A stretch of 64,000 nt of DNA, taken from assembly GCA_036626005.1 (NCBI GenBank), contig JAZKSP010000001.1, positions 1,344 to 65,343 on the forward strand. The letters run 5' to 3'. Below, piece by piece: positions 1-64,000 of the stretch (positions within the stretch are counted from its first letter, which is position 1; each line of letters begins with the position of its first letter). The stretch comes from Thermoplasmatota archaeon. Its GTDB lineage: Archaea > Thermoplasmatota > Thermoplasmata > Halarchaeoplasmatales > Halarchaeoplasmataceae. The position numbers and the translations under genes were made by a program. The notes below the pieces were generated by a model. That model did no database searches. It worked only from the letters and a program-made list of their open reading frames with translations, and was not told where the DNA came from.

Positions 1-6
1 GGAGAT

Positions 7-1383
7 ATGCGATTAGAGGAAATAAATACTGAAGTTATCAACGTTAAGAACGGGACGGTCGAGGCCATAAAAAGCAGTGAGAGCGAAGGTTACGGCATAA
101 GAGTGATAGACGGTGGTTGGGGATTTGCTTCATCAGCCGACCTCTCTAAAAAGGGAGTTCAAAAAACGATAAAGCGTGCTAGAAAGATAGCTAAAGCCTC
201 TGCTAAAGCCTCTGAGCCGATAGAACTAAAAGATGTTGAAATTCACCAGGACAGTTATACCACGCCACATAAGAAAGATCCCTTCAAGGTCGGTCTAGAA
301 GAAAAATTAGATTACCTGATGGATGTCGATGAAAGGATGGATATAGATGATAAGATAAAAGTTAGAAAATGTAACTTTAACGCGTGGAAGACCAAGAAAT
401 TTTTTGCCAGTACTGAAGGAGCTAAGATCGAACAAAACCTCATCAAGACCGGAGGAGGACTGAACGTAAATGTTTCTGACGGCGAGGATACGCAGAAAAG
501 AAGTTATCCCAATTCTTTCGGCGGTGATTTCAATTCAAGAGGATACGAGTTCTTCGAGAACTTGGAGCTTTTGGAACATGCTGAAGAGACTGCTCAAGAA
601 GGTGTCGATCTTTTAGATGCGGAACAGTGCCCCGAAGGAGAGATGGATATAATATTGAATACTAACCAACTTGCCCTACAAATACACGAGAGCTGCGGTC
701 ATCCAACCGAGTTAGATAGAGCCCTTGGGACCGAGGCAAGCTATGCGGGAACCAGCTTCATGACACCAGACAAATTAGGCGATCTCAGGTATGGTTCAGA
801 TATAGTTAATCTAGTTTCGGACGCTACGGCTGAAGGCGGCCTTGGAACCTTTGGATATGACGACGAAGGTGTAAAAGCTAAAAAGATAGATCTGATAAAG
901 GACGGCATGTTCGTCGGATACCAGGCTTCCCGGGAAGGTGCCGCGAAGGTCGGAACAGAGGTGAGTGGTAGTATGAGAGCTGACGGATGGAAAAATCTAC
1001 CCCTAGTCAGGATGACCAATATCAACCTCGAGCCGGGCGACTGGTCTAAAAAAGAAATCGTTGAAGAAACCGATAAAGGGATCATCTTCGACGGTATAAA
1101 GAGCTGGAGCATAGACGATAAAAGACTTAACTTCCAGTTTGGAACAGAAGCAGGATACCTGGTAGAGGACGGTGAAGTTAAGGAACTCATAAAGAATCCA
1201 ACCTATACGGGGATAACCTATGAATTCTGGAGGAACTGTGACGCCATAGCTGGAGAAGACGAATGGAACCTGCACGGCGTCCCCAACTGTGGAAAAGGAG
1301 AGCCAGCCCAAACAATGCAGGTAGGTCACGGCTGTGCACCCTCTCGATTCAAAGATATCAGAGTGGGGGTGGGAAAATGGTAG
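7..1383 (+). CDS. tldD: TldD-family zinc metalloprotease
   Basis: 458-aa ORF with an HESCGHPTELDR (HExxxH-like) motif and overall TldD/PmbA-like sequence. A GGAG lies just upstream of the ATG at position 7. The stop overlaps the start of the next ORF. Confidence 0.75.
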   Translation: MRLEEINTEVINVKNGTVEAIKSSESEGYGIRVIDGGWGFASSADLSKKGVQKTIKRARKIAKASAKASEPIELKDVEIHQDSYTTPHKKDPFKVGLEEKLDYLMDVDERMDIDDKIKVRKCNFNAWKTKKFFASTEGAKIEQNLIKTGGGLNVNVSDGEDTQKRSYPNSFGGDFNSRGYEFFENLELLEHAEETAQEGVDLLDAEQCPEGEMDIILNTNQLALQIHESCGHPTELDRALGTEASYAGTSFMTPDKLGDLRYGSDIVNLVSDATAEGGLGTFGYDDEGVKAKKIDLIKDGMFVGYQASREGAAKVGTEVSGSMRADGWKNLPLVRMTNINLEPGDWSKKEIVEETDKGIIFDGIKSWSIDDKRLNFQFGTEAGYLVEDGEVKELIKNPTYTGITYEFWRNCDAIAGEDEWNLHGVPNCGKGEPAQTMQVGHGCAPSRFKDIRVGVGKW

Positions 1384-2747
1384 GCTCCGAAGAAAGATTT
1401 GGGAAGATATCAGATAAATTGATGAAGGAAACCGAGGCCGACGAAGTTGAGATCAGGATCATCGAGAGCGATACCGCACTGACCAGGTATGCAAATTCCC
1501 AGATACATCAGAACATCGCACAAGAAGACGTCGACATCTCGATAAGGGCCGTCTTCGGAAAGAAAACAGGTGCAGCTAGCACCAATTCCCTAGAAGAAAG
1601 TTCGGTCAAAGATTGTCTGTCTAAAGCCGAAACGATAGCTAAGAATCAAAAGAGCGATCCGGACTTTAAAGGACTTCCTGAACAAAAGGAAGTTAAGAAG
1701 TCCCAGCAGGAGGACTACGTAGAAGCCACCGTTGGATACACGCCCGATAAAAGAGCGGAGAAGGTAAAAGAGATAATAAAGATGGCTAAAAGCGAAGGTG
1801 TAGACAGAGTATATGGTGCCTTCCAGACAGAAGAACAAAATCTTTTCCTGGCCAATTCTAAGGGTGTGAAAAAATTCTCCAGGTTCACTTCTTCGAATCT
1901 AACCACTACGGCGATAGCAGATTGGGATAACGATCAAGGCTTCGGTTGGAGCGAAAGCTGTTCAGCCGATGTGAGAGATATAGACCACATGCAGGTCGGA
2001 AGAACAGCTGTAGACAAAGGTCTCAACAACATGGATACAGAGAAGATAGAACTGGGTGAATATGACGTTGTTCTTGAGCCCTTAGCTGTCAAGAGCATAC
2101 TGATGTACATGGATATGATGGGTTTCAGCGCCAAAAAGGTCCAGGAAGAAAGGAGCTTTATGAAAGGTAAATTCGGCGAGCAGATAATGGACGAACGCGT
2201 AAACATATACGATGACGTCTCCGATCCAGACATGATAGGTTATCCCTTCGACTATGAAGGAGTACCTAAACAGCGCGTCGACATCATCGAAAACGGCGTA
2301 GCGAATGAAGTGGTTTACGACTCATATACGGCCGGAAGAGAAGAGGGAAAGGAATCGACTGGACACGCTCTACCAATGCCTAACCCGATGAGTCCGATGG
2401 CGATGAACCTATTGATGGACACGGGCGATTACTCTCAAGAAGAGATGATCGGGGAGACCGATAAAGGTATATTGGTGACTAGGTTCAACTACTGTAGACC
2501 TGTTCATCCAGTGAAAGGCATCCTTACCGGACTGACGAGAGACGGGACCTGGCTTATAGAAAACGGAGAGGTCAAACATCCACTGAACAATCTGAGATTC
2601 ACTCAGAACCTCATCGAAGCTTTCAAAAACATAGAAGGAATCGGTGAGAAAAGGAAACTCTTCTCGATGGGGTTCTATCCAGGATACTTCGCCGCTCCGG
2701 CGTTGAAGATCTCGGATTTCAACTTTACTGGAACGACAGAGTTCTAA
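1377..2747 (+). CDS. PmbA/TldE-family protein (TldD partner; lacks HExxH)
   Basis: TldD/PmbA-like sequence with no HExxH motif. The tracked ORF at 1263 extends upstream in a different frame from tldD. The ATG at 1377 (MVGSEERF) overlaps the tldD stop as ATGgTAG, which is the typical translational coupling of a tldD-pmbA pair. Confidence 0.65.
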   Translation: MVGSEERFGKISDKLMKETEADEVEIRIIESDTALTRYANSQIHQNIAQEDVDISIRAVFGKKTGAASTNSLEESSVKDCLSKAETIAKNQKSDPDFKGLPEQKEVKKSQQEDYVEATVGYTPDKRAEKVKEIIKMAKSEGVDRVYGAFQTEEQNLFLANSKGVKKFSRFTSSNLTTTAIADWDNDQGFGWSESCSADVRDIDHMQVGRTAVDKGLNNMDTEKIELGEYDVVLEPLAVKSILMYMDMMGFSAKKVQEERSFMKGKFGEQIMDERVNIYDDVSDPDMIGYPFDYEGVPKQRVDIIENGVANEVVYDSYTAGREEGKESTGHALPMPNPMSPMAMNLLMDTGDYSQEEMIGETDKGILVTRFNYCRPVHPVKGILTGLTRDGTWLIENGEVKHPLNNLRFTQNLIEAFKNIEGIGEKRKLFSMGFYPGYFAAPALKISDFNFTGTTEF

Positions 2748-2837
2748 GAGGGTCTCTAAAAAACAATTAAACAACTTTTCTTTTTTCTTTATCCAAAAAT
2801 GATAAGAAAAAGAGAAATGGTTTTTTCTATTAGATCT

Positions 2838-3890
2838 CTAAGGCAGTCTCTTGACACCCTCACTGATCAGTTCTATCAGATTCCTAACGTCTTTCCAGTC
2901 CGCACATTCTACCGTAGAGTGAGAATACTTGACCGGTACACCTATAGAAAGTGTCAGGCAGCCTGATTCCTGTAGGGCCATCCCGTCGGTCGTACCGCCG
3001 GTTACGCCGTATTGATACGGTATTCCAGCTTCCTCAGCTACCTCCTTGAAATGGTCGACCATCTTCGGAGAAGAGATAGCTCTAGTATCGACCATCCTCA
3101 ACACCGGACCTTCGCCGAACTTTATCGGTTTGTAAAATTCTTCCACCCCGGGAGCGTCGGAAGTAGTGTAGGTATCTAATGCGATGACATACTCTGGATC
3201 TCTGGTGTTAGCGACGACTTTTGCGCCTCTCAAACCTATCTCTTCCTGAACGCTCCATATCGAGGAAAGGTCGACCTCTAATTCCCTATCCTTCAATTTT
3301 TTAAGGACCTCAAGAAGAGCAAAACTTCCTATCCTGTTGTCGAGGCCTCTACCTGAAACGACTTGACCTTCTAATCTCCTTAGTTTTTTGTCGAAGGTTA
3401 TTGGATCTGGAACGTCTATACCCATCTCTTTCACTTCTTCAGCGGAGTCTGCGCCGATGTCGACATGAGTTTTTGTCCACGGAGTCACCTCGTCCTTGTC
3501 GTCTTCTTCAGTAGTCAGATGTGGTGGTCGATGTCCGATAACCCCGTTCACAGGACCTTCTTCGGTGTGTATCTTGACGTGCCTACCGGTCAATAGAGGA
3601 TCTAGAACTCCACCGATCTTTTTTATCCGGAGATATCCATCATCTTCGATGTTAGAGACCACCATCCCGATCTCATCCATGTGAGCGACCAAAGCTACTT
3701 CTGGTCCTTCATCTTCCTTCTCATAGATGAGGTTACCTATGTTGTCTTCCTCTATACTATCAGTATCTTCGACTTCCACATAGTCTGCAATAAGCCCTCT
3801 GATCTTATCTCTAACCGGTCCTTCGTATCCCGCAACTCCGGGAGCCTTCAAAACTTGCTCAAATATATCTAATCCTTCCAGTTTTTCCAT
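2838..3890 (-). CDS. M42-family metallo-aminopeptidase (TET/FrvX-like)
   Basis: 350-aa ORF resembling TET/FrvX/CelM aminopeptidases, including conserved HMDEIG and metal-ligand D/E/H motifs. Confidence 0.75.
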   Translation of the reverse strand: MEKLEGLDIFEQVLKAPGVAGYEGPVRDKIRGLIADYVEVEDTDSIEEDNIGNLIYEKEDEGPEVALVAHMDEIGMVVSNIEDDGYLRIKKIGGVLDPLLTGRHVKIHTEEGPVNGVIGHRPPHLTTEEDDKDEVTPWTKTHVDIGADSAEEVKEMGIDVPDPITFDKKLRRLEGQVVSGRGLDNRIGSFALLEVLKKLKDRELEVDLSSIWSVQEEIGLRGAKVVANTRDPEYVIALDTYTTSDAPGVEEFYKPIKFGEGPVLRMVDTRAISSPKMVDHFKEVAEEAGIPYQYGVTGGTTDGMALQESGCLTLSIGVPVKYSHSTVECADWKDVRNLIELISEGVKRLP

Positions 3891-3919
3891 CTTTTCACCT
3901 CAAAAATATATTATAGTAA

Positions 3920-3947
3920 GAGGGGGACCCCTCTATTTCGAGTGGAA
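3920..3947. repeat. 28-bp element gagggggacccctctatttcgagtggaa; a perfect reverse-complement copy lies at 7139..7166
   Basis: Compared directly between the two loci. It contains an internal GAGGGG-ga-CCCCTC hairpin. It sits between the gcvT 3' end and the M42 peptidase start. Confidence 0.9.
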
Positions 3948-3964
3948 CACAGAACCGAGAGTAT

Positions 3965-5065
3965 CTAAACGAACGGAGGGTTCTTCACAACCGCATCTCT
4001 CTTCTCGTCCCTGATTTCCACCTTTATCTCGGTTCCCTCTTCCTGATAACCGGGTTCGATATAGGCAAGACCGATACCCTTTTTCAGGGTGGGAGAACGA
4101 GTACCGCTGGTTACTTCACCTATCTCTTCATCATCTGCAAATATCTTGTAGCCGTGCCTCGGGATTCCTTTATCTTCCATCTCGAAACCTTTCAGTAACT
4201 GATGATCTTCATCCTTCATTTCTTCGAGCTTTTCTTTTCCCACGAAATCATGGTCCCATTCGATGGCGTCTTCAGCCCAGCCAGTCTCTAGAGTAGTTCT
4301 AGATTCATCGAAATCTTGACCAGCTAAAAGGAAGCCGAACTCTATCCTCAAAGTATCTCTAGCACCGAGTCCGCATTTTGTTGGAGAATCTTCGAGATCT
4401 TGAAGCTGTTCCCAAAGTTCTACTGCAGCATCGTTTGGAAGAGCGATTTCGAAACCGTCTTCCCCGGTATATCCACTTCGTTGGACGATAGGTTTATCGG
4501 CGACAGGCCAGTCTTCATCGAATTTTTCCATTATATCATCGTTTATCTCGATCTGTTTAGATTGGAAAAAGTCTATCTCTGACAGGTCCGCATCGGTCAG
4601 TTCCTGCAGTGTTTCTTCCGCATCGGGGCCTTGGATCGCGAACATCGAAGTTTCTTCTGTAACGTCTGTTAGATACTCCTCTCCACCCTGTTTCGCGAAC
4701 CAATCATAGATCCTTTCATTGTTTCCCACGTTCGGAACTATGTAACAGGAATCCTCCGACAGTTTAGCTACGATAGTATCGTCAAGGATACCTCCCTCTT
4801 CGTTCAACATATGGGCGTATTTCAATTGACCAACTTCCGAATCCGTGATATCCATCGTACAATGTTTGCTAATGAACTCTATCGCTCCGTCGCCCTCGAG
4901 ATATATTTGGCCCATGTGTGACACGTCGAAGATACCGACTTCTTCTCGCACCGACTTATGCTCTTTGTTTATACTAGAGAACTTCAGAGGCATCTCATAG
5001 CCTCCAAAATTGGTCATCCTTGCATCGGCTTCTACGTGATTTTCATGAAGGGCAGTTTCTTTCAT
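3965..5065 (-). CDS. gcvT: Glycine cleavage system T protein (aminomethyltransferase)
   Basis: 366-aa ORF with the GcvT N-terminal signature ...YEMPLKFSSINKEHKSVREEVGIFDVSHMGQI... and a C-terminal folate-binding region. Confidence 0.85.
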   Translation of the reverse strand: MKETALHENHVEADARMTNFGGYEMPLKFSSINKEHKSVREEVGIFDVSHMGQIYLEGDGAIEFISKHCTMDITDSEVGQLKYAHMLNEEGGILDDTIVAKLSEDSCYIVPNVGNNERIYDWFAKQGGEEYLTDVTEETSMFAIQGPDAEETLQELTDADLSEIDFFQSKQIEINDDIMEKFDEDWPVADKPIVQRSGYTGEDGFEIALPNDAAVELWEQLQDLEDSPTKCGLGARDTLRIEFGFLLAGQDFDESRTTLETGWAEDAIEWDHDFVGKEKLEEMKDEDHQLLKGFEMEDKGIPRHGYKIFADDEEIGEVTSGTRSPTLKKGIGLAYIEPGYQEEGTEIKVEIRDEKRDAVVKNPPFV

Positions 5066-5259
5066 ATTTCCTGTATCTATTCACTCCTTAAAAGTTTTTA
5101 TCTTCATGCAAACTCTTCGAAATAAGATTATTATTAAACATGTATGATATGAATGAAAAAGATTTAAATAGTTAAATTGTTAGAATTTATAAGAATTAGA
5201 AGTTCGTTTACAAAAAGTTTTTACTTGATATATGTTATAACATATGAGACGGGGAGAAA

Positions 5260-6645
5260 ATGAAAGAATATGATTTGATTTCAATAGGAACCGGCTCAGC
5301 TATGAGCATTGTAACTCAGGCTTTAAACGAAGACCCAAATTTGGATATTGCTGTGATCGAAAACGAGAAACCTGGTGGTATATGCCTCACTAGAGGATGT
5401 ATTCCATCCAAATTACTTCTTTACCCCGCAGAAGTCGTCAATAGTATTAAGGAGGCAGATAGATTCGGTGTCGATGTAGATATCAACTCTATCGATTTTC
5501 AGCAAATAATGGAGAGAATGAGAGACCATGTTAATACACAAAGTGAAAGTATAGGTACTAATTTGAGAAACAGTACAGATCTTGACTTTTACGAAGATGA
5601 TGCTCAATTCGTAGACGATTATACCCTTAAAGTCGGGAATAAAAAAATCAAGGGGAAAAAAATAATACTAGGGACTGGATCACGACCCTCAATACCTCCT
5701 ATAGATAATCTTGAAGAAACTGGTTACTTAACTAGTAAAACATTTTTAGATATCAAGGAGCTTCCTGAAAGTATAGTGATCATAGGTGGAGGGTACATCG
5801 CTGCAGAGTATGGATACTTTCTAGCAATGATGGGATCCGATGTCACCATAATAGGTAGGAATACACAGTTCGTACCATCTGAAGAGCAGGAGATATCTGA
5901 AGTGTTGGAAAAGAAACTTTCTAGATACATGGATATCTATACAGGTTATGAAGTGAAAAAGACAAAGGAAAAGTCTGGTAACAAGTGGGTCCTCGCTAAA
6001 TCGGATAAAGATAAGATAGAAGTTAAAGGAGAAGAATTACTGATCGCGACAGGTAGACGATCAAACTCAGATATATTGAAACCGGAAAAAAGCGGGATCA
6101 AAACAGATGATAAAGGTTGGATAGAAGTCGATCAACATCTAAAAACATCTAAGGAAAATATATGGGCCTTAGGAGATGCGACGGGAGAACACATGTTCAA
6201 ACATGTTGCAAATTACGAAGCAAAAATAGTATATGAAAACGCGATCGAAGGAAGAGAGAGTACAGTGGATTATCATGCTGTGCCACATGCCGTATTCACC
6301 TATCCACAGGTGGCTTCAGTTGGGATGAAAGAAAAAGAGGCATCCAAGAAACACGATATACTGATAGGTTACTATCCTTTCGAAGACACGGCTAAAGGTT
6401 CTGCCATGGAGATAGAAGATTATCTCGTTAAAGTGATTGTAGATAGTGAAGATTACAGGATACTCGGAGCTCATATAGTAGGTCCCGAGGCTTCTGTCCT
6501 TCTGCAGGAGATAATAAACTTGATGTACACTAAAAACCAGACATTTTTACCGATATATAACGGGATGCACATACATCCTTCCTTGTCCGAAGTTGTTGAA
6601 AGAGCGTTCTCGAATCTTCACTCTCACGAACACGAACACCATTGA
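5260..6645 (+). CDS. lpdA: Dihydrolipoyl dehydrogenase (class I pyridine nucleotide-disulfide oxidoreductase)
   Basis: GxGxxG FAD site. Redox-active disulfide GGICLTRGCIPSK. C-terminal dimerisation domain with HPSLSE (His-Glu dyad). Divergently adjacent to gcvT. Confidence 0.75.
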   Translation: MKEYDLISIGTGSAMSIVTQALNEDPNLDIAVIENEKPGGICLTRGCIPSKLLLYPAEVVNSIKEADRFGVDVDINSIDFQQIMERMRDHVNTQSESIGTNLRNSTDLDFYEDDAQFVDDYTLKVGNKKIKGKKIILGTGSRPSIPPIDNLEETGYLTSKTFLDIKELPESIVIIGGGYIAAEYGYFLAMMGSDVTIIGRNTQFVPSEEQEISEVLEKKLSRYMDIYTGYEVKKTKEKSGNKWVLAKSDKDKIEVKGEELLIATGRRSNSDILKPEKSGIKTDDKGWIEVDQHLKTSKENIWALGDATGEHMFKHVANYEAKIVYENAIEGRESTVDYHAVPHAVFTYPQVASVGMKEKEASKKHDILIGYYPFEDTAKGSAMEIEDYLVKVIVDSEDYRILGAHIVGPEASVLLQEIINLMYTKNQTFLPIYNGMHIHPSLSEVVERAFSNLHSHEHEHH

Positions 6646-6700
6646 TTTTATTTCCTTTAAAAGAAAAGATTTAAGTATGTTTCATTAAATCACTCAAGCG

Positions 6701-7084
6701 ATGTCCTGGAAAACATCGTACCGTCAAAACGAATTCGTGATCTCGATAATCGCTATAATGGTAGGAACTGTTATGCTGTTGATCGGTTTATTTGGTACTC
6801 TTCTCAGCGATTATTCACCAGAAGGTTTCACGGTCATGACCAATGCCATTGGAAACTGGAAATGGTGGTTATTGGTAGTAGGGATAATCCTGATTTTCAT
6901 TTTTGCGATAATGATATATCTTCGGATAAAAAGATTGAGGGAATTCAAAGATCTTTTTGAGACGGAGAGTAAGAGTAAATTCAGGAAAAATGTAGTTGAG
7001 ATCGAAGAGCTGGCTATAAAGCTAGGTCCTGAATTCGAAGATAAAGTGGTCGAGAAAGAAGAGGAATTCAATCTTAAAAGATAA
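6701..7084 (+). CDS. Hypothetical small membrane protein (2 TM helices plus charged C-terminal helix)
   Basis: Two hydrophobic stretches followed by a K/E-rich tail. No recognisable family. Confidence 0.35.
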   Translation: MSWKTSYRQNEFVISIIAIMVGTVMLLIGLFGTLLSDYSPEGFTVMTNAIGNWKWWLLVVGIILIFIFAIMIYLRIKRLREFKDLFETESKSKFRKNVVEIEELAIKLGPEFEDKVVEKEEEFNLKR

Positions 7085-7138
7085 TCTATACCGGCTTTTA
7101 TCATCTAGTTAATACCCTCTACTCTCTCTATTCCTCAT

Positions 7139-7166
7139 TTCCACTCGAAATAGAGGGGTCCCCCTC
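7139..7166. repeat. Inverted copy of the 28-bp element at 3920..3947, ending 12 nt upstream of tRNA-Gly
   Basis: ttccactcgaaatagaggggtccccctc is the exact reverse complement of 3920..3947. Confidence 0.9.
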
Positions 7167-7177
7167 CTTGGCGATAT

Positions 7178-7251
7178 GCGGTTGTGGTCTAGACTGGTTA
7201 GGACCCAAGCTTCCCAAGCTTGTAGCCCGGGTTCAAATCCCGGCAGCCGCA
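7178..7251 (+). tRNA. tRNA-Gly (anticodon CCC)
   Basis: Cloverleaf folded by hand. Acceptor GCGGTTG/CAGCCGC with discriminator A. D-stem GTCT/GGAC. Anticodon stem CAAGC/GCTTG around loop TTCCCAA. T-arm CCGGG-TTCAAAT-CCCGG. CCA is not encoded. Confidence 0.85.
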
Positions 7252-7262
7252 TATTTCATTTT

Positions 7263-8447
7263 TCAGTTTTCAGTTTTCCTTTCAATATCTGAAATCGCTA
7301 CTTGGGCCTTCTCATTCTTTGGATTCAACTCAAGTGCCTTGTTCATCTCTTTGAGGGCCTTATCATATCTTTCTAATTCGGTAAGGTATGCTCCTTTCAC
7401 GTAATGATATTCTGATTTGTCAGGAAAGAGATCTACTAATTCATTCGATACTTCTAAAGCTCTATCTATTTCGTCCATATTTTCAAAGATCAAAGCTTTG
7501 TTCAACAATGCCTCTTCGAATTTAGGATCTATCGAAAGAGCTTTGTCTATCGATTCTAGACTTTCCTCAAATTCCCCATTCCGCAGATGGCAGAGGGCCT
7601 TATTATTCCATACTTCTTTTTCTTCCGGGTCTAATTCCAATACATCTTCAAAACAAAGGATCGCTTCATCGTATCTTTCCATCTCGTATAGAATCCGACC
7701 TTTCTTTTTCAGAGCATCTAGATTATCTTCTCCTAGATCTATCGCTTTATTATATGCTCCGAGCGCCTCTTCCTCCCTATCAGCTGTCTCATAAGCTTTA
7801 CCCAAGACTGTCCAAATCTCTATACTTTCGGGTTTGATCTCTACAGAGTTTTCTAGTGCCTTTATGGCCTCGTTAGTTCTTCCTTGTTCTAGAAAGACTT
7901 CACCCTTTTTCATTAGGCAATGGGCTTCATTTTCTCCTTTCTCTATCGCTTCCTCGTAAATTTGTTTAGCCATTTCGTAATTTTCATTTGAAAAGTGCGC
8001 GTTTCCTTTCTTAATAAGATCGCTCTTTTTTTGGCTCTTAGAACTCTCTATTTTCTCCTTGAACTCAGCTAGATCAGACAACATGTCGAATTTTTCAAGA
8101 AGTTGATAAAGTTTTGTTCCATCTACCACTTCAATCTTGTCATCCATCTCAGAGTCGCCTTCGATTTTTTCTGTCGTGAACAGCAGGCCTTCGGTGGATG
8201 GTGAGAGGAAACTTTTCAAACTATCGATTTCTGAAATTATATCTTCACTTGAACGGGTGAATTTTATTATAAAATCTTGCACCTCGTTTTCCCTTTCTAT
8301 GGTACCTTCAGCTAATATGTGACCGCTAGCGGATTTAATATTTGATATCTTAAATCCTATACTCTCTACCACCTTTAGACAGAGTCGTTCAAAATCATCT
8401 CTATTTATTTTTTGAACACTTTCTAGAACTTCGTTTTTATCGTCCAC
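7263..8447 (-). CDS. TPR-repeat protein with N-terminal degenerate Mrr-like (restriction-endonuclease-fold) domain
   Basis: The C-terminal ~250 aa are tandem TPR/34-aa repeats (EAIK.LE...P....W...G.AY motifs). The N-terminal ~100 aa resemble the Mrr catalytic core, but the D...(D/E)xK residues are replaced (SGHILAEG, IIKFTR). Confidence 0.55.
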   Translation of the reverse strand: MDDKNEVLESVQKINRDDFERLCLKVVESIGFKISNIKSASGHILAEGTIERENEVQDFIIKFTRSSEDIISEIDSLKSFLSPSTEGLLFTTEKIEGDSEMDDKIEVVDGTKLYQLLEKFDMLSDLAEFKEKIESSKSQKKSDLIKKGNAHFSNENYEMAKQIYEEAIEKGENEAHCLMKKGEVFLEQGRTNEAIKALENSVEIKPESIEIWTVLGKAYETADREEEALGAYNKAIDLGEDNLDALKKKGRILYEMERYDEAILCFEDVLELDPEEKEVWNNKALCHLRNGEFEESLESIDKALSIDPKFEEALLNKALIFENMDEIDRALEVSNELVDLFPDKSEYHYVKGAYLTELERYDKALKEMNKALELNPKNEKAQVAISDIERKTEN

Positions 8448-8499
8448 TCTGTCACCTAGTCATTACTCATTATAAAGACTCATCTATAAATATATTGCG

Positions 8500-9411
8500 T
8501 TAAACTAATTTTCTATAACGCTCTTGAACCTCTTCCCATCCGACTAGATTATCTTGTGGTCCAGAGCATTCTACAGAAAAAGAAGCTCTAGCAGAGCCTA
8601 GCTTGGAACATTCTATCAAGGACATATCTCTGTACAAACCGGCATAGAAACCCGCTCTAAATGCATCCCCAGCCCCTGTAGGTTCTACAACGTCTATCGG
8701 TTCATAGGCGGGTATATCTACTTTTTCGTTCGGGAGGTATATCGAACAGCCTTGTGACCCTTTTGTTACAAGAACCATGTCTATATATTTCAAAAAGCTT
8801 TCTGCTCCGTCTTCATTCAAGTAATCGAGTGCAACATTCAATTCTTTCTCATTACAGAAAAAATAATCACTTTTTTGTAAGAAATTTTCAAAATTTTCAG
8901 CATCATAAACATATTCTAGTTCCTGAGCAGGATCAAAAGCGATGGTTTTCTGGTCTAGATCAGTGGTTTCAAAGATTTTTTCATAATAACCAGGTCGTCC
9001 AGTTCCTATATGCAATATCTCACATTCCTCTACCGTCCTGGTCTTGAGTTCAAAACTATCCGCGTGCTCCATGACTCCTTGATCTATTATTGTTATTTGA
9101 TCTCCCATTGAATCATTAACTATCCAACAAGTAGGGCTTTTATATCCTTCTTTCATTTTCAGATCATAAGTGCTGACACCCGATTCCTTTAAAGCGTTGA
9201 GATAGTCCTCGGGAAAATCATTTCCTACAAAAGAAGCTAACGATACATCAACATCCATCTCTGCTGCGGCTCTTGCGATATTTGCAGCAGTACCACCATA
9301 TCTTACAACTCTGCTCTCTACCGCGATAGAAGAGTCTTTTTCTGGGAGATTTGGTACCTGTAGTATTACGTCTAGCGCCGTATGTCCAAACACACCTAAA
9401 TACGAATCCAT
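8500..9411 (-). CDS. PfkB-family carbohydrate/nucleoside kinase (ribokinase-like)
   Basis: N-terminal GG dipeptide region (GGTAANIA) and C-terminal PfkB signature EPTGAGDAFRAGF. Confidence 0.75.
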   Translation of the reverse strand: MDSYLGVFGHTALDVILQVPNLPEKDSSIAVESRVVRYGGTAANIARAAAEMDVDVSLASFVGNDFPEDYLNALKESGVSTYDLKMKEGYKSPTCWIVNDSMGDQITIIDQGVMEHADSFELKTRTVEECEILHIGTGRPGYYEKIFETTDLDQKTIAFDPAQELEYVYDAENFENFLQKSDYFFCNEKELNVALDYLNEDGAESFLKYIDMVLVTKGSQGCSIYLPNEKVDIPAYEPIDVVEPTGAGDAFRAGFYAGLYRDMSLIECSKLGSARASFSVECSGPQDNLVGWEEVQERYRKLV

Positions 9412-9469
9412 GGAAACCTAAATACAATAGAAGAGTAAAAAGGTTTTGAAATCCGTGAAAATTCTTTTC

Positions 9470-9772
9470 TTATTCTAACTCTATCTCGTCAACGGTGACT
9501 TCCTCTACTTCAGGAGCCTCTTCATCATCTTCACTCTCTTCGATTTCCTTGTCCACACTAGCATCTGTATCGGTCACTTCACCGAAGGCGAGGGTTCGAA
9601 GTACCCTAGTTATTTTAATCTCGACTTCGTCTCCAACGTCAGTGTCCGGAACGAAGATTACAAAATCATCTATCTTCGCAACTCCGTCTCCTTCCTTACC
9701 AATATCTTCTATCTTGACTTCGTACGTTTCCCCTTCTTCAACAGGGGGAGAAACTCCAACATCTTCGCTCAT
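9470..9772 (-). CDS. TRAM-domain protein (small acidic nucleic-acid-binding)
   Basis: YEVKIEDIGKEGDGVAKIDDFVIFVPDTDVGDEVEIKITRV matches a TRAM OB-fold. The C-terminus is an acidic tail. Confidence 0.7.
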   Translation of the reverse strand: MSEDVGVSPPVEEGETYEVKIEDIGKEGDGVAKIDDFVIFVPDTDVGDEVEIKITRVLRTLAFGEVTDTDASVDKEIEESEDDEEAPEVEEVTVDEIELE

Positions 9773-9864
9773 TTACTTACACCTCATTTATTTTACACTT
9801 CTTATTGAAGTGTAGATATTTCAACAAACTTGGGATATATATCTTTTGCCCCTTCCAACTGTTA

Positions 9865-11112
9865 TTAAATTACATTGACCACTTCCTCGATCGAATCGAC
9901 TTTTTTAAATTCTGTCTTGCTGGATATCTCATTATAAAGCTTTAAAGCTCTATTTTGGTCTGTGAAATCTCGATCATGTATATTCTCTATATCGACAAGG
10001 ATCAGTTCCGTATCTTCAGTTATACCCTCTTTAACGGCCTCAAGATTTCTAATGTTTCCTTCGCCCACCGGAAAATCAGTCACCACAATGATATCTGCTT
10101 TCTTTATCAGTTCTATATTTTCTCTGTAGGAATCATAAGTGATCGATGAAAAGGGTGCTTCGGTCACGACTTCGATGTCCAAAAAGTCGGCTTTTTCAAG
10201 ATCAGAATCCATCACGTTCAGAACACCTGTGCTCACCTCAAACCCTTTTTCAACTAGGTCCTTGAGTAATGTACCAGTAGAACCCCCGCCACATATCACA
10301 TGGATTTTTTTTCCTCCTTTTTCGATTTTGATCTGTTTGTCTACAGGGGAGACATATAGACTGCCATCTTTTGGATGTTCGTGAACCTCGGCCTCGACAC
10401 CATAAACGGCTCTAAGATGAGTGTTTGTTAAAACTTCTTTAGGTCTTCCATGAGCATGTTTTCCCCCCTCTTCTAAAAGCAAGATTTTCTTGCAGTACCG
10501 AGCTGCTAGATTAAGATTGTGATGAACCGATATAACGGTGAGATTTTCTTTTTCGTTTTTCTTTTTCAACGTATCCATCACTTCTTTTTTATGTCCGATA
10601 TCGAGCTGAGAAGTTGCTTCGTCCAATAATAAAATATCTGGTTTTTGGGTCAAAGCTCTAGCTAAAACTACTCTCTGTAGTTCTCCTCCAGATAACTCCT
10701 TGACTGAACGGTCTTTGAATCTTAGAGTACTTGTGATATTCATAGCTTCCTCAGCTATCTCGATATCTTCTTTCCCTGGGCTTTCAAAACGCCCTAGATA
10801 AGGACTTCTGCCCATCAGAACTACATCTCGAACGGTGAACGGGAAGTTGATGAATGTATCTTGAGGAACAACAGAGACTTTCCTAGCGATCTCATTTCTA
10901 CTCATATTGTCGATATTCTTTTTATCGTACTTCACCTTTCCATCCCATATGGGGATCACTTTCGTCAAAGCTCTGATGAGAGTGCTTTTTCCAGATCCAT
11001 TAGGACCGATGATGCCAAGAAATGCTCCCTTCTCCACTTCGAAGGATATATCTTTCAGTATCTTTTCATCACCGTATCCGCTCACTAAACTACTCACTTT
11101 GAGTTCTACCAT
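9865..11112 (-). CDS. ABC transporter ATP-binding protein (FepC/BtuD-like) fused to a ~165-aa C-terminal Rossmann-like domain of unknown function
   Basis: Walker A GPNGSGKST, ABC signature LSGGELQRV, Walker B LLLDEATSQLD and an H-loop occupy the first ~250 aa. The extra C-terminal region (ICGGGSTGTLL...IIVVTDFPVG) is not part of canonical BtuD/FepC. Confidence 0.8.
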   Translation of the reverse strand: MVELKVSSLVSGYGDEKILKDISFEVEKGAFLGIIGPNGSGKSTLIRALTKVIPIWDGKVKYDKKNIDNMSRNEIARKVSVVPQDTFINFPFTVRDVVLMGRSPYLGRFESPGKEDIEIAEEAMNITSTLRFKDRSVKELSGGELQRVVLARALTQKPDILLLDEATSQLDIGHKKEVMDTLKKKNEKENLTVISVHHNLNLAARYCKKILLLEEGGKHAHGRPKEVLTNTHLRAVYGVEAEVHEHPKDGSLYVSPVDKQIKIEKGGKKIHVICGGGSTGTLLKDLVEKGFEVSTGVLNVMDSDLEKADFLDIEVVTEAPFSSITYDSYRENIELIKKADIIVVTDFPVGEGNIRNLEAVKEGITEDTELILVDIENIHDRDFTDQNRALKLYNEISSKTEFKKVDSIEEVVNVI

Positions 11113-12161
11113 CCAGTCTCACCTCTATTTCTAACTAAAAGATAGATGAAGAAAGGCGAGCCTAGTAATACCGTAACGATCCCGACGGGTATTTCTCTAA
11201 CGAACTCAATGGGTATTTCCCCCATCATTCTAGAGATAGTGTCGCAAGTTACCAAGAATATGGCACCAAATAGAGCAGAGGTGGGGATCAACTTTTTGTG
11301 ATCGGGTCCGACCATCAATCTAGCGGCGTGGGGCATCATCAGACCCACAAAACCTATGACGCCGGTAAATGCGACCATCGTAGCGGCTAAAAGACTAGAA
11401 GTGAATAGTTGTATCTTTTTAGTCCGTTCCACCTCGACACCCAGCTGCATAGCGGATTCTTCCCCCATCTGGAAAAGATTTAGGTCTTTAGAATATGCAA
11501 AAACTAGGCTTATACCGAGTAACATTATGGGAAGTAATAACAAGACTTCCTTCCAAAGACTATGTTGCAGAGTACCTAACATGAATCGAAGTATCCTCAT
11601 ACGAATTTTTTTTCCCGGAGGACTAATATATCGAATGTAACTAGTCAGACCAGTCATCAAAAAGTTCATGGCCAATCCTGCGAGAAGTAAAGTTGCGATG
11701 TCGGTCTTACCCCTGACTCTTCCTAGAGCGAAAACCAAAATAACTGTCCCTAATGCAGTACCGAATGCAAAGAGGGGGAGTAGGTGGTAGGTCACCCCAA
11801 TAAATATCCCTACGGCGGCTCCCATCCCTCCGCCAGCTGATACGCCTAGTATGAAAGGAGAAGCTAGAGGGTTTTTGAAAACTCCCTGCATGGATGTACC
11901 CGAGACAGCTAAACTAGACCCTACGATCATCCCCATGATGATCCTAGGCAACCTAAGACTGATGACGATGGTTCTGTCTGTTCCCTCAAATGTCGGGAAC
12001 CATTTTCCTACAAGAGGGATTTCAGAAAGGATGATAGCGAGCACTTTTTGGAAAGGTATATCTACAGTGCCTATTGTTGCAGAATAAACTATCACGATGA
12101 ATAGGAGAATAAATAAGAAGAGTATGAATGATTTTGGTTTTTTTCTTATGTTTTCTCTCAT
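11106..12161 (-). CDS. FecCD/BtuC-family ABC permease (iron-chelate or cobalamin uptake)
   Basis: ~9-10 TM helices typical of FecCD permeases. Overlaps both neighbours by a few bp, consistent with an operon. Confidence 0.8.
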   Translation of the reverse strand: MRENIRKKPKSFILFLFILLFIVIVYSATIGTVDIPFQKVLAIILSEIPLVGKWFPTFEGTDRTIVISLRLPRIIMGMIVGSSLAVSGTSMQGVFKNPLASPFILGVSAGGGMGAAVGIFIGVTYHLLPLFAFGTALGTVILVFALGRVRGKTDIATLLLAGLAMNFLMTGLTSYIRYISPPGKKIRMRILRFMLGTLQHSLWKEVLLLLPIMLLGISLVFAYSKDLNLFQMGEESAMQLGVEVERTKKIQLFTSSLLAATMVAFTGVIGFVGLMMPHAARLMVGPDHKKLIPTSALFGAIFLVTCDTISRMMGEIPIEFVREIPVGIVTVLLGSPFFIYLLVRNRGETGW

Positions 12162-13198
12162 GCTTTTATTTTCTTAATCTTTTTTGCTATCGTACACACG
12201 CCTATAGAACCTCCAAGCAATCCAACACTTAAACCGGGTATCTCTTCATAAGCATTCTCTTCGTTTTCTCCGTTGGCTTCTACACTTGTGATAATTTCAG
12301 TTAGATTCTCCTCAGCGTTCACCACCCGTGGTCCAGGGCGGGACATGATATCACTGTTTATATAGTATATCTCGTCGTTCTCTACTGCTGTAATCTCCTG
12401 CCAGGGATCTTCCTTAACAAGATTTTCTAGGTCTTCCTTTAGACGCTCAGTACCGATAATAACTTCAGGATCCTCTGCGACGATCTTTTCTTCGGATATC
12501 ATCCACCATCCGTTTTCTTCTTTTGCTATATTCTGACCCCCTGCTTTCTCTATTAACGTATTTTGGAATGTATTATTCCCAGGGGTATATATAGGATCTA
12601 TCCCGGTTATATAAAAGGTGTCGACTCTTTCTTCCTTTGGCAGGTCTCTAGTATCCTCGGTTATAATGTCCATCTCTGATTTCAAACCATCGACTTTTTC
12701 ATCAGATCTTTCACCGATTCCGCACATTTCTCCTAAAAGTCCCATGTCGGAATAGACATCATCTAACGTTGTAGAGGATGTAGCTACTACCGTAATGTTA
12801 TATTCGTTCAAATTGTTGATCATCTCTGTGTTGTAAAAAGGAGTAACTACAACGTCTGGTTCAAGATCTATTATTTTTTCGTAATCTACGTTGAAAGAGT
12901 CTCCAACTTGGGGAAGATCTTTTACTTCCGGCGGATAGTCACTATGGTCATCTGTAGCGATAATTCTATCGCCTACTTCTAAATGGAAAAGTATCTCGGT
13001 GTTAGAGGGCATGAAAGAGATGATCCTTTCAGGTGGTTCCTCAAAGGTGACTTCAACTCCTCGAGCGTCGATGACGGTTATCTTTGCTGATTCTAGACTT
13101 TCTTCAGATTGGGCGTTCATCACTAGACCGTTTCCGATCAAAACAAACATGATTAGTACACTCAAAAACACAATTAGAAAATTTCGTTTTTCAAACAT
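12158..13198 (-). CDS. ABC transporter substrate-binding protein (BtuF/FepB class III)
   Basis: N-terminal signal/TM segment, class III SBP-like body, and a C-terminal hydrophobic segment with a KKIKKIK tail that may act as a membrane anchor. Confidence 0.7.
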   Translation of the reverse strand: MFEKRNFLIVFLSVLIMFVLIGNGLVMNAQSEESLESAKITVIDARGVEVTFEEPPERIISFMPSNTEILFHLEVGDRIIATDDHSDYPPEVKDLPQVGDSFNVDYEKIIDLEPDVVVTPFYNTEMINNLNEYNITVVATSSTTLDDVYSDMGLLGEMCGIGERSDEKVDGLKSEMDIITEDTRDLPKEERVDTFYITGIDPIYTPGNNTFQNTLIEKAGGQNIAKEENGWWMISEEKIVAEDPEVIIGTERLKEDLENLVKEDPWQEITAVENDEIYYINSDIMSRPGPRVVNAEENLTEIITSVEANGENEENAYEEIPGLSVGLLGGSIGVCTIAKKIKKIKA

Positions 13199-13269
13199 AC
13201 AATTTCCTCCATGTAGATTTACAAAACTAAAAATAACTTTAATTATTTATAATTTGTCTTCCTTATTCA

Positions 13270-13803
13270 CTACTTCTCTATTCCATCCCGCGCTTCTATT
13301 CCTTCCTGGTATGGGTGTTTTATTTCCTTCATCTCAGTAACGAGATCGGCTCTTTCGAGAAGTTCTTCTGGGGCCTTTCTCCCTGTAAAGATCAGTTCTA
13401 CATCATCTGGTTTATTTTCTACCAGCTCCATCATATCTTCTAACTTTAGAAGACTAAAATGATAAGCCACACAAATCTCGTCCGCGATCACAATATCATA
13501 ATCCCCTGAGAGCATGGCTTCGCTTATCTTCTTCAATCCCTCTCTAGCTTCCCTTTTTTCCTCTTCCTTTGGATCCTCCTCTAGATGAAAATCACCACTC
13601 CCGTACTGTTCCATGTCAATCTGGTCTGAAAATCTTTCTAATGCTTTATGTTCTCCATAATCAGGAGTTTTCATGAACTGCCCAATATAGATTTTAAAAC
13701 CTCTTCCGACAGCTCGGACCGCGAGACCTATAGCTGCAGTAGTCTTCCCCTTCCCATCGCCGGTATAAACTTGGACAAGTCCTTTGTCGAGTCCTTCAGT
13801 CAA
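13270..13803 (-). CDS. cobO: Cob(I)alamin adenosyltransferase (CobO/BtuR/CobA type)
   Basis: P-loop VYTGDGKGKTTAAIGLAVRAVGRG and overall similarity to CobA/BtuR. Sits first in the minus-strand transporter operon. Confidence 0.8.
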   Translation of the reverse strand: MTEGLDKGLVQVYTGDGKGKTTAAIGLAVRAVGRGFKIYIGQFMKTPDYGEHKALERFSDQIDMEQYGSGDFHLEEDPKEEEKREAREGLKKISEAMLSGDYDIVIADEICVAYHFSLLKLEDMMELVENKPDDVELIFTGRKAPEELLERADLVTEMKEIKHPYQEGIEARDGIEK

Positions 13804-13918
13804 TAAATCACCTTTCTAGCAAATTTTAGCTTATTAAAGCTATATTTAATAAACACAACTTCCTTTTAAACTTTTACACATTGTACAATCTAGCATCTCG
13901 AAAAATGACAAAATCTAT

Positions 13919-14980
13919 ATGGATTGTTCTAATTATATGAATACTATGAGTTATCGCGAAGATGAGCTAAATCTGCGCTTGCTCAGATATCTATTATCTG
14001 GAGAAGGGGTCCATGTGAATATCAGCAAACTTTCTAGAGAATTAGATATTCATTGGGCGACGGTCAAGAAGAGACTCGAAAACCTTTATGATAATGATTT
14101 GTTGAATCCCCCTTTTTACCCGTTCATTCAATTGTTTGAAGAATATCCTCTCCTTGTTTTAGTAAAAGCTGATATGCCGAGGACTCGAGGCATAAAGAAC
14201 TTTTACCAGGATGACTCCCATATTTTTGCTGCTTTTTCATGTATGGAGGGGTTTTTCAACACCTTTTTGATCGAATACTTCGAAGGGTTGGAGGAGTACC
14301 ACTCATGGAGAGGCGATATCGTAAAGCAGGACAAGATACCGGAAAGAGGGGAAAGAACTCCAGCCCATGCTGAATACTTTAGTAATAGACTGACCTTCAA
14401 ATACGAGCCTACATGTTTCATAGACAAGATGGTGGAGGATTTCGAGGAGAAGGGATTTATCGAACTTGGTGGACAAAAGGTCGATGGAGAGTCTTTTCGA
14501 ATTTTAGAAAAGGTGATGAAAGGGGAGAGTATAAGGACTAATTATTCCTATATAGGACGGGAGATCGGAATTAACAGGAAAACGGTGAAGAGGAGGATCG
14601 ATGATTTATTAGATAAAGATATTATCCAAAAACCGAAGTGCTTTTTCCCGAATCTTTTCGTCCCTCCCGGCTATAATCTCATCATAACTCTGATTGAAGC
14701 CATTTCAGATATAGATGAAATCAAGGAATATCTTGCGAAAGACGAGAACGTCCCTATGGCTATAGAGACCAGTACGGAAAGATATAATTTTCTAGTTTTT
14801 TCCGCCTTTGGAAGTATAGAGGAATTTTTTGACTGGGGCGAAAAACTAAATTCTAAACATCCGGGAAAGATCGGGGCTATATCTAAAACTATTCTTTCTT
14901 CGAAGATGATGCATCTTATAGAACCCCAGAAGGTCTCGCTCGGGTTTATAGAAAACAAGCTTTGGGATCTTAAGAGCTAG
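13919..14980 (+). CDS. Putative transcriptional regulator with two tandem HTH plus Lrp/AsnC-like effector modules
   Basis: Two winged-helix-like segments (ISKLSRELDIHWATVKKRLENL and YIGREIGINRKTVKRRIDDL), each followed by an alpha/beta module resembling a RAM domain. Confidence 0.4.
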   Translation: MDCSNYMNTMSYREDELNLRLLRYLLSGEGVHVNISKLSRELDIHWATVKKRLENLYDNDLLNPPFYPFIQLFEEYPLLVLVKADMPRTRGIKNFYQDDSHIFAAFSCMEGFFNTFLIEYFEGLEEYHSWRGDIVKQDKIPERGERTPAHAEYFSNRLTFKYEPTCFIDKMVEDFEEKGFIELGGQKVDGESFRILEKVMKGESIRTNYSYIGREIGINRKTVKRRIDDLLDKDIIQKPKCFFPNLFVPPGYNLIITLIEAISDIDEIKEYLAKDENVPMAIETSTERYNFLVFSAFGSIEEFFDWGEKLNSKHPGKIGAISKTILSSKMMHLIEPQKVSLGFIENKLWDLKS

Positions 14981-15172
14981 TTTTGGAAACTTTCATAAAA
15001 CGTATTCTTTCACATAATATCCAGAAAGACAAAATTATATTTTTAAATTTTTCTAAACATGAGGCCTAAATTATACATATGCTCCCCAATATATACACAA
15101 AAAACCTCTCTTTTTGTAAAAAGGTTTTTTATATCACCCACTGTTTCCCGAAAATACCCATGGTGATAAAAG

Positions 15173-16459
15173 ATGGCAGAAGAAGGATATAATCCGTTTA
15201 AGATGGCCCAACAACAGTTCGACAGGATAGCCGAACAATTAGATCTTGATGAGGCGTTGAGAGATCTGCTAAGAGAACCGTTGAGAGAGTATCACTTCAA
15301 CATACCCGTTAAGATGGATGATGGTTCTACAGAGGTTTTCAAGGGATTTAGAGTTCAGCACAATGATGCACTAGGTCCGTGCAAGGGCGGAATAAGATTC
15401 CATCCTGAAGAAACCGGAGATACAGTTAGGGCCCTCGCGATGTGGATGACTTGGAAGACCGCCGTTGCAGACATTCCACTTGGAGGCGGTAAGGGAGGAG
15501 TAATATGCGATCCACATGATCTATCAGATAGGGAACAGGAAAGATTGTGTAGAGAATATATCAAAAAGATAAATAAGAACATAGGACCGCTTCAAGATGT
15601 TCCCGCTCCCGACGTTATGACCAGCCCTCAACACATGCTCTGGATGATGGACGAGTATGAAAACATAGAAGGTGGGAAATATCCAGGAGTTATCACCGGT
15701 AAACCACAAGATATGGGGGGCTCTAAGGGAAGGACGGAAGCTACTGGCTACGGTTTAGTTTACCAGTTGAGAGAACTATTGAAAGAACTCGATAGAGATA
15801 TCGAGAATACTACTGCATCTATTCAAGGCTTTGGAAATGTCGCTCAGTACGCGGCCGAACTCTTCATAGAGTACGGCGGAACAGTCGTCTCAGTATCGTG
15901 CTGGGATCAGGATGATGAAAAAGCTTACAGTTATTACAAGGAAGACGGTATCGATCTTGAAGAATTAAGAGGGATAACTGATCGCTTCGGTTCTATAGAT
16001 AAAGATAAGGCGGAAGAGAAGGGCTATCAATGCCTAGGAGGCGATGAATGGTTAACCCATGAAGTAGACGTTTTGATCCCCGCGGCTCTAGAAAACGCCA
16101 TATCTGAAGACAACGTGCATGATATACCGAACTCTGTTGACATAATAATCTCTGGAGCTAACGGACCTATCACCCCAGAAGCTGACGACGAACTCGAAGA
16201 TAGAGACATCATCGTCGTACCGGACTTCCTGGCTAACGCCGGTGGTGTGATGTGCAGTTATTTCGAGCAGGTTCAGAGTAATCAAAACTACTACTGGTCT
16301 AAGGATGAAGTGTTAGGGAAATTGGACAACGGTATGACAGATGCTTTCTATGAAGTATGGGACCTCGCTCAGAGGAAGGATGTCAGATTGAGAGACGCAG
16401 CTTATATGATCGCTATACAGAGAGTAGCGGAAGCCTGCGAAGCCAGAGGCTGGGTATAA
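15173..16459 (+). CDS. gdhA: Glutamate dehydrogenase (archaeal ~430-aa type)
   Basis: Glu/Leu/Phe/Val dehydrogenase motifs: KGGIRFHP, catalytic GGGKGG, and an NAD(P)-binding GFGNVAQY. Confidence 0.9.
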   Translation: MAEEGYNPFKMAQQQFDRIAEQLDLDEALRDLLREPLREYHFNIPVKMDDGSTEVFKGFRVQHNDALGPCKGGIRFHPEETGDTVRALAMWMTWKTAVADIPLGGGKGGVICDPHDLSDREQERLCREYIKKINKNIGPLQDVPAPDVMTSPQHMLWMMDEYENIEGGKYPGVITGKPQDMGGSKGRTEATGYGLVYQLRELLKELDRDIENTTASIQGFGNVAQYAAELFIEYGGTVVSVSCWDQDDEKAYSYYKEDGIDLEELRGITDRFGSIDKDKAEEKGYQCLGGDEWLTHEVDVLIPAALENAISEDNVHDIPNSVDIIISGANGPITPEADDELEDRDIIVVPDFLANAGGVMCSYFEQVQSNQNYYWSKDEVLGKLDNGMTDAFYEVWDLAQRKDVRLRDAAYMIAIQRVAEACEARGWV

Positions 16460-16481
16460 ATAGAATCAAAAAATAGAGAAA

Positions 16482-19481
16482 ATGCCCAACAAGATCGAAA
16501 AGATAAGAGAAGCGATCGAAGAAGCGACAGGTAAGTCACCTGAGTTACCGTCTTCAAAAACCCGTTCCAAGGACTTGGAGGCATCATTTATCGATGATGT
16601 CCTCCTCTTTTGCAATTCTTTTGATTATTTTTTAATACAGGAAGAAGGCCGTCTTGATGCTTTGATCGAGGATAAATTTTCCTCTGGAGGACTTAGACAA
16701 CCACCAAAAATTCAGCACGCCGAAACAAAGAAAGAATGCTCAGAAATCCTCAAAAAGTTGGACATAGATATGCTGATAATCTTCGGTACTCCTTTAGAGA
16801 ATGATATTGAGAAATTTTCGCAGTGGCTAGAAACGAGCTGTGAGGAATTACCAGTGGTCTGGATAAGTAATAACGATTCTGACTCTAATACTTCCCTCGA
16901 TGAGAAAATAGAATTCAAGGAAGTTTTCACCTGGAATGGTGACGGAAAAATCATCTTGACGATAATCCAATATATCGAAGACAACATCCGATTCAGGGAA
17001 GATCGTTTCGCAAAAAGAAAACGCCCTATCCTCCTCATCGAAGATTCAAAACAGTACTACTCCACCTATTTGACTCATATTTATGAAGAGATATGGTCTC
17101 ATCTTGATGCTATCCTTCATGAGGATTTGACGAAGGAAAAGAAAATCCAGCGCTATCTGAGAAGGCCTTTCGTTGTTCTTGCCGAGGATATCGATGAAGG
17201 AAGAGAGATTTACACTAAAATTGAGGAGGATCTTTTGTGCGTTATCACGGACAATAGATTGGAAACGGAAGACGGAAATCAGGAAAACGCTGGACTCCAG
17301 TTCGCTGAAGAGATAAAGCGTGACAATCCCGATCTTCCTGTACTTCTCCAATCTTCAGCATCTGTACCAAGTGAAAAAACAGATGAAAAGATTGAGATCG
17401 TGAATAAAAACGACCCCGCTCTCAATCAGGCGATCATTGATTTTATCGATGATAATTTATCCCCTGTAAGTTTAAAAGTTAGATTGGGAGAGGGATTCGA
17501 GGAGATAGAAGTAAAGACTATCGATGAGCTTCAAGAGGTTATCAAAGAGTTAGATGACCAAAAGATCAAAGATCTGATTGAGGACCCCGAGTTTGTCAAA
17601 TGGATGAGAGTTCTCACCGAGTTCGAATTGGCAGATAGCGTGGAAGTTATCAAAGACAACCATATCTCCCCCAGATCATATAGAGAAAAATTGTTAGATC
17701 TTTTAGAAGAATATAGATATGCCGATTATAGTACAGCGGTCACTGATTTTAAAAGAGAGAGGACTGAACCAAAGAACAAAATAAATCGAATAGGTGAAGG
17801 TGCGTTAGGAGGAAAGGCTAGAGGTTTGGCTTTCATATCAAAATTGTTTTCGAAATACCTTTCTGAAGACCTTTTTGAAGATCTAAAGATCACAGTTCCA
17901 AGAACCATCGTTTTGACCTCTGATGTTTTCGACAAATTTTTTGAGGAAAACGAGATAATAGAGTCTCGACTTTTTGAACTCTCGGATGAAAGGATCTCCT
18001 CGAAGTTCATAGATGGGAGTCTTCCCGCGACGATCATTGGCGATCTTCGTTCATTCATTAGAGAAACTCGGAATCCGTTGATCGTTCGGTCATCCGGGTT
18101 GTTAGAAGATTCCCTCACTAGACCATTTGCTGGCGTTTATTCTTCTATGTTCTTACCGAATGAATCGTGGGAGACTAGCCTGAGGTTCAAAGAGGTTTGT
18201 GAAGCGATAAAGCACGTTTACGCATCTACCTTTTTCGAAGAAGCAAGAAATTATCTCAAATCCACGCCTAAGAACATAGGCGATGAAAAGATGTCGGTGA
18301 TTATCCAGGAAGTTGTCGGTGGAAAAAACGGTAAATACTTCTATCCCACGATTTCGGGCGTGGCTAAATCATATAATTATTACACCTCTAAAGGTTGTAA
18401 ACCTGAAGACGGCATTGTCTATCTAGCTCTTGGATTGGGAAAAGAGATAGTGGAAGGTGGCTCTTCTTATTTTTTCTGTCCAGAATGTCCTAAATCTCCC
18501 ATGTTCGGGACTCCTAAAGATTTCGTTCCTCACTCTCAGACCGAATTCTATGCCCTGAATCTTGAGTCTATATACAGAGTAGTAGGAAAAAACGAAGAAT
18601 CTTCTCTAGAAAAGTTAGACATAACTCAGGCGGAGAAACACGGCGTACTCGACAAGATCGCCTCTACGTATTCACCGCGGGACGACCGGCTCTATCCAGG
18701 CATACATAGAGAGGGCTCTAGAGTAATAGATTTTGCACCCATAATAAACTACGATTCAATTCCATTGGCTCAGGCGATAAAAGTACTCATAGATGTATCT
18801 GAGATCGCTTTGGGTTATCCGGTAGAGATCGAGTTCGCCGTTGAATTTGAAGAGGAAGATGATAAACCTGCGAAGTTAGTGGTCCTTCAGATACGTAATA
18901 TGGTCTCAAAAACAGTCTTTCAAGATTTGGATATAGAAGAATGCGACGATGAGAAGTTGGTCTGTCAGAGTGAAAAAGTGTTGGGACACGGGATGCTCAC
19001 AGAGATAGAGGATGTGGTATACATTAAGCCCGGAGCCTTTGACATGAGTAATAGCGAGGATGCCGCTGAAGAGATCAAAAAGATCAATGCCAAACTCAGC
19101 GACGAGGGCAGAGAGTACCTCCTGGTGGGTCCCGGAAGATGGGGAACAACCGATCCCTGGATGGGCATCCCGGTTAGATGGGGAGATATAGCAGGATCGA
19201 AAGTGATCGTAGAGACCCCTACAGAGGGTAGGACCATCGAACCGTCCCAGGGGTCTCATTTCTTCCACGATATGCTGTCCTCTGAAACATGCTATATGGT
19301 AGTTGACGATGAGAACAAAGTTGATTGGGATTGGTTAGAGGAGAAAGAATATCAAAAGGAATTGGAATACGTTAGACATGTCCAACTTGACGAACCGCTG
19401 AAAGTTCAGGTCGATGGTAAAGAGGGAAGAGGGATCATAGAGAAAAAATTACAAAACAGATCTGAAACGAACAATATTTAA
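16482..19481 (+). CDS. Multidomain protein with REC-like receiver domain(s) and a PEP-synthase/PPDK N-terminal ATP-grasp (PEP/pyruvate-binding, PPDK_N) domain; no phosphohistidine or PEP-utilising C-domain
   Basis: aa ~180-310 resemble a CheY-like receiver (PILLIEDS...ITDNRLETEDG...LPVLLQSS). aa ~430-999 match the PpsA N-domain (RIGEGALGGKARGL, IVRSSGLLEDSLTRPFAGVYSSMFLPN, VIIQEVVGG, KLVVLQIRNM). Confidence 0.6.
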   Translation: MPNKIEKIREAIEEATGKSPELPSSKTRSKDLEASFIDDVLLFCNSFDYFLIQEEGRLDALIEDKFSSGGLRQPPKIQHAETKKECSEILKKLDIDMLIIFGTPLENDIEKFSQWLETSCEELPVVWISNNDSDSNTSLDEKIEFKEVFTWNGDGKIILTIIQYIEDNIRFREDRFAKRKRPILLIEDSKQYYSTYLTHIYEEIWSHLDAILHEDLTKEKKIQRYLRRPFVVLAEDIDEGREIYTKIEEDLLCVITDNRLETEDGNQENAGLQFAEEIKRDNPDLPVLLQSSASVPSEKTDEKIEIVNKNDPALNQAIIDFIDDNLSPVSLKVRLGEGFEEIEVKTIDELQEVIKELDDQKIKDLIEDPEFVKWMRVLTEFELADSVEVIKDNHISPRSYREKLLDLLEEYRYADYSTAVTDFKRERTEPKNKINRIGEGALGGKARGLAFISKLFSKYLSEDLFEDLKITVPRTIVLTSDVFDKFFEENEIIESRLFELSDERISSKFIDGSLPATIIGDLRSFIRETRNPLIVRSSGLLEDSLTRPFAGVYSSMFLPNESWETSLRFKEVCEAIKHVYASTFFEEARNYLKSTPKNIGDEKMSVIIQEVVGGKNGKYFYPTISGVAKSYNYYTSKGCKPEDGIVYLALGLGKEIVEGGSSYFFCPECPKSPMFGTPKDFVPHSQTEFYALNLESIYRVVGKNEESSLEKLDITQAEKHGVLDKIASTYSPRDDRLYPGIHREGSRVIDFAPIINYDSIPLAQAIKVLIDVSEIALGYPVEIEFAVEFEEEDDKPAKLVVLQIRNMVSKTVFQDLDIEECDDEKLVCQSEKVLGHGMLTEIEDVVYIKPGAFDMSNSEDAAEEIKKINAKLSDEGREYLLVGPGRWGTTDPWMGIPVRWGDIAGSKVIVETPTEGRTIEPSQGSHFFHDMLSSETCYMVVDDENKVDWDWLEEKEYQKELEYVRHVQLDEPLKVQVDGKEGRGIIEKKLQNRSETNNI

Positions 19482-19528
19482 TAGCGGTTAGTCTAATTAT
19501 AGATTTAATCGGGCAGAGGTGACGAAGT

Positions 19529-22500
19529 ATGGACGATGAAAAAATTGCGAAGACCTTCTCGAAAGGAGCAAATGAAGAGGATCTTGCATCACCCGAGATC
19601 GAAGAGATCGATGAATTGGAAGAACGTATCAAAGAGTTGAATTGCTTTTATAAGATCTCCGAAATTGTAAATGACGCCTCTCTTTCACTAGATGAAGCTT
19701 TACAAAAAATCGTCGAAGTCATCCCTCCGTCCTGGCAGTATCCAGATATTGCTTCGGCCAGAATAAAAATCAGAGAAAAAGAATATACTACAGAGGATTT
19801 TGAAAAAACGGAATGGAAGCAGAGGAGTGATATAACAGTAAAGAGCGAAAAGATCGGCGAGATAAACGTTGTTTACCACGAAGAGAGACCTGAGAAGGAT
19901 GATGGTCCCTTTTTGAAGGAGGAGAGACGCTTGCTCGATACTTTAGCTGATCTTTTAGCTAATTTCGTTCAAGAGGAAACCGGAGGTCGGTTATCTAGGA
20001 AGGAACTGGTATCCGAATCTCCTGAAGAGGAGAAAAAGGATTGGGAGGTCATAATCGATCTTCTTATGCAGACGGACCCTAGGACTTTACTTAGGATAAC
20101 AAGGAAGATGGTGTATTATCTTTATAGAAATGAGAACGAGAGAGTGCAATCTCTCCTTGATGATGTGTGTCCCGCTGACGGGAGCGAAGAAGCTCCAAAA
20201 TGGTGCGGTATAAATATGCCGAACCCAAAACAGGATATTGACTCTTTAAGAGAGGTCCAGAGGGAAGTATTTCAGATCGCTAAGGAAGATCTAGACCCCG
20301 AACGGATATCAGATCTCTTCCACAGATGGTTGAAAGAGGATAAGGCCCGCCCATTGTTGATAGCATCACAAAGAAGAGGCACCCCCCTGGTAGAGATCAA
20401 GGAAGAATTGAATAGGTTTTTCAGAAAACCGGAGTCTGAGAAGGTACTTTCTGACGAGGATAAAATGAGCATACGGACCGAGCTAATCCAGCGATTTTTT
20501 ACTGATAGATTGGATTTTGTGAATGTCGCTAAGAAATATATCAAGGTGGACGATTACGAGCCCTTGATTCAGAAGATAGTGGGGCCGGCTCGTGGTGCAG
20601 GTAAATTAGGAGGCAAAGCTTCAGGAGCTTACCTTGCTCATAAGATCATACAGGAAGAATTCGATGATGAGTTCACAAAAGAAATAGGATTCCCCAAAAG
20701 TTGGTACATAACCTCAGATACACTTATGGACCTGATCCATTATAATGATCTTGACGAACTTATCCATGTCAAATATTTAGATCCGGATGAAATCAGGCAT
20801 GAAGAGCCGTTTTTGGAACAATTGATGAAAAATGCAATGTTCCCCTCAGAGATAGTGGAAGGGCTAAAGAAGATTCTAAGGGATTTAGAGGGAAAACCGA
20901 TTATTGTCAGATCTTCTAGTCTCCTAGAGGATAACTTCGGCGCGGCTTTTTCCGGCAAATACAAGAGCCTTTTCCTTCCCAATAAAGGGAGTGAAGAGGA
21001 AAGGTTGGAGGAATTAATGAACGCTATCGCCGAGGTCTATGCATCTACTTTCTCAGCTGATCCTATAGAATATCGAAGGGAACGTGGTCTTTTGGACTTC
21101 AGTGAGGAAATGGGTATCCTGATCCAGGAGGTTGTCGGTACAGAGATTGGAAACTACTATCTTCCTACTTATGGAGGTGTGGCATTCAGTAAGAACGAGT
21201 TCAGATGGTCCCCTAGAATTGGGAGAGACGATGGAGTCATCAGGATAGTCCCCGGGCTCGCTACCAGAGCTGTAGATAGGATCGGAGATGATTATCCCAT
21301 ACTCGCTTCTCCTAACAGACCTAATTTACGGGTAAATTCGACTGTAGAAGAACGGGTTAGATACTCTCCGAGATATATGGACGTGATCAACCTAGAAACA
21401 GAACAGATGGAAACCGTTGAAGTAGATAACTTCCTTCAGGAGCACGCCAATGAGTTTCCCAATCTAGAAAAAATGGTTTCCTTGTATGAAAACGGGAATC
21501 TAAAGACACCTTCAGGAGTGATACTCAGTCCTGAAAAGGAGGATATGGTTGTTACCTTCTCTAAACTTTTCGATAAAACTGATTTCCTCCCCAAGATGAA
21601 TCAGATATTGAGAAAACTTGAAGAAAAAATAGGTTATCCAGTAGACGTCGAATTTGCTTTTGACGGTGAAAAACTTTATATTGTCCAGTGTAGACCTCAG
21701 AGTCAGGCTTTGGATAGAGAGAGAGTGAAGATACCAAGGGACATAAAAGAAAATAGAAAGTTATTCTCTGCGAATAAATACGTTACTACAGGCAATTTAG
21801 AAAACCTTGAGTATATTGTTTATGTGGTCCCCGGGGAGTACTCGAAACTTGAGAGCAGAGAAAAAATGCAGCAAACAGCTCAGATTGTAGGTGAACTAAA
21901 CAAAGAGTTACCAGAGCAAAAATTCATCCTCATGGGCCCCGGCAGATGGGGAAGTCGAGGAGACATCAAACTTGGAGTTCCGGTGAAATATAGAGAGATA
22001 AACAATACCGCTTTGCTAGTAGAAGTCGCGAAGGAAAGAGGTGGTTATGAACCCGAACTATCTTTTGGTACACACTTTTTCCAAGATCTGGTTGAAGCAG
22101 ATATCAAATATTTACCTCTGTATCCTGAGGAGGAAGAGAATATCTGGAAAGAAGAGATGTTTTTCAGGTCGGAAAACAAATTAACGGACTTTCTGCCCAG
22201 ATATGAAGATTTCGAAGACGTGATCAGAGTGGTCGACGTGAGTGACATAAGTAAAGGCGGAACTCTCACGGTGACTATGGACGGCGAGGCAAATCAGGCC
22301 TTAGCCTATTTGGAACCTTCGGATCATTGGGAATGGAGGATGAAAAAAGTCAAACAGATGGCTAGGGAATTAGACCCGGAAGTGTATGATGTAGAAGCGC
22401 TTTACGTGGTGGGTAGTACGAAAGAAGCGACTGCAGGTCCTGAGAGCGATATAGATATAATAGTCCATTTTGATGGTGATGAAGAGCAAAAGGAGAAGCT

Positions 22501-22696
22501 TGATAATTGGTTCCAGAGATGGGATCAGAGGCTAATCCAGGAGAACGAGCAGCGGATCGGAAAAAGGCTCGATAGTATACTAGATGTTCATTACATCACG
22601 GCCGAAGATATAGAAGAGGAGAGTTCTTGGGCATCTCATATAACTTCAAGATATAAATCAGCTAGAAAAATACCTGTAGGCCGTGACCAAGAGTGA
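19529..22696 (+). CDS. Multidomain paralog: GAF-like N-terminal sensor, PPDK_N ATP-grasp domain and a C-terminal minimal nucleotidyltransferase (Pol-beta-like)
   Basis: N-terminus LNCFYKISEI...ERRLLDTLADLLANFV looks GAF-like. PPDK_N motifs GPARGAGKLGGKASG, IIVRSSSLLEDNFGAAFSGKYKSLFLPN, LIQEVVGTE. C-terminus ALYVVGSTKEATAGPESDIDIIVHFDGD is a GS..(D/E)xD minimal-NTase motif. Confidence 0.6.
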   Translation: MDDEKIAKTFSKGANEEDLASPEIEEIDELEERIKELNCFYKISEIVNDASLSLDEALQKIVEVIPPSWQYPDIASARIKIREKEYTTEDFEKTEWKQRSDITVKSEKIGEINVVYHEERPEKDDGPFLKEERRLLDTLADLLANFVQEETGGRLSRKELVSESPEEEKKDWEVIIDLLMQTDPRTLLRITRKMVYYLYRNENERVQSLLDDVCPADGSEEAPKWCGINMPNPKQDIDSLREVQREVFQIAKEDLDPERISDLFHRWLKEDKARPLLIASQRRGTPLVEIKEELNRFFRKPESEKVLSDEDKMSIRTELIQRFFTDRLDFVNVAKKYIKVDDYEPLIQKIVGPARGAGKLGGKASGAYLAHKIIQEEFDDEFTKEIGFPKSWYITSDTLMDLIHYNDLDELIHVKYLDPDEIRHEEPFLEQLMKNAMFPSEIVEGLKKILRDLEGKPIIVRSSSLLEDNFGAAFSGKYKSLFLPNKGSEEERLEELMNAIAEVYASTFSADPIEYRRERGLLDFSEEMGILIQEVVGTEIGNYYLPTYGGVAFSKNEFRWSPRIGRDDGVIRIVPGLATRAVDRIGDDYPILASPNRPNLRVNSTVEERVRYSPRYMDVINLETEQMETVEVDNFLQEHANEFPNLEKMVSLYENGNLKTPSGVILSPEKEDMVVTFSKLFDKTDFLPKMNQILRKLEEKIGYPVDVEFAFDGEKLYIVQCRPQSQALDRERVKIPRDIKENRKLFSANKYVTTGNLENLEYIVYVVPGEYSKLESREKMQQTAQIVGELNKELPEQKFILMGPGRWGSRGDIKLGVPVKYREINNTALLVEVAKERGGYEPELSFGTHFFQDLVEADIKYLPLYPEEEENIWKEEMFFRSENKLTDFLPRYEDFEDVIRVVDVSDISKGGTLTVTMDGEANQALAYLEPSDHWEWRMKKVKQMARELDPEVYDVEALYVVGSTKEATAGPESDIDIIVHFDGDEEQKEKLDNWFQRWDQRLIQENEQRIGKRLDSILDVHYITAEDIEEESSWASHITSRYKSARKIPVGRDQE

Positions 22697-22715
22697 GGTT
22701 AAAGTTATCAACTTC

Positions 22716-23573
22716 TTAGATCTCGACTAGTGTTCTGATCGAGTTTTCCAATACTTCAGTATCGAATCTAATGATGGACAGTTCAGACCCATTATGCACA
22801 CCAGTAAAAGAATGAGTTTCTCCGATCATCTCACTCCACTCGCCGGTGATATCTACTGTTTCATGGACATGGCCGTGGAGAGTAACGAGAGGTTGTTTTT
22901 CCTTTATGAACCTCTTGATCGCTATACTCCCAACATGGTTATCTATTGGGGCGTGATCTATCATTTTATCGTCAAGAGCTGCTCTGTCCAAGGAAGTATC
23001 GTAGGGGGGTGAGTGGAATAGGTAGATAGTCTTTTTTGGATGTGAGTTCTCTATCAGTTCCTCTAAGTCGTTTTCTATCGTAGAATATTTCTTTTCATAG
23101 TTTGATACATCGACTGTTCTTGTTCCTTTTTCCGGTGAAACCGCACCTATTCCCACGTATCTTGAAACGTCATATTTTTCCCAATCTTTGAGATGGAACG
23201 GTGTTGGAGGGACGAAGTTGTATCCTGTGACATGTAGATCTCTAAATCTTTTAGTAGATGCGTGAACATAATCAATGAGGTTTTTTTCGTCCATTTCTTT
23301 CAAAGCATTTTCGTATATTCTTGGATCATCATTACCCATTATCACAAATATCTCTAAATCCTCTACAGCACTTTTTACATTTTCAATCTGGTCGGATAAA
23401 AACCCTCTTAGAAATTCATCACCTTCAGTATCCACTTTCAATGATGATGGCAAGAGATCTCCTCCAAGAAATAGTCCGTCTGGAGATTCATCTTTTACGA
23501 TCTCGAACAACTTCCTGTATTTTTTCTTTTTTCCGTGAAGGTCTGAAGTAAAGATGCAGTTCAGAATTAACAC
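22716..23573 (-). CDS. Calcineurin-like metallophosphoesterase
   Basis: MPP motifs DLHG, GGDLL, GNDD, HSPP and GHVHE. Confidence 0.7.
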   Translation of the reverse strand: MLILNCIFTSDLHGKKKKYRKLFEIVKDESPDGLFLGGDLLPSSLKVDTEGDEFLRGFLSDQIENVKSAVEDLEIFVIMGNDDPRIYENALKEMDEKNLIDYVHASTKRFRDLHVTGYNFVPPTPFHLKDWEKYDVSRYVGIGAVSPEKGTRTVDVSNYEKKYSTIENDLEELIENSHPKKTIYLFHSPPYDTSLDRAALDDKMIDHAPIDNHVGSIAIKRFIKEKQPLVTLHGHVHETVDITGEWSEMIGETHSFTGVHNGSELSIIRFDTEVLENSIRTLVEI

Positions 23574-23775
23574 CGAGATTTATTGACATATAGATTTACC
23601 TCTACTTTTAGTTTTTTATGACTTCTTCCTTAAGTTATGATATGTGAAATGGCCGATCATTTTTAGATATTGATGTACAATTTGGGTCAGAAAAGAAAAA
23701 GTCCTTCCCAATTCCCTCTACGAAATACTTAAATTAGTAAGGTAAATCATCTAATCCCTGTTTACAAAAAAGTAA

Positions 23776-25140
<1,365 letters not shown>

Positions 25141-25356
25141 ATACAAACCAAAGATAAAAACTCTTAATCCTATCTAAACCCTTTTTCCTTAATTTTTTCA
25201 GAAAGGTATATCTTGGAAATTTCCTCATAAACCATTTTTAAGAATTAGGTAAGTCGGAAAATTTTCACTAGTATTTTTCACTTATACAATCAGTGTGAAG
25301 TATGAGAATATATCAATTGTATATTCATTTCCACATATCAAAAATTTACCGACTTT

Positions 25357-25908
25357 CTATGACTTCACATTTAATCTGATCTTGTGTTTGTTCATCTCAA
25401 TGTCAGCTGAAATATTTGAGTTCTCTATATATCCTTCTAGAAATATTTTTAAATATTCTGCCATATCTGGTATCATCGGAATAATAGTGAAGTTATCTTC
25501 TGATTCTACGATCAATCTAAATAGATTCGTTTTTTCCAACCGATTTAGGCATTTCATGGGTTCCGCTATTCCCTTCTTACAGTAACTCAAATAGAATTCG
25601 CCGCCGATTTTCTTTAATTCTTCTTTCAGTTTCTCTGAGGGTTCACCTATTTCCTGTAAAAATGCCTGAAAAATTCCTATATCGAACAGAAGGTTGTCCG
25701 GTCTCATCCGTAGATCCAATATCGTTTCTAGTTCCTCTGGGGAGAGATTTTCTTTGTCTAAGACCACCTCTAAATACCCGAGCGCTCTGCGAACAACTTC
25801 TGATTTTGAAGTCCTAAGTTCGGATTCGATATCTTCCAACCTATCTAAACTTTCAGGATCCAGATTGACCGTCACTCTTTCGTTAGTCTTCTTTTCTTTT
25901 GGAGGCAT
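25357..25908 (-). CDS. Ribbon-helix-helix (CopG/Arc-like) domain protein with an uncharacterised C-terminal domain
   Basis: N-terminus ERVTVNLDPESLDRLEDIE...SKSEVVRRALGYL fits a beta-strand plus two helices of an RHH. The remaining ~120 aa have no recognisable family. Confidence 0.45.
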   Translation of the reverse strand: MPPKEKKTNERVTVNLDPESLDRLEDIESELRTSKSEVVRRALGYLEVVLDKENLSPEELETILDLRMRPDNLLFDIGIFQAFLQEIGEPSEKLKEELKKIGGEFYLSYCKKGIAEPMKCLNRLEKTNLFRLIVESEDNFTIIPMIPDMAEYLKIFLEGYIENSNISADIEMNKHKIRLNVKS

Positions 25909-26103
25909 AATAAACCCTACTACTTAATTCGAGGATAGGCCCTTATTTATTCTTTTCCTTAAGTTATGAAATATCTGCTTTTTTAGTCTTTATTAATAAA
26001 TATGTTAAAAAGGTCTTCATATTTTTGAAAATAGTTAGACTTTCAACAGGTATAACAACGGGTATAAAAAAGAATAAAATTTTAGGAGCATTCTTTAACT
26101 GTA

Positions 26104-28331
<2,228 letters not shown>

Positions 28332-28450
28332 ACAGGGACCTCAGTCCTCTACCTGATTACCCTATTAAAAATTTTATGTAGATTTAAACGAGATTAACAA
28401 TAAATATTAAAGAAAAATATTTCTTTCATGCAGTTCTATTCCTCTTCTTT

Positions 28451-28852
28451 CTAAATTGTGCCTTCATCTCCATAGACAGTAATCGGAATCGACCCAGAAT
28501 ACTCGCCGATTTCGACCTCTGAATGCACTTTCAACTGGAATAGTGCCATACATTTTTCTCCAACGTTCAGTGACCCTCCTAGATAATTCTCGGACATTGA
28601 ACGCCATCCATCAGAATCAATAACACCGTGCCCCACGTATATCTTGTGAAGGTATCTTTCTCCGGTGTTCTTTAACCAGAACCACTTATTTTTTTCTTCC
28701 CCGGGCCTGACAGGTCCAAAATTGATATTTTTTACTTCTCGATAACATTTTTCGTCTTCATAGACCGATAGTTTAAAATCGCTCTTTGAATTCTCTTCTG
28801 AAACCCCTCTAAATTCTTTTTTTATCTCCAATCTATCGACCCCATATATCAC
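28451..28852 (-). CDS. Hypothetical protein (beta-rich, no recognisable family)
   Basis: Clean 133-aa ORF in an otherwise empty intergenic space. No motif recognised. Confidence 0.3.
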   Translation of the reverse strand: MIYGVDRLEIKKEFRGVSEENSKSDFKLSVYEDEKCYREVKNINFGPVRPGEEKNKWFWLKNTGERYLHKIYVGHGVIDSDGWRSMSENYLGGSLNVGEKCMALFQLKVHSEVEIGEYSGSIPITVYGDEGTI

Positions 28853-29066
28853 TAGACAAGGTTGAAGAGATATTTCTTTGTTCCATTAATAACGTAGTCC
28901 TGATACTAAAAGTTTTGTGATAAATTATGATAAATTATGAAAAATTAAACACAATATGAATTATGCGTATATTAACCTCTATTTGAAGTTTATTTTCGTA
29001 CTTTGAAGTTTTTTTAATAACAGATTTTAAATAAAAAAACTAATTAGTAGGTAGTAGGTAGAAAAA

Positions 29067-29426
29067 ATGGAATTGGAATGCAAAAGTTGCGGATATGAGT
29101 GGGACTATCAAGGCGAGAGCGATTTTTACGCCACTTGTCCAAACTGCCATTACAAGGTGAAGATATCGGCTAAAGCTGAAGTCGTGAAACCTGATTTTGA
29201 GATCGACCGATTCAATGAGGAAGAAAACGTCCTTCTCAACGAATTGGCTGCCTGTCAAGGTCCGGAGGACTTTAAAAAGGTCTGTTCTAAGTACGAACAG
29301 CAGGAATTCAATGCGATGAAGAAGAAAATCAAAGATAAAGTCCAAAAGATGAGAGAAGACTTGAATAAATTCGAGAGAGCGGAAGACATTCTTGAAGGGT
29401 CCGATTGGCAGTATCCCGAGTTATAG
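29067..29426 (+). CDS. Zinc-ribbon protein, copy 1 of a three-gene tandem family ([16 protein letters not shown]...CPNCxYKVKI)
   Basis: Own RBS (ggtagaaaaaATG). CxxC...CPxC ribbon plus a K-rich helical tail. Paralogous over its full length with the next ORF. Confidence 0.5.
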   Translation: MELECKSCGYEWDYQGESDFYATCPNCHYKVKISAKAEVVKPDFEIDRFNEEENVLLNELAACQGPEDFKKVCSKYEQQEFNAMKKKIKDKVQKMREDLNKFERAEDILEGSDWQYPEL

Positions 29427-29445
29427 GTAATTTCCAGGTGATCGG

Positions 29446-29883
29446 ATGGAGCTGGAATGCAACAGTTGTGGATATGAATGGGATTACCAGGGCAAAAGCG
29501 ATTATTACGCAACTTGTCCGAACTGCCAATATAAAGTGAAAATAGAGGCGAATGCCGAAGTCGTCGAACCAGAAGGAAAAGAAGAGGAACCTGAAGGAGA
29601 TGTTAAGGCAGAATTTGGAATGCCGGCGAAGGCAGAAGTCGTCCCATCAGGAGCGGGAACTACTAGATTCAGTGAAAAGGAAGAGATGTTTTTAGAACAG
29701 ATCGCTGAAGTTGACGATTCCGATGAGATATATGAAATTTTTTCCACATATGACCAGGAAGAATTCAACACGCTCAGGAAAAAAGTAAAAGATAAAGCCA
29801 CTAGGCTTCGAAATGATCTGAAAAAATACGAGGAAATTGAAAATCTTTTAGAGGAAAAAGAATGGGAATATTCTGATCGATAA
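29446..29883 (+). CDS. Zinc-ribbon protein, copy 2 (paralog of 29067..29426 with an acidic insertion)
   Basis: RBS aggtga. N-terminal ribbon ~80% aa identical to copy 1. The C-terminal helix FNTLRKKVKDKATRLRNDLKKYEE parallels FNAMKKKIKDKVQKMREDLNKFE in copy 1. Confidence 0.5.
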   Translation: MELECNSCGYEWDYQGKSDYYATCPNCQYKVKIEANAEVVEPEGKEEEPEGDVKAEFGMPAKAEVVPSGAGTTRFSEKEEMFLEQIAEVDDSDEIYEIFSTYDQEEFNTLRKKVKDKATRLRNDLKKYEEIENLLEEKEWEYSDR

Positions 29884-29907
29884 ACTGAGATTTAAAAAGG
29901 TGTTAAA

Positions 29908-30492
29908 ATGGAATTAGAATGTGAAAATTGTGGATATGAATGGGATTATCAGGGCGAAGTTGAAGAGTACGCAGTATGCCCGGAATGTGATTATGAGATG
30001 GAGATACCGGCGGAAGCCGAAGTCATCGCACCCGAGAGAGATATAGAGAGTATTCTTGAACAATACTCTCAAGATCCGAGTTCTCTCATACCGATACTTC
30101 AGGAGACTCAGGAACAGTACGGTTATCTCCCTAGAGACGTCATCGAAAGCATAGCTGAATATTTAGAACTGCCTGTTAGCAAGATTTACGGGGTCGCTAC
30201 TTTTTATGCGCAGTTCAGGTTCGAACCCCAGGGCGAACATGTCGTTAGGATCTGCCACGGTACCGCCTGCCATGTTCAGGGGGCTGAAGGGATAACTGAT
30301 GCGGTCGAAGATACATTGGACATAGATACCGGAGAGACTACAGATGACGGGATTTTCACGTTGGAAAGAGTAGCCTGTCTAGGATGCTGCAGTCTAGCAC
30401 CAGTTATTATGGTCAACGATACTGCCCATGGGAACTTGACAAGAGAGAAAGCTAAGGAGGTCCTCGAAAAATACAGGGGGAATAACACGTGA
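29908..30492 (+). CDS. NuoE-like [2Fe-2S] thioredoxin-fold subunit with the N-terminal zinc-ribbon module (copy 3) fused
   Basis: N-terminus [16 protein letters not shown]...[10 protein letters not shown], followed by NuoE/HoxE motifs [14 protein letters not shown] and [16 protein letters not shown]. Confidence 0.75.
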
Positions 30493-32246
30493 GTTCTGAA
30501 AGGAGAATTAAAGTAGGATATGCTTCCTGCGGTATAGCAGCGGGCGCTAGCGAGATCTACGATGAGTTGATGGACCGATTGAAGGGAAAAGATGTTGATA
30601 CACGTGTGGACAAAGTTGGATGTATAGGGATGTGTCACAACGAACCCATAGTCGAGATAGACGATGAAGACGGAAGATACACTTATGGAAATCTTGAAGT
30701 TGAAGACGTTGAGAACCTTGTCGAAGATCATCTCGTCGAAAACGTCCCTTATGAAGATAAGCTTATAACCGGACCGGACGAAGAATATGATTATTTTTCC
30801 AATCAAAAGAAAGTTGTACTTAGAAACAGCGGAGAGATAGATCCCGAAAGTATAGAAGAATACATCGATACCGGCGGATACGAAGGTTTGAAGAAGGCCC
30901 TAGACATGGAATCCAAAGAGATAATAGATACCATAAAAGAAAGCGATCTTCGAGGAAGAGGCGGAGCCGGATTTCCTACAGGCGTTAAATGGCAGTTCGC
31001 TAAAGACGCTGACGGAGATGAAAAATACCTGATCTGTAACGCTGACGAAGGAGATCCAGGCGCTTTCATGGACCGTTCCGTTCTAGAGGGGGATCCTCAT
31101 GCTGTTTTGGAAGGTATGATAATCGGAGCTTACGCAACTGGAGCGAGTAAAGGTTACATATACTGCAGAGCTGAATATCCTGTAGCGTTAGAGAGACTTC
31201 AGATAGGTATAGAAAAAGCGAGAGAGAAAGGTTTCCTAGGTGAAGATATCCTAGGAAGTGGTTTTTCTTTCGATATTGAGATCAAAGAAGGCGCTGGGGC
31301 TTTCGTTTGCGGTGAAGAGACTGCTCTGATGCATTCGATAGAAGGAGAAAGAGGCATGCCCCGACCGAGACCCCCGTTCCCGGCTCAGGAAGGACTTTTC
31401 GATAAACCTACCAACATAAACAACGTAGAGACCTGGGCAAACGTTCCGTGGATATTGAGAAATGGAGCTGAAGAGTTCAGTTCTATAGGAACTGATGAAA
31501 GCGGTGGAACAAAAGTTTTCGCGCTTGCCGGAAAGGTGAAAAGAGGCGGTTTAGTCGAGGTCCCGATTGGAACGACTCTAAGAGAAGTTATATTCGATGT
31601 AGGCGCAGGGATCGAAGAAGACAAGGAGTTCAAGGCAGTCCAATTAGGCGGTCCTTCAGGTGGATGTCTCCCTAAAGAATATTTGGACACGCCGGTAGAT
31701 TACGAAACTTTAACCGATGCTGGGGCTATAATGGGTTCCGGTGGGATGGTAGTGATGAATGAAGATGACTGTATGGTCAATGTAGCTCAGTACTTCCTAG
31801 ATTTCACTCAGGAGGAATCCTGCGGTAAATGTACCTTCTGCAGAGTCGGTACAAAACGCCTACTAGAGATGTTGGATAGATTCTCCAAAGGAAAAGGCAG
31901 CTCTGAAGATATCGAAAAGTTGAAGGAGATGGCCGATAAGATAAATAAACACTCTCTCTGTGGACTCGGACAGACCGCCCCAAATCCAGTTTTGACCACT
32001 CTTAGATACTTTGAAGATGAGTACGAATCTCACCTGGAAGAACAGACCTGCGAAGCTGGTGTATGCAGGGACCTAATCACTTACACGATAATGGATAGCT
32101 GTATAAGTTGCGGTACCTGTGCGGAAGAGTGTCCATCTGATGCTATATCAGAGGGTGAAAACAAATATGTTATCGATCAAGAGACCTGTATCACATGTGG
32201 AGCGTGTGAAGAAGCCTGCCCCGTAGATGCAATCGAGGTGGAATAG
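30489..32246 (+). CDS. NuoF-like NADH-binding flavoprotein subunit with C-terminal 2x[4Fe-4S] ferredoxin domain (HndC/HoxF/StnB-like)
   Basis: FMN/NADH motifs [13 protein letters not shown]. 4Fe-4S cysteines [11 protein letters not shown]-terminal CxxCxxCxxxCP repeated twice. Confidence 0.85.
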
Positions 32247-35198
32247 ATGTCTGATAAGATCACTGTAACTATCGATGGAGAAGAATATGAAACTGAGCCT
32301 GGAAAGAAAGTTTTAGATGTATGCAGAGAGAACGATCTTTTCGTGCCTACACTCTGTGAGATCGAATATATCGAAGAGCCCTTTGGTGGATGTAGAGTTT
32401 GTCTTGTGGAGGCAACCACGGATAGAGGAACAGAAGTCACAACTTCCTGCGATACGCCGATACAGGATGGAATGGAGATAAAAACGGAAACGGAGGAAGT
32501 ATATGAGGGACGGAAGATGGCCCTTGAGCTTCTTTTGTCTGAACATACTGGGGATTGTGTAGCGCCATGCTCCTTCGAATGTCCCGCTAGTTTAGACGTT
32601 CAGGGTTATCTCGCGCATATTGCTAACGGAAGGCCGAGCGAGGCTGTCAAGCTAATAAAAGAGGAGACCCCTCTCGCTCTGAGTCTAGGGATGGCATGCT
32701 TCGCTCCGTGTGAAGATGAATGTAGGAGAGAATTGGTGGAAGATCCTATTGCTATAAGACAGCAGAAGATGTTTGCAGCGGAAGAGGACATAGAAGATCC
32801 TTGGACTCCAGAGATAGAAGAAGACACGGGGAAGACCGTTGGTGTTGTCGGCGGAGGCCCCGCAGGACTGACCGCAGCTTACTTCTTGAGACTCGAAGGG
32901 CACGATGTCCAGATATATGATATGATGCCGGAGCTCGGAGGCATGATGCGCTACGGTATCCCGGAATATCGACTACCTAATGATCTGCTCGACAAAGAGA
33001 TAGAATGGATACTCGACCTAGGTATCGAGGCCGAAACAGAAACTAAGCTCGGCGAAGACGTTTCACTTGAGGAACTGAGAGAAGAACATGATGCGGTGTT
33101 CATGGGCACCGGTGCATGGGACCCGTGGATGATACCGATAGACGGCATAGACTTGAGCGGTGTTATGGGCGGTATCGACTTCTTGATAGACTATAACTCT
33201 GGAAAAGACTTGGATCTCGGCGAGAAAGTAGTGGTTATAGGATGCGGAAATACAGCGATAGACGCGGCGAGAACGGCAAAGAGAATTGGAAAAGAAGTAA
33301 CTATAGCTTATCGAAGGAGCGAAGAACAAGCGCCTGCCCACCAAGATGAGATCGACGAAGCGAGAGAGGAAGGAGTAAATTTTGAATTCCTAGTGAGCCC
33401 GAAGAAAGTCTGCGGACCGGAAGACGAGGAATGTGTAGAAAAAGTCACTTGTTCTCCAGTAGAGCTAGGTGAACCGGATGAATCTGGACGTCCGAAGCCG
33501 ATAGAGATACCGGATGAAACAGTGGAGATCGAAAGTGACAGCGTAGTGCTTGCGATAGGTCAGCAGCCAGATGATGAACTTCTTGAAGACGAAGGACTTG
33601 AAGTAGAGGATTACACACTTGCTAAAAATTCTAAATTCCAGACCAATTATGAGGACGTCTTCACCGCTGGAGATGCGAATCTTGGTCCTTCATCGATAGT
33701 GGAATGTACTGGAATGGCTAGAGAAGCTGCATATGCTTTGAATGCATATCTTCAAGATAACTTAGAAGATTATGAAGTACCAAACGATTATCAGGACCCA
33801 TTCGGTTACGTTCATCAAGATGAAGTCACTGAAGAAGATCTTTGGGATTACAACAAAGAATTGAGAAGAGATATGCCGACTAGAAAGCCTAAAGAGAGAA
33901 TAAAAGATTTTGAGAGGATCGAACTAGGTTTTTCAACTGAAAAAGCGAGAGATGAAGCCGAGAGATGTTTAGAGTGCGGTTGTCTTGATCGCTTCGACTG
34001 TGAGTTGAGAGAGTACTCGGAAATGTTCGATGCTGAACAGAAAGCCTACGAAGGATTTAAATTTGAACGGGAAGAAGATGATTCTCATCCATATATACTC
34101 AGAGAGCCGCAGAAATGTATTCAGTGTGGTTCGTGTGTGCGAACGACCGAGAAGGTGCACGGTGAAGGAGCAGTTCAGTTTGCGAATAGAGGATTAGAAA
34201 CAGTTGTAGAGCCAGCTTTCGGTGATCCTTTAGGTGAGGTAGAGAGTAAACTGATTGGAGATTTAGCAGATGCTTGTCCTACGGGTGCATTTGAAGAGGT
34301 ACTTCAAGATAGAAAACCTGGTCCGCACAATACTGAGATCGCAGGCGAAACCGTCTGTTTAGAGTGTGGATTGACCTGTCCTGCTGAGGTACATGCGGTC
34401 AATGGAAGGCCCGTCATGATGAAACCGGCTGAAGATACAATCTATCAGGGACATCTCTGCGACATTGGAAAATTTGGAAGCTCTATCAATGCGCCAGATA
34501 ACGACACTGATTTTGAAGAGAGATTGTCTGAATTGAAGGAGATGATCCAAGCTAAAAAGATGGACATCATTCTAGGAAGCGCTACCACAATCGAAGAGGC
34601 GGAGAAGCTGAAAGAACTAGCGGACTATACTGAAGGGAATATTATTGCTCCGGTAGCGGATAAGAGATCAACCGCTACTGTAGACGATCTGAAGTCTGCT
34701 GAAAAATTATACGTCGATCCTTTAGTTTATGATATAGCCCCTATAATGAAGATGTTCGTCGAGAGTGCTAAGCAGAACGGTTCGGATATAGTTGCATCTT
34801 TAGAAGCTCTAGATGGTGGAATCGGAATAGTAACTCCAGCTGACGCAGGAGATTTAGATAACAGAATAGTCGTACAACCTGGTGCTAATTCCTACGGCTT
34901 GTCATGTTTAGATATCTCGGAAGGAGATGTTCAAAGTGATAATGTATTGGTTTATGGAGACAAAGACATACCGACCGAAAAGATCGAAGGTAAAAAAGTG
35001 ATACATCTCACTGGAGAAGAAAATGAGAAGGTCAAATCAGAACTATCGATACCGATACGCTCTTCTCTACAGAAACAGGGAACTATCAGGAATCTATTCG
35101 GTGAAGAGATGACTCTGACGCCAGTAGTTGAGACCTTTCTCCCGAAAAATCTAGATATTTTGGACAGTGTGATCGACCTGTATAGAAAACAGACCTAA
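32247..35198 (+). CDS. NuoG/HndD-like Fe-S subunit with an inserted GltD-like FAD/NAD(P) oxidoreductase domain (StnC/NfnB-fusion-like); no hydrogenase H-cluster or molybdopterin catalytic domain recognised
   Basis: aa 1-75 form a 2Fe-2S ferredoxin (CRVCLVE). aa ~90-480 are GltD-like (CVAPCSFECP, GVVGGGPAGL, VVIGCGNTAIDAA). aa ~520-720 carry NuoG-type clusters (CLECGC, CIQCGSCVRT, CLECGLTCP...C). The ~260-aa C-terminus is unknown. Confidence 0.75.
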   Translation: MSDKITVTIDGEEYETEPGKKVLDVCRENDLFVPTLCEIEYIEEPFGGCRVCLVEATTDRGTEVTTSCDTPIQDGMEIKTETEEVYEGRKMALELLLSEHTGDCVAPCSFECPASLDVQGYLAHIANGRPSEAVKLIKEETPLALSLGMACFAPCEDECRRELVEDPIAIRQQKMFAAEEDIEDPWTPEIEEDTGKTVGVVGGGPAGLTAAYFLRLEGHDVQIYDMMPELGGMMRYGIPEYRLPNDLLDKEIEWILDLGIEAETETKLGEDVSLEELREEHDAVFMGTGAWDPWMIPIDGIDLSGVMGGIDFLIDYNSGKDLDLGEKVVVIGCGNTAIDAARTAKRIGKEVTIAYRRSEEQAPAHQDEIDEAREEGVNFEFLVSPKKVCGPEDEECVEKVTCSPVELGEPDESGRPKPIEIPDETVEIESDSVVLAIGQQPDDELLEDEGLEVEDYTLAKNSKFQTNYEDVFTAGDANLGPSSIVECTGMAREAAYALNAYLQDNLEDYEVPNDYQDPFGYVHQDEVTEEDLWDYNKELRRDMPTRKPKERIKDFERIELGFSTEKARDEAERCLECGCLDRFDCELREYSEMFDAEQKAYEGFKFEREEDDSHPYILREPQKCIQCGSCVRTTEKVHGEGAVQFANRGLETVVEPAFGDPLGEVESKLIGDLADACPTGAFEEVLQDRKPGPHNTEIAGETVCLECGLTCPAEVHAVNGRPVMMKPAEDTIYQGHLCDIGKFGSSINAPDNDTDFEERLSELKEMIQAKKMDIILGSATTIEEAEKLKELADYTEGNIIAPVADKRSTATVDDLKSAEKLYVDPLVYDIAPIMKMFVESAKQNGSDIVASLEALDGGIGIVTPADAGDLDNRIVVQPGANSYGLSCLDISEGDVQSDNVLVYGDKDIPTEKIEGKKVIHLTGEENEKVKSELSIPIRSSLQKQGTIRNLFGEEMTLTPVVETFLPKNLDILDSVIDLYRKQT

Positions 35199-35295
35199 AT
35201 AGACAATTATGACGGAAAGTTGATACCAACCTCTTTTTTGAAAAAACTCTTACCCAATACTTTTTAATCTTTTAATTAACTGTGGGATCTAGATT

Positions 35296-35772
35296 ATGTC
35301 CACCGTTGATGAATTTTACGAAAAGCTTTCGGATATCTATTCTAGAGACGACTTCAGAGAGAAGATAGAGGGGAAAAAGAAGGAATTCGATCACTTTTTC
35401 GATGAGGAAACATTAGCTCATATGATCGTAGCTGAGCATGGTAGGAATGAGAGCGCAATTAATGATATCGATCAAACAGAACCCGGTGATGAGGCTACAG
35501 TCCAGGGGAAAATAGTCGATCTAGGTACTCTAAGGACATTTGAAAACGATGATGGTCAGGGTAAAGTCAGGAACGTTCGTATCGATGACGGTACGGGGAC
35601 CATAAAGGTGGTTTTCTGGGATGAAGAGACTGATAGAGTGGAAGAAGAATTCGAGATAGGTAGTGAGATAAAAGTTGTCAATGGTTACGTTAAGGACAAA
35701 GGCTATGGTAAACAGATCTCCGCAGGAAGATGGGGCGAAATTCGTCTATTGGAAGAAGGCAAAAAGGATTAA
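35296..35772 (+). CDS. RPA-like single-stranded-DNA-binding protein (single OB-fold)
   Basis: VQGKIVDLGTLRTFENDDGQGKVRNVRIDDGTGTIKVVFWDEE matches the OB-fold pattern of archaeal RPA/SSB. Confidence 0.5.
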   Translation: MSTVDEFYEKLSDIYSRDDFREKIEGKKKEFDHFFDEETLAHMIVAEHGRNESAINDIDQTEPGDEATVQGKIVDLGTLRTFENDDGQGKVRNVRIDDGTGTIKVVFWDEETDRVEEEFEIGSEIKVVNGYVKDKGYGKQISAGRWGEIRLLEEGKKD

Positions 35773-35798
35773 TAGTCTCGATATCATTCTTATAACCG

Positions 35799-36014
35799 AT
35801 GGTTGAAGAGGATGATAATGAAGGTTATATAGAAGAATTGATAGAGTGTCCATTTTGTGGCGGCTTCGTCCCAGACGAATTCGAATGTATTCTATGTGGT
35901 GAAGAGATATTGGATACTGATAAGGTGGGGAAGACTAAATTGGTTTGCTCAAGATGTGGAGCGGAAATAGAAGAGGAGACAGAAAGCTGCCCTGATTGTG
36001 GAGCATTGTTTTAG
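35799..36014 (+). CDS. Small double zinc-ribbon protein
   Basis: Four CxxC pairs (CPFCGG...CILCG...CSRCG...CPDCG) in 71 aa, immediately downstream of the RPA-like gene. Confidence 0.45.
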   Translation: MVEEDDNEGYIEELIECPFCGGFVPDEFECILCGEEILDTDKVGKTKLVCSRCGAEIEEETESCPDCGALF

Positions 36015-36063
36015 GATATGCGTTTTCAAAAAGCAAAAATATGACCAATAAGTAGGTTTTACT

Positions 36064-36822
36064 ATGGCTGATGATGATTTAAGTTACGAAGATGTAATCG
36101 ATGTATGGGAGAGAGAGAAGGAAGCGAAGTTGCCCTGCGCTTTACCTAATAATTTTTATGAAAGATTGAGAAAATACATTCGAGACTTAGAAACCAAAGT
36201 AGAAGATATCGACGTCCCTCCCAAAGATAAACGGGAAAGGAGGGTTCAAAAGCAGTACGAGAGAGTACAGAAGATAGCTGAACTTTTTTTCAAAGAGAGA
36301 CAAAAAAAGATAGTGTTAGCCGCATATCACAAATCGATGGGAAAGACGGTTAGTGCTGAAAATTTGGTCGAAGCGGAACTAGAACTTCTAGAAGAAATAT
36401 CTGGAAGTTTAGAGGAATTGAAGAACCAAATATTTTTAAGAGAGTATAAAAGAAAACCCGAGAAGAAAGAATCGAAAGAGAAGGAACGAACGGAAGAAAA
36501 GACCGTAGAGAGCGAACCCTCCTCACCTGAAGAAAAAATCGAAGATGTCACTCGGGATCAGACTCAAACAAAGGAGGACCTCGGACCATCTGAATCTCCG
36601 GTTGAAGAAGCTGCGAATGAAAGTGAAGTCTCTAGAGACGATCGCTTATCACCTGATTTAGAAGGTCAAGATGAGATATTGATCCATATAACTGAAGATA
36701 TTCCTTCCTTCGTTGATATGAACGTAACTTATGATCTAGAAAAAGAAGATGTTCTCACATTAAGAGAGGATTTAGCAGAAGTTTTGATAGAAAGAGGGAA
36801 AGCGAGGAAGATAAAGCTTTAA
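36064..36822 (+). CDS. Acidic helical protein, possibly GINS (Gins51/Sld5-like A-domain) replication factor
   Basis: The N-terminus (LSYEDVIDVWEREKEAKLPCALPNNFYERLRKYIRDLE...RVQKIAELFFKERQKKIVLAA) follows the archaeal Gins51 helical-domain pattern. Adjacent to RPA-like genes. Assignment rests on pattern memory only. Confidence 0.3.
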   Translation: MADDDLSYEDVIDVWEREKEAKLPCALPNNFYERLRKYIRDLETKVEDIDVPPKDKRERRVQKQYERVQKIAELFFKERQKKIVLAAYHKSMGKTVSAENLVEAELELLEEISGSLEELKNQIFLREYKRKPEKKESKEKERTEEKTVESEPSSPEEKIEDVTRDQTQTKEDLGPSESPVEEAANESEVSRDDRLSPDLEGQDEILIHITEDIPSFVDMNVTYDLEKEDVLTLREDLAEVLIERGKARKIKL

Positions 36823-36830
36823 GCAATTTT

Positions 36831-37319
36831 TTATTCAAAAACGGAGTCGTATTCTCCTTCCTCGATCAGCCTTTGGGCTTCTCCTGGTTCTTTTTCATCT
36901 ACTGTAATACCCATTGAGACGCAGGAACCGATGACTTCTTTAGTTTTTTGTTTCAGATTTTTACCCAATAGATCATCGTCTTTCATCTCAGCGATCTCTT
37001 TAGCCTCTTCTATCTCTAGGTCACCGACTTTGTTGGTATTGGCTTCACCGCTTCCTTTTTCTATACCCACTTTCTCCAAAATTAAACCTGATGTGGGTGG
37101 GGTTCCAACTTCTATATCGAAATCACCGCTTTCAGTATCGACGGTCAATTTTATTGGAACCTGCATGCCTTTGAATTTTTCCGTCTCTTCGTTTATAGAG
37201 TTCACGATCTCCATTATATCTACACCTAATGGACCAAGTTTTGGTCCTAGGGGTGGTCCTGCACTCGCTTCGCCTGCATCTACAAGAGCTTCTATAGTTT
37301 CAGTTGCCATATTAATCAC
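36831..37319 (-). CDS. rpl11: 50S ribosomal protein L11
   Basis: GPPLGPKLGPLGVDIMEIVNSINE (L11 N-terminal domain). Sits in the conserved secE-spt5-L11 order. Confidence 0.9.
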   Translation of the reverse strand: MINMATETIEALVDAGEASAGPPLGPKLGPLGVDIMEIVNSINEETEKFKGMQVPIKLTVDTESGDFDIEVGTPPTSGLILEKVGIEKGSGEANTNKVGDLEIEEAKEIAEMKDDDLLGKNLKQKTKEVIGSCVSMGITVDEKEPGEAQRLIEEGEYDSVFE

Positions 37320-37334
37320 CTACATAACATTGTC

Positions 37335-38243
37335 TTATTTTTCTTTTTCTAATACTCTTACGTGATCTCCTCTCACTGTAACGGGGATCGGGACAGTGGC
37401 TTCAAATAGCTCAACAGTGATTTCATCGTTATCTTCATCTATTTGGGTGACTCGGGCTTTTTCACCTTTGAAGGGACCAGCTGATAACTCAACTATATCG
37501 CCTTCTGTGATACCTTCTACAGCGAGTTTTGGAGCTAGAAAATGTTCTATTTCCTCAATACTGGTATCACCATCAATGATACCCTTTGCTTTTCTCGTGC
37601 CGTCACACACCTCATCAACTATAGAGGGATTCATCGCTTCAATGAATATATATCCTCTCACAGGTTTGGGAACGAGGATAGAAAACACACCCATATCTTT
37701 GTCTTTAGCCCATGATGCTATATAATCGGCTACACTCCTTTCTTGATTTATCTGAGTTTTCATAGCCACGACAGTGGGCCTAGCAGTCGTTATGAGAGTT
37801 ATAGAATCGGATAACAGTACATCTTTGCTTGAGGATGCGTCGATAACGACCTCTGCTTTATCTCCATAGTCGGCCCCCTCTGGAGCACTCACTTTAACTG
37901 GTATGATAGTCTCGTCTCCAGCCTTGACCTCGATCGTCTCTCGAAGCGTATCGGAGGGTTCTGAGATCCTATGTTGGTCGAGTATATCGATATTCCAAGG
38001 AATTATCTCTTCACTATCAGTACTATACAAAAGATGAACCTCAAGATCGATTTCCTGTTCTGAATCAGTAGTATTTATCAACTTGACTTTATAAGTTGTT
38101 TTTTCTCTGGTGGGGATAGACTTTTTGTTAGGATCACAGACTAAGGAGATCCCTTTTTCTTCTTCTTCTTCCTCTTTAGGAATCTCTTTAACCTCTTCCT
38201 CTTCAGCTATTTCTTCCTCTGTAAAATCATCTAGTAGTCCCAT
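37335..38243 (-). CDS. spt5: Transcription elongation factor Spt5 (NusG homolog) with ~150-aa N-terminal extension
   Basis: The C-terminal half has an NGN domain (VFSILVPKPVRGYIFIEAMN) and KOW motif (GDIVELSAGPFKGEKARV). The N-terminal half is an acidic, beta-rich region of unknown fold. Confidence 0.8.
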   Translation of the reverse strand: MGLLDDFTEEEIAEEEEVKEIPKEEEEEEKGISLVCDPNKKSIPTREKTTYKVKLINTTDSEQEIDLEVHLLYSTDSEEIIPWNIDILDQHRISEPSDTLRETIEVKAGDETIIPVKVSAPEGADYGDKAEVVIDASSSKDVLLSDSITLITTARPTVVAMKTQINQERSVADYIASWAKDKDMGVFSILVPKPVRGYIFIEAMNPSIVDEVCDGTRKAKGIIDGDTSIEEIEHFLAPKLAVEGITEGDIVELSAGPFKGEKARVTQIDEDNDEITVELFEATVPIPVTVRGDHVRVLEKEK

Positions 38244-38253
38244 AATTTCTACC

Positions 38254-38484
38254 TCAAATCACTGCAAAATATGTTGGTATGTTATCCCAAAGCCACATGA
38301 TCAAAAATCCAAGTCCACCTATCAGAAAAATACCTATTATAACTATCAGGAGGTTTTTTCTGTATTCTTCTGTGTCCGGCTTTCGGGCCATCTTCAAAAT
38401 ACGCCCGAACTTGCCTTTACCAATTTTTCCAGCTTTTTCTTCGATCTTATCCTGTACTTTCCAGGATCCTTCAACAATATCCAT
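38254..38484 (-). CDS. secE: Protein translocase subunit SecE (Sec61 gamma)
   Basis: 76 aa with a single C-terminal TM helix, positioned between ftsZ and spt5 as in other archaea. Confidence 0.7.
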   Translation of the reverse strand: MDIVEGSWKVQDKIEEKAGKIGKGKFGRILKMARKPDTEEYRKNLLIVIIGIFLIGGLGFLIMWLWDNIPTYFAVI

Positions 38485-38493
38485 GTTTTTCCC

Positions 38494-39612
38494 TCAAGCT
38501 ACTGTTTCTATTTCTTCAGTTGAAATTTCTTCGCCAAATATCTGTTTTGATTCGACACCTGTGATGACCACCATAATCTTTAGAGTTTCTTCTTGACTTG
38601 GATCAACAGATGCACCCCAGATTATCCTTGCGTTCTTGCCGATCTTTCTTTCGACAGTTTTTGCCGCTTTTTCTGCTTCAGATACCGTCATATCACTTCC
38701 TCCTACGACATTTACCAGGGCTGCGTTCGCATTGCTGATATCGACTTCCAGCAGAGGTGAATCTATCGCTTCTTTGATAGCCTCTTCCGCTCGATTTTCG
38801 GAATCATCTTCACCCATGCCTATCATCGCAACTCCGGCCCCTTCCATCACCGTCTTTAGATCGTTAAAATCAAGGTTTACTAAACCAGGTTTAGTTACCA
38901 ATTCTGTGATACCTGTGATAGATCTAGAGAGCACTTCATCAGCGACTTTAAAGGCCTTATTGAGTGATAGACGAGGACAGAGGTCCAAGAGCTTGTCGTT
39001 AGGAATAGTTATGACGGTATCGGCTACGCTTTTGAGTCTTTCCAGACCCCATTCCGCATTTTCCATCCGGGATTTTCCTTCAGCCTCGAAGGGGGTGGTA
39101 CATATAGCTACGGTGAGCGCCCCTTTGTTTTTGGCGATTTCAGCTACGACAGGAGCCCCTCCTGTTCCAGTTCCACCACCGAGACCGCAGGTAACAAAGA
39201 CCATATCAGTCCCTTCTAGTATATCTTCTAACTTTTCTCTTGCTTCTTCGGTAGCTTCTTGGCCGACCTGCGGTAGAGCTCCTGCTCCTAGTCCCCTGGT
39301 CTTTCGCTTACCGAGCAAGACTTTTCTTTGAGAGTGAACCGTCAACAAGTGCTGAGCGTCGGTATTGGCCGCGATCAACTTCGCACCCTTTATACCTTCT
39401 TCTGATATCCTTTCGACGGTATTGCAACCTGCACCGCCGATTCCTACAATCTTGATATCCGTTTTAAGGTCTGAAAGCACCTCTCTCAGTTCTTCATCCT
39501 CGGTCGAAAGGTCTTGTTTACCTTCTTCTATGGCTTTTGATTCCTCTGAATTTTGATTTTCGGCTTGAGATAGAGCCTCATCAACAATTGAATCCATAAA
39601 TGCACACTCCAT
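38494..39612 (-). CDS. ftsZ: Cell division GTPase FtsZ
   Basis: Tubulin signature GGGTGTG (GLGGGTGTGGAPVVA) and N-terminal VGIGGAGCN. Confidence 0.9.
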   Translation of the reverse strand: MECAFMDSIVDEALSQAENQNSEESKAIEEGKQDLSTEDEELREVLSDLKTDIKIVGIGGAGCNTVERISEEGIKGAKLIAANTDAQHLLTVHSQRKVLLGKRKTRGLGAGALPQVGQEATEEAREKLEDILEGTDMVFVTCGLGGGTGTGGAPVVAEIAKNKGALTVAICTTPFEAEGKSRMENAEWGLERLKSVADTVITIPNDKLLDLCPRLSLNKAFKVADEVLSRSITGITELVTKPGLVNLDFNDLKTVMEGAGVAMIGMGEDDSENRAEEAIKEAIDSPLLEVDISNANAALVNVVGGSDMTVSEAEKAAKTVERKIGKNARIIWGASVDPSQEETLKIMVVITGVESKQIFGEEISTEEIETVA

Positions 39613-39744
39613 TTGGGAGATAAATTACGCTATCACAAACATATCAATGACCCCTTATATAAAATGTTTTGCCATGATCGCCCTATATTATATATAACTT
39701 ATAATATAAATATTAATAGGTTTAAATTTTTTGTAGATTTGTCT

Positions 39745-40269
39745 TCATTTTGACATGTATCTGGGAAGAAGAAAAAGGACAAAATAGATGCCAAAGACTA
39801 TCGAAAGAGCTAATAAAATTCTTAGAAAAATTATAAGGTTTAATGGGAAAGGACCGATAAAACTATTTATGGAAATAAACCCGCCTAAAAGAGAGACTGC
39901 AAACCCTAGAACTAATGTCTTCAAATAATATAATGCAGAATCATTTTTGTATTCTTCAAGATGAATGTTCACACCCTCCTCGGTTAGACCTCTTTTCATA
40001 TATTTTATAAAGAGAGATCTTCTCATGAATAACCACAGGCCAATATAGATAAAAAACATTGATATGAGGAAGATTAAGCTCGTATAATTTAAAGGGAGTT
40101 CTTTTACTAAAAAGAAGAAAGATCCAACTAGAAAAAGACTACCAACATCAACGATTTTTCTCTCACTAGAATACAATCCGAGGATCGCTACCCCAGCTCC
40201 TGAAATTGGAAACCACCATCCTTGGCTGTTGCGGTAAAGAAGAGAAGTACCTAATGCGGTCAAAATCAC
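39745..40269 (-). CDS. Hypothetical polytopic membrane protein
   Basis: 4-5 predicted TM helices. No family recognised. Confidence 0.35.
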   Translation of the reverse strand: MILTALGTSLLYRNSQGWWFPISGAGVAILGLYSSERKIVDVGSLFLVGSFFFLVKELPLNYTSLIFLISMFFIYIGLWLFMRRSLFIKYMKRGLTEEGVNIHLEEYKNDSALYYLKTLVLGFAVSLLGGFISINSFIGPFPLNLIIFLRILLALSIVFGIYFVLFLLPRYMSK

Positions 40270-40304
40270 TAGGACCGCAAGTATATGTATATGAGCTTTG
40301 AAAT

Positions 40305-41570
40305 CTAGCTTCTTTTCCAGTATCTTATCACCTCGTCAAGTCCTGCTTCTAAAGGTTCGTTTGGATTCCAATCAACGACTATACTGTATTTCCATAATTT
40401 TTCGAGGATCACTCCTCTCTCTATAGAAGATAATTTTTCGGCTAGAACATTATGATCATCTATCATCTCCTTCTCGATATCAATAGGATTCGGTGAGATC
40501 ACCATCACATTGTATTCTTTCATGCAGATATCGACGATGGTCTCACTAATCTTTTCTGATATCAGAGGAGATATGAATATTATCATACTTCTTTCGGGGA
40601 AAAATCTTTTCAGAACCCATTCAGTGTCCTTCAATCTCCAAAGCCCTCCTTCTTTTACCTCGCTCAATTTCTCCATCACCTTATAAAAATGGTCTCTGCC
40701 GAAATCAGGATATAACCAATCTAGGAAATCTCCTAGAATGATCAAGCCGACTCGGTTTCGGTCAGCCAATATTGAAGAAGCTAGAGTTCCAGCCGCCTGG
40801 ACTGAGGCGTCTATAGTATTATTTTCTTCCCCTCCTATATTGCTACCTCCATAGCCGTCCACCACTATTATCACGTCTCCGGAGCGTTCCCCTATATATT
40901 CATTACTGACTGGTTCAAGATATCTAGCTGTAGCTTTCCAGTTGATCCTTTTTATCTCGTCCTCGGCTCTATATTCCCTTAGTGAAAAAAATTCGCTTCC
41001 AAGACCCATGCTTTGAGATTTTACGTTACCTATCCAATTTCTGGTATAAAGGGGCCTTATATTCATACTTTCCATCTTTTGGATCGAGGGAAGAACGAAT
41101 ATTGTAAGTATTTTCTTACTAGTCCATTCTTCTACATTTAGGTTGAGAGGACTTCGATATCTAAGCTTCACTGGCCCTATCTCTGTTTTTCCTCTTTTAT
41201 TGCAAGAAATCTTATATCTAATCTTTTTTTCCTCGTTTTCTTCAAGCTTCAGTATCTGATGATTGGATCCTTTGACTACTTGGGCATCAGATGGAACGAT
41301 GTCAAGTACTTCGAGGTACTTAACCATTTTACCATGGTTCTTTATAGATAAGTCTATTCGGACTTCATCTCCTCTATATACACTCATCTCTTGGGTTTTT
41401 CTCTCAACTCTCAACCTGACATCATCAGTAATTATGCTCCTATTTCCCAGTGCTAATAAAGAAAAATTAGCTATAGCTAAGATAAAGAAAACCCAGCTAT
41501 CGATTATTATCCCTATAAAGAGTGTTAAAATAGTGAGAGTTACTAATATAAAGTTGGTATTAGATTTCAT
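40305..41570 (-). CDS. DUF58-family protein (vWA-like; usual MoxR ATPase partner) with N-terminal TM helices
   Basis: DUF58 core motif EYRAEDEIKRINWKATAR plus a vWA-like DGYGG region. Confidence 0.65.
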   Translation of the reverse strand: MKSNTNFILVTLTILTLFIGIIIDSWVFFILAIANFSLLALGNRSIITDDVRLRVERKTQEMSVYRGDEVRIDLSIKNHGKMVKYLEVLDIVPSDAQVVKGSNHQILKLEENEEKKIRYKISCNKRGKTEIGPVKLRYRSPLNLNVEEWTSKKILTIFVLPSIQKMESMNIRPLYTRNWIGNVKSQSMGLGSEFFSLREYRAEDEIKRINWKATARYLEPVSNEYIGERSGDVIIVVDGYGGSNIGGEENNTIDASVQAAGTLASSILADRNRVGLIILGDFLDWLYPDFGRDHFYKVMEKLSEVKEGGLWRLKDTEWVLKRFFPERSMIIFISPLISEKISETIVDICMKEYNVMVISPNPIDIEKEMIDDHNVLAEKLSSIERGVILEKLWKYSIVVDWNPNEPLEAGLDEVIRYWKRS

Positions 41571-42236
41571 CTATCGGTTTCCCTCCCAACTCAATATTTT
41601 CTCGATCACACCTTCTATTTTTCTTTGGTAAGTTTCTCCTTTTTCCCTTGCCCCTTCATTTTGTGCATCTTTAAAATTTAGTTGCTTTTCGTCTTTTTTT
41701 TGGATCACATCACCGGTTCTCATTCTTTTACTGTTCATTAAAAAATCAGATAGGGTCTCATCGCCGATCAACTCTCGGAGAGCAGATGGATTTTTGAATA
41801 GAGCTTTCAGCTCCTTTTCAGATAATGAATTCATGTTTTTTATCTTTTCCATTAGTGCTTCCCTGATACGTTTCTCTATCAAAACTTGACTAAGTATCCT
41901 TCCCCTCACTGCCCTTTCTACAATGCTAGAAGTTCTTTTTAGCGGGAGATTAAATATTTTATTTTCGCTTTTTATTCTTTTCCATTCCTCTATCTTTTTT
42001 GCTTCCTTTCCAGATATATATAGCAACCCGATAGAAACCCATGCGATTAGTGATAAGCTGATAAGTTGTTTTAAATGACCACCTGAGAAGAAGATCGCTA
42101 TCGATAATATCCCTGAAAGGATTAAAAACAAAGAATAAAAATGTAACTTGTGTTGTCTTCCAGCGACAGAGCCATCCAACCATTCCGGCTTCAGTTGGAC
42201 CCTTTCTACAGTTACGTCCTCCTCACTTTTTGTCAT
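41571..42236 (-). CDS. Hypothetical membrane protein (2 TM), co-operonic with the DUF58 protein
   Basis: Start and stop overlap both neighbours. TM hairpin followed by a charged helical tail. Confidence 0.35.
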   Translation of the reverse strand: MTKSEEDVTVERVQLKPEWLDGSVAGRQHKLHFYSLFLILSGILSIAIFFSGGHLKQLISLSLIAWVSIGLLYISGKEAKKIEEWKRIKSENKIFNLPLKRTSSIVERAVRGRILSQVLIEKRIREALMEKIKNMNSLSEKELKALFKNPSALRELIGDETLSDFLMNSKRMRTGDVIQKKDEKQLNFKDAQNEGAREKGETYQRKIEGVIEKILSWEGNR

Positions 42237-43081
42237 AACAATCCCTCCTTCAATTTTTTTAGATGTTGAAGGGCTCTATCTCGCTTATCTTCTCCCAAAG
42301 TATGGGGGCTGTATCTAGCCTCTTCGAACAGATAGGTGATATTTGAGATAATCTTTTCTTGAACCGGTATCTTCTTGACCGCTTCATCTTTGAACTCCCG
42401 AGGCGTTTTAAAGTCGTCATTTTTTGCCCCGCTCACTTCGAGGATACGACTCATTTCCCGATAACATCTGATTATTGTGGACCTTACGGCTTCTCCTTCG
42501 TGTAGATCGTCGATTGCTTTATTGAGTGTAGATGATAGTGACTCCTCCATTTCTTCCTCGTACATTTCTCTATCCATCTTCACTTCATTTAGAGGTTCTA
42601 GCGAGTGTTTTTCTTGGTTTTCTTCCTCACTACTGAACATTTTTAGATAAAGTCCATAGATTAAAATTGATCCTGACAAGAGGATCAGCAAAAGAAAACC
42701 TAGGTCTGGAAGGAAATGCAGTGATGGAAATTTTGGGGATGGTGGAAGCTTGAAATCACCTCTTATCGATAGCACAGCGGCGGGATAGACAAATAGTAAA
42801 ATAGCGGCTAACTGAAATAGTATCCAAAATCCTAATAGGATGAGCCCGGTAAGCATACTAGTGGTATCTTTATCATATAAAAGGTAAAATGAGTAGATGA
42901 TCGGGAATGATATCAAGACTAGAGGAAGTAACAATAACGTTCTTTCCCCAATCCCTCCTTCAAAAACGGATTCTGTATCTACATCGCCTTCAAGATTGAT
43001 AAGGTTTCCCACTGCCCAGGAACAGAGGAGAACAACAAATATCGAGAAGATCACCAACTTTCTGGTCTTTCGATTTGTCAT
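42233..43081 (-). CDS. Membrane protein with DUF4129-like C-terminal domain
   Basis: Multiple N-terminal TM helices. The cytoplasmic C-terminus has ...ITYLFEEARYSPHTL..., as seen in DUF4129 members that accompany DUF58/MoxR. Confidence 0.4.
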   Translation of the reverse strand: MTNRKTRKLVIFSIFVVLLCSWAVGNLINLEGDVDTESVFEGGIGERTLLLLPLVLISFPIIYSFYLLYDKDTTSMLTGLILLGFWILFQLAAILLFVYPAAVLSIRGDFKLPPSPKFPSLHFLPDLGFLLLILLSGSILIYGLYLKMFSSEEENQEKHSLEPLNEVKMDREMYEEEMEESLSSTLNKAIDDLHEGEAVRSTIIRCYREMSRILEVSGAKNDDFKTPREFKDEAVKKIPVQEKIISNITYLFEEARYSPHTLGEDKRDRALQHLKKLKEGLL

Positions 43082-43172
43082 CGATACTTTAAATTATAAA
43101 AACTAGGTATTATAGGTTTCCATTCTAAGTCCTTAAAGACCTCATACATCCGAATAGTTTATTTATCTGGAC

Positions 43173-45944
43173 TTGAATCGAATACATATCATGTTCGAAG
43201 AAGAGTATCAATTTGATTACTTCGCAGAAAATGATTTCGTCAGAAAAAAGTGTAGCGAGTGCGGATCTCACTTTTGGACTTTAGATGAGGATATGGAGAC
43301 CTGTCAGGACGCACCCTGCACTGAGTTCGATTTTATAGGAGATCCCCCTACTGATCGGTCTTTCTCGGTTGAAGAGATGAGGCAGTTTTTTATAGATTTC
43401 TTTGCAGATAGAGATCATACTCCTTTGGATAGGTATCCGGTTGTGGCTAGATGGAGAGACGATGTCTTGCTAGTTCACGCAAGCATATATGATTTTCAAC
43501 CTCACGTGACTTCTGGTCAGGTCGATCCTCCAGCGAATCCCTTAGTGGTATCTCAACCCTGTATCAGATTGCCCGATGTAGACGAAGTGGGTAAGACCGG
43601 AAAGCATCAGACCGCCTTCGAGATGTTGGGGCATCATTCTTTCAATACAGTTGAGCATCCGGTCTACTGGAAAGAGGAAACTATAGAGTACTGTCATGAG
43701 ATGTTGAAAGAGATGGGGGTAGATGAGGAACTGATAGCCTACAAGGAACACCCTTGGATCGGAGGTGGAAACGCCGGTCCTTCTCTGGAAGTAAATGTTC
43801 AAGGTTTAGAAGTTTCCACATTGGTATTCATGAACATGGAAAAAGACCGTGAAGGCGAGATAGAACTTGATGGAGACAATTACTCACCCCTAGACCTTAA
43901 TGTTGTAGATACTGGGTACGGACTAGAAAGACTAGCGTGGGTTAGTGAAGGCGCTCCTACAATCTACGATTCTGTTTACCCCGATATGATCGATCATATT
44001 GTTGATAGGTTGGATTTTGAACATCCTATAGAGGACGAAAACTACAGAAGGATGCTTGAAGAATACACTAATCTTGCAGGGACTTCAGATAAAGATTACA
44101 GAGATGAGTCTCTTATGGATGATCTGATGGACAGACTTTCAGAATACAATATTGAGATGGCTAGAGAGAAATTGATAGAAAAATTATCGATATTGGAAGG
44201 AATTTACACTTTAGCGGATCACAGTTACACTATCGCCTTGATGCTTTCCGACGGAGTAGTGCCTTCGAATGTAGAAGAAGGTTATCTAGCTAGGATGATG
44301 ATCCGTCGAGCACTTAGACAGATAAACAGGATGGAAAAGGAACTTTCTCTTTCTGAGTTGGTGGAAAAACAAATGGACATACATTCAGATATAATAGACG
44401 TAGGAAAAAAAGAACTTGTCTTTGAGATATTGGACCAGGAGATAGAAAAATACGATTCTACAGTTGAAAAAGGTAAGAGGATGGTCAAAAGAGAATTAGA
44501 GAAGATGGAACATAAGGAGGAACTATCAGTAGATAAACTGATAGAATTCTATGACACACATGGAATACATCCCACCATCGTGGAAGAGATATCCGTGGAT
44601 TTCAACATAGAGGTAAATGTACCGAAGAACTTCAATGCGATGCTCGCCGAGATGCATGAGTCTTCTGCAGAGGAGATCGAAGAAGAAGTTGAAGAAGTCG
44701 AAGGTGAATTAGATCTCCCTGAAACGGAACCTCTTTATTACAAAAATCCTAACGCTCAGACTTTCGAGGCCGTAGTTTTAGACTCTAAAGAAGATGAAGT
44801 AGTTCTAGACAGGACGTTGTTTTACCCTGAAGGTGGTGGTCAGCCCGCAGATCATGGGGTTCTGATGACCGATGCTTCCAGCTATCTAGTGAGACATGTC
44901 AGAAAAAAAGACGCCGTGATCATACATGAGATCGATGGAGAGATACCTGAAGGTGAGACAGTTGAAGGTAAGGTGGATTGGGATAGACGCATGGCTCTGA
45001 CTAGACATCACTCAGCCACCCACATAATCATGAGTGCCGCTAGAGAAGTTTTGGGAGATCACGTATGGCAGAAAGGCGCTCAAAAAGACATAGAGAACGC
45101 TAGATTGGATCTCTCACACTTTAAGAGGATAAGTCGTAAAGAGATAAAAGAAATCGAAAGGATAGCGAACAAAATTGTTCTCGATGATATCCCGGTAAGA
45201 AAAGAAGAACTCACTAGAGATGAAGCTGAAAAGAGATTCGGATTCAAACTTTATCAAGGTGGCGTTCCGGAGAGCGATATCATCAGAGTTGTTCACATCT
45301 CTGACGTTGAAGATTACGATGCCCAAGCGTGCGGAGGTACTCACGTCAACAGGACATCAGAAGTCGGTCCGATAAAGGTGCTAGGTACTCAGAGGATCCA
45401 AGATGGTGTTGAAAGGTTGACGTATTCCGCCGGGATGGCAACCGTAGAAAACGTACAGCGCCAGGAAGATATTCTGAAGGAAGCTTCTTCAAGATTCAAA
45501 GTCAGCCCTGAGGATCTCCCGGAAACGGCTGAACGTTTCTTCAAAGAGTGGAAAGAACGCGGGAAAGAGATAGAGGAACTGAAAAAATACAAATCGGTCG
45601 CTATGGTGGAGGAACTTCTTCCCGGAGAGAAGGTAAACGATGTTGAGTTCGTGTTAGAAGTTGTAGACATGGGTACAAAAGAGATGCTATCTACCGCAGA
45701 AAGGATAACTTCTGAAGAGGGTAGAGTGGTTTTATTGGCCTCGGAAGGAGAGAACGTCAACCTCGTCTTTTCAAGAAGTGATGATCTAGAGCTCAATATG
45801 ATAGAGATCTTGAATGAAGCCGCAAAAGAGATAAATGGCGGAGGTGGCGGAAGTCCGAAAACTGCTCAGGGTGGCGGCAGTAAACCTGAAGGAAGAGAAA
45901 ATGCCCTGGAGAAAGCGAAAGAACTGGTTTTAGAGAAACTTTAG
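43173..45944 (+). CDS. alaS: Alanine--tRNA ligase
   Basis: Archaeal-type AlaRS: class II catalytic core, editing domain HxxxH/CxxxH (HSATHII...CGGTHV) and a C-terminal DHH-like domain. The true start is probably the Met at 43191 (MFEEEY). Confidence 0.9.
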   Translation: MNRIHIMFEEEYQFDYFAENDFVRKKCSECGSHFWTLDEDMETCQDAPCTEFDFIGDPPTDRSFSVEEMRQFFIDFFADRDHTPLDRYPVVARWRDDVLLVHASIYDFQPHVTSGQVDPPANPLVVSQPCIRLPDVDEVGKTGKHQTAFEMLGHHSFNTVEHPVYWKEETIEYCHEMLKEMGVDEELIAYKEHPWIGGGNAGPSLEVNVQGLEVSTLVFMNMEKDREGEIELDGDNYSPLDLNVVDTGYGLERLAWVSEGAPTIYDSVYPDMIDHIVDRLDFEHPIEDENYRRMLEEYTNLAGTSDKDYRDESLMDDLMDRLSEYNIEMAREKLIEKLSILEGIYTLADHSYTIALMLSDGVVPSNVEEGYLARMMIRRALRQINRMEKELSLSELVEKQMDIHSDIIDVGKKELVFEILDQEIEKYDSTVEKGKRMVKRELEKMEHKEELSVDKLIEFYDTHGIHPTIVEEISVDFNIEVNVPKNFNAMLAEMHESSAEEIEEEVEEVEGELDLPETEPLYYKNPNAQTFEAVVLDSKEDEVVLDRTLFYPEGGGQPADHGVLMTDASSYLVRHVRKKDAVIIHEIDGEIPEGETVEGKVDWDRRMALTRHHSATHIIMSAAREVLGDHVWQKGAQKDIENARLDLSHFKRISRKEIKEIERIANKIVLDDIPVRKEELTRDEAEKRFGFKLYQGGVPESDIIRVVHISDVEDYDAQACGGTHVNRTSEVGPIKVLGTQRIQDGVERLTYSAGMATVENVQRQEDILKEASSRFKVSPEDLPETAERFFKEWKERGKEIEELKKYKSVAMVEELLPGEKVNDVEFVLEVVDMGTKEMLSTAERITSEEGRVVLLASEGENVNLVFSRSDDLELNMIEILNEAAKEINGGGGGSPKTAQGGGSKPEGRENALEKAKELVLEKL

Positions 45945-46094
45945 AATATTGTATTTTGTGAACCACTAAGAGAGATAGATGGAAGATCCATCATTAAAGG
46001 TCGCTTTGAAGAGGAGACACCAACATTTTTGTAAAAAGAACGAGATATTAGATCAAGTTTGGAATCTTTAAAAGAAAAAATAGAGGGTGATTTG

Positions 46095-47543
46095 ATGAGA
46101 AAAAACCATGATCTTACTATCCTCCAGATGAATGATAGTCATGCTTATCTGGACTTACATGACGAATATTTCTGGAAAGGCGAAGAGCAGATATATAAAA
46201 AAGTTGGAGGGTACGGGAGGATAACGAGCTATTTGGATAAGGTGAGGGAAGAGACCTCCGGTTCTGTGATAGCACTGGATAATGGAGATACCATCCATGG
46301 AACTTATCCAGCGGTAAAAAGCAAAGGAAACGTGATGCTCCCTATCTTGAACAATATGGATTTCGATGCTTGGACGGCTCATTGGGATTTCGCCTATGGT
46401 CCTGAACATCTGATGGATTTTGCAGAAGAGTTAGATTATCCTTTACTAGCGATCAATTGTTACCGGGAAGATACGGATGAGCTGGTCTTCGATCCCTATA
46501 AGGTAGTGGATAAAGATGGGATCAAAGTGGGTCTCATCGGCATCGCAGCAACGATAGTAGATAAGACCATGCCGGATAGTTTCAGCGAAGATATCTATTT
46601 CACTTTAGGCAGGGAAGAATTGCCCGGATATGTTCAAGAATTGAAAGAGGAGAAGGACGTCGAGTTGATAGTCGTCTTTGCACATCTTGGTTATCCACAG
46701 GAATTGAAACTTGCAAAAGAGGTCGATGGAATAGACGTTCTGATAAGCGGACACACACACAACCGGAGTTACGAACCTGTAGAAGTCAACGAAACTATAG
46801 TCATACAATCCGGCTGTCACGGCTCGTTCATCGGGAGACTAGACTTGGATATAGAAGAGGGAAATATAAGAGGATATGACCACGAACTTGTAGAGATCGG
46901 TGAATCTATAGATCCTGATGAGAAGGTCCAGGAACTAGTCGAGAAAGCGAAAAGTCCCCATAAAGAGATGCTGGAAGAAGTCGTTGGAGAAACTGAGATA
47001 GGTCTAGCTAGAGATAGAGTTATGGAAACGACCATGGACAATCTTCTGTTGAAGGCGATGGCAGAGGTAAGCGAAACAGAGTTGGCCTTTTCGAACGGCT
47101 GGCGGTATGGTTCTCCGATACCGCCTGGAGAGATAACAATGGAAGACTTGTGGAAGATAATCCCAGTAAATCCTCCGATTTCCAAATGTGAGATCACGGG
47201 GCAGGAACTTTGGGAGATGATAGAAGAGGATCTAGAGCTGACATTTTCAAAAGACTCTTATGAACAGATGGGTGGTTATGTGAAGAGATGCTATGGCATA
47301 AATGTATATTTCAAAGTAGAGAATCCTGAGGAGAACAGGATACAGGAATTTTTTGTCGGTGGCGAGAGGTTGGATAGAGACAAAACATATGAAGCTAGTT
47401 TTGTAACGTCACAGGGTATCCATCCCAAGTACGGGAAGAATAGGAGAGAGTTGGATATCCACGCTGTAGATGCTTTGAGAAGGTATGTAGAGAAAAACAG
47501 TCCGGTGAAACCGCAAATCGAGGGAAATTTCGTACCCATTTGA
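46095..47543 (+). CDS. Bifunctional metallophosphatase/5'-nucleotidase (UshA-like)
   Basis: N-terminal calcineurin-like motifs (LQMNDSHAY, GNHE-like GHTHNR) and a C-terminal 5'-nucleotidase substrate domain. The start was moved to the Met preceded by the GAGGGTGA RBS. Confidence 0.7.
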   Translation: MRKNHDLTILQMNDSHAYLDLHDEYFWKGEEQIYKKVGGYGRITSYLDKVREETSGSVIALDNGDTIHGTYPAVKSKGNVMLPILNNMDFDAWTAHWDFAYGPEHLMDFAEELDYPLLAINCYREDTDELVFDPYKVVDKDGIKVGLIGIAATIVDKTMPDSFSEDIYFTLGREELPGYVQELKEEKDVELIVVFAHLGYPQELKLAKEVDGIDVLISGHTHNRSYEPVEVNETIVIQSGCHGSFIGRLDLDIEEGNIRGYDHELVEIGESIDPDEKVQELVEKAKSPHKEMLEEVVGETEIGLARDRVMETTMDNLLLKAMAEVSETELAFSNGWRYGSPIPPGEITMEDLWKIIPVNPPISKCEITGQELWEMIEEDLELTFSKDSYEQMGGYVKRCYGINVYFKVENPEENRIQEFFVGGERLDRDKTYEASFVTSQGIHPKYGKNRRELDIHAVDALRRYVEKNSPVKPQIEGNFVPI

Positions 47544-47601
47544 AAAGAAAAGTGGACCTGTCACAATCAAAGATTCTAACTGTTCATTTTTCGAAGAAAA
47601 G

Positions 47602-47703
47602 TGGACCAGCGGGGACTCGAACCCCGGGCCTCCACCAGTTCGGCAGCAGGTGTTTCCGCCTGCGGATGCCAAGGTGGCGATCTTCCAACTGATCTACTGG
47701 CCC
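47602..47703 (-). tRNA. tRNA-Ala (anticodon GGC) with a ~29-nt intron in the anticodon loop
   Basis: Hand fold of the reverse complement. Acceptor GGGCCAG/CTGGTCC with G3:U70 and discriminator A73 (both Ala identity elements). D-arm GATC/GATC. Anticodon stem CCACC...GGTGG is interrupted after position 37 (loop TTGGCA) by ~29 nt. T-arm CGGGG-TTCGAGT-CCCCG. Confidence 0.75.
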
Positions 47704-47922
47704 ATATGAGCGAGAGCGATTATAGGTCAAGTAGACAATAGGAATCTCCGATTCCTACGCATCTACTGGCCCATATTCAGTAGATAAGAGATAGAAGTAA
47801 CTCCCATAAAAATTTTGTGAAGCTAAAACAGATGATTTTTGCTCGCTTATCAATGACCTCAATCACGTAACTATTTTATATCCGGTCCGATTTACGACCA
47901 AATAGAATAAAGAGGTATAAAA

Positions 47923-49020
47923 ATGAAACTTCAAGAGTATCAGGCTGCAGAAATTTTTGAGGATTATGGTATTCCGGTGGCTGAAAGTTATTTTATCGAA
48001 GAGCCGGAGCAGATAAAAGAAGTAGATAAACCGGTGGTTTTGAAGTCTCAAGTGACAGTAGGGAAGAGGGGCAAAGCTGGAGGTATACTTTTCGCAGAAG
48101 ATAGAGAGGAGGCTGTTGAGAAAGCTGAAGAACTCTTCAACAAAGAGATACGCGGATTAGAAGTCGAGAAAGTCCTAGTGGCTGAGCAAGCCGAGATCGA
48201 AGATGAATACTACGTTGGGATGGTCATGGACAGGGAAAACAAAAGACCTACCTTGATAATGACCACAGAAGGCGGGATGAATATCGAGGAAGTCGCGGAG
48301 GAACACCCGGACAAGATAGCGAAAAAACCAATCGATCCGGTGATGGGCATGAGAAGTTACGAAGCGATGTATCTCGCCGATTCAATAGGTCTAGAAGGAG
48401 AGGAACTTTCGCAGATGGCGAAGATAGCCCAAAAATTAGCTCAAGCCTTTCACGATTACGATTCTGAACTCGCGGAGATCAATCCGCTTGTTTCCACACC
48501 AGATGGTCTTTTGGCCATCGATGCGGTTTTCAACATAGACGACAATGCGCTTTACAGACAGGAATTTGAAAAATCAGAAAGTAAACTCGTCACCGAACGA
48601 GAAAAAAAGGCTCGTGAATACGACCTCGCTTATGTGGATCTTGAGGGCGATATAGGCATAGTCGGTTGCGGTGCCGGTCTCGTGATGGCCACACTCGACT
48701 CTGTGGCGGAATTCGGTGGAGAACCTGCCTGTTTCCTTGACCTCGGTGGAGGTGCTGATGCGGAGGATACAAAAGAAGCTCTAGAGATCATCGACATGAA
48801 AGAGGGCGTAAATTCCATCTATCTCAACATATTCGGCGGAATAACCCAATGCGACAAGATCGCACAAGGGATCATCGATTATGGGCCTACAAAACCGACG
48901 GTCATCAGGATGCTAGGGACAAATGAAGATGAAGCCAAGAGGATGTTGAAGGAAGCCGGTTATGACGTTGTCGACGGTATGGACGAAGGTGCCGAGGAAG
49001 CTGTTAAGATTAAGGAATAG
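47923..49020 (+). CDS. sucC: Succinyl-CoA synthetase beta subunit-like (ADP-forming, ATP-grasp)
   Basis: N-terminal ATP-grasp MKLQEYQAAEIFEDYGIPV...KSQV and C-terminal CoA-ligase region GCGAGLVMATLD...NIFGGITQCD. No sucD lies adjacent. Confidence 0.7.
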   Translation: MKLQEYQAAEIFEDYGIPVAESYFIEEPEQIKEVDKPVVLKSQVTVGKRGKAGGILFAEDREEAVEKAEELFNKEIRGLEVEKVLVAEQAEIEDEYYVGMVMDRENKRPTLIMTTEGGMNIEEVAEEHPDKIAKKPIDPVMGMRSYEAMYLADSIGLEGEELSQMAKIAQKLAQAFHDYDSELAEINPLVSTPDGLLAIDAVFNIDDNALYRQEFEKSESKLVTEREKKAREYDLAYVDLEGDIGIVGCGAGLVMATLDSVAEFGGEPACFLDLGGGADAEDTKEALEIIDMKEGVNSIYLNIFGGITQCDKIAQGIIDYGPTKPTVIRMLGTNEDEAKRMLKEAGYDVVDGMDEGAEEAVKIKE

Positions 49021-49088
49021 CTACAAAACCCTTCTTTATTTTTTAAATTCACTTCTCTCGCCGTAATAGTTTTAACCTATATATCAAA

Positions 49089-49538
49089 TTGATTTTTATG
49101 GGATCAAGAGAACCAAAACCATTCGAATTGATAGAGATCGGAAGGGTAAAGAATGATTATTCAGAGGAGATACCAGAGGATTACCAGGAAAACACTTCGA
49201 AAGTAAAGATCCATAGAAAATACGAGGATGCTTTGTTAGGGATAGAAGAAAATTCTCACATCTCAGTGATGTGCTGGTTCGATAGAAGCGATAGAGATAT
49301 AAAGAGAGTACATCCAATGGCTGATGACTCTAATCCTCTTACCGGAGTCTTCGCCACTCGTGCACCCGTGAGACCTAATCCGATAAGTTACACTGTATGT
49401 GAACTCATGGATCGGGAGGAGAACACTCTTCGAGTTAAAGGGTTGGACGCCTTGAACGGAACTCCTGTTATAGATATCAAATCCTATAAAAGATACGAGA
49501 TAGAGGAACCGAAATATCCCGATTGGGCACCGGAGTGA
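49089..49538 (+). CDS. TsaA/TrmO-family (YaeB-like) SAM-dependent tRNA methyltransferase-like protein
   Basis: ~150-aa beta-barrel family signature: VKIHRKYEDALLGIEENSHI...TGVFATRAPVRPNPI...LDALNGTPVIDIKSY. Confidence 0.6.
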   Translation: MIFMGSREPKPFELIEIGRVKNDYSEEIPEDYQENTSKVKIHRKYEDALLGIEENSHISVMCWFDRSDRDIKRVHPMADDSNPLTGVFATRAPVRPNPISYTVCELMDREENTLRVKGLDALNGTPVIDIKSYKRYEIEEPKYPDWAPE

Positions 49539-49543
49539 TAAAT

Positions 49544-50386
49544 ATGTGTGGAAAAAAGATCGATGGCAGGAAGATAGCGGATGAGAAAGAAGCTGTTTTG
49601 AAGGAAAAGATAGATGAGATGGAGAGACCTCCAATCCTTCACACCATTTTTGCGGGAGAGGACGAAGGATCGAAAGTGTATTTAGGAGTGAAGAACAGAG
49701 GCTGTGAAAGAGTAGGGATAGAAACTGAAACTCATCGTTATGGCGAAGATGTGAAAAAGGAAGTATTGATAGATAAGATACATGAGTTGAATGAAGATAA
49801 GAGAGTGGATGGTATTCTGGTGCAGATGCCGCTCCCGAGGGATATGGATGGTAAAAACCTGATAGAAGAGATAGACCCTGTTAAAGATGTAGAAGGTTTA
49901 CATCCCAAGAATTTAGGGAAACTGATGATAGGGTCCGAAGATATCATCCCATGTACTCCAAAGGGCATACTCACCATGTTGGATTACGAAGGGATTCAGT
50001 TGAAGGGGAAGGAAATATGTGTAGTGAGTCACAGCACTATAGTGGGAAAGCCGATGGCTGTAACTTTATTGAATAGAGATGCCACAGTTCATGTAGTACA
50101 TGAATTCACGGAGGATATGGGAAGACATACTAAAAAGGCCGATATCTTGATCGCCGCGGCCGGTGTTCCTCATTTGATCGGCGAAGAGATGATAGCTCCA
50201 AAATCAGTTATAATAGACGTAGGGATGAACAGGTTGGAGAGCGGAGAGCTGGTAGGAGACGTTGAATATGAGGAATGCAAAGAAAAAGCAAAAAAGATCA
50301 CTCCTGTTCCTGGAGGTGTGGGACCTACAACGGTATTATCCCTTCTCGAAAACACTTACCAAGCCGCTCGTGAACATCGAAGTTAA
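49544..50386 (+). CDS. folD: Bifunctional methylenetetrahydrofolate dehydrogenase/cyclohydrolase
   Basis: ILVQMPLP motif and a Rossmann fold in the C-terminal half. The start was taken at the ATG after the GGAGTGA RBS; the ORF track begins 21 nt upstream. Confidence 0.85.
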   Translation: MCGKKIDGRKIADEKEAVLKEKIDEMERPPILHTIFAGEDEGSKVYLGVKNRGCERVGIETETHRYGEDVKKEVLIDKIHELNEDKRVDGILVQMPLPRDMDGKNLIEEIDPVKDVEGLHPKNLGKLMIGSEDIIPCTPKGILTMLDYEGIQLKGKEICVVSHSTIVGKPMAVTLLNRDATVHVVHEFTEDMGRHTKKADILIAAAGVPHLIGEEMIAPKSVIIDVGMNRLESGELVGDVEYEECKEKAKKITPVPGGVGPTTVLSLLENTYQAAREHRS

Positions 50387-50429
50387 ACCACAAAAGTTAT
50401 AGCGGGCCTTCTTTTATTTTCCAATCCCT

Positions 50430-50502
50430 GCTGGGGTGACAGAGTGGTTAATGTGACCGCCTGCAGAGCGGTTTTTCGTGGGTTCAAATCCCACCCCCAG
50501 CT
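50430..50502 (+). tRNA. tRNA-Cys (anticodon GCA)
   Basis: Acceptor GCTGGGG/CCCCAGC with discriminator U73 (Cys identity). Anticodon stem ACCGC/GCGGT around loop CTGCAGA. T-arm GTGGG-TTCAAAT-CCCAC. The D-stem has one 13:22 mismatch. Confidence 0.8.
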
Positions 50503-50680
50503 TTCATTTTTATCTTACATTTTGGGAGTTGAAAGTTGGAATCTCTGATTCCGACGATCCTCGTCCTACTGGTGATGGACAGCTAAAACCTTTTTTCTGA
50601 TCTTTTTCAATAATCCATTAAAAATATTCTGATATCTCTCTTTGTAAGCCCCAAGTCCTCCTTACTTTAGTGATATCTAT

Positions 50681-51088
50681 TTAAATCGCGATAGCTCCGT
50701 AACTGATCATGAGAAGAAGAAGGACCAAAAGTAGAATAGTTCCTCCTTTACCTAGAGCGGCAGTGGCTTCATATGTGTTGGAACCGGCCCAAGCCAAGAA
50801 ATCCCAAATGTTACCTCCTGCCCATCCCAGGAATTCTTGTATGTTAGAGCCAGTCCAACTCAAAAAGTCATATATTCCTTGAGTAAAACTACCTAATGAG
50901 ACGTCATCTTCAGCTATCACTACGCTTTCTTCTGGAGCATCATCATATTCTAGATGATTAACCCCTTCTAAAGATATCGATGAAAAGACACTTTCTTCTC
51001 TAGATGGAGTCTTCCCTCCTGAAATCAATATAATCCCACTAACGATCAGGAATAGACTTAGGATGCCGGCCAGTATTTTATTTTTCAT
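50681..51088 (-). CDS. Small secreted/membrane-anchored protein with three 11-aa FLxWxGxNIx(E/D) repeats
   Basis: N-terminal signal/TM and a C-terminal hydrophobic anchor flank FLSWTGSNIQEFLGWAGGNIWDFLAWAGSNTYE. Confidence 0.4.
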   Translation of the reverse strand: MKNKILAGILSLFLIVSGIILISGGKTPSREESVFSSISLEGVNHLEYDDAPEESVVIAEDDVSLGSFTQGIYDFLSWTGSNIQEFLGWAGGNIWDFLAWAGSNTYEATAALGKGGTILLLVLLLLMISYGAIAI

Positions 51089-51286
51089 TTTCGGCCCCTT
51101 TCCGCTCAGTTAACTATAACGATATCCGTCTTTATATATCTTTTGAAATCTAAACTTTTTTCTGAAGTTTATATTTGTAAAAGTTAGGTAAGTAAAAAAC
51201 TAAGAATTGGCTATGTAAATATCGAAGACTTGAAAATATTAGGTATTTAGTCATTAACTTAAAATATCTTTAAAAGTCTAGTATAG

Positions 51287-51757
51287 GTGAAGTTAATGAA
51301 TAGCAAGATTCTTTTGGGAGAGGAAGACTTTGACCTTGAAGAATTAAAGAAAAAAGTGGTCAAAGACGATACCGGGGCGGTGATGACTTTCAGTGATATA
51401 GTTAAAAAAAAGAGAGAGGGGACCGATTTACGGAATTTAGAAGTCCGTATATATGAAGGGATGACAAGAAACGAGATGAAGAGAGTGAAAGATGAAACAT
51501 TAAAAGAATTCGATATAACAGGTATAGTCCTCGCTCAAAGGATCGGTGTAATCGATGCTAGAGAGAACGTTATGGGTATCGTCGTCAGTGCTCCGGAAAT
51601 TGAAGAGGCTATCGAGGGCTCAGTCAGTTGTTTGGAAAAATTCAGGGAGTATGTTCCCCTTTGGAAAAAAGAGACCACTATCGACGGCAAAGAACATTGG
51701 GTAGAGGAGGCCGATGAACTCCATAGTTTATATAACCGAATGGTGAAATGGATCTAA
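51287..51757 (+). CDS. moaE: Molybdopterin synthase catalytic subunit MoaE-like
   Basis: Family pattern ...RIYEGMT...LAQRIGVIDARENVMGIVVSAP...EYVPLWKKE (compare MoaE HRIG...PIWKKE). Confidence 0.6.
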   Translation: MKLMNSKILLGEEDFDLEELKKKVVKDDTGAVMTFSDIVKKKREGTDLRNLEVRIYEGMTRNEMKRVKDETLKEFDITGIVLAQRIGVIDARENVMGIVVSAPEIEEAIEGSVSCLEKFREYVPLWKKETTIDGKEHWVEEADELHSLYNRMVKWI

Positions 51758-51828
51758 AAATACCTTGCGTAGTTTTAACCCGAACTTAACGTAAAGTATT
51801 AGTAAATGACCAATTTTGAAACCTCTAT

Positions 51829-53790
51829 ATGGATGAAGATGTAGATGATTGTCCCTATTGTCAAAGACGTGTAGATGACCTGAGTGATCATCTGGAATTA
51901 GAACATGAAGAACTGACGCTGAAGAGTTTCATTTTTGATTCTAAAATTATAATCTTGACCGGTTTATTTCTTTTATTAGCTTTCATCTCCTCGTTAATCG
52001 AGTTACAAATAACTGTATTGGGCTTACATATTTCCCGGATACTGTTGGGGATCGGAATCCTGATTGGTGGTGCCCCTCTTGCGAAGGCTTCCTTGAAGGA
52101 ATTAATAAGTGAACACACTTTTGATGTTGATGGGCTGGTGGTCGTCGCCTCGATAGGTGCAGTAGCTATAGGTTATTGGTGGGAAGCCGCAGTTTTGATC
52201 TTTTTATTTTCGATCGCGGAAAGATTGGAGGATTATTCTGTCTTTAGGAGTAGACGAAGTTTGAAAGGATTGTTGGAACTTTCTCCAACTAAAGCAAGGG
52301 TGGTTAGAAACGATGAAACTACAAAGGCCTCTCTAGAGGAAATCTCCATCGGAGAGACCGTCGTTGTCAAACCGGGTGAAAGAGTCCCGTTAGATGGAGA
52401 AATAAAGAGTGGTTCATCTTCCCTTGATGAATCTGCGATTACTGGGGAATCTGTTCCCAAAGAAAAAGGACCTGGAGACGGAGTCTTTGCTGGCACACTC
52501 AATACAGACGGTCTAATCGAAGTGAAAGTTACCAAGGAAAGTCGGGACTCCACTTTATCCAAGATCGTAAGATTGGTGGAAGAGGCAGAAAAGAAAAAGG
52601 CAGATACAGAAAAGTTTGTCAATCGCTTCGCCAACTATTATACTCCTGTAATTCTACTGCTTGCCTTGGGCGTCTCAACCATCCCGTGGTTATTTTTCGA
52701 CCAACCCTTTACATTCTGGTTGTATCGTGGATTGATATTACTCGTTCTCTCGTGTCCGTGTGCCTTCGTGGTTTCTACACCCGTCTCTATGGTATCATCT
52801 ATGACCCAGTCGGCGAAAAAAGGGGTCTTAATCAAAGGGAGCATTTTTATAGAGAAGATCAGAGAGATAGATACCGTAGTCTTCGACAAAACCGGGACCT
52901 TAACAACTGGAGATTTTTCAGTAACAGAGATTGTCTCGTTAAGTAAATTAGATACTGAGAAGATCGCTCTGATTTCGAGTAGTTTGGAATCCAGCTCAGA
53001 ACATCCTTTAGCTCTTCCTATCATCGAGCACTCCGATTCCATAAACGGTGAGGATAATTATGAAGTAGAAGAATTTAGATCTCTGACTGGTGTTGGTATA
53101 GAAGGAATCATAAACGGTGAAAAATACAGGATCGGAAATCCAGATATTTTCGAGCTCGAAGGCGAAGCGGAAAAAGAGATATCGAGAATGACTTCTAAAG
53201 GAGAAACTGTAGTTGTACTTGGAAGAGAAGAAAAACCGCTAGGATTGATCGGACTTGAGGATACTTTAAGAGAAGAGGCTAGAGAAGTTATATCTTCATT
53301 AAAAGATTATGGTATAGAACCCATCATGTTAACTGGAGATAACGAGAGAACCGCCTCCACAGTGGCTGAGAAACTGGGGATAGATAGGTATATAGCGAGT
53401 GTTCTTCCAGATCAAAAGCTCGATGAGATAGAAAAGTTACAGGAAGACGGATTAGTTACGATGATAGGGGATGGTGTGAACGATGCACCGGCTCTAGTAA
53501 AAAGTGACGTAGGGATCGCTATGGGTGCTGCTGGCTCGGATACAGCGATGGAATCTGCAGATATGGCCTTGATGGAAGACGACCTTTCAAAATTGACCTA
53601 CTTGTTTGATATCAGTGAGAGGACGATGAAAGTTGTGAAAGAGAACATAGTCGCTTCTATAGGCGTCAAGTTAGCTCTAGCGGTTTTAACTTTCTTTGGT
53701 TTTGTGACGCTTTGGATTGCAGTAGGTGTCGGTGACGTCGGCATGGCTTTATTGGTTACCTTGAACGCGCTGCTCCTCGGAAAAAGATAA
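51829..53790 (+). CDS. P1B-type heavy-metal-translocating ATPase
   Basis: CPC motif in TM6 (LSCPCAF), DKTGTLT phosphorylation site, GDGVNDAPAL hinge. The N-terminal CPYCQ...HLELEHEE looks like a metal-binding segment. Confidence 0.85.
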   Translation: MDEDVDDCPYCQRRVDDLSDHLELEHEELTLKSFIFDSKIIILTGLFLLLAFISSLIELQITVLGLHISRILLGIGILIGGAPLAKASLKELISEHTFDVDGLVVVASIGAVAIGYWWEAAVLIFLFSIAERLEDYSVFRSRRSLKGLLELSPTKARVVRNDETTKASLEEISIGETVVVKPGERVPLDGEIKSGSSSLDESAITGESVPKEKGPGDGVFAGTLNTDGLIEVKVTKESRDSTLSKIVRLVEEAEKKKADTEKFVNRFANYYTPVILLLALGVSTIPWLFFDQPFTFWLYRGLILLVLSCPCAFVVSTPVSMVSSMTQSAKKGVLIKGSIFIEKIREIDTVVFDKTGTLTTGDFSVTEIVSLSKLDTEKIALISSSLESSSEHPLALPIIEHSDSINGEDNYEVEEFRSLTGVGIEGIINGEKYRIGNPDIFELEGEAEKEISRMTSKGETVVVLGREEKPLGLIGLEDTLREEAREVISSLKDYGIEPIMLTGDNERTASTVAEKLGIDRYIASVLPDQKLDEIEKLQEDGLVTMIGDGVNDAPALVKSDVGIAMGAAGSDTAMESADMALMEDDLSKLTYLFDISERTMKVVKENIVASIGVKLALAVLTFFGFVTLWIAVGVGDVGMALLVTLNALLLGKR

Positions 53791-53821
53791 AATTTTTGAA
53801 CATTAAATCGAATACCCTTCC

Positions 53822-54061
53822 ATGTGGTACCTGTATATTCTCCGATTATCCGACGGATCACTTTACACTGGGATAACAAAAGATGTAGAGAGAAGGATCG
53901 AGCAGCATGAAGAGGGGAACGGTAGCAAATATGTAAGGAGTAGACTACCCTGCAAACTCGTCCATGTGGAAGAGATGGAGAACAGGAGTGAAGCCTTGAA
54001 AAGAGAAGCAGAAATCAAGAAATGGGATAAAGAAAAAAAAGAAGATCTAGTTTCCTCCTAG
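53822..54061 (+). CDS. GIY-YIG nuclease-domain protein (small stand-alone, UPF0213-like)
   Basis: WYLYILRLSDGSLYTGITKDVERRIEQHEEG fits the GIY..YIG..R..E pattern. Confidence 0.6.
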   Translation: MWYLYILRLSDGSLYTGITKDVERRIEQHEEGNGSKYVRSRLPCKLVHVEEMENRSEALKREAEIKKWDKEKKEDLVSS

Positions 54062-54204
54062 AGAGTCATTTCATATGGATGAACAGTATCTGAAGTGACT
54101 AAATGCTTCCTCATTGAGAAATCAATCTATAACGTTAACCGACCCGAAATAGTTAATACTACCCGCTCCTTAGGATATCCGCAGTACAAAAGGAGGTTAC
54201 AACC

Positions 54205-54483
54205 ATGGACGATGAAAATACTATATTTGTTGGAAGTAAGGAAACGATGAGTTACGTGATGGCGTTGATGACACAGTTCAGTAGTGGAAGCGAAGAAGCG
54301 GTTATAAAAGCACGCGGAAGAGCCATAAGCAAAGCAGTCGATATAGCGGAGATAGCGAAGAACCGCTTTTTGGACGACGCTGAGATCACGGACATATTAA
54401 CTGAAACTGAGAAGTTGGAGAACGACGAAGGAGATGGAACGACCAACGTTTCATCTATAGAGATCACGGTAAGAAAAAATTGA
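54205..54483 (+). CDS. albA: DNA/RNA-binding protein Alba
   Basis: 92 aa containing IKARGRAISKAVDIAEIAKNRF, characteristic of Alba. Confidence 0.8.
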   Translation: MDDENTIFVGSKETMSYVMALMTQFSSGSEEAVIKARGRAISKAVDIAEIAKNRFLDDAEITDILTETEKLENDEGDGTTNVSSIEITVRKN

Positions 54484-54640
54484 GAGAGGACCAATCACGT
54501 TGAAAGGTCATCCTCTAAATGAAGGGGAATTTATAATAGCCGGATTAAAAGCTCCTCAAATCAAAGCTTTTCAGTGAGATTTTTCCGGCTTTATTTCCTG
54601 ACATTTACTGTGGAATTAGCTTTAGTGATAAACAGTTTCT

Positions 54641-56062
54641 TTAACCCTTTTCCTCAACTATTTCAATCAAGTCTTGAGCCTTTTTATTGATACGGTATTT
54701 CGGGTTCTCACTTAGATTCCTAAGGTGTTCTATAGTTGTTTCATCGTATATACCTTGCTTAACCATGACAGATAGCGTCAACAAAGATCTTTCTAATAGG
54801 TCTTCATCCTGTGATCGAAGGAGTTCGTTCAAATAGCTTATAGATTCCTCTGCAGAAACCCCCTGCTCTACCAGGTGTTTTAGGGTAGAAAGTGCTGAGA
54901 TTTTAACAAATTTGTTTGAGTCATTCAATGCATCTAAAACATTTTCAAGGATTGATTCATCGCAGCTTTTTTCTATAGTGATGAAATCTATCGCTTCAAT
55001 AGCAGTTTCCCTTACATCATCTTGATTTTCTTCGAGCAGATCAATTAAGGACTCGATAGACTCAGGATCATAAATCCCCACACTGGTGAGTTCTTTGATG
55101 GACCTAGCCGCAACTTTTTTTGTTTCTTTGGTTTCCTCTTGTAGGGTATCGTTCAAGATATTTAAGATTTCATCTTCCTTTATATCGTTCTTCGCCATTA
55201 AGGTCATAGTTTTTATCGCAAGTGTACTTATCTCTTCGTCATCAGAATCTAACAATTGATTTAGAGGGTCTAAGGAAGATTCGTCCATCAACCCTCTTTC
55301 AGCGAAATCAAGGAGATGTTTAATCATCTGTTTTTGTCGTTTTTTATCGTAATCGAGTAACATTTTACTCAAGATTTCGATAGTTCTTCTCTTGTAATAG
55401 CCATTCTCAAAAGCAGATTTGAGTGCCGAGGCGGCCGCTTTACTATTTTTTTCATCTATTTCTCTCAATAGTCTGTTCAACTTCCCGATAACTGGAGATA
55501 CGTCGATATTGTTTTCCGCTAATGTTTCTATCGTCTTTGCGGCATTTCGTTTTACCTCACCACTCGTTCTACTGAGTAAATCTCCTACTTTCTCTACCAT
55601 TTTCTCGTCAGTCATGTCCTCCTTTGCCATACTCTGTAGGGTGTGAAGTGCAACTTTTTTTGTTTCCTCATCTGAGCTATCTAAAATCCGATAAAGTTCT
55701 TCTAAACTCGAAGGTTTACAGATTCCATTTTCCGCTAGAACCTCGAGAGTTCTTACCGCGTTCCATCTAACGGATTCGTCTTCATCTATAAGATTCTCGT
55801 TCAATTTATCTATCGCTTCTATATCGTAAATATCCTTTTCAGCTAATCCTCTTAACGCTTTGGCAGCAACAGCTTTTATATCTTCGTCATCTTCATCTAA
55901 AAGAGAGATCAATGGTTTTAAAGAAGAACTCTCGTAGACATCATTTTGTGCCAACTTATAGATCCCTTCGACAGCACGTTCCCGGATGTCTTTAGACTCG
56001 TCTTTTAGTGCTTTTTCTAGAGGTTTCAGAGTTGATACATCGTAGACCCCCTTATCTATCAA
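54641..56062 (-). CDS. HEAT-repeat protein (PBS-lyase-type HEAT-like repeats)
   Basis: ~12 tandem ~31-aa helical repeats matching (S/E)xVRxxAxxALxxIxxxxAxxxL. Confidence 0.65.
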   Translation of the reverse strand: MIDKGVYDVSTLKPLEKALKDESKDIRERAVEGIYKLAQNDVYESSSLKPLISLLDEDDEDIKAVAAKALRGLAEKDIYDIEAIDKLNENLIDEDESVRWNAVRTLEVLAENGICKPSSLEELYRILDSSDEETKKVALHTLQSMAKEDMTDEKMVEKVGDLLSRTSGEVKRNAAKTIETLAENNIDVSPVIGKLNRLLREIDEKNSKAAASALKSAFENGYYKRRTIEILSKMLLDYDKKRQKQMIKHLLDFAERGLMDESSLDPLNQLLDSDDEEISTLAIKTMTLMAKNDIKEDEILNILNDTLQEETKETKKVAARSIKELTSVGIYDPESIESLIDLLEENQDDVRETAIEAIDFITIEKSCDESILENVLDALNDSNKFVKISALSTLKHLVEQGVSAEESISYLNELLRSQDEDLLERSLLTLSVMVKQGIYDETTIEHLRNLSENPKYRINKKAQDLIEIVEEKG

Positions 56063-56325
56063 CTCATTTATAGATCGTACAGCCTTTTCCCTAACTTCGA
56101 GATCATCATGTAGAACATATTCATTCAGTTTAGAAATGTCCTCTTCTTCTTTTAGCTTTTCCAGATTGGGAATCTATACCACCTTTTATTTAGTCATGAT
56201 TTCAATATTATAAAATACTTTTGAGAGAAAATGATTTTTGGTGGAATATTTTTACCTTGGATTGACCTTCTATTCCATTTCCTCCGAAAACCTTATATCA
56301 TTTTGGATGTATCTTTTATATAAAG

Positions 56326-57429
56326 ATGGCCAACGCTCTGTTGATAATATTGGTTGTAATTATATTTGCCGTTGTTTCGTTGTCAGCTTATTTTTACTTA
56401 GAAAAGACTAAAAAAAGAAGATTGAAAAAAATAAAAACTCAAAGTGGATTATCTCCTGAAGATGAAGCTTACAATAGAGTTAAGAGGACAGAAGGCGCAA
56501 CGAGGATGATGAAACGAAAGGGGAAGGATGTTCAACAGGCTGACGAGAAGGTCAATAAAGCTGAACAGGCACTAGAAAAAGGTGATTTGTCCCAGGCTAA
56601 GGATCTAGCTGCGAAGGCGAAAGACGATCTTGCTGATGAGAAAACAGACATGGAACCTTCTAATGATGATGAAGACGTGAAGAGGGCCTATACCGTAGAT
56701 GAATTGGAGGAAGTAGAATTTAAAGAAAGCGAGGAAGCGAATCGTAAGAGAAGAGAGCTTGAAGAGCAAAAAAAGAAACTTGAAAGTCTTCCGGATAATT
56801 TTCTCGAATCAAAGTTCGAAATGAAATTGGCTCGAGACCTTTTAAACGAAACCGAACACGGCCAGAAGGCCGAAGAATTGTATGCAAAAGCGGAAAAATG
56901 CTTTGATGAGGAGGATTATACAGGGGCACTTAGATATTCTATCAAATGTAAAAAGAATATAAAAGGTAAGGAAGGAGCTGGATTGATTTCAGGACAGGAT
57001 ATCGATAAAAAAGAGGGGCCTCCGGAAAAAGTGAAGGAACGTTTTCCTGACCTTGTTGGAGGTTCAGAAAAGTCAAAAGATGCTTTTGAGAAAACTAAGA
57101 GTAAAATGCAAGCAGAAATTAGTGATGAAACCGAAGATGAAGATTACCGACCCATAGAAGAAGAGGAAAAGTCTGAAGTAGTAAAGACTTGTCCAGAATG
57201 CGGCTTTGAAGGCGGTGAGGACGATTCTTATTGCCCGAAGTGCGGGGCGGAACTGATAATAGAGAAAAGTGCCTGTCCAGAATGCGGACAGGAAGTGGAA
57301 GAGGGCGACGAATTCTGTAGGAACTGCGGAACTCTATTGGAGGAATCTACCTTTGTCTGCCCAGAGTGTAGTGTCGAAGTCGGAGAGGAAGATGAATTCT
57401 GTCCGAACTGTGGTATAGAATTTGAGTGA
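56326..57429 (+). CDS. Membrane-anchored coiled-coil protein with three C-terminal zinc-ribbon repeats
   Basis: N-terminal TM helix, a K/E-rich helical middle, then CPECGFEGGEDDSYCPKCGAEL repeated three times with variations. Confidence 0.45.
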   Translation: MANALLIILVVIIFAVVSLSAYFYLEKTKKRRLKKIKTQSGLSPEDEAYNRVKRTEGATRMMKRKGKDVQQADEKVNKAEQALEKGDLSQAKDLAAKAKDDLADEKTDMEPSNDDEDVKRAYTVDELEEVEFKESEEANRKRRELEEQKKKLESLPDNFLESKFEMKLARDLLNETEHGQKAEELYAKAEKCFDEEDYTGALRYSIKCKKNIKGKEGAGLISGQDIDKKEGPPEKVKERFPDLVGGSEKSKDAFEKTKSKMQAEISDETEDEDYRPIEEEEKSEVVKTCPECGFEGGEDDSYCPKCGAELIIEKSACPECGQEVEEGDEFCRNCGTLLEESTFVCPECSVEVGEEDEFCPNCGIEFE

Positions 57430-57442
57430 TTTAAAAAAAGAT

Positions 57443-58252
57443 TCAGTCATCTAATATATCTTCATCGATTATTTCTTCATCGATCAAATAGGTTACGATC
57501 TCGTTGATCTGTTCGGGTGAAATGTTCCCTACTCTTTTATCCCCATATGGAATACTTTCATCTTTCAAATCTAATCCGGTTTCTAGAGAATTTTTGATCT
57601 TTTTTCTCCTGTAATTAAAAAGTTCCTTCACAACTTTGGAAAAAAGCTCTTCGTTCTTCAGATCAAATTTCGGTTCGGAAGGGATTAATCTGATCACCGA
57701 AGCATCGACTTCTGGAGGAGGATAAAAACTCTTTTTGGATATATGGAATAATTTTTCAACTTCCGCGTAGACTGAAACCATCACAGACAGTCTAGAGTAC
57801 TCTTCTTCTCCCACTTGAGCGAGCATACGTTCCGCAAATTGTTTTTGGTATGTTAATACACCCCCTTTAAAATCATATTTGAGCAGTTTGAAGGTGATAG
57901 GGGAGGATATACTGAAAGGAAGATTGGATACTATTTTGTCAAAATCGGGTATTTCTAGTTCTAGAACGTCTTCTTGGATGATGTTTATATCATAGTTTGA
58001 ATATCTTCCTTCGAGATAACTCGTAAGATCCTTATCTTTTTCTATCAAAATCGTTTTTCCAGCTCTTTCAACTATAAAATCTGTCAGAACACCCAATCCC
58101 GGGCCGATCTCTAGAATTTTATCGGAAGTTCTTATATTTGCGGAATCGACTATTTTTTTTGCAATATTTCCATCTTCAAGAAAATTCTGTCCAAGACTCT
58201 TAGTGGGTCTAACCCCCAATCTTCTGAGTCTATCTTTAACGTTTTTCTCCAT
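57443..58252 (-). CDS. rsmA: 16S rRNA (adenine1518/1519-N6)-dimethyltransferase KsgA/Dim1
   Basis: N-terminal SLGQNFLEDGNIAKKIV and a SAM-binding motif ILEIGPGLGVLT. Confidence 0.85.
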   Translation of the reverse strand: MEKNVKDRLRRLGVRPTKSLGQNFLEDGNIAKKIVDSANIRTSDKILEIGPGLGVLTDFIVERAGKTILIEKDKDLTSYLEGRYSNYDINIIQEDVLELEIPDFDKIVSNLPFSISSPITFKLLKYDFKGGVLTYQKQFAERMLAQVGEEEYSRLSVMVSVYAEVEKLFHISKKSFYPPPEVDASVIRLIPSEPKFDLKNEELFSKVVKELFNYRRKKIKNSLETGLDLKDESIPYGDKRVGNISPEQINEIVTYLIDEEIIDEDILDD

Positions 58253-58370
58253 AGAGCGATCAACCCGATAAACTATCTTTCATAAACCCTAACTACCGAA
58301 TCGCGGATAAATGCCCCTTTTGAAGGTTATAAAAGGAGAGAGGCCGAAAGGTGATAAACTCCTGTCTCGT

Positions 58371-58619
58371 TCAATCCATCGTTATATTTTCCATCACGAC
58401 TACGTCTTTTACAGCTTTCATCCCTTCATAGGGCAAAACCAGTCGTTCTTCGGCATCGGTCTCGAACAGTTCGGTTTCTATTTCTTCAGCGGGCGTAGCC
58501 AATACATGTTTGATGTTCCCAGAATCGGTATCTATTACAAAGTTATCTATTTTACCCAGTATTTGTCCATCGTTGGTCATCACGGTTTTGCCTCGCAATT
58601 CGGTAACAAACATCCTCAT
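58371..58619 (-). CDS. PRC-barrel domain protein
   Basis: LRGKTVMTNDGQILGKIDNFVIDTDSGNIKHVL matches the PRC-barrel consensus. Confidence 0.6.
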   Translation of the reverse strand: MRMFVTELRGKTVMTNDGQILGKIDNFVIDTDSGNIKHVLATPAEEIETELFETDAEERLVLPYEGMKAVKDVVVMENITMD

Positions 58620-58662
58620 ATCATTTACCTCCTTTTTCTCAAATATTTTATTCTACTTATTA

Positions 58663-60867
58663 TTACCGATATATGTCAACACCATTAAAATCTTTCTTCT
58701 TATTAACGCTTTTTTCCATATCTTCTTCCCATTCTTCGTACATCTCTCTAACTTCTTCATCAACTGAGGGTTTTACTTCCTCGACAGCCTGTTCAAAATG
58801 AACCGTTTGGACCTTCTCTGAGTCTTTCTTGATCGCTTTCAGACCCGCTTCTCGACAAACGGATTCTATATCTGCTCCGACGTAAGATTCCGTAATATTT
58901 ACTAGCTCTTCCAGATCAACGTCCTCTCCGAGTGGCATATTTCTGGTATGGATTTCGAATATTTTTTCTCTCGCCTCTCTGTCAGGTACGGGGACCGAGA
59001 GTCTATGATCGAATCTTCCAGCTCTCAGAAGGGCATTGTCTATCCTATCTGGTCGGTTAGTCGCGCCGAGCACAACTATATCGGTGCTTCTTTCTATCCC
59101 GTCTAAACTCGTCAAAAGCTGATTGACCACTCTATCGGTAGTTCCGTCGGTTCCTTTTTCCCCTCTTTTAGGAGCTAATGCATCTAATTCATCTAAAAAT
59201 ACAACAGATGGCGCCGTCTGACGGGCCTTTTTGAAGACTTCTCTGACCGCCTTTTCACTTTCGCCCACCCATTTGGAAAGTACTTCCGGACCTTTTACAG
59301 AGATGAAATTAGCGTTACTTTCATTTGCGATCGCTTTAGCCAGTAGAGTCTTTCCGGTCCCAGGCGGTCCGTAGAGTAAGATACCCTTTGGAGGTTCTAT
59401 CCCCATCTCGATAAAAGATTCTGGATCAGATATAGGTCTCTCTACTGAATCTTTTAACTTCTCTTTTATATCCTCTAGACCCCCAACGTCATTCCACGAG
59501 ACCTGAGGCACCTCGACCATTATCTCTCTTAGACTGCTAGGTTCTACCTCCCGAAGAGCTTCTTGGAAATCCTTCTCTTTGACCTCCATCTTCTCCAGCA
59601 CTTCACTAGGTATAGGTTCGCCCATCTCTATATCAGGTAAATATCTTCTCAAGGCGCGCATTGCTGCTTCTTTGACAAGTGATTCTAAATCCGCGCCTGC
59701 AAAACCATGCGTGTATTCAGACAGTCTAGTAAGCTCGACGTCCTTCGCAACCGGCATCCCCCGAGTATGTATCTGCAGTATCTCTTTTCTTCCGTTTCGA
59801 TCGGGTAGACCGATCTCTATCTCTCTATCGAATCTACCAGGTCTTCGCAGAGCGGGATCTATGGCGTCTACACGATTAGTGGCGCCGATCACTATGGTTT
59901 CCCCTCTCTGCGTCAGCCCATCTAATAGAGTCAAAAGTTGAGCGACAACTCTCCTCTCAACTTCCCCTTTGACGTCGTCCCTTTTTGGGGCGATAGAATC
60001 GAGTTCGTCTATAAATATTATAGATGGTGATTGATCTTTTGCTTCTTCAAATTTCTCTCTTAATTTTTCCTCGCTCTGCCCATAATATTTGGACATGATC
60101 TCCGGTCCCTGCACGGATAGGAAATTAGCGCCTGCTTCGTTGGCCACTGCTTTAGCGATCCAGGTCTTCCCGGTTCCAGGTGGACCATGGAGGAGTACGC
60201 CTTTAGGCGGTTCTATACTGAGCCTCTCGAAAAGTTTTGGATGCTTAAGAGGGAGCTCTATCATCTCTCTAACCCTTTTCAGTTCTTCATCTAGACCTCC
60301 AACGTCCTCGTAAGTTACTCGTGTAGTCGCCATGACTTCACTTTCACTAACTGGTTCCGCTTTCACCTTTACTTCAGTCTCATCGGATATGATCACCGGT
60401 TCTACAGGATTGGTGGAGATCACCATGAAAGGAACACTACCTCCCATCAGAGCTATCCCTGGGACTACTATCGCATCTCCTGCCAAGATCGGACGTTTAA
60501 GAAGGCGTTTTTTAACATAAGAGTCGATGCCGTCTCCAAACTTTAATCTGTTTCCTTCTTCAATCACGGGGGCTATGACGATTTTCTTTGCTTCAGTTAC
60601 CGAAATTTTACTGACTTCTACCTTATCACCCATGGAGACCTTGGCGTTCTTTCTAACCAGTCCGTCTATACGGATTATGTCTTCTCCCTCATCTTCAGAT
60701 GACAATCGAAAGACCTTAGCGACGGTTTCCTTTTCTCCCGATATCTTGATCACGTCGCCGACTTCAACACCAAGGTCCATCCTCGTTTTCGCACCTAACC
60801 GCGCTCTATTTCTACCGATGTCATCTTGAGGCGCTTCTTTGACTTTCAATACCTTTTCATCTGTCAT
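58663..60867 (-). CDS. cdc48: AAA+ ATPase Cdc48/VCP (two AAA domains)
   Basis: N-domain double-psi barrel. Two Walker A (GPPGTGKT x2) and Walker B (IIFIDELD / VVFLDELD) sets plus second-region-of-homology motifs. Confidence 0.9.
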
Positions 60868-60951
60868 AAATGACTCTTGTAGAGAAAAATCTAAGAAGCT
60901 ATAAAATACTTTGGTAAAATAAGAGCAAAGTTAGGATGTTCACTACCCTTC

Positions 60952-61653
60952 TTATCCTTGTAAAGTAACTACCATTTCGACCTTGTTTGAGTTATCGTTA
61001 ATATCATCCGCGCGGATCACAACCTTGTGCTCTCCGGATTCCAACTCGCCTAGAGATCTATCTAGGGGTCCAGATTCATAGATGTTTTCAGAAGTTTCAC
61101 TTTTATTCATGTCTACGTAATTTTCGCTTTTAAAAGCCATTTGGACACTGTCATCATCAACGGCTGCGTTGTCTGTGACCTCCGCTACGACTCTAATCTG
61201 TTCATCACCTGTTAAGTTAGTTACGTTGACCTCGTCTTGAGTTACCCAATCACCGTCTTGATCTTGAATTTCAAGCCTTACATCGTCCACCTGAGGACCA
61301 GCAAAATCGCCAAAAGGTGGATTCATCAGGATTATCCAAACGGCTAAAAGCGTCAAAAAGTAAACTGCTCCGTTCTTTACCCATCCTTTCTTGTCTATCT
61401 TATCGATGTCGATATTCAAAATATCATATATTGGTTTTAAAAACACCAGTCCGAGCATCCCAATAAGAAGACTGATTAACGCATTCATGGTCAAATTGAA
61501 GACGGACATACTTACCAACGCGAAAATAGGAGCTATAGCCACAGCTATCAGAGTAGATTTCCCTTTGTTTATCTCTTTCTTCATGTATTCGACACGATCA
61601 AATTCTAGATCGATATCGAGATCGTCGTCATCTTCGTTCCATCTCTTAGCCAT
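60952..61653 (-). CDS. Hypothetical membrane protein with acidic extracytoplasmic domain
   Basis: Three TM helices followed by a ~110-aa D/E-rich beta-rich domain. Confidence 0.35.
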   Translation of the reverse strand: MAKRWNEDDDDLDIDLEFDRVEYMKKEINKGKSTLIAVAIAPIFALVSMSVFNLTMNALISLLIGMLGLVFLKPIYDILNIDIDKIDKKGWVKNGAVYFLTLLAVWIILMNPPFGDFAGPQVDDVRLEIQDQDGDWVTQDEVNVTNLTGDEQIRVVAEVTDNAAVDDDSVQMAFKSENYVDMNKSETSENIYESGPLDRSLGELESGEHKVVIRADDINDNSNKVEMVVTLQG

Positions 61654-61709
61654 GTGCTCGGGATTATTGAAAGGGCTATCTTAAAAACCTTTTGTATAGA
61701 AAAGACGAC

Positions 61710-62258
61710 TTATTTGGATTCATTTGATTTAATATCATCCAAAACCTCTGCAGCTTTTTTCTGAAAATCCGATAGAGTTCCTTCGTTAACTATCATCTGG
61801 TCGGCCCTAGCTATTACATTTCCCATACCCCAATCAAGCTCCCTCCTGTCCCTTTCGTGGAATTCTGTACGTGTCTGGGGTGCGTCTTCTCTTCCTCTCT
61901 CTTTTAGTCTTTCAAATCTTGTCTTTGGAGAGGAATGAATTGCTACTATAGGAGCATTTTTTTCAAGTTCCGACTTAAATATGTTCACTTCTTCCGCACT
62001 TCTTATCCCGTCTATGACTGTTTCTTCACCTGAAACTTTAGACAATGTTCGATCTGCCCAGATCCCCTCATGATGTTCTTCCCTTTCTTTATTAGCGAAT
62101 TCTCCTATACTGATCTCTTGCTTAGAGAGATCTGCCATTTCAGCTTGCTCTCTAACAATGTCTCCCATCCTCACAATGTCGAAACCTTTCTTTTTAGCTA
62201 TCTTCAAAAATTCTTCTTTTCCAGCTCCTGGCATACCCGCTAATAATATGACCACCAT
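61710..62258 (-). CDS. P-loop nucleotide kinase (archaeal adenylate-kinase-related, UPF0200-like)
   Basis: Walker A LLAGMPGAGKEEF with kinase-like lid and NMP regions. The start is probably the Met at 62258; the tracked ORF begins earlier and would overlap the nadE stop. Confidence 0.5.
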   Translation of the reverse strand: MVVILLAGMPGAGKEEFLKIAKKKGFDIVRMGDIVREQAEMADLSKQEISIGEFANKEREEHHEGIWADRTLSKVSGEETVIDGIRSAEEVNIFKSELEKNAPIVAIHSSPKTRFERLKERGREDAPQTRTEFHERDRRELDWGMGNVIARADQMIVNEGTLSDFQKKAAEVLDDIKSNESK

Positions 62259-62272
62259 GATATTATCCTCCG

Positions 62273-63079
62273 CTACTGGGTGAATTCTCTCCAATCTAAA
62301 CCTATCGTTCTGCTTCTGAGTTTCAAAACCGTGGGGAATTTTCTTTTATGGACTGAATTATGTATCATCTCTTTCACATCTTCCACGGTACTTTCAGAAA
62401 CCCCGTTCTTCTCTGCTATTTTTTCTAATAGTTCTTGGGCCTCTATACCCTTCAAGACTTCATCTATTTCTTTGTAGGTATGTCCCAGTTCATCTTCATC
62501 CGTTTGTCCCTCCCAGAGACCCGCCCGCGGTACCTTCTCTATGAAGCGTTCCGGCACATCGATCTTTTTGGCCAAATTCTTCACATCTGATTTGTAAACG
62601 TCTCCTATAGGTAGAAAATCCGCGGCGCTATCACCATATTTGGTGGTATATCCCAGTAAAAGTTCGCTCTTGTTGCTAGTTCCGATGACGAGTTTTCTCT
62701 CTACATTTGCCACATAGTATTCGATACAAGCTCTAACCCTAGCCTTCAAGTTCGCATAGGGCAGTTTTTCTTCTGAACTTGCGGGAAAGCACTCCAGTAT
62801 AGGATCTATCTTGTATTCGTCATATTCGATATCCCACTTATCGGCTATCCAACGTGCGTCTCTCATGTCCTCTTCGGGACTCGTGCTCTCAGGCATTATT
62901 ATGCCGTTAACTCTATCTTTTCCGAGAGCATCTATAGAAAGCTTGAGAACGGTGGTGGAATCTAAACCTCCACTCAACCCTAAAACTACCCCCTCTGTAC
63001 CGGTCTTTTCCACTTTATCTGTGATGAAATTCCTGATCAATCTAATATCCTCTTTCATCGGGTCTTGCTCTTGGGACAT
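62273..63079 (-). CDS. nadE: NH3-dependent NAD+ synthetase
   Basis: PP-loop GLSGGLDSTTV and overall NadE architecture. Confidence 0.85.
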   Translation of the reverse strand: MSQEQDPMKEDIRLIRNFITDKVEKTGTEGVVLGLSGGLDSTTVLKLSIDALGKDRVNGIIMPESTSPEEDMRDARWIADKWDIEYDEYKIDPILECFPASSEEKLPYANLKARVRACIEYYVANVERKLVIGTSNKSELLLGYTTKYGDSAADFLPIGDVYKSDVKNLAKKIDVPERFIEKVPRAGLWEGQTDEDELGHTYKEIDEVLKGIEAQELLEKIAEKNGVSESTVEDVKEMIHNSVHKRKFPTVLKLRSRTIGLDWREFTQ

Positions 63080-63154
63080 GGTGAGTGATTGAAAAGGGTC
63101 GTTATTATTTTTATGGGTTTTAAATGAGTTATAAGGGAACTAAGGGAGTATTTT

Positions 63155-63523
63155 TCAAACTTCTTCTACCATGATCTTCTCAGCATCTTTCGCGTCTTTT
63201 AGTTTTTCCGCGTTCTCCACTTTTCCAACCACGTTGACGTCGCTAGCCGCCATTGGCTTATCTCCTGATGAAGCGGGTGTTGGACCGAAAAATATCGCCA
63301 AAGCTTCACCGCTCGGCCAATATCCTATCGTTCCCACTTCGACTTCCTGTTTAGCGGTCTCATCCAACCCCAACTTCAGACCTATAGAAAAATAGAATTC
63401 GTCGCCCCAGATTTGGAAGCCAGACTCGAAGGGTAGATTTTCTTTTATCTTCTCAGCGCACTCGGTATCTGTCAACTCACCTTCTAGTTCTACATCTCCC
63501 GCTTTAATCTTTATTTTAGTCAT
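63155..63523 (-). CDS. Cyclophilin-like-fold protein of unknown function
   Basis: ~120-aa pattern IKIKAGDVELEGEL.DTE...FESGFQIWGDEFYF...VGTIGYWPSGEALAIFFGPTP... as seen in the archaeal/bacterial cyclophilin-like family. The start was taken at the internal Met. Confidence 0.45.
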   Translation of the reverse strand: MTKIKIKAGDVELEGELTDTECAEKIKENLPFESGFQIWGDEFYFSIGLKLGLDETAKQEVEVGTIGYWPSGEALAIFFGPTPASSGDKPMAASDVNVVGKVENAEKLKDAKDAEKIMVEEV

Positions 63524-63812
63524 TATACCATCAAAATATAATAAGATATAGATTATCAACCTTTCGCTTTATCGAAGGTGTTGAGTTTTCCACCTTTTAA
63601 GTGGATAATATTTCTATTATTGCTGCTTGATTTCCAAATCACAGGGAAATTTTTAAATAAACCCGTTGCTGTCAACATCTAATTAATGACCCTGACAAGG
63701 TGGAATTTCCTAGAATATATGCGAAGGGTTAGTTACCCTGTTTTGTTTTTGAAAGATTTTGAGTTTTTGATGATAGAATCGAAATAATACACAAAAATTG
63801 AAGGTAATCAAC

Positions 63813-64000
63813 ATGAAAGAGATGAAGAAGGATGTTTTGGTAATCGGAGGAGGCATCTCAGGTGTACAGTCCGCTCTGGATCTCGCGGAGAAAGGTTACG
63901 AAGTCGTGATAGTTGACAGGAAACCAAGTATTGGAGGGAACATGGTAAAGCTGGATAAGACCTTCCCTACCGATGACTGTTCTATTTGTATCTCTGCGCC
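63813..64000 (+). CDS. HdrA-like FAD-dependent oxidoreductase, 5' fragment (runs off window end)
   Basis: [59 protein letters not shown] has a Rossmann GxGxxG followed by a Cys-rich segment, as in heterodisulfide reductase subunit A. Confidence 0.5.

What the first reader, a model, noticed from the sequence alone, without database searches (positions are those of the whole stretch)
3920..7166. Perfect 28-bp inverted repeat with an internal hairpin at matching positions upstream of the M42 peptidase gene and tRNA-Gly
gagggggacccctctatttcgagtggaa at 3920..3947 is the exact reverse complement of 7139..7166. Relative to the downstream gene the orientation is the same at both loci. At locus 1 the minus-strand reading TTCCACTCGAAATAGAGGGGTCCCCCTC ends ~30 nt before the M42 peptidase ATG. 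At locus 2 the identical plus-strand reading ends 12 nt before tRNA-Gly +1, which places CGAAATA near -28. The element contains a 6-bp GAGGGG/CCCCTC stem. Twenty-eight identical bases in AT-rich intergenic DNA are unlikely by chance. Candidate roles are a shared BRE/TATA-like promoter module, a regulator-binding site, or the ends of a small mobile or recombination element bracketing the gcvT-lpd segment.
Basis: seen in the sequence. Interest (0 to 1): 0.6.

Follow-up and report, generated by a model that had tools for sequence, protein, structure and literature searches.

The report
Paired archaeal replication-origin recognition boxes
The two 28-base repeats are origin recognition boxes, the DNA sites where the archaeal replication initiator Orc1/Cdc6 binds; here they sit 3.2 kb apart around three metabolic genes, with no initiator gene nearby.

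Summary
There is a perfect 28-bp inverted repeat at 3920-3947 and 7139-7166, and chance does not explain it.

It is not a promoter module, an RNA hairpin or a transposon end. The sequence TTCCAC-NN-GAAA-NNNA-GGGG(TCCCCC) is an archaeal Origin Recognition Box (ORB), the Orc1/Cdc6 binding site.
- It matches published ORBs, 20/22 to "Ca. Methanomethylophilus alvus" ORB2.
- A degenerate version found more than 120 metagenome contigs. Outside this clade, 26 of 26 hits with enough flanking DNA have an orc1/cdc6 gene within 2.5 kb (median 275 bp).

Both copies are conserved at the same two positions in 34 related soda-lake and hypersaline Thermoplasmata species (1.6 bits per position against 0.25 in the flanks). 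The two copies within a genome evolve in concert.

Their mutual orientation, G-strings outward, is that of canonical oriC1-type ORB pairs. Three things are unusual:
- They lie 3.2 kb apart.
- They enclose gcvT, lpd and a DUF3198 gene.
- No orc1/cdc6 gene was found in the 64-kb window or within ±10 kb in relatives.

DUF3198 also flanks ORBs at a cdc6-linked origin in another lineage, so the locus looks origin-derived. Whether it still fires as an origin (about 0.5) or serves as a non-origin Orc1 site is unresolved.

The parts
3920..3947 (-). ORB1: origin recognition box read on the minus strand as TTCCACTCGAAATAGAGGGGTCCCCCTC. Its dyad/mini-ORB part is 3947-3936, its G-string 3931-3928 and its C-run 3926-3922. 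It lies between the gcvT stop and the M42 Shine-Dalgarno sequence.
   Evidence: sequence. (match to published ORB consensus). (conserved in 36 orthologous loci at 1.59 bits per position). (the same motif lies next to orc1/cdc6 in other archaea).
7139..7166 (+). ORB2: an identical origin recognition box on the plus strand. Its dyad/mini-ORB part is 7139-7150, its G-string 7155-7158 and its C-run 7160-7164. It lies between the DUF3198 stop and tRNA-Gly(CCC).
   Evidence: (conserved in 34 orthologous loci at 1.65 bits per position). (DUF3198-ORB adjacency also occurs at a cdc6-linked origin in another lineage).
3965..5065 (-). gcvT (aminomethyltransferase), enclosed by the ORB pair. Its 3' end abuts the TTCCAC end of ORB1.
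5066..5259 (.). gcvT/lpd divergent promoter region. It is 76% A+T, and 5111-5240 is 80-85% A+T, the longest A+T-rich stretch in the window. It is the only candidate unwinding element between the ORBs. This is inferred, not shown.
   Evidence: In relatives the region is only 75-135 bp and carries two conserved promoter-like boxes.
5260..6645 (+). lpd (dihydrolipoyl dehydrogenase), enclosed by the ORB pair.
6701..7084 (+). DUF3198 small membrane protein. Its 3' end faces ORB2. A homologue (34% identity) flanks the outlying ORB of a cdc6-linked origin in another archaeal lineage.
2838..3890 (-). M42 aminopeptidase gene, immediately outside ORB1 on the G-string side. It is the ancestral operon partner of gcvT.
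7178..7251 (+). tRNA-Gly(CCC), immediately outside ORB2 on the G-string side.

Best explanation
Each arm is an origin recognition box (ORB), the DNA site bound by one monomer of the archaeal replication initiator Orc1/Cdc6.

From published structures and footprints, not tested here:
- The winged-helix domain reads the TTCCAC..GAAA dyad part.
- The AAA+ domain reads the GGGG 'G-string', so binding has a fixed polarity.
- ATP-bound Orc1 on two inverted ORBs recruits MCM helicase to the DNA between them.

Shown here:
- The sequence is an ORB.
- The same motif sits next to orc1/cdc6 almost everywhere else it occurs.
- Both copies are under strong purifying selection at fixed positions in a whole clade.
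- The two copies have the canonical mutual orientation (G-strings outward, TTCCAC ends inward).

Inferred: the pair marks, or descends from, the oriC1-type chromosomal origin of these haloalkaliphilic Thermoplasmata. The architecture is atypical. The ORBs are 3.2 kb apart. They enclose the divergently transcribed gcvT and lpd-DUF3198 units with an A+T-rich promoter region in the middle. The initiator gene is encoded elsewhere.

My confidence that these are Orc1/Cdc6-type ORBs is about 0.9. My confidence that the locus is an active origin is about 0.5.
For: 1. Sequence match. The element aligns with ORBs tabulated in PMC4153887: 20/22 to 'Ca. M. alvus' ORB2 GTTCCACTGGAAACAG-AGGGGT. It has the same 3-nt spacer as the Methanomassiliicoccales consensus, and 17/23 to the pan-archaeal consensus CTTCCAGTGGAAACGAAAGGGGT.

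2. Association with orc1/cdc6. Outside the clade, 26/26 hits with at least 2.5 kb on both sides have orc1/cdc6 within 2.5 kb, median 275 bp. Overall 89/109 do, and the other 20 all lie near contig ends.

3. Thermoplasmata origins next to cdc6 (L098, L206-208) have ORB(-), about 150 bp (79% A+T in L098), then ORB(+). Their ORB sequences are close to the clade's variants, for example TTCCAAACGAAATAAAGGGGTCT.

4. Conservation. Both copies are present at the same two junctions in 34 species whose M42 is 61-93% identical to the window's. There are exactly two per locus in 590 kb. Conservation is 1.6 bits per position against about 0.25 in flanks. TTCCAC, GAAA and GGGG are invariant or nearly so.

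5. Orientation. The '- ... +' order with G-strings outward matches H. hispanica oriC1 (text of PMC3936714) and L098/L206.

6. Origin ancestry. DUF3198, whose 3' end faces ORB2, is an origin-flanking gene in another lineage: DUF3198, ORB, HflX-like GTPase, ORBs, then cdc6 in 18 loci that extend through cdc6, and 6 more that end before it.

7. A weak third-codon T-over-A skew to the right of ORB2 fits an origin lying to the left (p = 0.016).
Against: - No orc1/cdc6 homologue was found in the 64-kb window or within ±10 kb of M42 in 35 related loci (tblastn). Adjacency to the initiator gene is the rule elsewhere.
- The ORBs are 3,191 bp apart and separated by coding DNA, against about 100-200 bp of A+T-rich DNA in characterised origins.
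- The inner flanks of both ORBs are gene 3' ends, not an unwinding element.
- The only A+T-rich tract lies 1.1-1.9 kb away. In relatives it is just a 75-135 bp promoter region.
- Both ORBs lie where read-through transcription from gcvT and lpd-DUF3198 would cross them.
- No replication genes were identified nearby.
- No binding or replication data exist.
- I could not find the clade's own orc1/cdc6 gene.
Confidence: 0.8

Rival explanations
1. The elements are genuine ORBs but not an origin. They are Orc1/Cdc6 binding sites retained for another purpose. One option is titration of the initiator, like the ORB-rich oriC2D region of Haloarcula hispanica or datA in E. coli. Another is Orc1-dependent control of the genes just outside them. 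Bound Orc1 would then act as a roadblock or repressor between gcvT and M42 and between lpd-DUF3198 and tRNA-Gly. That would couple their expression to the replication cycle.
For: - No cdc6 gene and no DUE next to the ORBs.
- Each ORB is wedged between a stop codon (1-50 nt upstream) and the next gene's Shine-Dalgarno sequence or tRNA 5' end (1-34 nt downstream), exactly where a roadblock would act.
- An ancestral gcvT-M42 operon junction was split by the ORB.
- Non-origin ORB clusters and isolated ORBs are documented (PMC3936714; PMC4153887).
Against: - Titration sites described so far are clusters of many ORBs next to cdc6, not two single sites.
- The canonical inverted orientation and the DUF3198 linkage point to origin ancestry.
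- No precedent was found in the papers read for an Orc1-1-type initiator regulating a peptidase or tRNA gene.
- In compact genomes any intergenic element ends up close to gene ends.
Confidence: 0.35
2. One reading: the element is a shared BRE/TATA-type promoter module driving M42 and tRNA-Gly, with CGAAATA as the TATA-like box near -28.
For: In the window itself the spacing to tRNA position 1 (11 nt) would put a start site at about -1. The element is upstream of both genes in all species.
Against: - The element ends only 1 nt before the tRNA in 6 species (range 1-34 nt). In L035 it overlaps the M42 Shine-Dalgarno sequence. A start about 26 nt after GAAATA would then fall inside the tRNA or after the ribosome-binding site.
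- Promoter-like boxes of this clade look different: AAAACTTTTAAGG at gcvT and lpd, AAAAGTTATAG at tRNA-Cys.
- The same motif elsewhere lies beside cdc6 at origins in either orientation, not at a fixed distance from genes.
Confidence: 0.03
3. An RNA-level element: a conserved hairpin in the 5' leader of M42 mRNA and pre-tRNA-Gly, or a 3' stabiliser or terminator of gcvT and DUF3198 transcripts.
For: The element is probably transcribed, because it lies between co-directional genes. The G4/C4-5 runs can pair. The C-run could alternatively pair with the Shine-Dalgarno sequence.
Against: - The stem is marginal (-3.6 kcal/mol, z = -0.48).
- Its register shifts between species, for example GGGG-TC-CCCC against GGGG-TCT-CCCC.
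- The outer pairs are not kept: position 15 is G in 6 of 70 copies and position 27 is T in 25 of 70. Some orthologues (GGGGTCCCTCCC) do not form the stem at all.
- The most conserved part, TTCCAC..GAAA, is unpaired.
- No oligo-T follows at locus 2.
- Rfam gave nothing.
- The cdc6/origin association is unexplained by an RNA role.
Confidence: 0.03
4. Terminal inverted repeats of a mobile element, or recombination sites allowing inversion of the 3.2-kb gcvT-lpd segment.
For: A perfect inverted repeat brackets a discrete gene block. The two copies evolve in concert.
Against: - No target-site duplication.
- No transposase or recombinase in or near the block.
- Gene order and orientation are identical in all 34 species with both copies, and no inverted isomer was seen.
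- gcvT-M42 are neighbours in distant relatives that lack the element.
- There are only two copies per locus.
Confidence: 0.02

Closest known systems
ORB elements of oriC1-type archaeal replication origins (Sulfolobus oriC1 ORB1-3, Pyrococcus oriC, Aeropyrum ORBs, Haloarcula hispanica oriC1, Methanomassiliicoccales ORBs)
   Same: Same motif: a TTCCA(C/G)-TGGAAA-like dyad part, a short spacer, then an AGGGG(T) G-string. Same inverted pair with G-strings outward. Same within-genome similarity of copies. The same motif lies next to cdc6 in Thermoplasmata relatives.
   Different: The dyad is degenerate (T[CT]GAAA instead of TGGAAA). The pair is separated by 3.2 kb of genes instead of a 100-200 bp A+T-rich DUE. 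There is no orc1/cdc6 gene within 64 kb on one side or about 14 kb on the other. There are only two boxes and no mini-ORBs.
Metagenomic 'class A' origin architecture found here (for example L141): DUF3198, ORB(-), HflX-like GTPase gene, ORB(+), A+T-rich region, ORBs, cdc6
   Same: An inverted ORB pair in the same orientation brackets a whole gene (1.4 kb). A DUF3198 gene abuts the outlying ORB. The ORB consensus is the same.
   Different: There the pair is part of a larger origin with further ORBs and an adjacent cdc6. DUF3198 lies outside the bracket, facing the G-string end. Here it lies inside, facing the TTCCAC end.
Isolated ORBs reported in 'Ca. Methanomassiliicoccus intestinalis' (downstream of ftsZ; downstream of nifH/nifE)
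   Same: Consensus ORBs away from orc1/cdc6 in a Thermoplasmata-related genome (PMC4153887).
   Different: Those are single, unpaired boxes in one genome, with no reported conservation. Here a pair is conserved at fixed junctions across 34 species.
oriC2D, the ORB-rich non-origin region of Haloarcula hispanica (Cdc6E titration, datA-like)
   Same: ORBs that may act without being an origin (PMC3936714).
   Different: oriC2D has 11 ORBs in 722 bp directly downstream of its cdc6 gene. Here there are two single boxes far from any cdc6.

Membership tests
ORB (Orc1/Cdc6 origin recognition box) motif | Sequence: a TTCCA(C/G)nGGAAA-like dyad part, a 3-4 nt spacer and an AGGGG(T) G-string | tested here: met
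   20/22 to 'Ca. M. alvus' ORB2. 17/23 to the pan-archaeal consensus. 23/28 to the cdc6-adjacent ORB of Thermoplasmata contig L098. The second G of the TGG in TGGAAA is replaced by C or T in this clade.
ORB (Orc1/Cdc6 origin recognition box) motif | The motif occurs at or next to orc1/cdc6-linked origins | tested here: met
   Met for the motif class: outside the clade, 26/26 metagenome hits with at least 2.5 kb on both sides have cdc6 within 2.5 kb, median 275 bp. Not met for this particular locus; see the oriC1-type origin rows.
ORB (Orc1/Cdc6 origin recognition box) motif | Specific binding by Orc1/Cdc6 | not testable with these tools
   Needs EMSA, footprinting or ChIP with the clade's initiator. 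That gene was not found.
Canonical oriC1-type archaeal replication origin | At least two ORBs in inverted orientation | tested here: met
   ORB1 (-) and ORB2 (+), with G-strings outward as in H. hispanica oriC1 and L098/L206.
Canonical oriC1-type archaeal replication origin | The inverted ORBs flank a short (about 100-200 bp) A+T-rich duplex unwinding element | tested here: not met
   The spacing is 3,191 bp of mostly coding DNA. The only A+T-rich tract (5111-5240) is 1.1-1.9 kb from the boxes.
Canonical oriC1-type archaeal replication origin | Located directly adjacent to an orc1/cdc6 gene | tested here: not met
   tblastn with two Cdc6 queries found nothing in the window or in 35 clade loci. 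Pfam scans of the window ORFs tested found no Cdc6 domains.
Canonical oriC1-type archaeal replication origin | Replication initiates there (marker frequency, 2D gels, ARS activity) | not testable with these tools
   There is only a weak third-codon T/A skew consistent with an origin to the left of 7.2 kb.
Archaeal BRE/TATA promoter | A fixed distance of about 24-27 bp from the TATA centre to a transcription start upstream of the gene product or ribosome-binding site | tested here: not met
   The element-to-tRNA spacing is 1-34 nt, and in L035 the element overlaps the Shine-Dalgarno sequence. A start downstream of GAAATA would then fall inside the tRNA or after the ribosome-binding site.
Transposon or MITE terminal inverted repeats, or invertible segment | Target-site duplication, a transposase or recombinase, variable location or orientation | tested here: not met
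   None of these was present. Synteny and orientation are fixed in all 34 species with both copies.
Structured RNA element or intrinsic terminator | A stem maintained by compensatory changes, or a match to a known family | tested here: not met
   No Rfam hit. The stem register shifts and the outer pairs are lost. z = -0.48.

The most novel reading that the evidence does not exclude
This clade of uncultured haloalkaliphilic Thermoplasmata may use a 'stretched' chromosomal origin. The two initiator-binding boxes would be 3.2 kb apart, detached from the initiator gene. They enclose two divergently transcribed glycine-cleavage units, whose promoter region would serve as the unwinding site. The boxes are kept identical by gene conversion. 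Orc1 bound at the boxes would at the same time gate read-through into the M42 peptidase and tRNA-Gly genes, linking replication licensing to expression of those genes.
Probability: 0.3. Interest if true: 0.65.

Novelty: new variant of a known kind. Interest (0 to 1): 0.45.

Why it matters
ORBs are the archaeal counterpart of DnaA boxes, so recognising them places a candidate replication origin in an uncultured lineage known only from metagenome-assembled genomes.

If the locus is active, it breaks two rules used by origin-prediction tools and by current helicase-loading models. Those rules are that the ORBs flank a short A+T-rich element and that they sit next to orc1/cdc6. It would give a natural test of how far apart two Orc1-bound boxes can be and still cooperate, and of whether transcription inside an origin is tolerated or exploited.

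If it is not active, it is a clade-wide conserved case of initiator-binding sites kept for another job. The concerted evolution of two 28-bp sites 3.2 kb apart is also unexplained.

In practice, the 19-specified-base pattern used here recovered cdc6-linked origins across many archaeal lineages in metagenomes.

Tried and rejected
- **Sub-motif searches in the window.** The palindrome alone and the 5' half alone gave only chance-level extra hits.
- **Rfam at gathering thresholds.** Only the two tRNAs were found.
- **Exact 21-mer scan of GTDB representative genomes.** No match, so the source species is not a representative and genome-wide copy number could not be read off.
- **Exact look-up of the window's M42 protein.** Not on record.
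- **T-box-like or tRNA-pairing idea.** I looked by eye for complementarity between the element and tRNA-Gly. Only a 6-nt match to a self-complementary stretch turned up, with no consistent covariation. I dropped the idea once the cdc6 association appeared.
- **Promoter reading.** Rejected on spacing.
- **Hairpin reading.** Rejected on lack of conservation and an unexceptional energy.
- **Transposon or inversion reading.** Rejected on synteny.
- **GC skew.** It is dominated by gene orientation and is uninformative.
- **Hunt for the clade's own orc1/cdc6.**
  - tblastn of the window and clade loci found nothing.
  - A homologue search from a Thermoplasmata Cdc6 (L098) returned only proteins at least 78% identical to it, the named ones from Thermoplasmata/Thermoplasmatota MAGs.
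  - One apparent contig-length match (15,686 bp) was a coincidence.
  - In the representative-library search I screened hits for acidic proteins, because the window's proteome is acidic. The acidic candidates were Ala/Pro/Asp-rich sequences that look haloarchaeal, or a singleton on a 31% GC, plasmid-like contig without ORBs.
  - None of the ORB-adjacent Cdc6 proteins in the metagenome hits combines a strongly acidic pI with low GC.
- **Contig walking.** Not possible, because encoding-contig look-ups are restricted to window proteins and homologue-search hits.
- **The distant relative L040.** It has a cdc6 gene two genes upstream of gcvT-M42 but no ORB, probably a divergent paralogue.


Full report
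**1. Observation**

Window 3920-3947 reads GAGGGGGACCCCTCTATTTCGAGTGGAA. It is the perfect reverse complement of 7139-7166, TTCCACTCGAAATAGAGGGGTCCCCCTC. Allowing 3 mismatches, these are the only two matches in 64 kb, and none of 100 dinucleotide-preserving shuffles gave any match.

- M42 aminopeptidase 2838-3890 (-)
- ORB1
- gcvT 3965-5065 (-)
- lpd 5260-6645 (+)
- a DUF3198 small membrane ORF 6701-7084 (+)
- ORB2
- tRNA-Gly(CCC) 7178-7251 (+)

The element ends 29 nt before the M42 ATG and 11 nt before the tRNA. It also begins 17 nt after the gcvT stop and 54 nt after the DUF3198 stop, in the same orientation relative to those upstream genes. Orientation alone therefore cannot say which neighbour it serves.

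The 'hairpin' is a G-run followed by a C-run. The predicted fold is 5 bp with a 4-nt loop, -3.6 kcal/mol as DNA, z = -0.48 against shuffles.

**2. Source organism and conservation**

The M42 protein has a ladder of relatives at 98% to 61% identity. They come from metagenome-assembled Thermoplasmata of soda lakes and hypersaline sediments ('Ca. Natronoplasma', 'Ca. Saliniplasma halalkaliphilum' and others). The window's proteins are acidic, with a median pI of 4.9.

Gene order was compared across 34 species-representative genome loci, plus metagenome contigs. It is always tRNA-Gly, element, DUF3198, lpd, gcvT, element, M42. In 590 kb of these loci there are exactly two copies per locus, always in the same relative orientation.

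The element carries 1.59-1.65 bits per position, against 0.20-0.32 in the adjacent non-coding flanks. TTCCAC, GAAA and GGGG are invariant or nearly so. Positions 7-8, 13-15, 21, 23 and 27 vary. Loci whose M42 is under 50% identical lack the element.

**3. Why it is not a promoter, RNA element or mobile-element end**

- **Promoter.** The distance from the element to tRNA position 1 ranges from 1 to 34 nt, and is 1 nt in six species. The distance to the M42 start codon is 15-41 nt, and in L035 the Shine-Dalgarno sequence overlaps the element's last bases. Transcripts must therefore start within or upstream of the element, so CGAAATA cannot be a -28 TATA box. Promoter-like boxes of this clade look different (AAAACTTTTAAGG).
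- **RNA hairpin.** The stem register shifts between species, and its outer pairs are not maintained. Rfam finds nothing.
- **Mobile element.** There is no target duplication and no transposase, and no inverted isomer in any of the 34 species with both copies. Distant Thermoplasmata have gcvT directly followed by M42 with only a Shine-Dalgarno sequence between them (L040, L041, L048, L050, L051). The element was therefore inserted into an older operon junction.

**4. What it is**

I scanned metagenome contigs with the degenerate consensus TTCCACNNGAAANNNAGGGGNCNCCC.

In a large group of these loci the motif lies about 300 nt upstream of a gene beginning MQDTIFQQY...VLRPSYIPD.LPHRE. Pfam identifies that gene as Orc1/Cdc6.

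The association is quantitative. Outside the soda-lake clade, 26 of 26 motif instances with at least 2.5 kb on both sides have orc1/cdc6 within 2.5 kb, at a median distance of 275 bp. Overall 89 of 109 do, and the remaining 20 all lie near contig ends.

The literature gives the same sequence as the archaeal Origin Recognition Box (PMC4153887 Table 2):
- pan-archaeal consensus CTTCCAGTGGAAACGAAAGGGGT
- Methanomassiliicoccales consensus GTTCCAGTGGAAATGG-AGGGGTA
- 'Ca. M. alvus' ORB2 GTTCCACTGGAAACAG-AGGGGT, which the window element matches at 20 of 22 positions

Thermoplasmata contigs with a canonical origin beside cdc6 carry ORBs such as TTCCACTTGAAATGAAGGGGCCTCCCTC and TTCCAAACGAAATAAAGGGGTCTCTC (L098, L206-208). 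These are very close to the clade's variants.

The two arms are therefore ORBs. The C-run is a variable extension, found in only 32 of 148 secondary ORBs collected without requiring it.

**5. How ORBs work (from papers, not tested here)**

- Each ORB binds one Orc1 monomer with a defined polarity.
- The G-string is contacted by the AAA+ domain and the dyad part by the winged helix.
- Two inverted ORBs flank an A+T-rich unwinding element, and both are required.
- ATP-bound Orc1 recruits MCM hexamers to the DNA between them.

These points come from PMC3936714, PMC3089459 and PMC12141716.

In the H. hispanica oriC1 minimal origin, the G-strings are at the outer ends: CCCCCC on the left and GGGGGGGG on the right. 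This is my reading of the text. L098 and L206-208 show the same '- ... +' order around about 150 bp, 79% A+T in L098. The window pair has this same mutual orientation.

**6. What is unusual here**

1. *Spacing.* The boxes are 3,191 bp apart and enclose three genes. Their inner flanks are gene 3' ends. The only A+T-rich tract is the gcvT/lpd divergent promoter region, 5066-5259 at 76% A+T with 5111-5240 at 80-85%. In relatives that region is merely 75-135 bp long with two conserved promoter-like boxes.
2. *No initiator gene nearby.* No orc1/cdc6 homologue was found in the window, which extends 57 kb to one side. None was found in the 35 clade loci, which extend about 14 kb to the other side. 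All 14 clade motif instances in the metagenome scan are at this locus and none is beside cdc6. In other Thermoplasmata the origin and cdc6 lie beside CDC48 and a PRC-barrel gene. The window has that pair at about 58.3-60.9 kb, but it is followed by ksgA, with no cdc6 or ORB.
3. *Concerted evolution.* The two copies within a genome are more alike than copies from different genomes: mean 2.7 differences against 4.1-4.6. Ten of 34 genomes have identical pairs, and no permutation in 10,000 reached the observed value. Lineage-specific odd states are shared by both copies, for example TTCCAAAC in L038, CACAGG in L032 and AAAAC in L022, L023 and L025. The ORB pairs of L098 and L206 are not homogenised in this way. 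Gene conversion, or joint selection by the cognate initiator, could explain this. I cannot tell which.

**7. Evidence that the locus descends from an origin**

In a separate lineage ('class A' contigs, GC 0.5-0.6) the architecture is recurrent. It runs DUF3198, ORB(-), an HflX-like GTPase gene (1.4 kb), ORB(+), A+T-rich DNA, further ORBs, then cdc6. Eighteen loci show the full array through cdc6, and six more end before it.

Two features recur in the window:
- An inverted ORB pair brackets whole genes.
- A DUF3198 gene has its 3' end facing an ORB. The window protein is 34% identical to the class A protein, E = 2e-10.

A GTP-binding protein gene beside oriC1 is also noted for haloarchaea (PMC4010727). 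This makes an origin-derived ancestry more likely than two boxes arising de novo.

A weak third-codon T-over-A excess in plus-strand genes to the right of ORB2 (p = 0.016) fits an origin lying to the left. It is not specific to this locus.

**8. Verdict**

The repeat is real and functional, and it is a pair of Orc1/Cdc6 origin recognition boxes (confidence about 0.9). It most likely marks an atypical, stretched oriC1-type origin or its functional remnant. Active origin firing here gets about 0.5.

The main rival accepts the ORB identity but makes the boxes non-origin Orc1 sites, acting in initiator titration or as roadblocks gating M42 and tRNA-Gly (about 0.35).

I could not locate the clade's initiator gene or survey whole genomes. 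Those two steps, together with metagenomic coverage profiling, are what would decide the question.

Noticed in passing
window 2838-5065; loci L040, L041, L048, L050, L051: gcvT is directly followed by the M42 aminopeptidase gene, with only a Shine-Dalgarno sequence between them, in distant Thermoplasmata that lack the ORB. This suggests an old gcvT-M42 operon and a functional link between this peptidase and glycine cleavage. SHMT and gcvH lie nearby in relatives (L001).
   Followed up: partly
window 3920-3947 and 7139-7166; the 34 clade loci with both copies (L001, L006-L038 and L044, less L007 and L034): The two ORB copies of a genome evolve in concert. Ten of 34 genomes have identical pairs, and lineage-specific odd bases are shared by both copies. 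The ORB pairs of canonical Thermoplasmata origins (L098, L206) are not homogenised. The mechanism (gene conversion or co-selection with the initiator) is unexplained.
   Followed up: partly
loci L013, L021, L036, L131, L137, L174; window 7178-7262: Several assembled contigs end within about 0.1-0.7 kb of the tRNA-side ORB. Three of them (L013, L021, L036) end 74-143 bp past the box, inside or just beyond tRNA-Gly(CCC). The tRNA-Gly to TPR-gene interval varies from about 0.1 to 3 kb among species. This suggests a variable region or integration hotspot next to the tRNA.
   Followed up: no
window 58300-60867; loci L098, L206-L210: In other Thermoplasmata the cdc6 gene and its ORB-DUE-ORB origin lie beside CDC48 and a PRC-barrel gene. 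The window keeps CDC48 (58663-60867) and a small PRC-like ORF (about 58360-58620), but ksgA follows instead of an origin and cdc6. The origin neighbourhood was rearranged in this clade.
   Followed up: partly
loci L086-L205 ('class A', for example L141 7937-11353): A recurrent origin architecture in an unnamed archaeal lineage from sediments: DUF3198, ORB, HflX-like GTPase, ORB, A+T-rich DNA, back-to-back ORBs, then cdc6. DUF3198 therefore behaves as an origin-flanking gene.
   Followed up: partly
window 36064-36822 and 38494-39612: A 252-aa ORF has a weak, sub-threshold match to GINS23 (E = 1.5e-5, 24.9 bits against a cut-off of 120). ftsZ lies about 1.7 kb away. No ORB-like motif was seen near either.
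   Followed up: no
window 16482-22696 and 15173-16459 / 23806-25140: There are two adjacent large paralogous proteins with PPDK_N (PEP-utilising, ATP-binding) domains, one of which is fused to a nucleotidyltransferase domain. There are also two glutamate-dehydrogenase paralogues.
   Followed up: no
locus L211 (CAZOPW010000087.1, 5.2 kb, 31% GC): A singleton acidic 494-aa Cdc6-like protein lies on a short contig with no ORB-like motifs. The contig looks plasmid- or virus-like and is unrelated to the clade.
   Followed up: partly

Follow-up and report, generated by a model that had tools for sequence, protein, structure and literature searches.

A tandem pair of ATP-grasp proteins that, with a linked glutamate dehydrogenase and a metallophosphoesterase, probably forms an undescribed ATP-driven system

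Several described systems share parts with the locus analysed here. PEP synthase and PPDK combine an N-terminal PPDK_N ATP-grasp with a central swivel domain and a C-terminal PEP/pyruvate TIM barrel. The barrel is missing from rifampin phosphotransferase (RPH), HpeHI, phenylphosphate synthase, PigC and RedH; in RPH, the ATP-grasp and the swivel domain do not adjoin each other. MntA, of the type VII toxin-antitoxin system MntA-HepT, is a protein AMPylase that AMPylates its protein partner, while GlnE and GlnD are sensor-bearing nucleotidyltransferases (NTases) of the Pol-beta superfamily encoded with nitrogen-assimilation genes; they control glutamine synthetase and PII. PleD joins a REC-REC pair to a GGDEF output domain. 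In HpeHI, the ATP-grasp and the swivel/substrate parts reside on separate, cooperating polypeptides, which provides a precedent for split, multi-component dikinases (PMC12167813). In EI-Ntr (PtsP), glutamine bound to the GAF domain controls autophosphorylation of the swivel histidine (PMC4848567).

Our analysis of a window of 64,000 nucleotides from a Thermoplasmatota archaeon reveals two adjacent genes, A and B, whose products probably work together with a glutamate dehydrogenase (GDH1) and a metallophosphoesterase (MPP) in a so far undescribed system that is driven by ATP and linked to glutamate dehydrogenase. No description of this A/B architecture was found in the literature, in agreement with the first-pass annotation of the window. 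Both open reading frames (999 and 1055 aa) are present where that annotation had placed them, and coordinates and Pfam agree with the MPP gene and the GDH genes on both flanks that it reported. GDH1 ends 22 bp upstream of A, the MPP gene is convergent with B across a gap of 19 bp after the B stop codon, and GDH2 begins 232 bp from the MPP start. The features are as follows:

13919-14980, + strand: double winged-helix HTH protein upstream of GDH1; several HTH Pfam matches
15173-16459, + strand: GDH1, cluster-specific hexameric-type glutamate dehydrogenase (ELFV_dehydrog_N and ELFV_dehydrog), first gene of the conserved module
16482-19481, + strand: protein A (999 aa); REC-like domain, REC, linker, PPDK_N ATP-grasp, C-module
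16596-16997, + strand: A 39-172, first receiver-fold domain, probable pseudo-receiver (AF2 beta-alpha pattern, Foldseek)
17025-17459, + strand: A 182-326, receiver domain (weak Pfam Response_reg, AF2 fold, Foldseek, conserved residues)
17781-18911, + strand: A 434-810, PPDK_N-type ATP-grasp (Pfam, invariant columns, Foldseek)
18945-19451, + strand: A 822-990, C-module and beta-rich tail, candidate divergent phosphohistidine swivel domain (motifs, AF2 secondary structure)
19529-22696, + strand: protein B (1055 aa); GAF, helical domain, PPDK_N ATP-grasp, C-module, MNT-type nucleotidyltransferase
19613-19978, + strand: B 29-150, GAF sensor domain; a conserved helix (ER.KELnC.y) lies ahead of it
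20039-20572, + strand: B 171-348, all-helical domain (AF2 secondary structure), possibly acceptor- or partner-binding
20594-21751, + strand: B 356-741, PPDK_N-type ATP-grasp with intact motifs
21752-22318, + strand: B 742-930, C-module and beta-rich tail, candidate swivel phosphohistidine domain (motifs, Foldseek)
22328-22672, + strand: B 934-1048, minimal MNT/Pol-beta type nucleotidyltransferase (Pfam, NCBIfam, Foldseek, conserved motifs)
22716-23573, - strand: metallophosphoesterase (285 aa; Pfam Metallophos), last gene of the module
23806-25140, + strand: GDH2, ordinary NADP-type glutamate dehydrogenase, accessory neighbour

The PPDK_N ATP-grasp attributed to both proteins is readily recovered by Pfam (residues 441-810 of A, E 1.5e-35; residues 360-741 of B, E 8e-56), and the A domain matches RPH (5hv3) in Foldseek with an E value of 8e-8. 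The same motifs as in PEP synthase and PPDK are intact in A (GGK445, VR536SS, E542/D543, IQ609EVV, E782/E784 and Q803/R805, all in invariant columns) and in B (GGK363, VR461SSSLLED, IQ533EVVG, D706xE708 and Q720xR722), and the catalytic residues are invariant in the A and B families alike. Neither protein has a Pfam match to PEP-utilizers or PEP-utilizers_C, and the PEP/pyruvate C-domain is thus absent from both, as previously claimed. Since they lack the TIM barrel, A and B are neither PEP synthase nor PPDK, and PEP synthesis is not possible; their NCBIfam equivalog scores (12-61 bits) fall far below the cutoffs of 456-843. The labels 'pyruvate, water dikinase' and 'pyruvate, phosphate dikinase' appear on some family members in public annotations, and PADLOC gives weak matches to the candidate systems PDC-S09 and PDC-S10 (NTase, MPP). 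However, the view that the pair represents ordinary or degenerate paralogues of these dikinases, or an MNT-based toxin-antitoxin or defence element, lying by chance beside gdh is practically refuted by the domain content, the NCBIfam scores and the GDH1 synteny described below. There is neither a HEPN partner nor a mobile-element context, and a mean column identity of 73% in B, which indicates strong purifying conservation, together with strict synteny across phyla, argues against decay or chance adjacency.

Directly after the ATP-grasp, A and B share a module of about 130-170 aa (the C-module; 28% identity between the two over this region) that is placed like the central swivel domain of PEP synthase and PPDK. 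In A it contains GPGRWG, IVE and SQGSH926FFHD (His codon 19257-19259), and the beta-rich tail ends in '...VQVDGKEGRG'; in B it contains GPGRWGS, LLVE832 and LSFGTH849FFQDLVE (His codon 22073-22075). The GxGRWG, E and SxGxHFF elements are ~100% conserved in 153 copies, and no member of this A/B-type PPDK_N subfamily, which comprises 1813 clusters at 50% identity, lacks the module. In the AF2 models, its secondary structure elements follow the order of the PPDK central swivel domain, and the histidine of the invariant G-[ST]-H-F-F lies at the amino terminus of a helix, after a beta-strand and a loop; the pLDDT of this His loop is below 50 in the model of B. Foldseek aligns A and B with full-length PPDK over 680-744 columns (700-744 for B) and with RPH over about 400. 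Pfam returned nothing for PF00391 at E values up to 10, a C-module profile had no match to PDB sequences, and hhalign against PPDK swivel sequences gave a probability of 0.1-0.2%. The C-module of A and B is a candidate divergent phosphohistidine swivel domain. The argument that A and B have no swivel domain and hence cannot be dikinases is therefore doubtful in view of the invariant histidine, the PPDK-like order and the long structural alignments, although PF00391 goes undetected, and excluding dikinase chemistry for them is not justified.

Protein B adds a sensor and a nucleotidyltransferase, and the annotation of both was well founded. Its amino-terminal region has a GAF fold, a type that is also found shuffled onto some long A paralogues. 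EI-Ntr likewise carries an amino-terminal GAF domain on an enzyme of the same superfamily, one that autophosphorylates on histidine, and is likewise linked to nitrogen metabolism; however, its donor is PEP, used through the PEP-utilizers_C barrel, while the donor of A/B would be ATP, used through the ATP-grasp, and HPr/NPr or EIIA partners are missing from the A/B module, which has an MPP and a fused NTase domain. The carboxy-terminal domain of B matches Pfam NTP_transf_2 (residues 939-1037; E 8e-9, 36.2 bits, cutoff 21) and, weakly, NCBIfam MntA (E 2.5e-4). It contains the motif G962-S963-x10-D974-I-D976 (GS-x10-DIDIIV) and D1019/H1021, conserved across archaea and bacteria, and its Foldseek matches are MntA (7bxo, 6m6w), MNT (8xeo, 8xeh) and HI0073 (1no5). 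Fold and motifs thus resemble MntA, but the B domain has no HEPN partner, is fused to a 930-aa enzyme and occurs in a housekeeping or metabolic context. The likeness to GlnE and GlnD is conceptual: B could reversibly modify a central enzyme of ammonium/glutamate metabolism. No NCBIfam match to GlnE or GlnD was found; the B domain is of the MNT type (~110 aa), removal would be carried out by a separate MPP and not by a second NTase or an HD domain, and no such control is known for GDH, the presumed target.

The NTase may alternatively be read as the centre of the module, driven or gated by the ATP-grasp/His units and producing a nucleotide second messenger or attaching a nucleotide to a small molecule; MPP would degrade the product, while GDH1 would do no more than share its regulation or respond to the product allosterically. 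The Pol-beta-type motifs are intact, and the pairing of NTase-bearing B genes with MPP genes is conserved, the two overlapping by 4 bp in several bacteria. Some MPP families are phosphodiesterases that cleave cyclic or linear nucleotides, and the MPP of this locus (Pfam Metallophos, E 4.6e-11) conserves the metal motifs DxHG, GGD, GNDD, LFH and GHxHE in 58 orthologues; no close solved structure of it was found. We nevertheless consider a nucleotide signal quite improbable, as the NTase lacks the extra domains of CD-NTases and OAS, the structures closest to it are adenylyltransferases that act on proteins or antibiotics, it is missing from some family members, among them all A proteins and the minimal B-core protein P0275, and two ATP-grasp/His units would be left unexplained.

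The receiver domains of A were only partly evident to Pfam, which places Response_reg at residues 235-295 below threshold (15.7-19.3 bits, where the cutoff is 30.2). The AF2 model, however, contains two flavodoxin-like domains (39-172 and 182-326), and Foldseek matches the region to the REC-REC of PleD and to the tandem receivers of 3mf4; model, matches and conserved residues together uphold the tandem receiver folds proposed for A. The second domain has the canonical E187-D188, D257, S291 and K309, invariant in 48 homologues, with D257 (codon 17250-17252) as the putative phospho-acceptor; these residues are kept in 20 of 21 archaeal and all ten bacterial long A proteins. The first domain has invariant W151, G153 and D154 and, in the homologue alignment, no equivalent of the DD pair or phospho-acceptor. 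Without an acidic pocket, it is probably a pseudo-receiver. The amino-terminal 330 aa of A thus match the PleD and 3mf4/3luf arrangement of one canonical and one degenerate receiver, but differ in a long insertion in alpha-1, in scoring below the Pfam threshold and in being joined to an ATP-grasp/His enzyme.

The first-pass annotation took sensor and response-regulator logic as the organising principle. In a scheme of this kind, B would take the place of a histidine kinase, autophosphorylating and passing the phosphoryl group to the receiver aspartate of A, which would then serve as the response regulator. The complete set of receiver residues, the GAF sensor of B, the invariant histidine in both proteins as a possible donor and the chemically ordinary nature of His-to-Asp transfer are consistent with this idea, as is the lack of a recurrent histidine kinase gene in the surroundings. 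Yet the REC region is absent from the A orthologue in 40 of 41 bacterial cases in which the module is otherwise intact, and some loci contain GDH1 and B without A, so that REC cannot be the core acceptor and is better seen as a lineage-specific add-on to A. Long A also has its own ATP-grasp and His module and is not a mere receiver, and orphan receivers are often served by distant kinases or acetyl-phosphate. A two-component system built on the ATP-grasp is therefore improbable.

A survey of genomes confirmed that A and B co-occur beside gdh and MPP genes. More than 1000 full-length homologues were found for A (45-81% identity across Thermoplasmatota); B has more than 2900 homologues, of which more than 1000 are full-length, occurs with its full architecture in more than ten bacterial phyla at 42-45% identity, and is encoded in at least 545 species-representative genomes. 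Eighty loci, from Thermoplasmatota and over ten bacterial phyla, keep the gene order GDH1-A-B-MPP; all carriers are uncultured MAGs. With so many full-length homologues of each protein and a neighbourhood kept across domains of life, conservation of the module is far beyond chance. An A-like gene lies upstream of B in 61 of 69 loci. In 30 of 44 bacterial loci the stop of A overlaps the start of B (by exactly 4 bp in 16), and fusions of a short A to B exist (P0241-P0243); both observations speak for an A-B partnership. GDH1 is upstream on the same strand in 60 of 63 loci (archaeal 20/20, bacterial 40/43), and MPP lies directly downstream of B in 57 of 70 (archaeal 19/22, bacterial 38/48), co-directional in some bacteria and not convergent as here. 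The functional link to GDH, originally offered as inference, thus has strong comparative support.

GDH1 is related to the Thermococcus enzyme 1euz (418 bits) and scores under the NCBIfam GdhA_Arch cutoff (481 against 750). Linked orthologues are 58-94% identical and, in 65 of 65 cases, contain a 6-aa insertion, [SC]W[DN]Qx[DE], that is found neither in 1euz nor in 17 of the 18 remaining GDH paralogues of these loci. By sequence, the linked GDH1s are a distinct subfamily with a signature insertion, which lies beside the dinucleotide-binding strand and may signal altered substrate or cofactor use. No modification site was identified in GDH1; the best-conserved new residue is the tryptophan, and nearby Tyr252 is only ~70% conserved.

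Adjacency to GDH1 fits metabolic coupling equally well. A and B could each be one subunit of a dikinase comparable to RPH, HpeHI, phenylphosphate synthase or PigC, which would phosphorylate a small metabolite tied to the GDH reaction (2-oxoglutarate, glutamate or a derivative) bound by the helical domain of B, with NTase and MPP processing or recycling a phosphorylated intermediate and an unmodified GDH1 supplying or removing substrate. The proteins share the missing barrel with these enzymes and probably the chemistry, from ATP to histidine to acceptor; NCBIfam matches the amino termini of Rph, PigC and RedH, and two-component small-molecule dikinases exist (PMC12167813). The helical domain, which has no family match in Pfam, has invariant W172, D183-P184, R192-K193-M194 and GIxMPN232, is kept in P0275 and is possibly an acceptor- or partner-binding domain. 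Tight operon coupling with an enzyme, as is typical of pathways, and the position of the GDH1 insertion also favour such a complex. However, a RIF-binding-type substrate domain is unrecognisable in A/B (NCBIfam Rph 46.9 bits, cutoff 999), and, unlike RPH, they have extensive insertions in the His module (GPGRWG...), a pair of complete units of ATP-grasp and His module that are proposed to work together, and an obligatory GDH and MPP context. The fused GAF, REC and MNT-type NTase domains, the last with nearest relatives that modify proteins, are more typical of signalling; further pathway enzymes, or indeed any further gene families, do not recur in the loci, and no known metabolite fits. On balance we regard a metabolic complex as unlikely, if a serious contender.

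Our preferred reading, to which we give a probability of roughly 40%, is a heteromeric, sensor-controlled system of ATP-dependent phosphotransfer and nucleotidyl transfer that acts on or with GDH1, with MPP as the eraser. A and B would be paralogues within the PEP-synthase/PPDK/RPH superfamily that have lost the barrel and the rifampin-type substrate domain, each keeping an ATP-grasp followed by a swivel-like module with an invariant histidine (H926, H849). Acting as a heteromer, they may phosphorylate this histidine from ATP by dikinase chemistry and hand the phosphoryl group to an acceptor held in trans, while the NTase of B would supply a second, nucleotidyl-transfer activity. By analogy with the GAF domains of NifA and EI-Ntr, the GAF of B would gate activity, probably in response to a metabolite of carbon or nitrogen status such as 2-oxoglutarate or glutamine, and in Thermoplasmatota phosphorylation of D257 could act as an additional gate. 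The most likely acceptor or partner would be GDH1, encoded directly upstream in the same operon, its activity being switched by reversible phosphorylation and/or nucleotidylylation and the modification stripped by MPP. We know of no covalent regulation of a prokaryotic hexameric GDH by such enzymes, and two intact ATP-grasps plus an NTase exceed the catalytic machinery needed by a simple writer.

The two remaining neighbours are less widely kept. GDH2 (NCBIfam PRK09414, 761 bits, cutoff 536) lacks the GDH1 insertion and, being present in only 12 of 53 long loci (7/15 archaeal, 5/38 bacterial), is not a core member, contrary to the suggestion that both flanking GDHs could be targets. The double winged-helix HTH protein, which has an orthologue encoded upstream of GDH1 in 13 loci of Thermoplasmatota and in no bacterial locus, is a candidate lineage-specific transcription regulator of the operon.

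Two adjacent paralogous genes built on a PPDK_N ATP-grasp, encoding proteins of 999 (A) and 1055 (B) residues, form the centre of a block that also contains a convergent metallophosphoesterase gene (MPP) and two glutamate dehydrogenase genes, one directly upstream of A (GDH1) and one about 230 bp past MPP (GDH2). The positions and arrangement agree with those reported in the first-pass annotation, and the block reads as follows in window coordinates:

13919-14980, + strand, HTH protein of 353 aa with two winged-helix regions, 190 bp upstream of GDH1
15173-16459, + strand, GDH1, ending 22 bp upstream of A
16482-19481, + strand, A, 999 aa
19529-22696, + strand, B, 1055 aa
22716-23573, - strand, MPP, convergent, 19 bp past the B stop
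23806-25140, + strand, GDH2, starting 232 bp beyond the MPP start

Pfam searches place PPDK_N (PF01326) at residues 441-810 of A (E 1.5e-35) and 360-741 of B (E 8e-56), both ELFV domains in GDH1 (E 8.5e-57 and 5.4e-73) and in GDH2, and Metallophos (PF00149) in MPP (43.9 bits; cutoff 21.5). Thirteen Thermoplasmatota loci, but no bacterial locus, have an orthologue of the HTH protein (52-85% identity) at this position, and it is a candidate for a lineage-specific regulator of operon transcription. A promoter/terminator scan, by a method not designed for archaea, gave counts equal to the shuffled expectation.

The block is widely distributed. B has at least 545 matches among GTDB contigs (one genome per species), all carriers of A and B being MAGs. 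Its full-length architecture is kept in Thermoplasmatota at 57-89% identity, and residues 27-1050 align at 42-45% identity in bacteria that include Acidobacteriota, Cloacimonadota, Aminicenantes, Spirochaetaceae, Ignavibacteria, Bacteroidales, Eisenbacteria, Planctomycetota, Calditrichota, Zixibacteria and Clostridia. The neighbourhood of B was surveyed by tblastn of the window proteins against 80 fetched loci.

Neighbours of B in the 80 fetched loci. These loci are the best-scoring subset of the 545 or more matches, and the frequencies are perhaps somewhat optimistic for distant members.
A-like gene directly upstream of B: archaea 20/20; bacteria 41/49
GDH1 orthologue (58-94% identity) upstream, same strand: archaea 20/20; bacteria 40/43
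MPP directly downstream of B: archaea 19/22, all convergent; bacteria 38/48 (27 convergent, 11 co-directional)
GDH2 within long loci: archaea 7/15; bacteria 5/38

The pair and its neighbourhood are thus conserved in both domains of life, and the A-B genes have an obligate context of GDH1 and MPP. The suggestion that the flanking dehydrogenases could both be regulated targets has comparative support for GDH1, which recurs, but not for GDH2, which is present in only 12 of the 53 long loci and was rejected as a core member. All-against-all clustering of 2980 ORFs from the 80 loci yielded no other recurring neighbour besides the archaeal HTH regulator; histidine kinases, PII proteins and transporters do not recur, and the remaining recurrent 'families' are antisense shadow ORFs. 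That the block has some trivial explanation appears extremely improbable. The B genes of two loci labelled Aenigmatarchaeota (L003) and Planctomycetota (L020) are Thermoplasmatota-like (77% and 55% identity, respectively, compared with ~44% for true bacterial orthologues); mis-binning of these contigs is a more probable cause than recent transfer.

A and B function together, and their linkage is physical or genetic. The bacterial A stop and B start overlap in 30 of 44 loci, by exactly 4 bp in 16 (with the ORF starts of these loci assigned mechanically), and co-directional B and MPP genes show a 4-bp overlap in 4/9. Three homologous proteins of 1520-1650 aa (P0241, P0242 and P0243; locus L070, 2719-7632) are fusions of a short A, a form that lacks the receiver (REC) region, to a full-length B; such fusions are convenient to express, since they provide the complex as one chain. 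In a few loci GDH1 is followed directly by B. Domain shuffling also links the two paralogues to a common signal: the homologues P0294 (1524 aa) and P0318 (1145 aa), both of the long-A type, carry three copies and one copy, respectively, of the B-type GAF domain, and therefore the same sensor module has been exchanged between the paralogues. Another homologue, P0275, consists of the B core (172-931) without GAF or nucleotidyltransferase (NTase) domains, and in P0249 (1484 aa) two B-like cores lie in tandem.

A and B are not ordinary PEP synthases or PPDKs, because they have no Pfam match to PEP-utilizers or PEP-utilizers_C and score low against the NCBIfam models. In particular, Pfam gives no match in A or B to PEP-utilizers_C (PF02896, the TIM barrel), and the best scores are 61 bits against PEP synthase (cutoffs 598-740) and 12 bits against PPDK (cutoff 843), far under the equivalog cutoffs. 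Across the PEP synthase, PPDK and rifampin phosphotransferase (RPH) models the scores are 12-61 bits against cutoffs of 456-999, with the N-terminal ATP-grasp alone covered. The ATP-grasp itself is RPH-like; the RIF_Ptrans_rph equivalog reaches 46.9 bits (cutoff 999) over the N-terminal part only, with no RIF-binding-like substrate domain. No GlnE or GlnD model is among the NCBIfam or Pfam matches, and no HEPN gene occurs in the module, whose recurring families in the 80 loci are GDH, the A/B family and MPP only. A and B thus fall outside PEP synthase/PPDK (no TIM barrel), RPH (no substrate domain), GlnE/GlnD, MNT-HEPN toxin-antitoxin systems and EI-Ntr. A defence or toxin-antitoxin reading was also rejected, the PADLOC matches being weak and generic (NTase, MPP).

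Of particular interest is the region that follows PPDK_N in both proteins. A 438-939 and B 356-862 align at 28% identity over ~520 residues (E 4e-50), and this alignment extends ~130 residues past PPDK_N into a common C-module in which GPGRWG, S-x-G-[ST]-H-F-F and a Glu are invariant. When 1.84 billion representatives were searched with a profile, 1813 clusters with the C-module were recovered (1380 at E <= 1e-10), and PPDK_N is present in every cluster examined. The R, W, E, S, G, H and FF positions are 99-100% conserved among 153 copies, so that each protein carries a module with an invariant His (H926 in A, H849 in B). The GPGRWG...G[ST]HFF module is a newly defined conserved domain.

Several lines of evidence relate the C-module to phosphohistidine chemistry. 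The swivelling phosphohistidine domain of PPDK, PEP synthase and EI has the order G.A.G hairpin, ILV..T.P, GI.T..GG.TSHAA helix, P.V.G and ...V.VDG..G. In both AF2 models the C-module begins with a beta-hairpin, a helix, a strand (F/YxL(M/V)GP), a loop, a strand (xxVE) and a second loop, and ends with a helix starting at the invariant His, a strand and a beta tail terminating in '..V.(V/M)DG..'; the modelled secondary-structure order would accordingly be that of the swivelling domain, and the module lies exactly where that domain lies in PPDK and PEP synthase. It is followed by a short beta tail in A and by the NTase in B. Foldseek aligns both models to full-length PPDK over 680-744 columns, as opposed to ~400 for RPH, in which the rifampin-binding domain lies between the ATP-grasp and the swivel domain. 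In the whole-model Foldseek searches, ATP-grasp, GAF and REC matches take up the top ranks, and the His loop is of low confidence in the B model.

Sequence comparisons of the module gave little signal. Isolated C-modules have no PF00391 match up to E 10, the module profile found no significant match among PDB sequences (only spurious longin matches at E ~0.2), and hhalign against the PPDK swivel (with one, then five sequences) gave a probability of 0.1-0.2%, with agreeing register. This absence of signal is weak evidence, because in a calibration a genuine RPH swivel domain reached only E 0.15 with the PPDK swivel query. We consider the C-module to be probably a divergent phospho-His module, as yet unproven. 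The first-pass annotation had argued that the proteins lack a phosphohistidine domain and so cannot be dikinases; this argument fails, given the invariant-His module in the swivel position and the PPDK-length Foldseek alignments.

The main rival reading is that A and B make up a small-molecule dikinase complex whose substrate is a metabolite related to GDH. A and B are structurally akin to RPH and HpeI, and two-component small-molecule dikinases are on record (PMC12167813). We regard this reading as unlikely, although it is the strongest of the competitors; if the role is metabolic, it implies a phosphorylated metabolite, so far not known, linked to glutamate or 2-oxoglutarate.

The remaining domains of A suggest a regulatory input. 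The AF2 model of A (48-sequence alignment, mean pLDDT 77.8) is of moderate quality, with unreliable domain orientations; it contains two flavodoxin-like alpha/beta domains (39-172 and 182-326), followed by a small linker domain (331-416), the ATP-grasp (434-810) and the C-terminal module (822-990). Every catalytic motif of the ATP-grasp is invariant in 48 homologues, and the ATP-grasp sites of A and B are both intact. The two N-terminal domains match the tandem receivers of PleD and 3mf4/3luf with probability 1.0 (Foldseek), which bears out the earlier assignment of one or two receivers. In the second, E187-D188, D257, S291/S292 and K309 are invariant or near-invariant in 48 homologues and kept in 20/21 archaeal and 10/10 bacterial long (REC-bearing) A proteins. 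Despite a sub-threshold Pfam Response_reg score (15.7-19.3 bits; gathering score 30.2), it is a bona fide, canonical receiver with a phospho-acceptor Asp; PF00072 is precomputed in a few A homologues. In the first domain the acidic pocket is missing, which makes it a probable pseudo-receiver.

A receiver beside an invariant His raises the possibility of a His-to-Asp two-component system built on an ATP-grasp. Such a system may be an extra regulatory layer in Thermoplasmatota, but it cannot be the core function because the receiver is missing from most bacterial modules: the bacterial A orthologue is short in 40 of 41 cases (~580-600 aa, aligning to A ~420-990 only, that is, ATP-grasp and C-module), and nine bacterial loci have an extra long, REC-bearing paralogue nearby. 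As the core activity we therefore consider it quite improbable. The sensor and response-regulator logic first proposed for the pair is thus right as to its parts, a canonical receiver and a GAF domain, but not as the core of the system.

B contributes a sensor and a second catalytic domain; its AF2 model (mean pLDDT 73.1) is likewise of moderate quality with unreliable domain orientations. The N-terminal domain has the GAF fold, as the first-pass annotation had suggested, though no Pfam GAF-family match appears up to E 10. It is preceded by a helix (residues 29-44, window 19613-19660) with the motif ER.KELnC.y, whose C39 is invariant in 48 archaeal homologues and kept in bacteria; this helix may serve in redox sensing or in dimerisation. 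A conserved, all-helical domain with no recognisable relatives spans residues 171-348. The C-terminus contains NTP_transf_2 (939-1037, E 8e-9, 36.2 bits; cutoff 21), which together with PPDK_N in both proteins and the absence of PEP-utilizers_C agrees with the domain assignments made from inspection. Residues 934-1048 match MntA/MNT minimal nucleotidyltransferase structures (Foldseek), and the NTase is intact, G962-S963-x10-D974-x-D976 and D1019 being invariant and kept in bacterial orthologues. A nucleotide-signal module is another reading of the cluster, which we rate as slightly more improbable than the His-to-Asp system. The metal site of MPP is also intact, the motifs DxHG, GGD, GNDD, LFH and GHxHE being kept in 58 orthologues.

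GDH1 is the most conserved member of the block, with archaea-bacteria identity (tblastn) of ~65% compared with 40-48% for A, B and MPP. By sequence it is predicted to be a hexameric GDH of the Pyrococcus/Thermococcus type: the PLGGGKGG motif with the catalytic lysine is present and kept, and the match to 1euz is 418 bits, the NCBIfam GdhA_Arch score (481 bits) being under its equivalog cutoff of 750. All 65 cluster-linked GDH1 orthologues share a six-residue insertion, [SC]-W-[DN]-Q-x-[DE] (residues 241-246, window 15893-15910), directly after the VxxVS strand of the dinucleotide-binding domain and followed by a mostly conserved Tyr. The insertion is absent from 17/18 other GDH paralogues in the same loci and from 1euz, and GDH1 is a distinct subfamily marked by it. 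Possible roles for it are docking, modification or a change in cofactor binding. The overall pattern would be that expected of a dedicated partner or target isoform; it points to no modification site.

The most far-reaching reading, at a probability of about 0.3, is a previously unrecognised post-translational control of GDH across both domains, in which a GAF/REC-gated ATP-grasp/phospho-His heteromer and the MNT NTase would mark a dedicated GDH isoform and the partner MPP would erase the mark. The A-B heteromer would autophosphorylate the C-module His from ATP, and an acceptor in trans would receive the phosphoryl group. The NifA GAF domain binds 2-oxoglutarate, and by analogy with NifA and EI-Ntr the GAF domain would gate A-B activity on a C/N-status ligand; in EI-Ntr, glutamine bound to the GAF domain inhibits autophosphorylation of the swivel His (PMC4848567). 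The A-B enzyme would then be an ATP-driven analogue of Enzyme I-Ntr. The NTase of B would attach a nucleotidyl group, much as MntA modifies its protein partner, with GDH1 as the putative target and MPP as the putative eraser. We infer function throughout, and prefer this mechanism as a whole to its rivals only tentatively, at somewhat less than even odds.

All of the parts come from known superfamilies (dikinase ATP-grasp, GAF, REC, MNT NTase, MPP and GDH). What is new is the architecture, the GPGRWG...G[ST]HFF module, the paired-paralogue organisation and the strictly conserved coupling of A-B to a dedicated GDH isoform and MPP. The initial impression that the architecture is undescribed stands: no prior description of it or of the cluster was found in the literature, and the public names of members are generic ('PEP/pyruvate-binding domain-containing protein' only). 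The resemblance to GlnE/GlnD is conceptual only. Glutamate dehydrogenase stands at the junction of carbon and nitrogen metabolism and serves as the key exit in organisms that ferment amino acids, among them sediment Thermoplasmatota, Cloacimonadota, Aminicenantes and Acidobacteriota, and we know of no dedicated covalent control system for a prokaryotic GDH. The four genes of the module, which encode a special GDH, two dikinase-like enzymes (one with the NTase) and an MPP, stay linked in archaea and in more than 10 bacterial phyla; the module is represented in at least 545 species-representative genomes and by ~1,800 protein clusters (50% identity). Should its role be to regulate GDH, the module would be a new layer of nitrogen control and a new output for dikinase/phospho-His chemistry. 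It would then do for GDH what GlnE/GlnD do for glutamine synthetase, and would be the first dikinase-family member directed at a protein outside the PTS. Either way, the analysis corrects a widespread mis-annotation as PEP synthase or PPDK.

Other genes in the window include a corrinoid uptake/salvage cluster at 11106-13803 (-) (FecCD permease, Peripla_BP_2 binding protein and ATP:corrinoid adenosyltransferase), which has no relation to the A-B finding, and a ribbon-helix-helix (CopG-like) protein of 183 aa downstream of GDH2 (25357-25908, -), which is not kept in related loci. At 26104-28331 (-), overlapping genes encode a GltD/NfnB/SudA-like protein with Fer4_20 and Pyr_redox_2 domains (470 aa) and a DHODB-type Fe-S/FAD subunit (282 aa); the pair resembles an NfnAB-type or sulfide-dehydrogenase-like NAD(P)H:ferredoxin oxidoreductase, compatible with NAD(P)H balancing around the GDH reaction. 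In addition, 30489-35198 (+) encodes two proteins: a NuoF-like flavoprotein of 585 aa and, after it, one of 983 aa in which 2Fe-2S, GltD-like Pyr_redox_2 and Nqo3-like ferredoxin domains are fused. A related, Fer2_4-led protein was found again in 11 fetched loci, and these genes may be an electron-bifurcating module that is frequently near the cluster.

Follow-up and report, generated by a model that had tools for sequence, protein, structure and literature searches.

In the window, the 64,000-nt stretch of DNA analysed here, three adjacent forward-strand genes open with a near-identical module, as the original prediction had claimed. The module, a CxxC...CPxC zinc ribbon followed by a short conserved segment, spans ~43 aa and is present in c1 (29067-29426, 119 aa), in its paralogue c2 (29446-29883, 145 aa), both encoding free-standing proteins, and in c3 (29908-30492, 194 aa), a BfuC/NuoE-like gene designated nfnC. 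In all three the ribbon covers residues 1-34 (29067-29168 in c1, 29446-29547 in c2 and 29908-30009 in c3). It is followed by AKAEVVKP in c1 (residues 35-42, 29169-29192), ANAEVVEP in c2 (29548-29571) and AEAEVIAP in c3 (30010-30033); c2 has a second segment, AKAEVVP (29626-29646), and a second AxAxVV segment is found in every c2 orthologue. The remainder is a helical tail in c1 (residues ~47-119), a homologous tail in c2, and a four-helix bundle plus a thioredoxin-like [2Fe-2S] domain in c3 (residues 46-190). Gaps of 19 nt (c1-c2) and 24 nt (c2-c3) separate the genes, and the end of c3 shares 4 nt with the gene that follows.

Over the first 43 residues, protein identity is 81% for c1/c2 and 63% for both c1/c3 and c2/c3. 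The copies detect one another by tblastn in the 64-kb window with E values of 2e-19 to 9e-25, and the same search revealed no fourth copy of the module in the 64 kb. Nucleotide identity, previously put at ~75%, measured 80, 69 and 71% over the 129-nt module for the three pairs, with mismatches at codon positions 1/2/3 of 4/2/20, 13/5/22 and 14/5/18. The differences are thus mostly synonymous, as had been claimed, for c1-c2, but only about half of them are for the c3 pairs. Synonymous divergence between the copies is at or close to saturation (pS 0.58-0.80), and dN lies at 0.09-0.27. The claim of an old duplication under selection holds, given the saturated synonymous sites, the low dN/dS and a gene order shared by independent metagenome-assembled genomes (MAGs). 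Assembly collapse or expansion is ruled out by the same arrangement in 13 independent assemblies and by copies diverged at saturated synonymous sites. Strong concerted evolution was not seen, within-species c1-c2 nucleotide identity being 0.79 versus 0.75 between species.

The transhydrogenase operon

The third copy had been placed at the N-terminus of a NuoE-like subunit belonging to the downstream oxidoreductase. This proved correct and can be refined: the subunit corresponds to NfnC of an NfnABC/Stn Bfu-type transhydrogenase. Residues 46-190 of c3 match PF01257 (NuoE) with E 3e-55, and the best PDB match is 9n5u_C, NfnC (E 5.5e-58, query residues 51-188 only). The four Cys ligands of its [2Fe-2S] domain, C116, C121, C157 and C161, are invariant across 68 sequences, and the protein classifies as a BfuC. 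Downstream on the same strand, nfnB (30489-32246, 585 aa, BfuB/NuoF-like) carries PF01512, PF10589 and two Fer4 domains, with PF01257 matching weakly at residues 7-80; it aligns with 9n5u_B over residues 2-584 (E 9e-250) and classifies as a BfuB, the subunit type that has an FMN/NADH site, a thioredoxin-like domain at the N-terminus and a 2x[4Fe-4S] ferredoxin-like domain at the C-terminus. It is followed on that strand by nfnA (32247-35198, 983 aa), which encodes NuoG-like Fe-S domains fused to a GltD-like FAD/NADPH domain (Fer2_4, Fer4_20, Pyr_redox_2 and Fer4_Nqo3; 9n5u_A, E 3e-205), the composition of NfnA/StnC. From these matches, the operon is predicted to encode an NfnABC (Stn/Bfu-type) electron-bifurcating transhydrogenase, an enzyme type that uses NADPH to reduce ferredoxin and NAD+ at the same time. 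Several NuoE annotations in related genomes that appear unfused are miscalled starts hiding the ribbon.

In the AF2 model of c3 (pLDDT 84), a low-confidence stretch at residues 36-41 links the ribbon to the NfnC fold, and the N-terminal Cys4 ribbon of NfnC is modelled as flexibly tethered.

The NfnABC of Thermococcus sibiricus (9n5u/9n5v) is the best PDB match for all three window subunits and has the same domain architecture: an NfnC with a four-helix bundle and a [2Fe-2S] thioredoxin-like domain, a NuoF-like NfnB with a ferredoxin-like C-terminus, and an NfnA that is NuoG-like plus GltD-like. The T. sibiricus NfnC is a protein of 154 aa that begins with the four-helix bundle, and movement of its C-terminal domain gates bifurcation (PMC12018979). 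However, the solved NfnC lacks an N-terminal ribbon, no small ribbon proteins were described with the enzyme (PMC12018979), and the window operon has c1 and c2 added upstream. The StnABC of Sporomusa ovata (8oh5; PMC10482914, PMC7483475) and the NfnABC of Caldicellulosiruptor saccharolyticus (9bov; PMC11829005), which belong to the same enzyme family and share the reaction type, rank second and third among the PDB matches of every window subunit. These enzymes differ in being bacterial and in having a longer NfnA/StnC (1172-1178 aa), and Stn forms a tetramer of heterotrimers via StnC; a ribbon on the NuoE-like subunit or ribbon accessory proteins are not described in the papers on them (PMC10482914, PMC7483475, PMC11829005).

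Distribution and coupling of the copies

The order c1-c2-nfnC, with diverged copies, is kept in 12 other Thermoplasmatota species, all independently assembled species-level MAGs, and the operon gaps are conserved at 12-29 nt in the 13 genomes. The protein c2 is identical to V5A76_00140 (P0019) from a 77-kb contig of a Thermoplasmatota MAG. The presence of c1 and c2 at the start of the operon characterizes one group of halophilic Thermoplasmatota. The module itself, as anticipated, is associated with NuoE elsewhere too, recurring in related Thermoplasmatota without free copies and in Bathyarchaeia.

The AxAEV(V/I)xP segment is common to c1, c2 and NfnC and, among the sequences and contexts compared, occurs in NfnC only where c1/c2 exist. 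The pattern A-x-A-x-V-[VI] was found in 12 out of 12 motif-bearing NfnC sequences compared, and the c3 sequences of the 12 species loci and of the window all come from c1/c2 operons. Eleven ribbon-NfnC sequences lack the segment, and the six genomic contexts looked at all lacked c1, c2 and orph133 (see below). At 70-80% identity of the NfnC domain, the NfnC ribbons are 70% identical with the segment versus 39% without it. In one lineage (L181), a decayed ribbon ORF that has lost all its Cys and retains the relic 'VPANATGVA' lies directly upstream of an NfnC with a degenerated, segment-less ribbon. The three ribbon-plus-segment units evolve as a coupled set. In two related loci, the 59-aa ORFs predicted upstream of nfnC contain no ribbons and are mutually unrelated.

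In the NfnB tree, lineages with all three copies and lineages with the NfnC ribbon as the single copy are intermixed: L009 and L056 pair with 100% bootstrap, and the triple-copy lineages L011 and L012 branch deepest. The intermixing implies that c1/c2 and the type of NfnC ribbon have repeatedly been lost, or exchanged as a cassette, in company with each other. L009 and L056 are 94% identical in NfnB and only 82% identical in the NfnC domain. The difference in ribbon conservation could partly come from exchange of two old cassette types and not from relaxed constraint, alternatives that dS cannot separate since synonymous sites are saturated everywhere. Neither NfnB nor NfnA has changed in size in a way that would indicate a new docking site.

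Divergently from c1 and on the reverse strand lies orph133 (28451-28852), which encodes a clade-specific protein of 126-133 aa without a family match. This gene adjoins c1 in all 12 related species and is missing where c1/c2 are missing; what connects it with the ribbons is co-occurrence.

The free proteins c1 and c2

The shared C-terminal K-rich helix ascribed to c1 and c2 was substantiated, their tails being homologous (38-39% identity, E 5e-19 to 7e-21). In the AF2 model of c1 (pLDDT 80), four short strands are followed by a low-confidence stretch at 36-41 and by helices at 51-61, 66-74 and 78-111, the last being the long K-rich helix of the tail. The tail is ~70 aa long and keeps its K/R-rich helix within an otherwise acidic proteome. 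Relatives of the tail beyond this clade were found neither among 289 collected proteins nor in the first homologue search, and the tail appears to be clade-specific. The possibility that c1/c2 are truncated NfnC paralogues, with a ribbon plus the four-helix bundle, was discarded after hhalign comparison of the tail and NfnC profiles (probability 0.4%).

Orthologues of c1 in the 12 species are 56-92% identical. The dN/dS of c1 is 0.01-0.02 in the ribbon where dS is estimable (pN 0-0.054, five pairs) and 0.13-0.15 in the tail; for c2 the values are 0.04-0.05 in the ribbon, 0.17-0.40 in the linker and 0.11-0.17 in the tail. Overall, dN/dS is 0.01-0.10 for ribbons and 0.11-0.17 for tails, so purifying selection on the ribbons is strong.

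Two Pfam families came close to these proteins. DUF1660 (PF07874) resembles c1/c2 in its N-terminal CxxC...CxxC ribbon, which is about as long as theirs, and 7 out of 21 c1/c2 family members match it at E ≤ 0.01 (best 1.1e-05). However, c1 scores 18.3 bits (E 0.0035), below the 21.4 cutoff, c2 gives no match, the helical tail falls outside DUF1660 and phage context is absent at this locus. Two c1 orthologues bear the NCBI name DUF1660 (prophage protein). T4_baseplate (PF12322) matches c2 above its cutoff (32.4 versus 24.5 bits) and three of the 21 family members, aligning over the K/E-rich linker and tail, and a PHROG 'baseplate hub' match was obtained with E 7e-5. We judge the T4_baseplate match of c2 to be compositional.

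The ribbon family at large

A 35-column profile built from c1/c2/c3-type ribbons retrieved 1,862 cluster representatives at E ≤ 1e-3 and 64 at E ≤ 1e-10. This profile defines, in our analysis, the 'CxxCG[YH]xWxY...CPxC' archaeal ribbon family, which includes the c1, c2 and c3 ribbons and has no curated model; for a single ribbon, every Pfam and NCBIfam model stays below its cutoff. In a GTDB scan, members were found in Bathyarchaeia, Hadarchaeota, Thermoproteota, Halobacteriales, Methanoperedens and others. Many are stand-alone proteins of 36-60 aa, many unrelated architectures occur, and some proteins contain 2-5 tandem ribbons. Elsewhere the ribbon keeps mostly to settings linked with nucleic acids: it is encoded upstream of TnpB in IS elements, and it forms part of DnaA-like replication proteins in mobile elements and of nucleotidyltransferases. 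It had been recognized from the outset that the module might be a common stand-alone Pfam ribbon without a link to NuoE. It is indeed very common, stand-alone and promiscuous, but it has no dedicated Pfam model and is NuoE-associated elsewhere.

The haloarchaeal C(P)XCG zinc-finger micro-proteins, such as HVO_0758, and Halobacterium Brz are likewise small archaeal proteins with one Cys4 knuckle pair (PMC10716476, PMC11241148, PMC6562870, PMC2253796). The proteins c1 (119 aa) and c2 (145 aa) differ from them in the added helical tail, and the Pfam models HVO_0758 (E 0.41) and HVO_B0008_N (E 0.06) stay below cutoff. None of the micro-proteins, nor Brz, has been reported as a paralogue of an enzyme-subunit domain (PMC10716476, PMC11241148, PMC6562870, PMC2253796).

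A GGTAG-repeat element upstream of c1

Each of the three copies had been assigned a GGTG-type ribosome-binding site. Such sites, of Shine-Dalgarno type, do precede c2 (AGGTGATC) and c3 (AGGTG), but c1 is preceded by the repeat TAGTAGGTAGTAGGTAG. This 17-nt repeat (29045-29061) ends 5 nt before the ATG and, with the TATA-like TTTAAATA (29026-29033), forms a candidate promoter-proximal element at 29026-29066 of the forward strand; the position of the transcription start is one that we infer. The element, including the repeat, is invariant or nearly so in 12 species, synonymous sites being at or near saturation in most comparisons. GGTAG-N0-3-GGTAG has 19 matches in 716 kb on two strands (1.4 Mb of strand), 17 of which fall no more than 60 nt before a ribbon gene; three lineages are represented. 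These 17 include the sites before the ribbon-NuoE genes of Bathyarchaeia (L013, L015) and before a stand-alone ribbon gene that is unrelated (L032). In lineages without c1/c2, nfnC has an ordinary TGGAGGTT Shine-Dalgarno sequence and the repeat is absent. None of 125 listed 14-mer sites in a metagenome sample has a ribbon gene downstream, but 25 loci are microsatellites and chance or microsatellite matches dominate the sample, so that this count does not speak against the link between repeat and ribbon genes. No Rfam match was obtained in 28700-30100 at E ≤ 1.

Discussion

Our tentative reading, to which we give a probability of about 0.35, is that c1 and c2 have no catalytic role and act as partners docking on the ribbon of NfnC. 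The ribbon plus segment would be a recognition module, and c1 and c2 partner proteins (adaptor, assembly or regulatory subunits) that would bind NfnC at its ribbon-tagged N-terminus, through contacts between ribbons and through strand addition by AxAEVVxP. Docking of this kind could be the mechanism behind the coupling of the three copies. It would attach K-rich helical domains beside NfnC, the subunit with the mobile C-terminal domain that does the gating, and could tune assembly, ferredoxin access or stability. Alternatively, c1/c2 and the NfnC ribbon might share one docking partner, for which orph133 is a candidate. In the AF2 monomer models of c1 and c3, pLDDT falls below 50 in the conserved segment and nowhere else, as would be expected of a strand that orders on binding. 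The mean net charge of the ribbons is -1.7 in c1, -4.5 in c2 and -8.2 in c3, and position 30 is K in 13 out of 13 c1 and E in 12 out of 13 c3 sequences, values that would fit complementary, not equivalent, surfaces. The original prediction that the free ribbons compete with or escort the NfnC ribbon may be said to gain indirect support, for either role alike, from the restriction of the segment to operons with c1/c2, the tighter constraint on the NfnC ribbon and the joint decay at L181.

The main rival is that c1 and c2 are small zinc-ribbon regulators, comparable to Brz or phage Mu Com, that act on the nfn operon and perhaps on orph133 through the GGTAG repeat between the TATA box and the c1 start, while the acidic NfnC ribbon titrates or antagonises them, coupling expression to NfnC level or assembly. 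We regard this as possible but doubtful. The nucleic-acid contexts of the ribbon family and the GGTAG repeat fit a regulator at least as well as docking: the repeat is near-invariant despite synonymous saturation, almost all its occurrences stand before ribbon genes, and it gives way to a plain Shine-Dalgarno sequence where c1/c2 are missing. The basic tail helix in an acidic proteome points the same way, as do family members that adjoin TnpB, sit on DnaA-like proteins or weakly match a Com-like PHROG, and there is precedent in Brz, a small zinc-finger regulator whose gene lies immediately before the one that it controls (PMC2253796). However, the window NfnC ribbon has 12 acidic and 0 basic residues and is therefore unlikely to bind nucleic acid itself, and regulation alone leaves unexplained the retention of the module on an enzyme subunit in two phyla. 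An elaboration that we consider improbable is a self-referential circuit in which c1/c2 act on the GGTAG promoter and NfnC, with its acidic ribbon-plus-segment paralogue, serves as the sensor that binds or titrates them, expression being set by the amount, assembly or redox state of NfnC; the repeat and ribbon-NuoE cassette of Bathyarchaeia would then be an independent version.

Equally improbable, in our estimate, is shared ancestry alone, that is, a promiscuous ribbon copied twice beside nfnC, with c1/c2 merely co-transcribed and serving a function unrelated to Nfn. The size of the ribbon family, its many unrelated architectures and tandem ribbons, and a c1/c2 tail without detectable relatives outside the clade would suit such an origin. 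It does not account for order and position strictly conserved in 13 genomes, for a segment common to all three copies that co-occurs with c1/c2, for an NfnC ribbon whose conservation differs with the presence of c1/c2, or for L181, where free copy and NfnC ribbon decayed together.

Finally, the Cys4 site might bind iron, as a rubredoxin or short-spaced rubrerythrin FeS4 type, the ribbon being an electron entry or exit on NfnC and c1/c2 small electron carriers. The first ribbon knuckle, CxxCGYxW(D/N)Y, followed by CPxC as the second, resembles the rubredoxin knuckle CxxCGYxY(D/N), the weak Foldseek matches include a loop-truncated rubredoxin and the operon encodes an iron-sulfur flavoenzyme, but this is very unlikely: the knuckles are spaced by 15 residues versus about 29 in rubredoxin, the second lacks the rubredoxin Gly, no rubredoxin model reaches its cutoff (only RUBY_RBDX, E 0.78 for c3, and the below-cutoff Zn_ribbon_LapB PF18073 'Rubredoxin metal binding domain', E 0.04 for a stand-alone homologue), and a redox role is implausible for the same module in IS elements, replication proteins and nucleotidyltransferases.

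Bfu-type enzymes (NfnABC/Stn and the HydABC hydrogenases) hold a central place in the energy metabolism of anaerobes, and for their mechanism the NuoE-like subunit has to move. To our knowledge, a ribbon or accessory layer is absent from all solved Bfu-type structures, and our results suggest that a known enzyme has an accessory or regulatory addition not described before. A conserved ribbon on the NuoE-like subunit and two co-evolving small proteins that share it would constitute a new control or assembly layer for Bfu enzymes, and the result provides a first functional handle on a very large archaeal zinc-ribbon micro-protein family without a curated model.

A zinc-ribbon gene set heads an nfnCBA operon

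Three consecutive plus-strand ORFs, c1 (29067-29426, 119 aa), c2 (29446-29883, 145 aa) and c3 (29908-30492, 194 aa), open with nearly the same module, as the original prediction held: their common N-terminus reads MELEC[11 protein letters not shown]...YA-x-CP-x-C-x-Y-x-x-x-I-x-A-x-AEV(V/I)-x-P, and over the first 43 residues c1 and c2 are 81% identical, while c3 is 63% identical to either. A tblastn search with the module returned c1, c2 and c3 (E 2e-19 to 9e-25), with no significant fourth match elsewhere in the window. Nucleotide identity over the 129-nt module is 80, 69 and 71% for the three pairs, where a single value of ∼75% had been proposed. The differences had also been described as mostly synonymous, which holds for c1 and c2 (20 of 26 changes at third codon positions) but not for the pairs involving c3 (about half); between copies, synonymous sites are saturated or nearly so (pS 0.58-0.80; dN 0.09-0.27). 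Similarly, the GGTG-type ribosome-binding site ascribed to each gene is found as a Shine-Dalgarno AGGTG(A) at c2 and c3, but c1 is preceded by a different, repeated element. The C-terminal part attributed to both free copies was recovered, their tails being homologous (38-39% identity), and residues 46-190 of c3 match the NuoE family (PF01257, E 3e-55), confirming the third copy as the N-terminus of a NuoE-like subunit. The c2 protein also scores above cutoff with the Pfam model T4_baseplate (PF12322, 32.4 bits; PHROG 'baseplate hub', E 7e-5); this match, present in only 3 of 21 family members and lying over a K/E-rich region, is probably compositional.

Downstream lie nfnB (NuoF-like, 30489-32246, plus strand) and nfnA (NuoG-GltD fusion, 32247-35198, plus strand), both assigned by family match. 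Because all three proteins best match Thermococcus sibiricus NfnABC among solved structures (PDB 9n5u; E 5.5e-58, 9e-250 and 3e-205), and then C. saccharolyticus NfnABC and S. ovata StnABC, the operon is identified by homology as nfnCBA of a Bfu-family electron-bifurcating transhydrogenase. The enzyme itself is of an already known kind. T. sibiricus NfnC is a 154-aa protein with a four-helix bundle and a [2Fe-2S] thioredoxin-like C-terminal domain; movement of this domain serves as the gate for bifurcation and makes the ferredoxin site accessible (PMC12018979). In contrast to c3, T. sibiricus NfnC has no counterpart of the ribbon in the alignment, which begins at c3 residue 51; the PDB comparison with c3 found no solved NuoE-family chain covering the ribbon, and a literature search found no NuoE-type subunit described with a zinc ribbon.

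Conservation and selection

A scan for relatives using one genome per GTDB species revealed an identical gene order in MAGs of 12 Thermoplasmata/Thermoplasmatota species recovered from hypersaline samples, Great Salt Lake among them: orph133 (minus strand), c1, c2, ribbon-nfnC, nfnB and nfnA, with gaps of 12-29 nt. The ribbon copies cluster by orthology, not by species (mean cross-species identity 87% for c1, 73% for c2 and 72% for c3), and nucleotide identity between c1 and c2 is only slightly in excess within species (0.79 versus 0.75). Orthologue dN/dS is 0.01-0.10 for the ribbons, 0.11-0.17 for the tails, 0.17-0.40 for the c2 linker and 0.04-0.05 for the NfnC domain. Since these ratios are low, c1 and c2 are judged to be genuine genes under constraint. 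The duplication, predicted to be old and under selection, is older than the divergence of the clade. At the level of sequence comparison, a conserved three-gene ribbon set is shown to head the nfnCBA operon, with all parts under purifying selection.

Free copies and the NfnC ribbon change together

A search with c3 showed that the ribbon-NfnC fusion is wider in halophilic Thermoplasmatota than c1 and c2. The fused NfnC proteins are of two kinds: 12 carry an A-x-A-x-V-[VI] segment after the ribbon, and 11 lack it and have divergent ribbons (shortened in one, P0045). Each c3 of the window and of the 12 related loci bears the segment and comes from an operon with c1 and c2; in 6 of 6 contexts of segment-less NfnC, glutamate dehydrogenase (GDH) is directly 5' of nfnC, with no c1, c2 or orph133. 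At 70-80% NfnC-domain identity, ribbon identity is 0.70 with the segment versus 0.39 without it. On the NfnB tree, 'triple' loci (with c1 and c2) and 'single' loci (ribbon-nfnC only) are intermixed: L009 (triple) and L056 (single) pair with 100% bootstrap and have a rearranged synteny in common, and the deepest branches are the triple lineages L011 and L012. From this intermixing it follows that the free copies have switched along with the ribbon type of NfnC on more than one occasion, whether through loss or through replacement of the entire upstream cassette, two routes that are not separable because dS is saturated. Comparison of these loci shows the free copies to be evolutionarily coupled to the NfnC ribbon and segment.

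On a short contig (L181, 100-234), the ORF MEWDSNRRGYEWHCQGIRVSEYQLSNFRRVPANATGVA immediately precedes a ribbon-NfnC gene without the segment. All four ribbon Cys are gone and the order ME / GYEW-QG / EY / VPAxAxxVA is kept; the ORF has the look of a free copy turned pseudogene, caught at an intermediate stage. Two seemingly unfused NuoE/NfnC entries of 147 and 164 aa, P0053 (L182, 1942-2520) and P0032, have miscalled starts; extending the ORF upstream adds a hidden ribbon (GTG start in L182), and annotation therefore undercounts ribbon fusions.

In the window, an NfnSL/NfnAB-type pair (26104-28331, minus strand; a 282-aa DHOD-B-like FAD/[2Fe-2S] subunit and a 470-aa GltD-like subunit) adjoins the NfnABC-type operon, placing two non-homologous transhydrogenase types side by side. 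GDH (23806-25140) lies upstream of the cluster, and an OB-fold protein (35296-35772) and a 71-aa multi-CxxC protein (35799-36014) downstream; these genes flank it in lineages with and without c1 and c2. The variable unit between GDH and nfnC is the block nfnSL-orph133-c1-c2, present or absent. The NfnSL pair is missing at the corresponding position in L012 and all single-ribbon loci, L011 being excluded from this comparison as its contig ends just upstream of orph133.

A repeat element precedes ribbon genes

The 45 nt 5' of the c1 start codon, almost invariant across the 12 species, contain a TATA-like box TTTAAATA (29026-29033) and a repeat element TAGTAGGTAGTAGGTAG (29045-29061); TAG stops occur in all three frames of 29026-29066. 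Searching both strands of 716 kb of collected sequence for GGTAG-N0-3-GGTAG gave 19 matches, 17 of them no more than 60 nt 5' of a ribbon gene. The genes concerned are 13 c1, two Bathyarchaeia ribbon-NuoE fusions, with (GGTA)4G, and an unrelated stand-alone ribbon gene of a Thermoplasmata MAG (L032). Repeats of this type lie at L013 9972-9988, L015 5686-5702 and L032 3182-3201, and are seen between a TATA-like box and a ribbon-gene start in three unrelated archaeal lineages. In crenarchaeal IS copies, GGT-rich runs occupy the same place before the ribbon ORF; nfnC without c1 and c2 has an ordinary Shine-Dalgarno TGGAGGTT. Rfam gave no match for the element region, and the matches listed in a metagenome scan for the 14-mer were dominated by chance and microsatellite sequence. 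The orph133-c1 intergenic region also holds three direct 10-bp repeats, TGATAAATTA TGATAAATTA TGAAAAATTA (28918-28947), recognisable by alignment in most of the 12 species.

Given usual archaeal spacing, the GGTAG repeat would lie between TATA box and transcription start, the interval where repressors bind. The main rival explanation casts c1 and c2 as small regulators that would bind nucleic acid at the GGTAG element and be titrated by their acidic paralogue, the NfnC ribbon; we consider it a possible but rather unlikely reading.

The ribbon family at large

An exhaustive search of 1.84 billion cluster representatives with a 35-column ribbon profile matched 1862 proteins at E ≤ 1e-3. Among the best 149 of these are 54 stand-alone proteins of ≤70 aa, 26 two-ribbon proteins and several carrying three to five; in some family members a coiled coil separates two ribbons. 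'Arrays' of 500-860 aa in the profile list lack the Trp signature and were assigned to another repeat family. A single ribbon met no Pfam or NCBIfam model at cutoff, recurring weak matches being generic (HypA zinc site, Zn_ribbon_4, DUF5817). The NCBI label 'DUF1660 family phage protein' on two c1 orthologues reflects a borderline match (window c1, 18.3 bits; cutoff 21.4).

A GTDB scan found the module fused to a nucleotidyltransferase, as two tandem ribbons on a DnaA-like P-loop protein of Thermoplasmata, and as a ∼40-aa reading frame just before a TnpB-like gene (PF07282, E 6e-17). The DnaA-like proteins (320-400 aa; L044 9290-10483, L045-L049; PHROG 5484, E 1e-10) bear a single ribbon or two in tandem and are probably mobile-element replication proteins. 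In Thermoproteota, the basic ribbon ORF of ∼40 aa, VKLKCPRCGYVWDYKGKKQYYATCPNCMRKVNIAKYKVE, is immediately 5' of the TnpB-like gene (L037 9990-11271; L023 10001-11283). Caldisphaera sp. F8S.bin.6 carries this unit at least 11 times (L021, L025, L026, L031, L033-L037, L040, L041) in copies that are 93-96% identical in nucleotide sequence and frequently lie at the end of a contig; because so many near-identical copies stand beside a TnpB-like gene in one MAG, the ORF is assigned as an IS element component. In Bathyarchaeia, a ribbon-NuoE fusion is followed by NuoF-like and HoxU-like genes.

The module is, on these matches, common and promiscuous, and its NuoE link is not confined to the window. 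It had been asked whether it is merely a common stand-alone family: common it is, but the association with NuoE recurs in Bathyarchaeia and, as ribbon-NfnC, in other halophilic Thermoplasmatota. With such promiscuity on one side and the coupling to the NfnC ribbon on the other, unrelated functions resting on shared ancestry only seem improbable for c1 and c2. An Fe(Cys)4 redox role seems very unlikely.

A candidate recognition module

AlphaFold2 models of c1 and c3 (mean pLDDT 80 and 84) contain a four-strand ribbon at residues 2-32, with pLDDT < 50 only at 36-41, the conserved AxAEVV segment; beyond it, c1 forms helices (51-61, 66-74, 78-111) and c3 the normal NfnC fold. Conservation of a segment predicted to be disordered in the monomer is as expected of a strand ordering on a partner. 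The segment occurs twice in every c2 orthologue. Kinship of the tail with the NfnC four-helix bundle was rejected (hhalign probability 0.4%), and neither a homologue search nor the collected proteins yielded tail relatives outside the clade. The copies differ in ribbon charge, with a mean net value of -1.7 in c1, -4.5 in c2 and -8.2 in c3; at position 30, every c1 has Lys, and 12 of 13 c3 have Glu.

The only other gene tracking c1 and c2 is orph133 (28451-28852, minus strand; 126-133 aa), divergent from c1, always adjoining it and absent where c1 and c2 are absent. Pfam, NCBIfam and PHROG gave no match for it, and homologues were found in this clade only; the sequence (…INFGPVRPGEEKNKWFWLKNTGE…) resembles an Ig-like beta-sandwich.

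Neither a ribbon on NfnC, nor two co-evolving free paralogues with a private tail, nor a linked promoter repeat was found in solved structures, curated families or accessible literature. The original idea that the free ribbons compete with or escort the NuoE-linked ribbon is compatible with the data. We tentatively favour, at roughly one chance in three, ribbon plus segment as a recognition module, c1 and c2 being non-catalytic partners. These would dock on the ribbon-tagged N-terminus of NfnC, or on a partner common to both, perhaps orph133, and docking would place their K-rich helical domains beside the mobile NfnC subunit.
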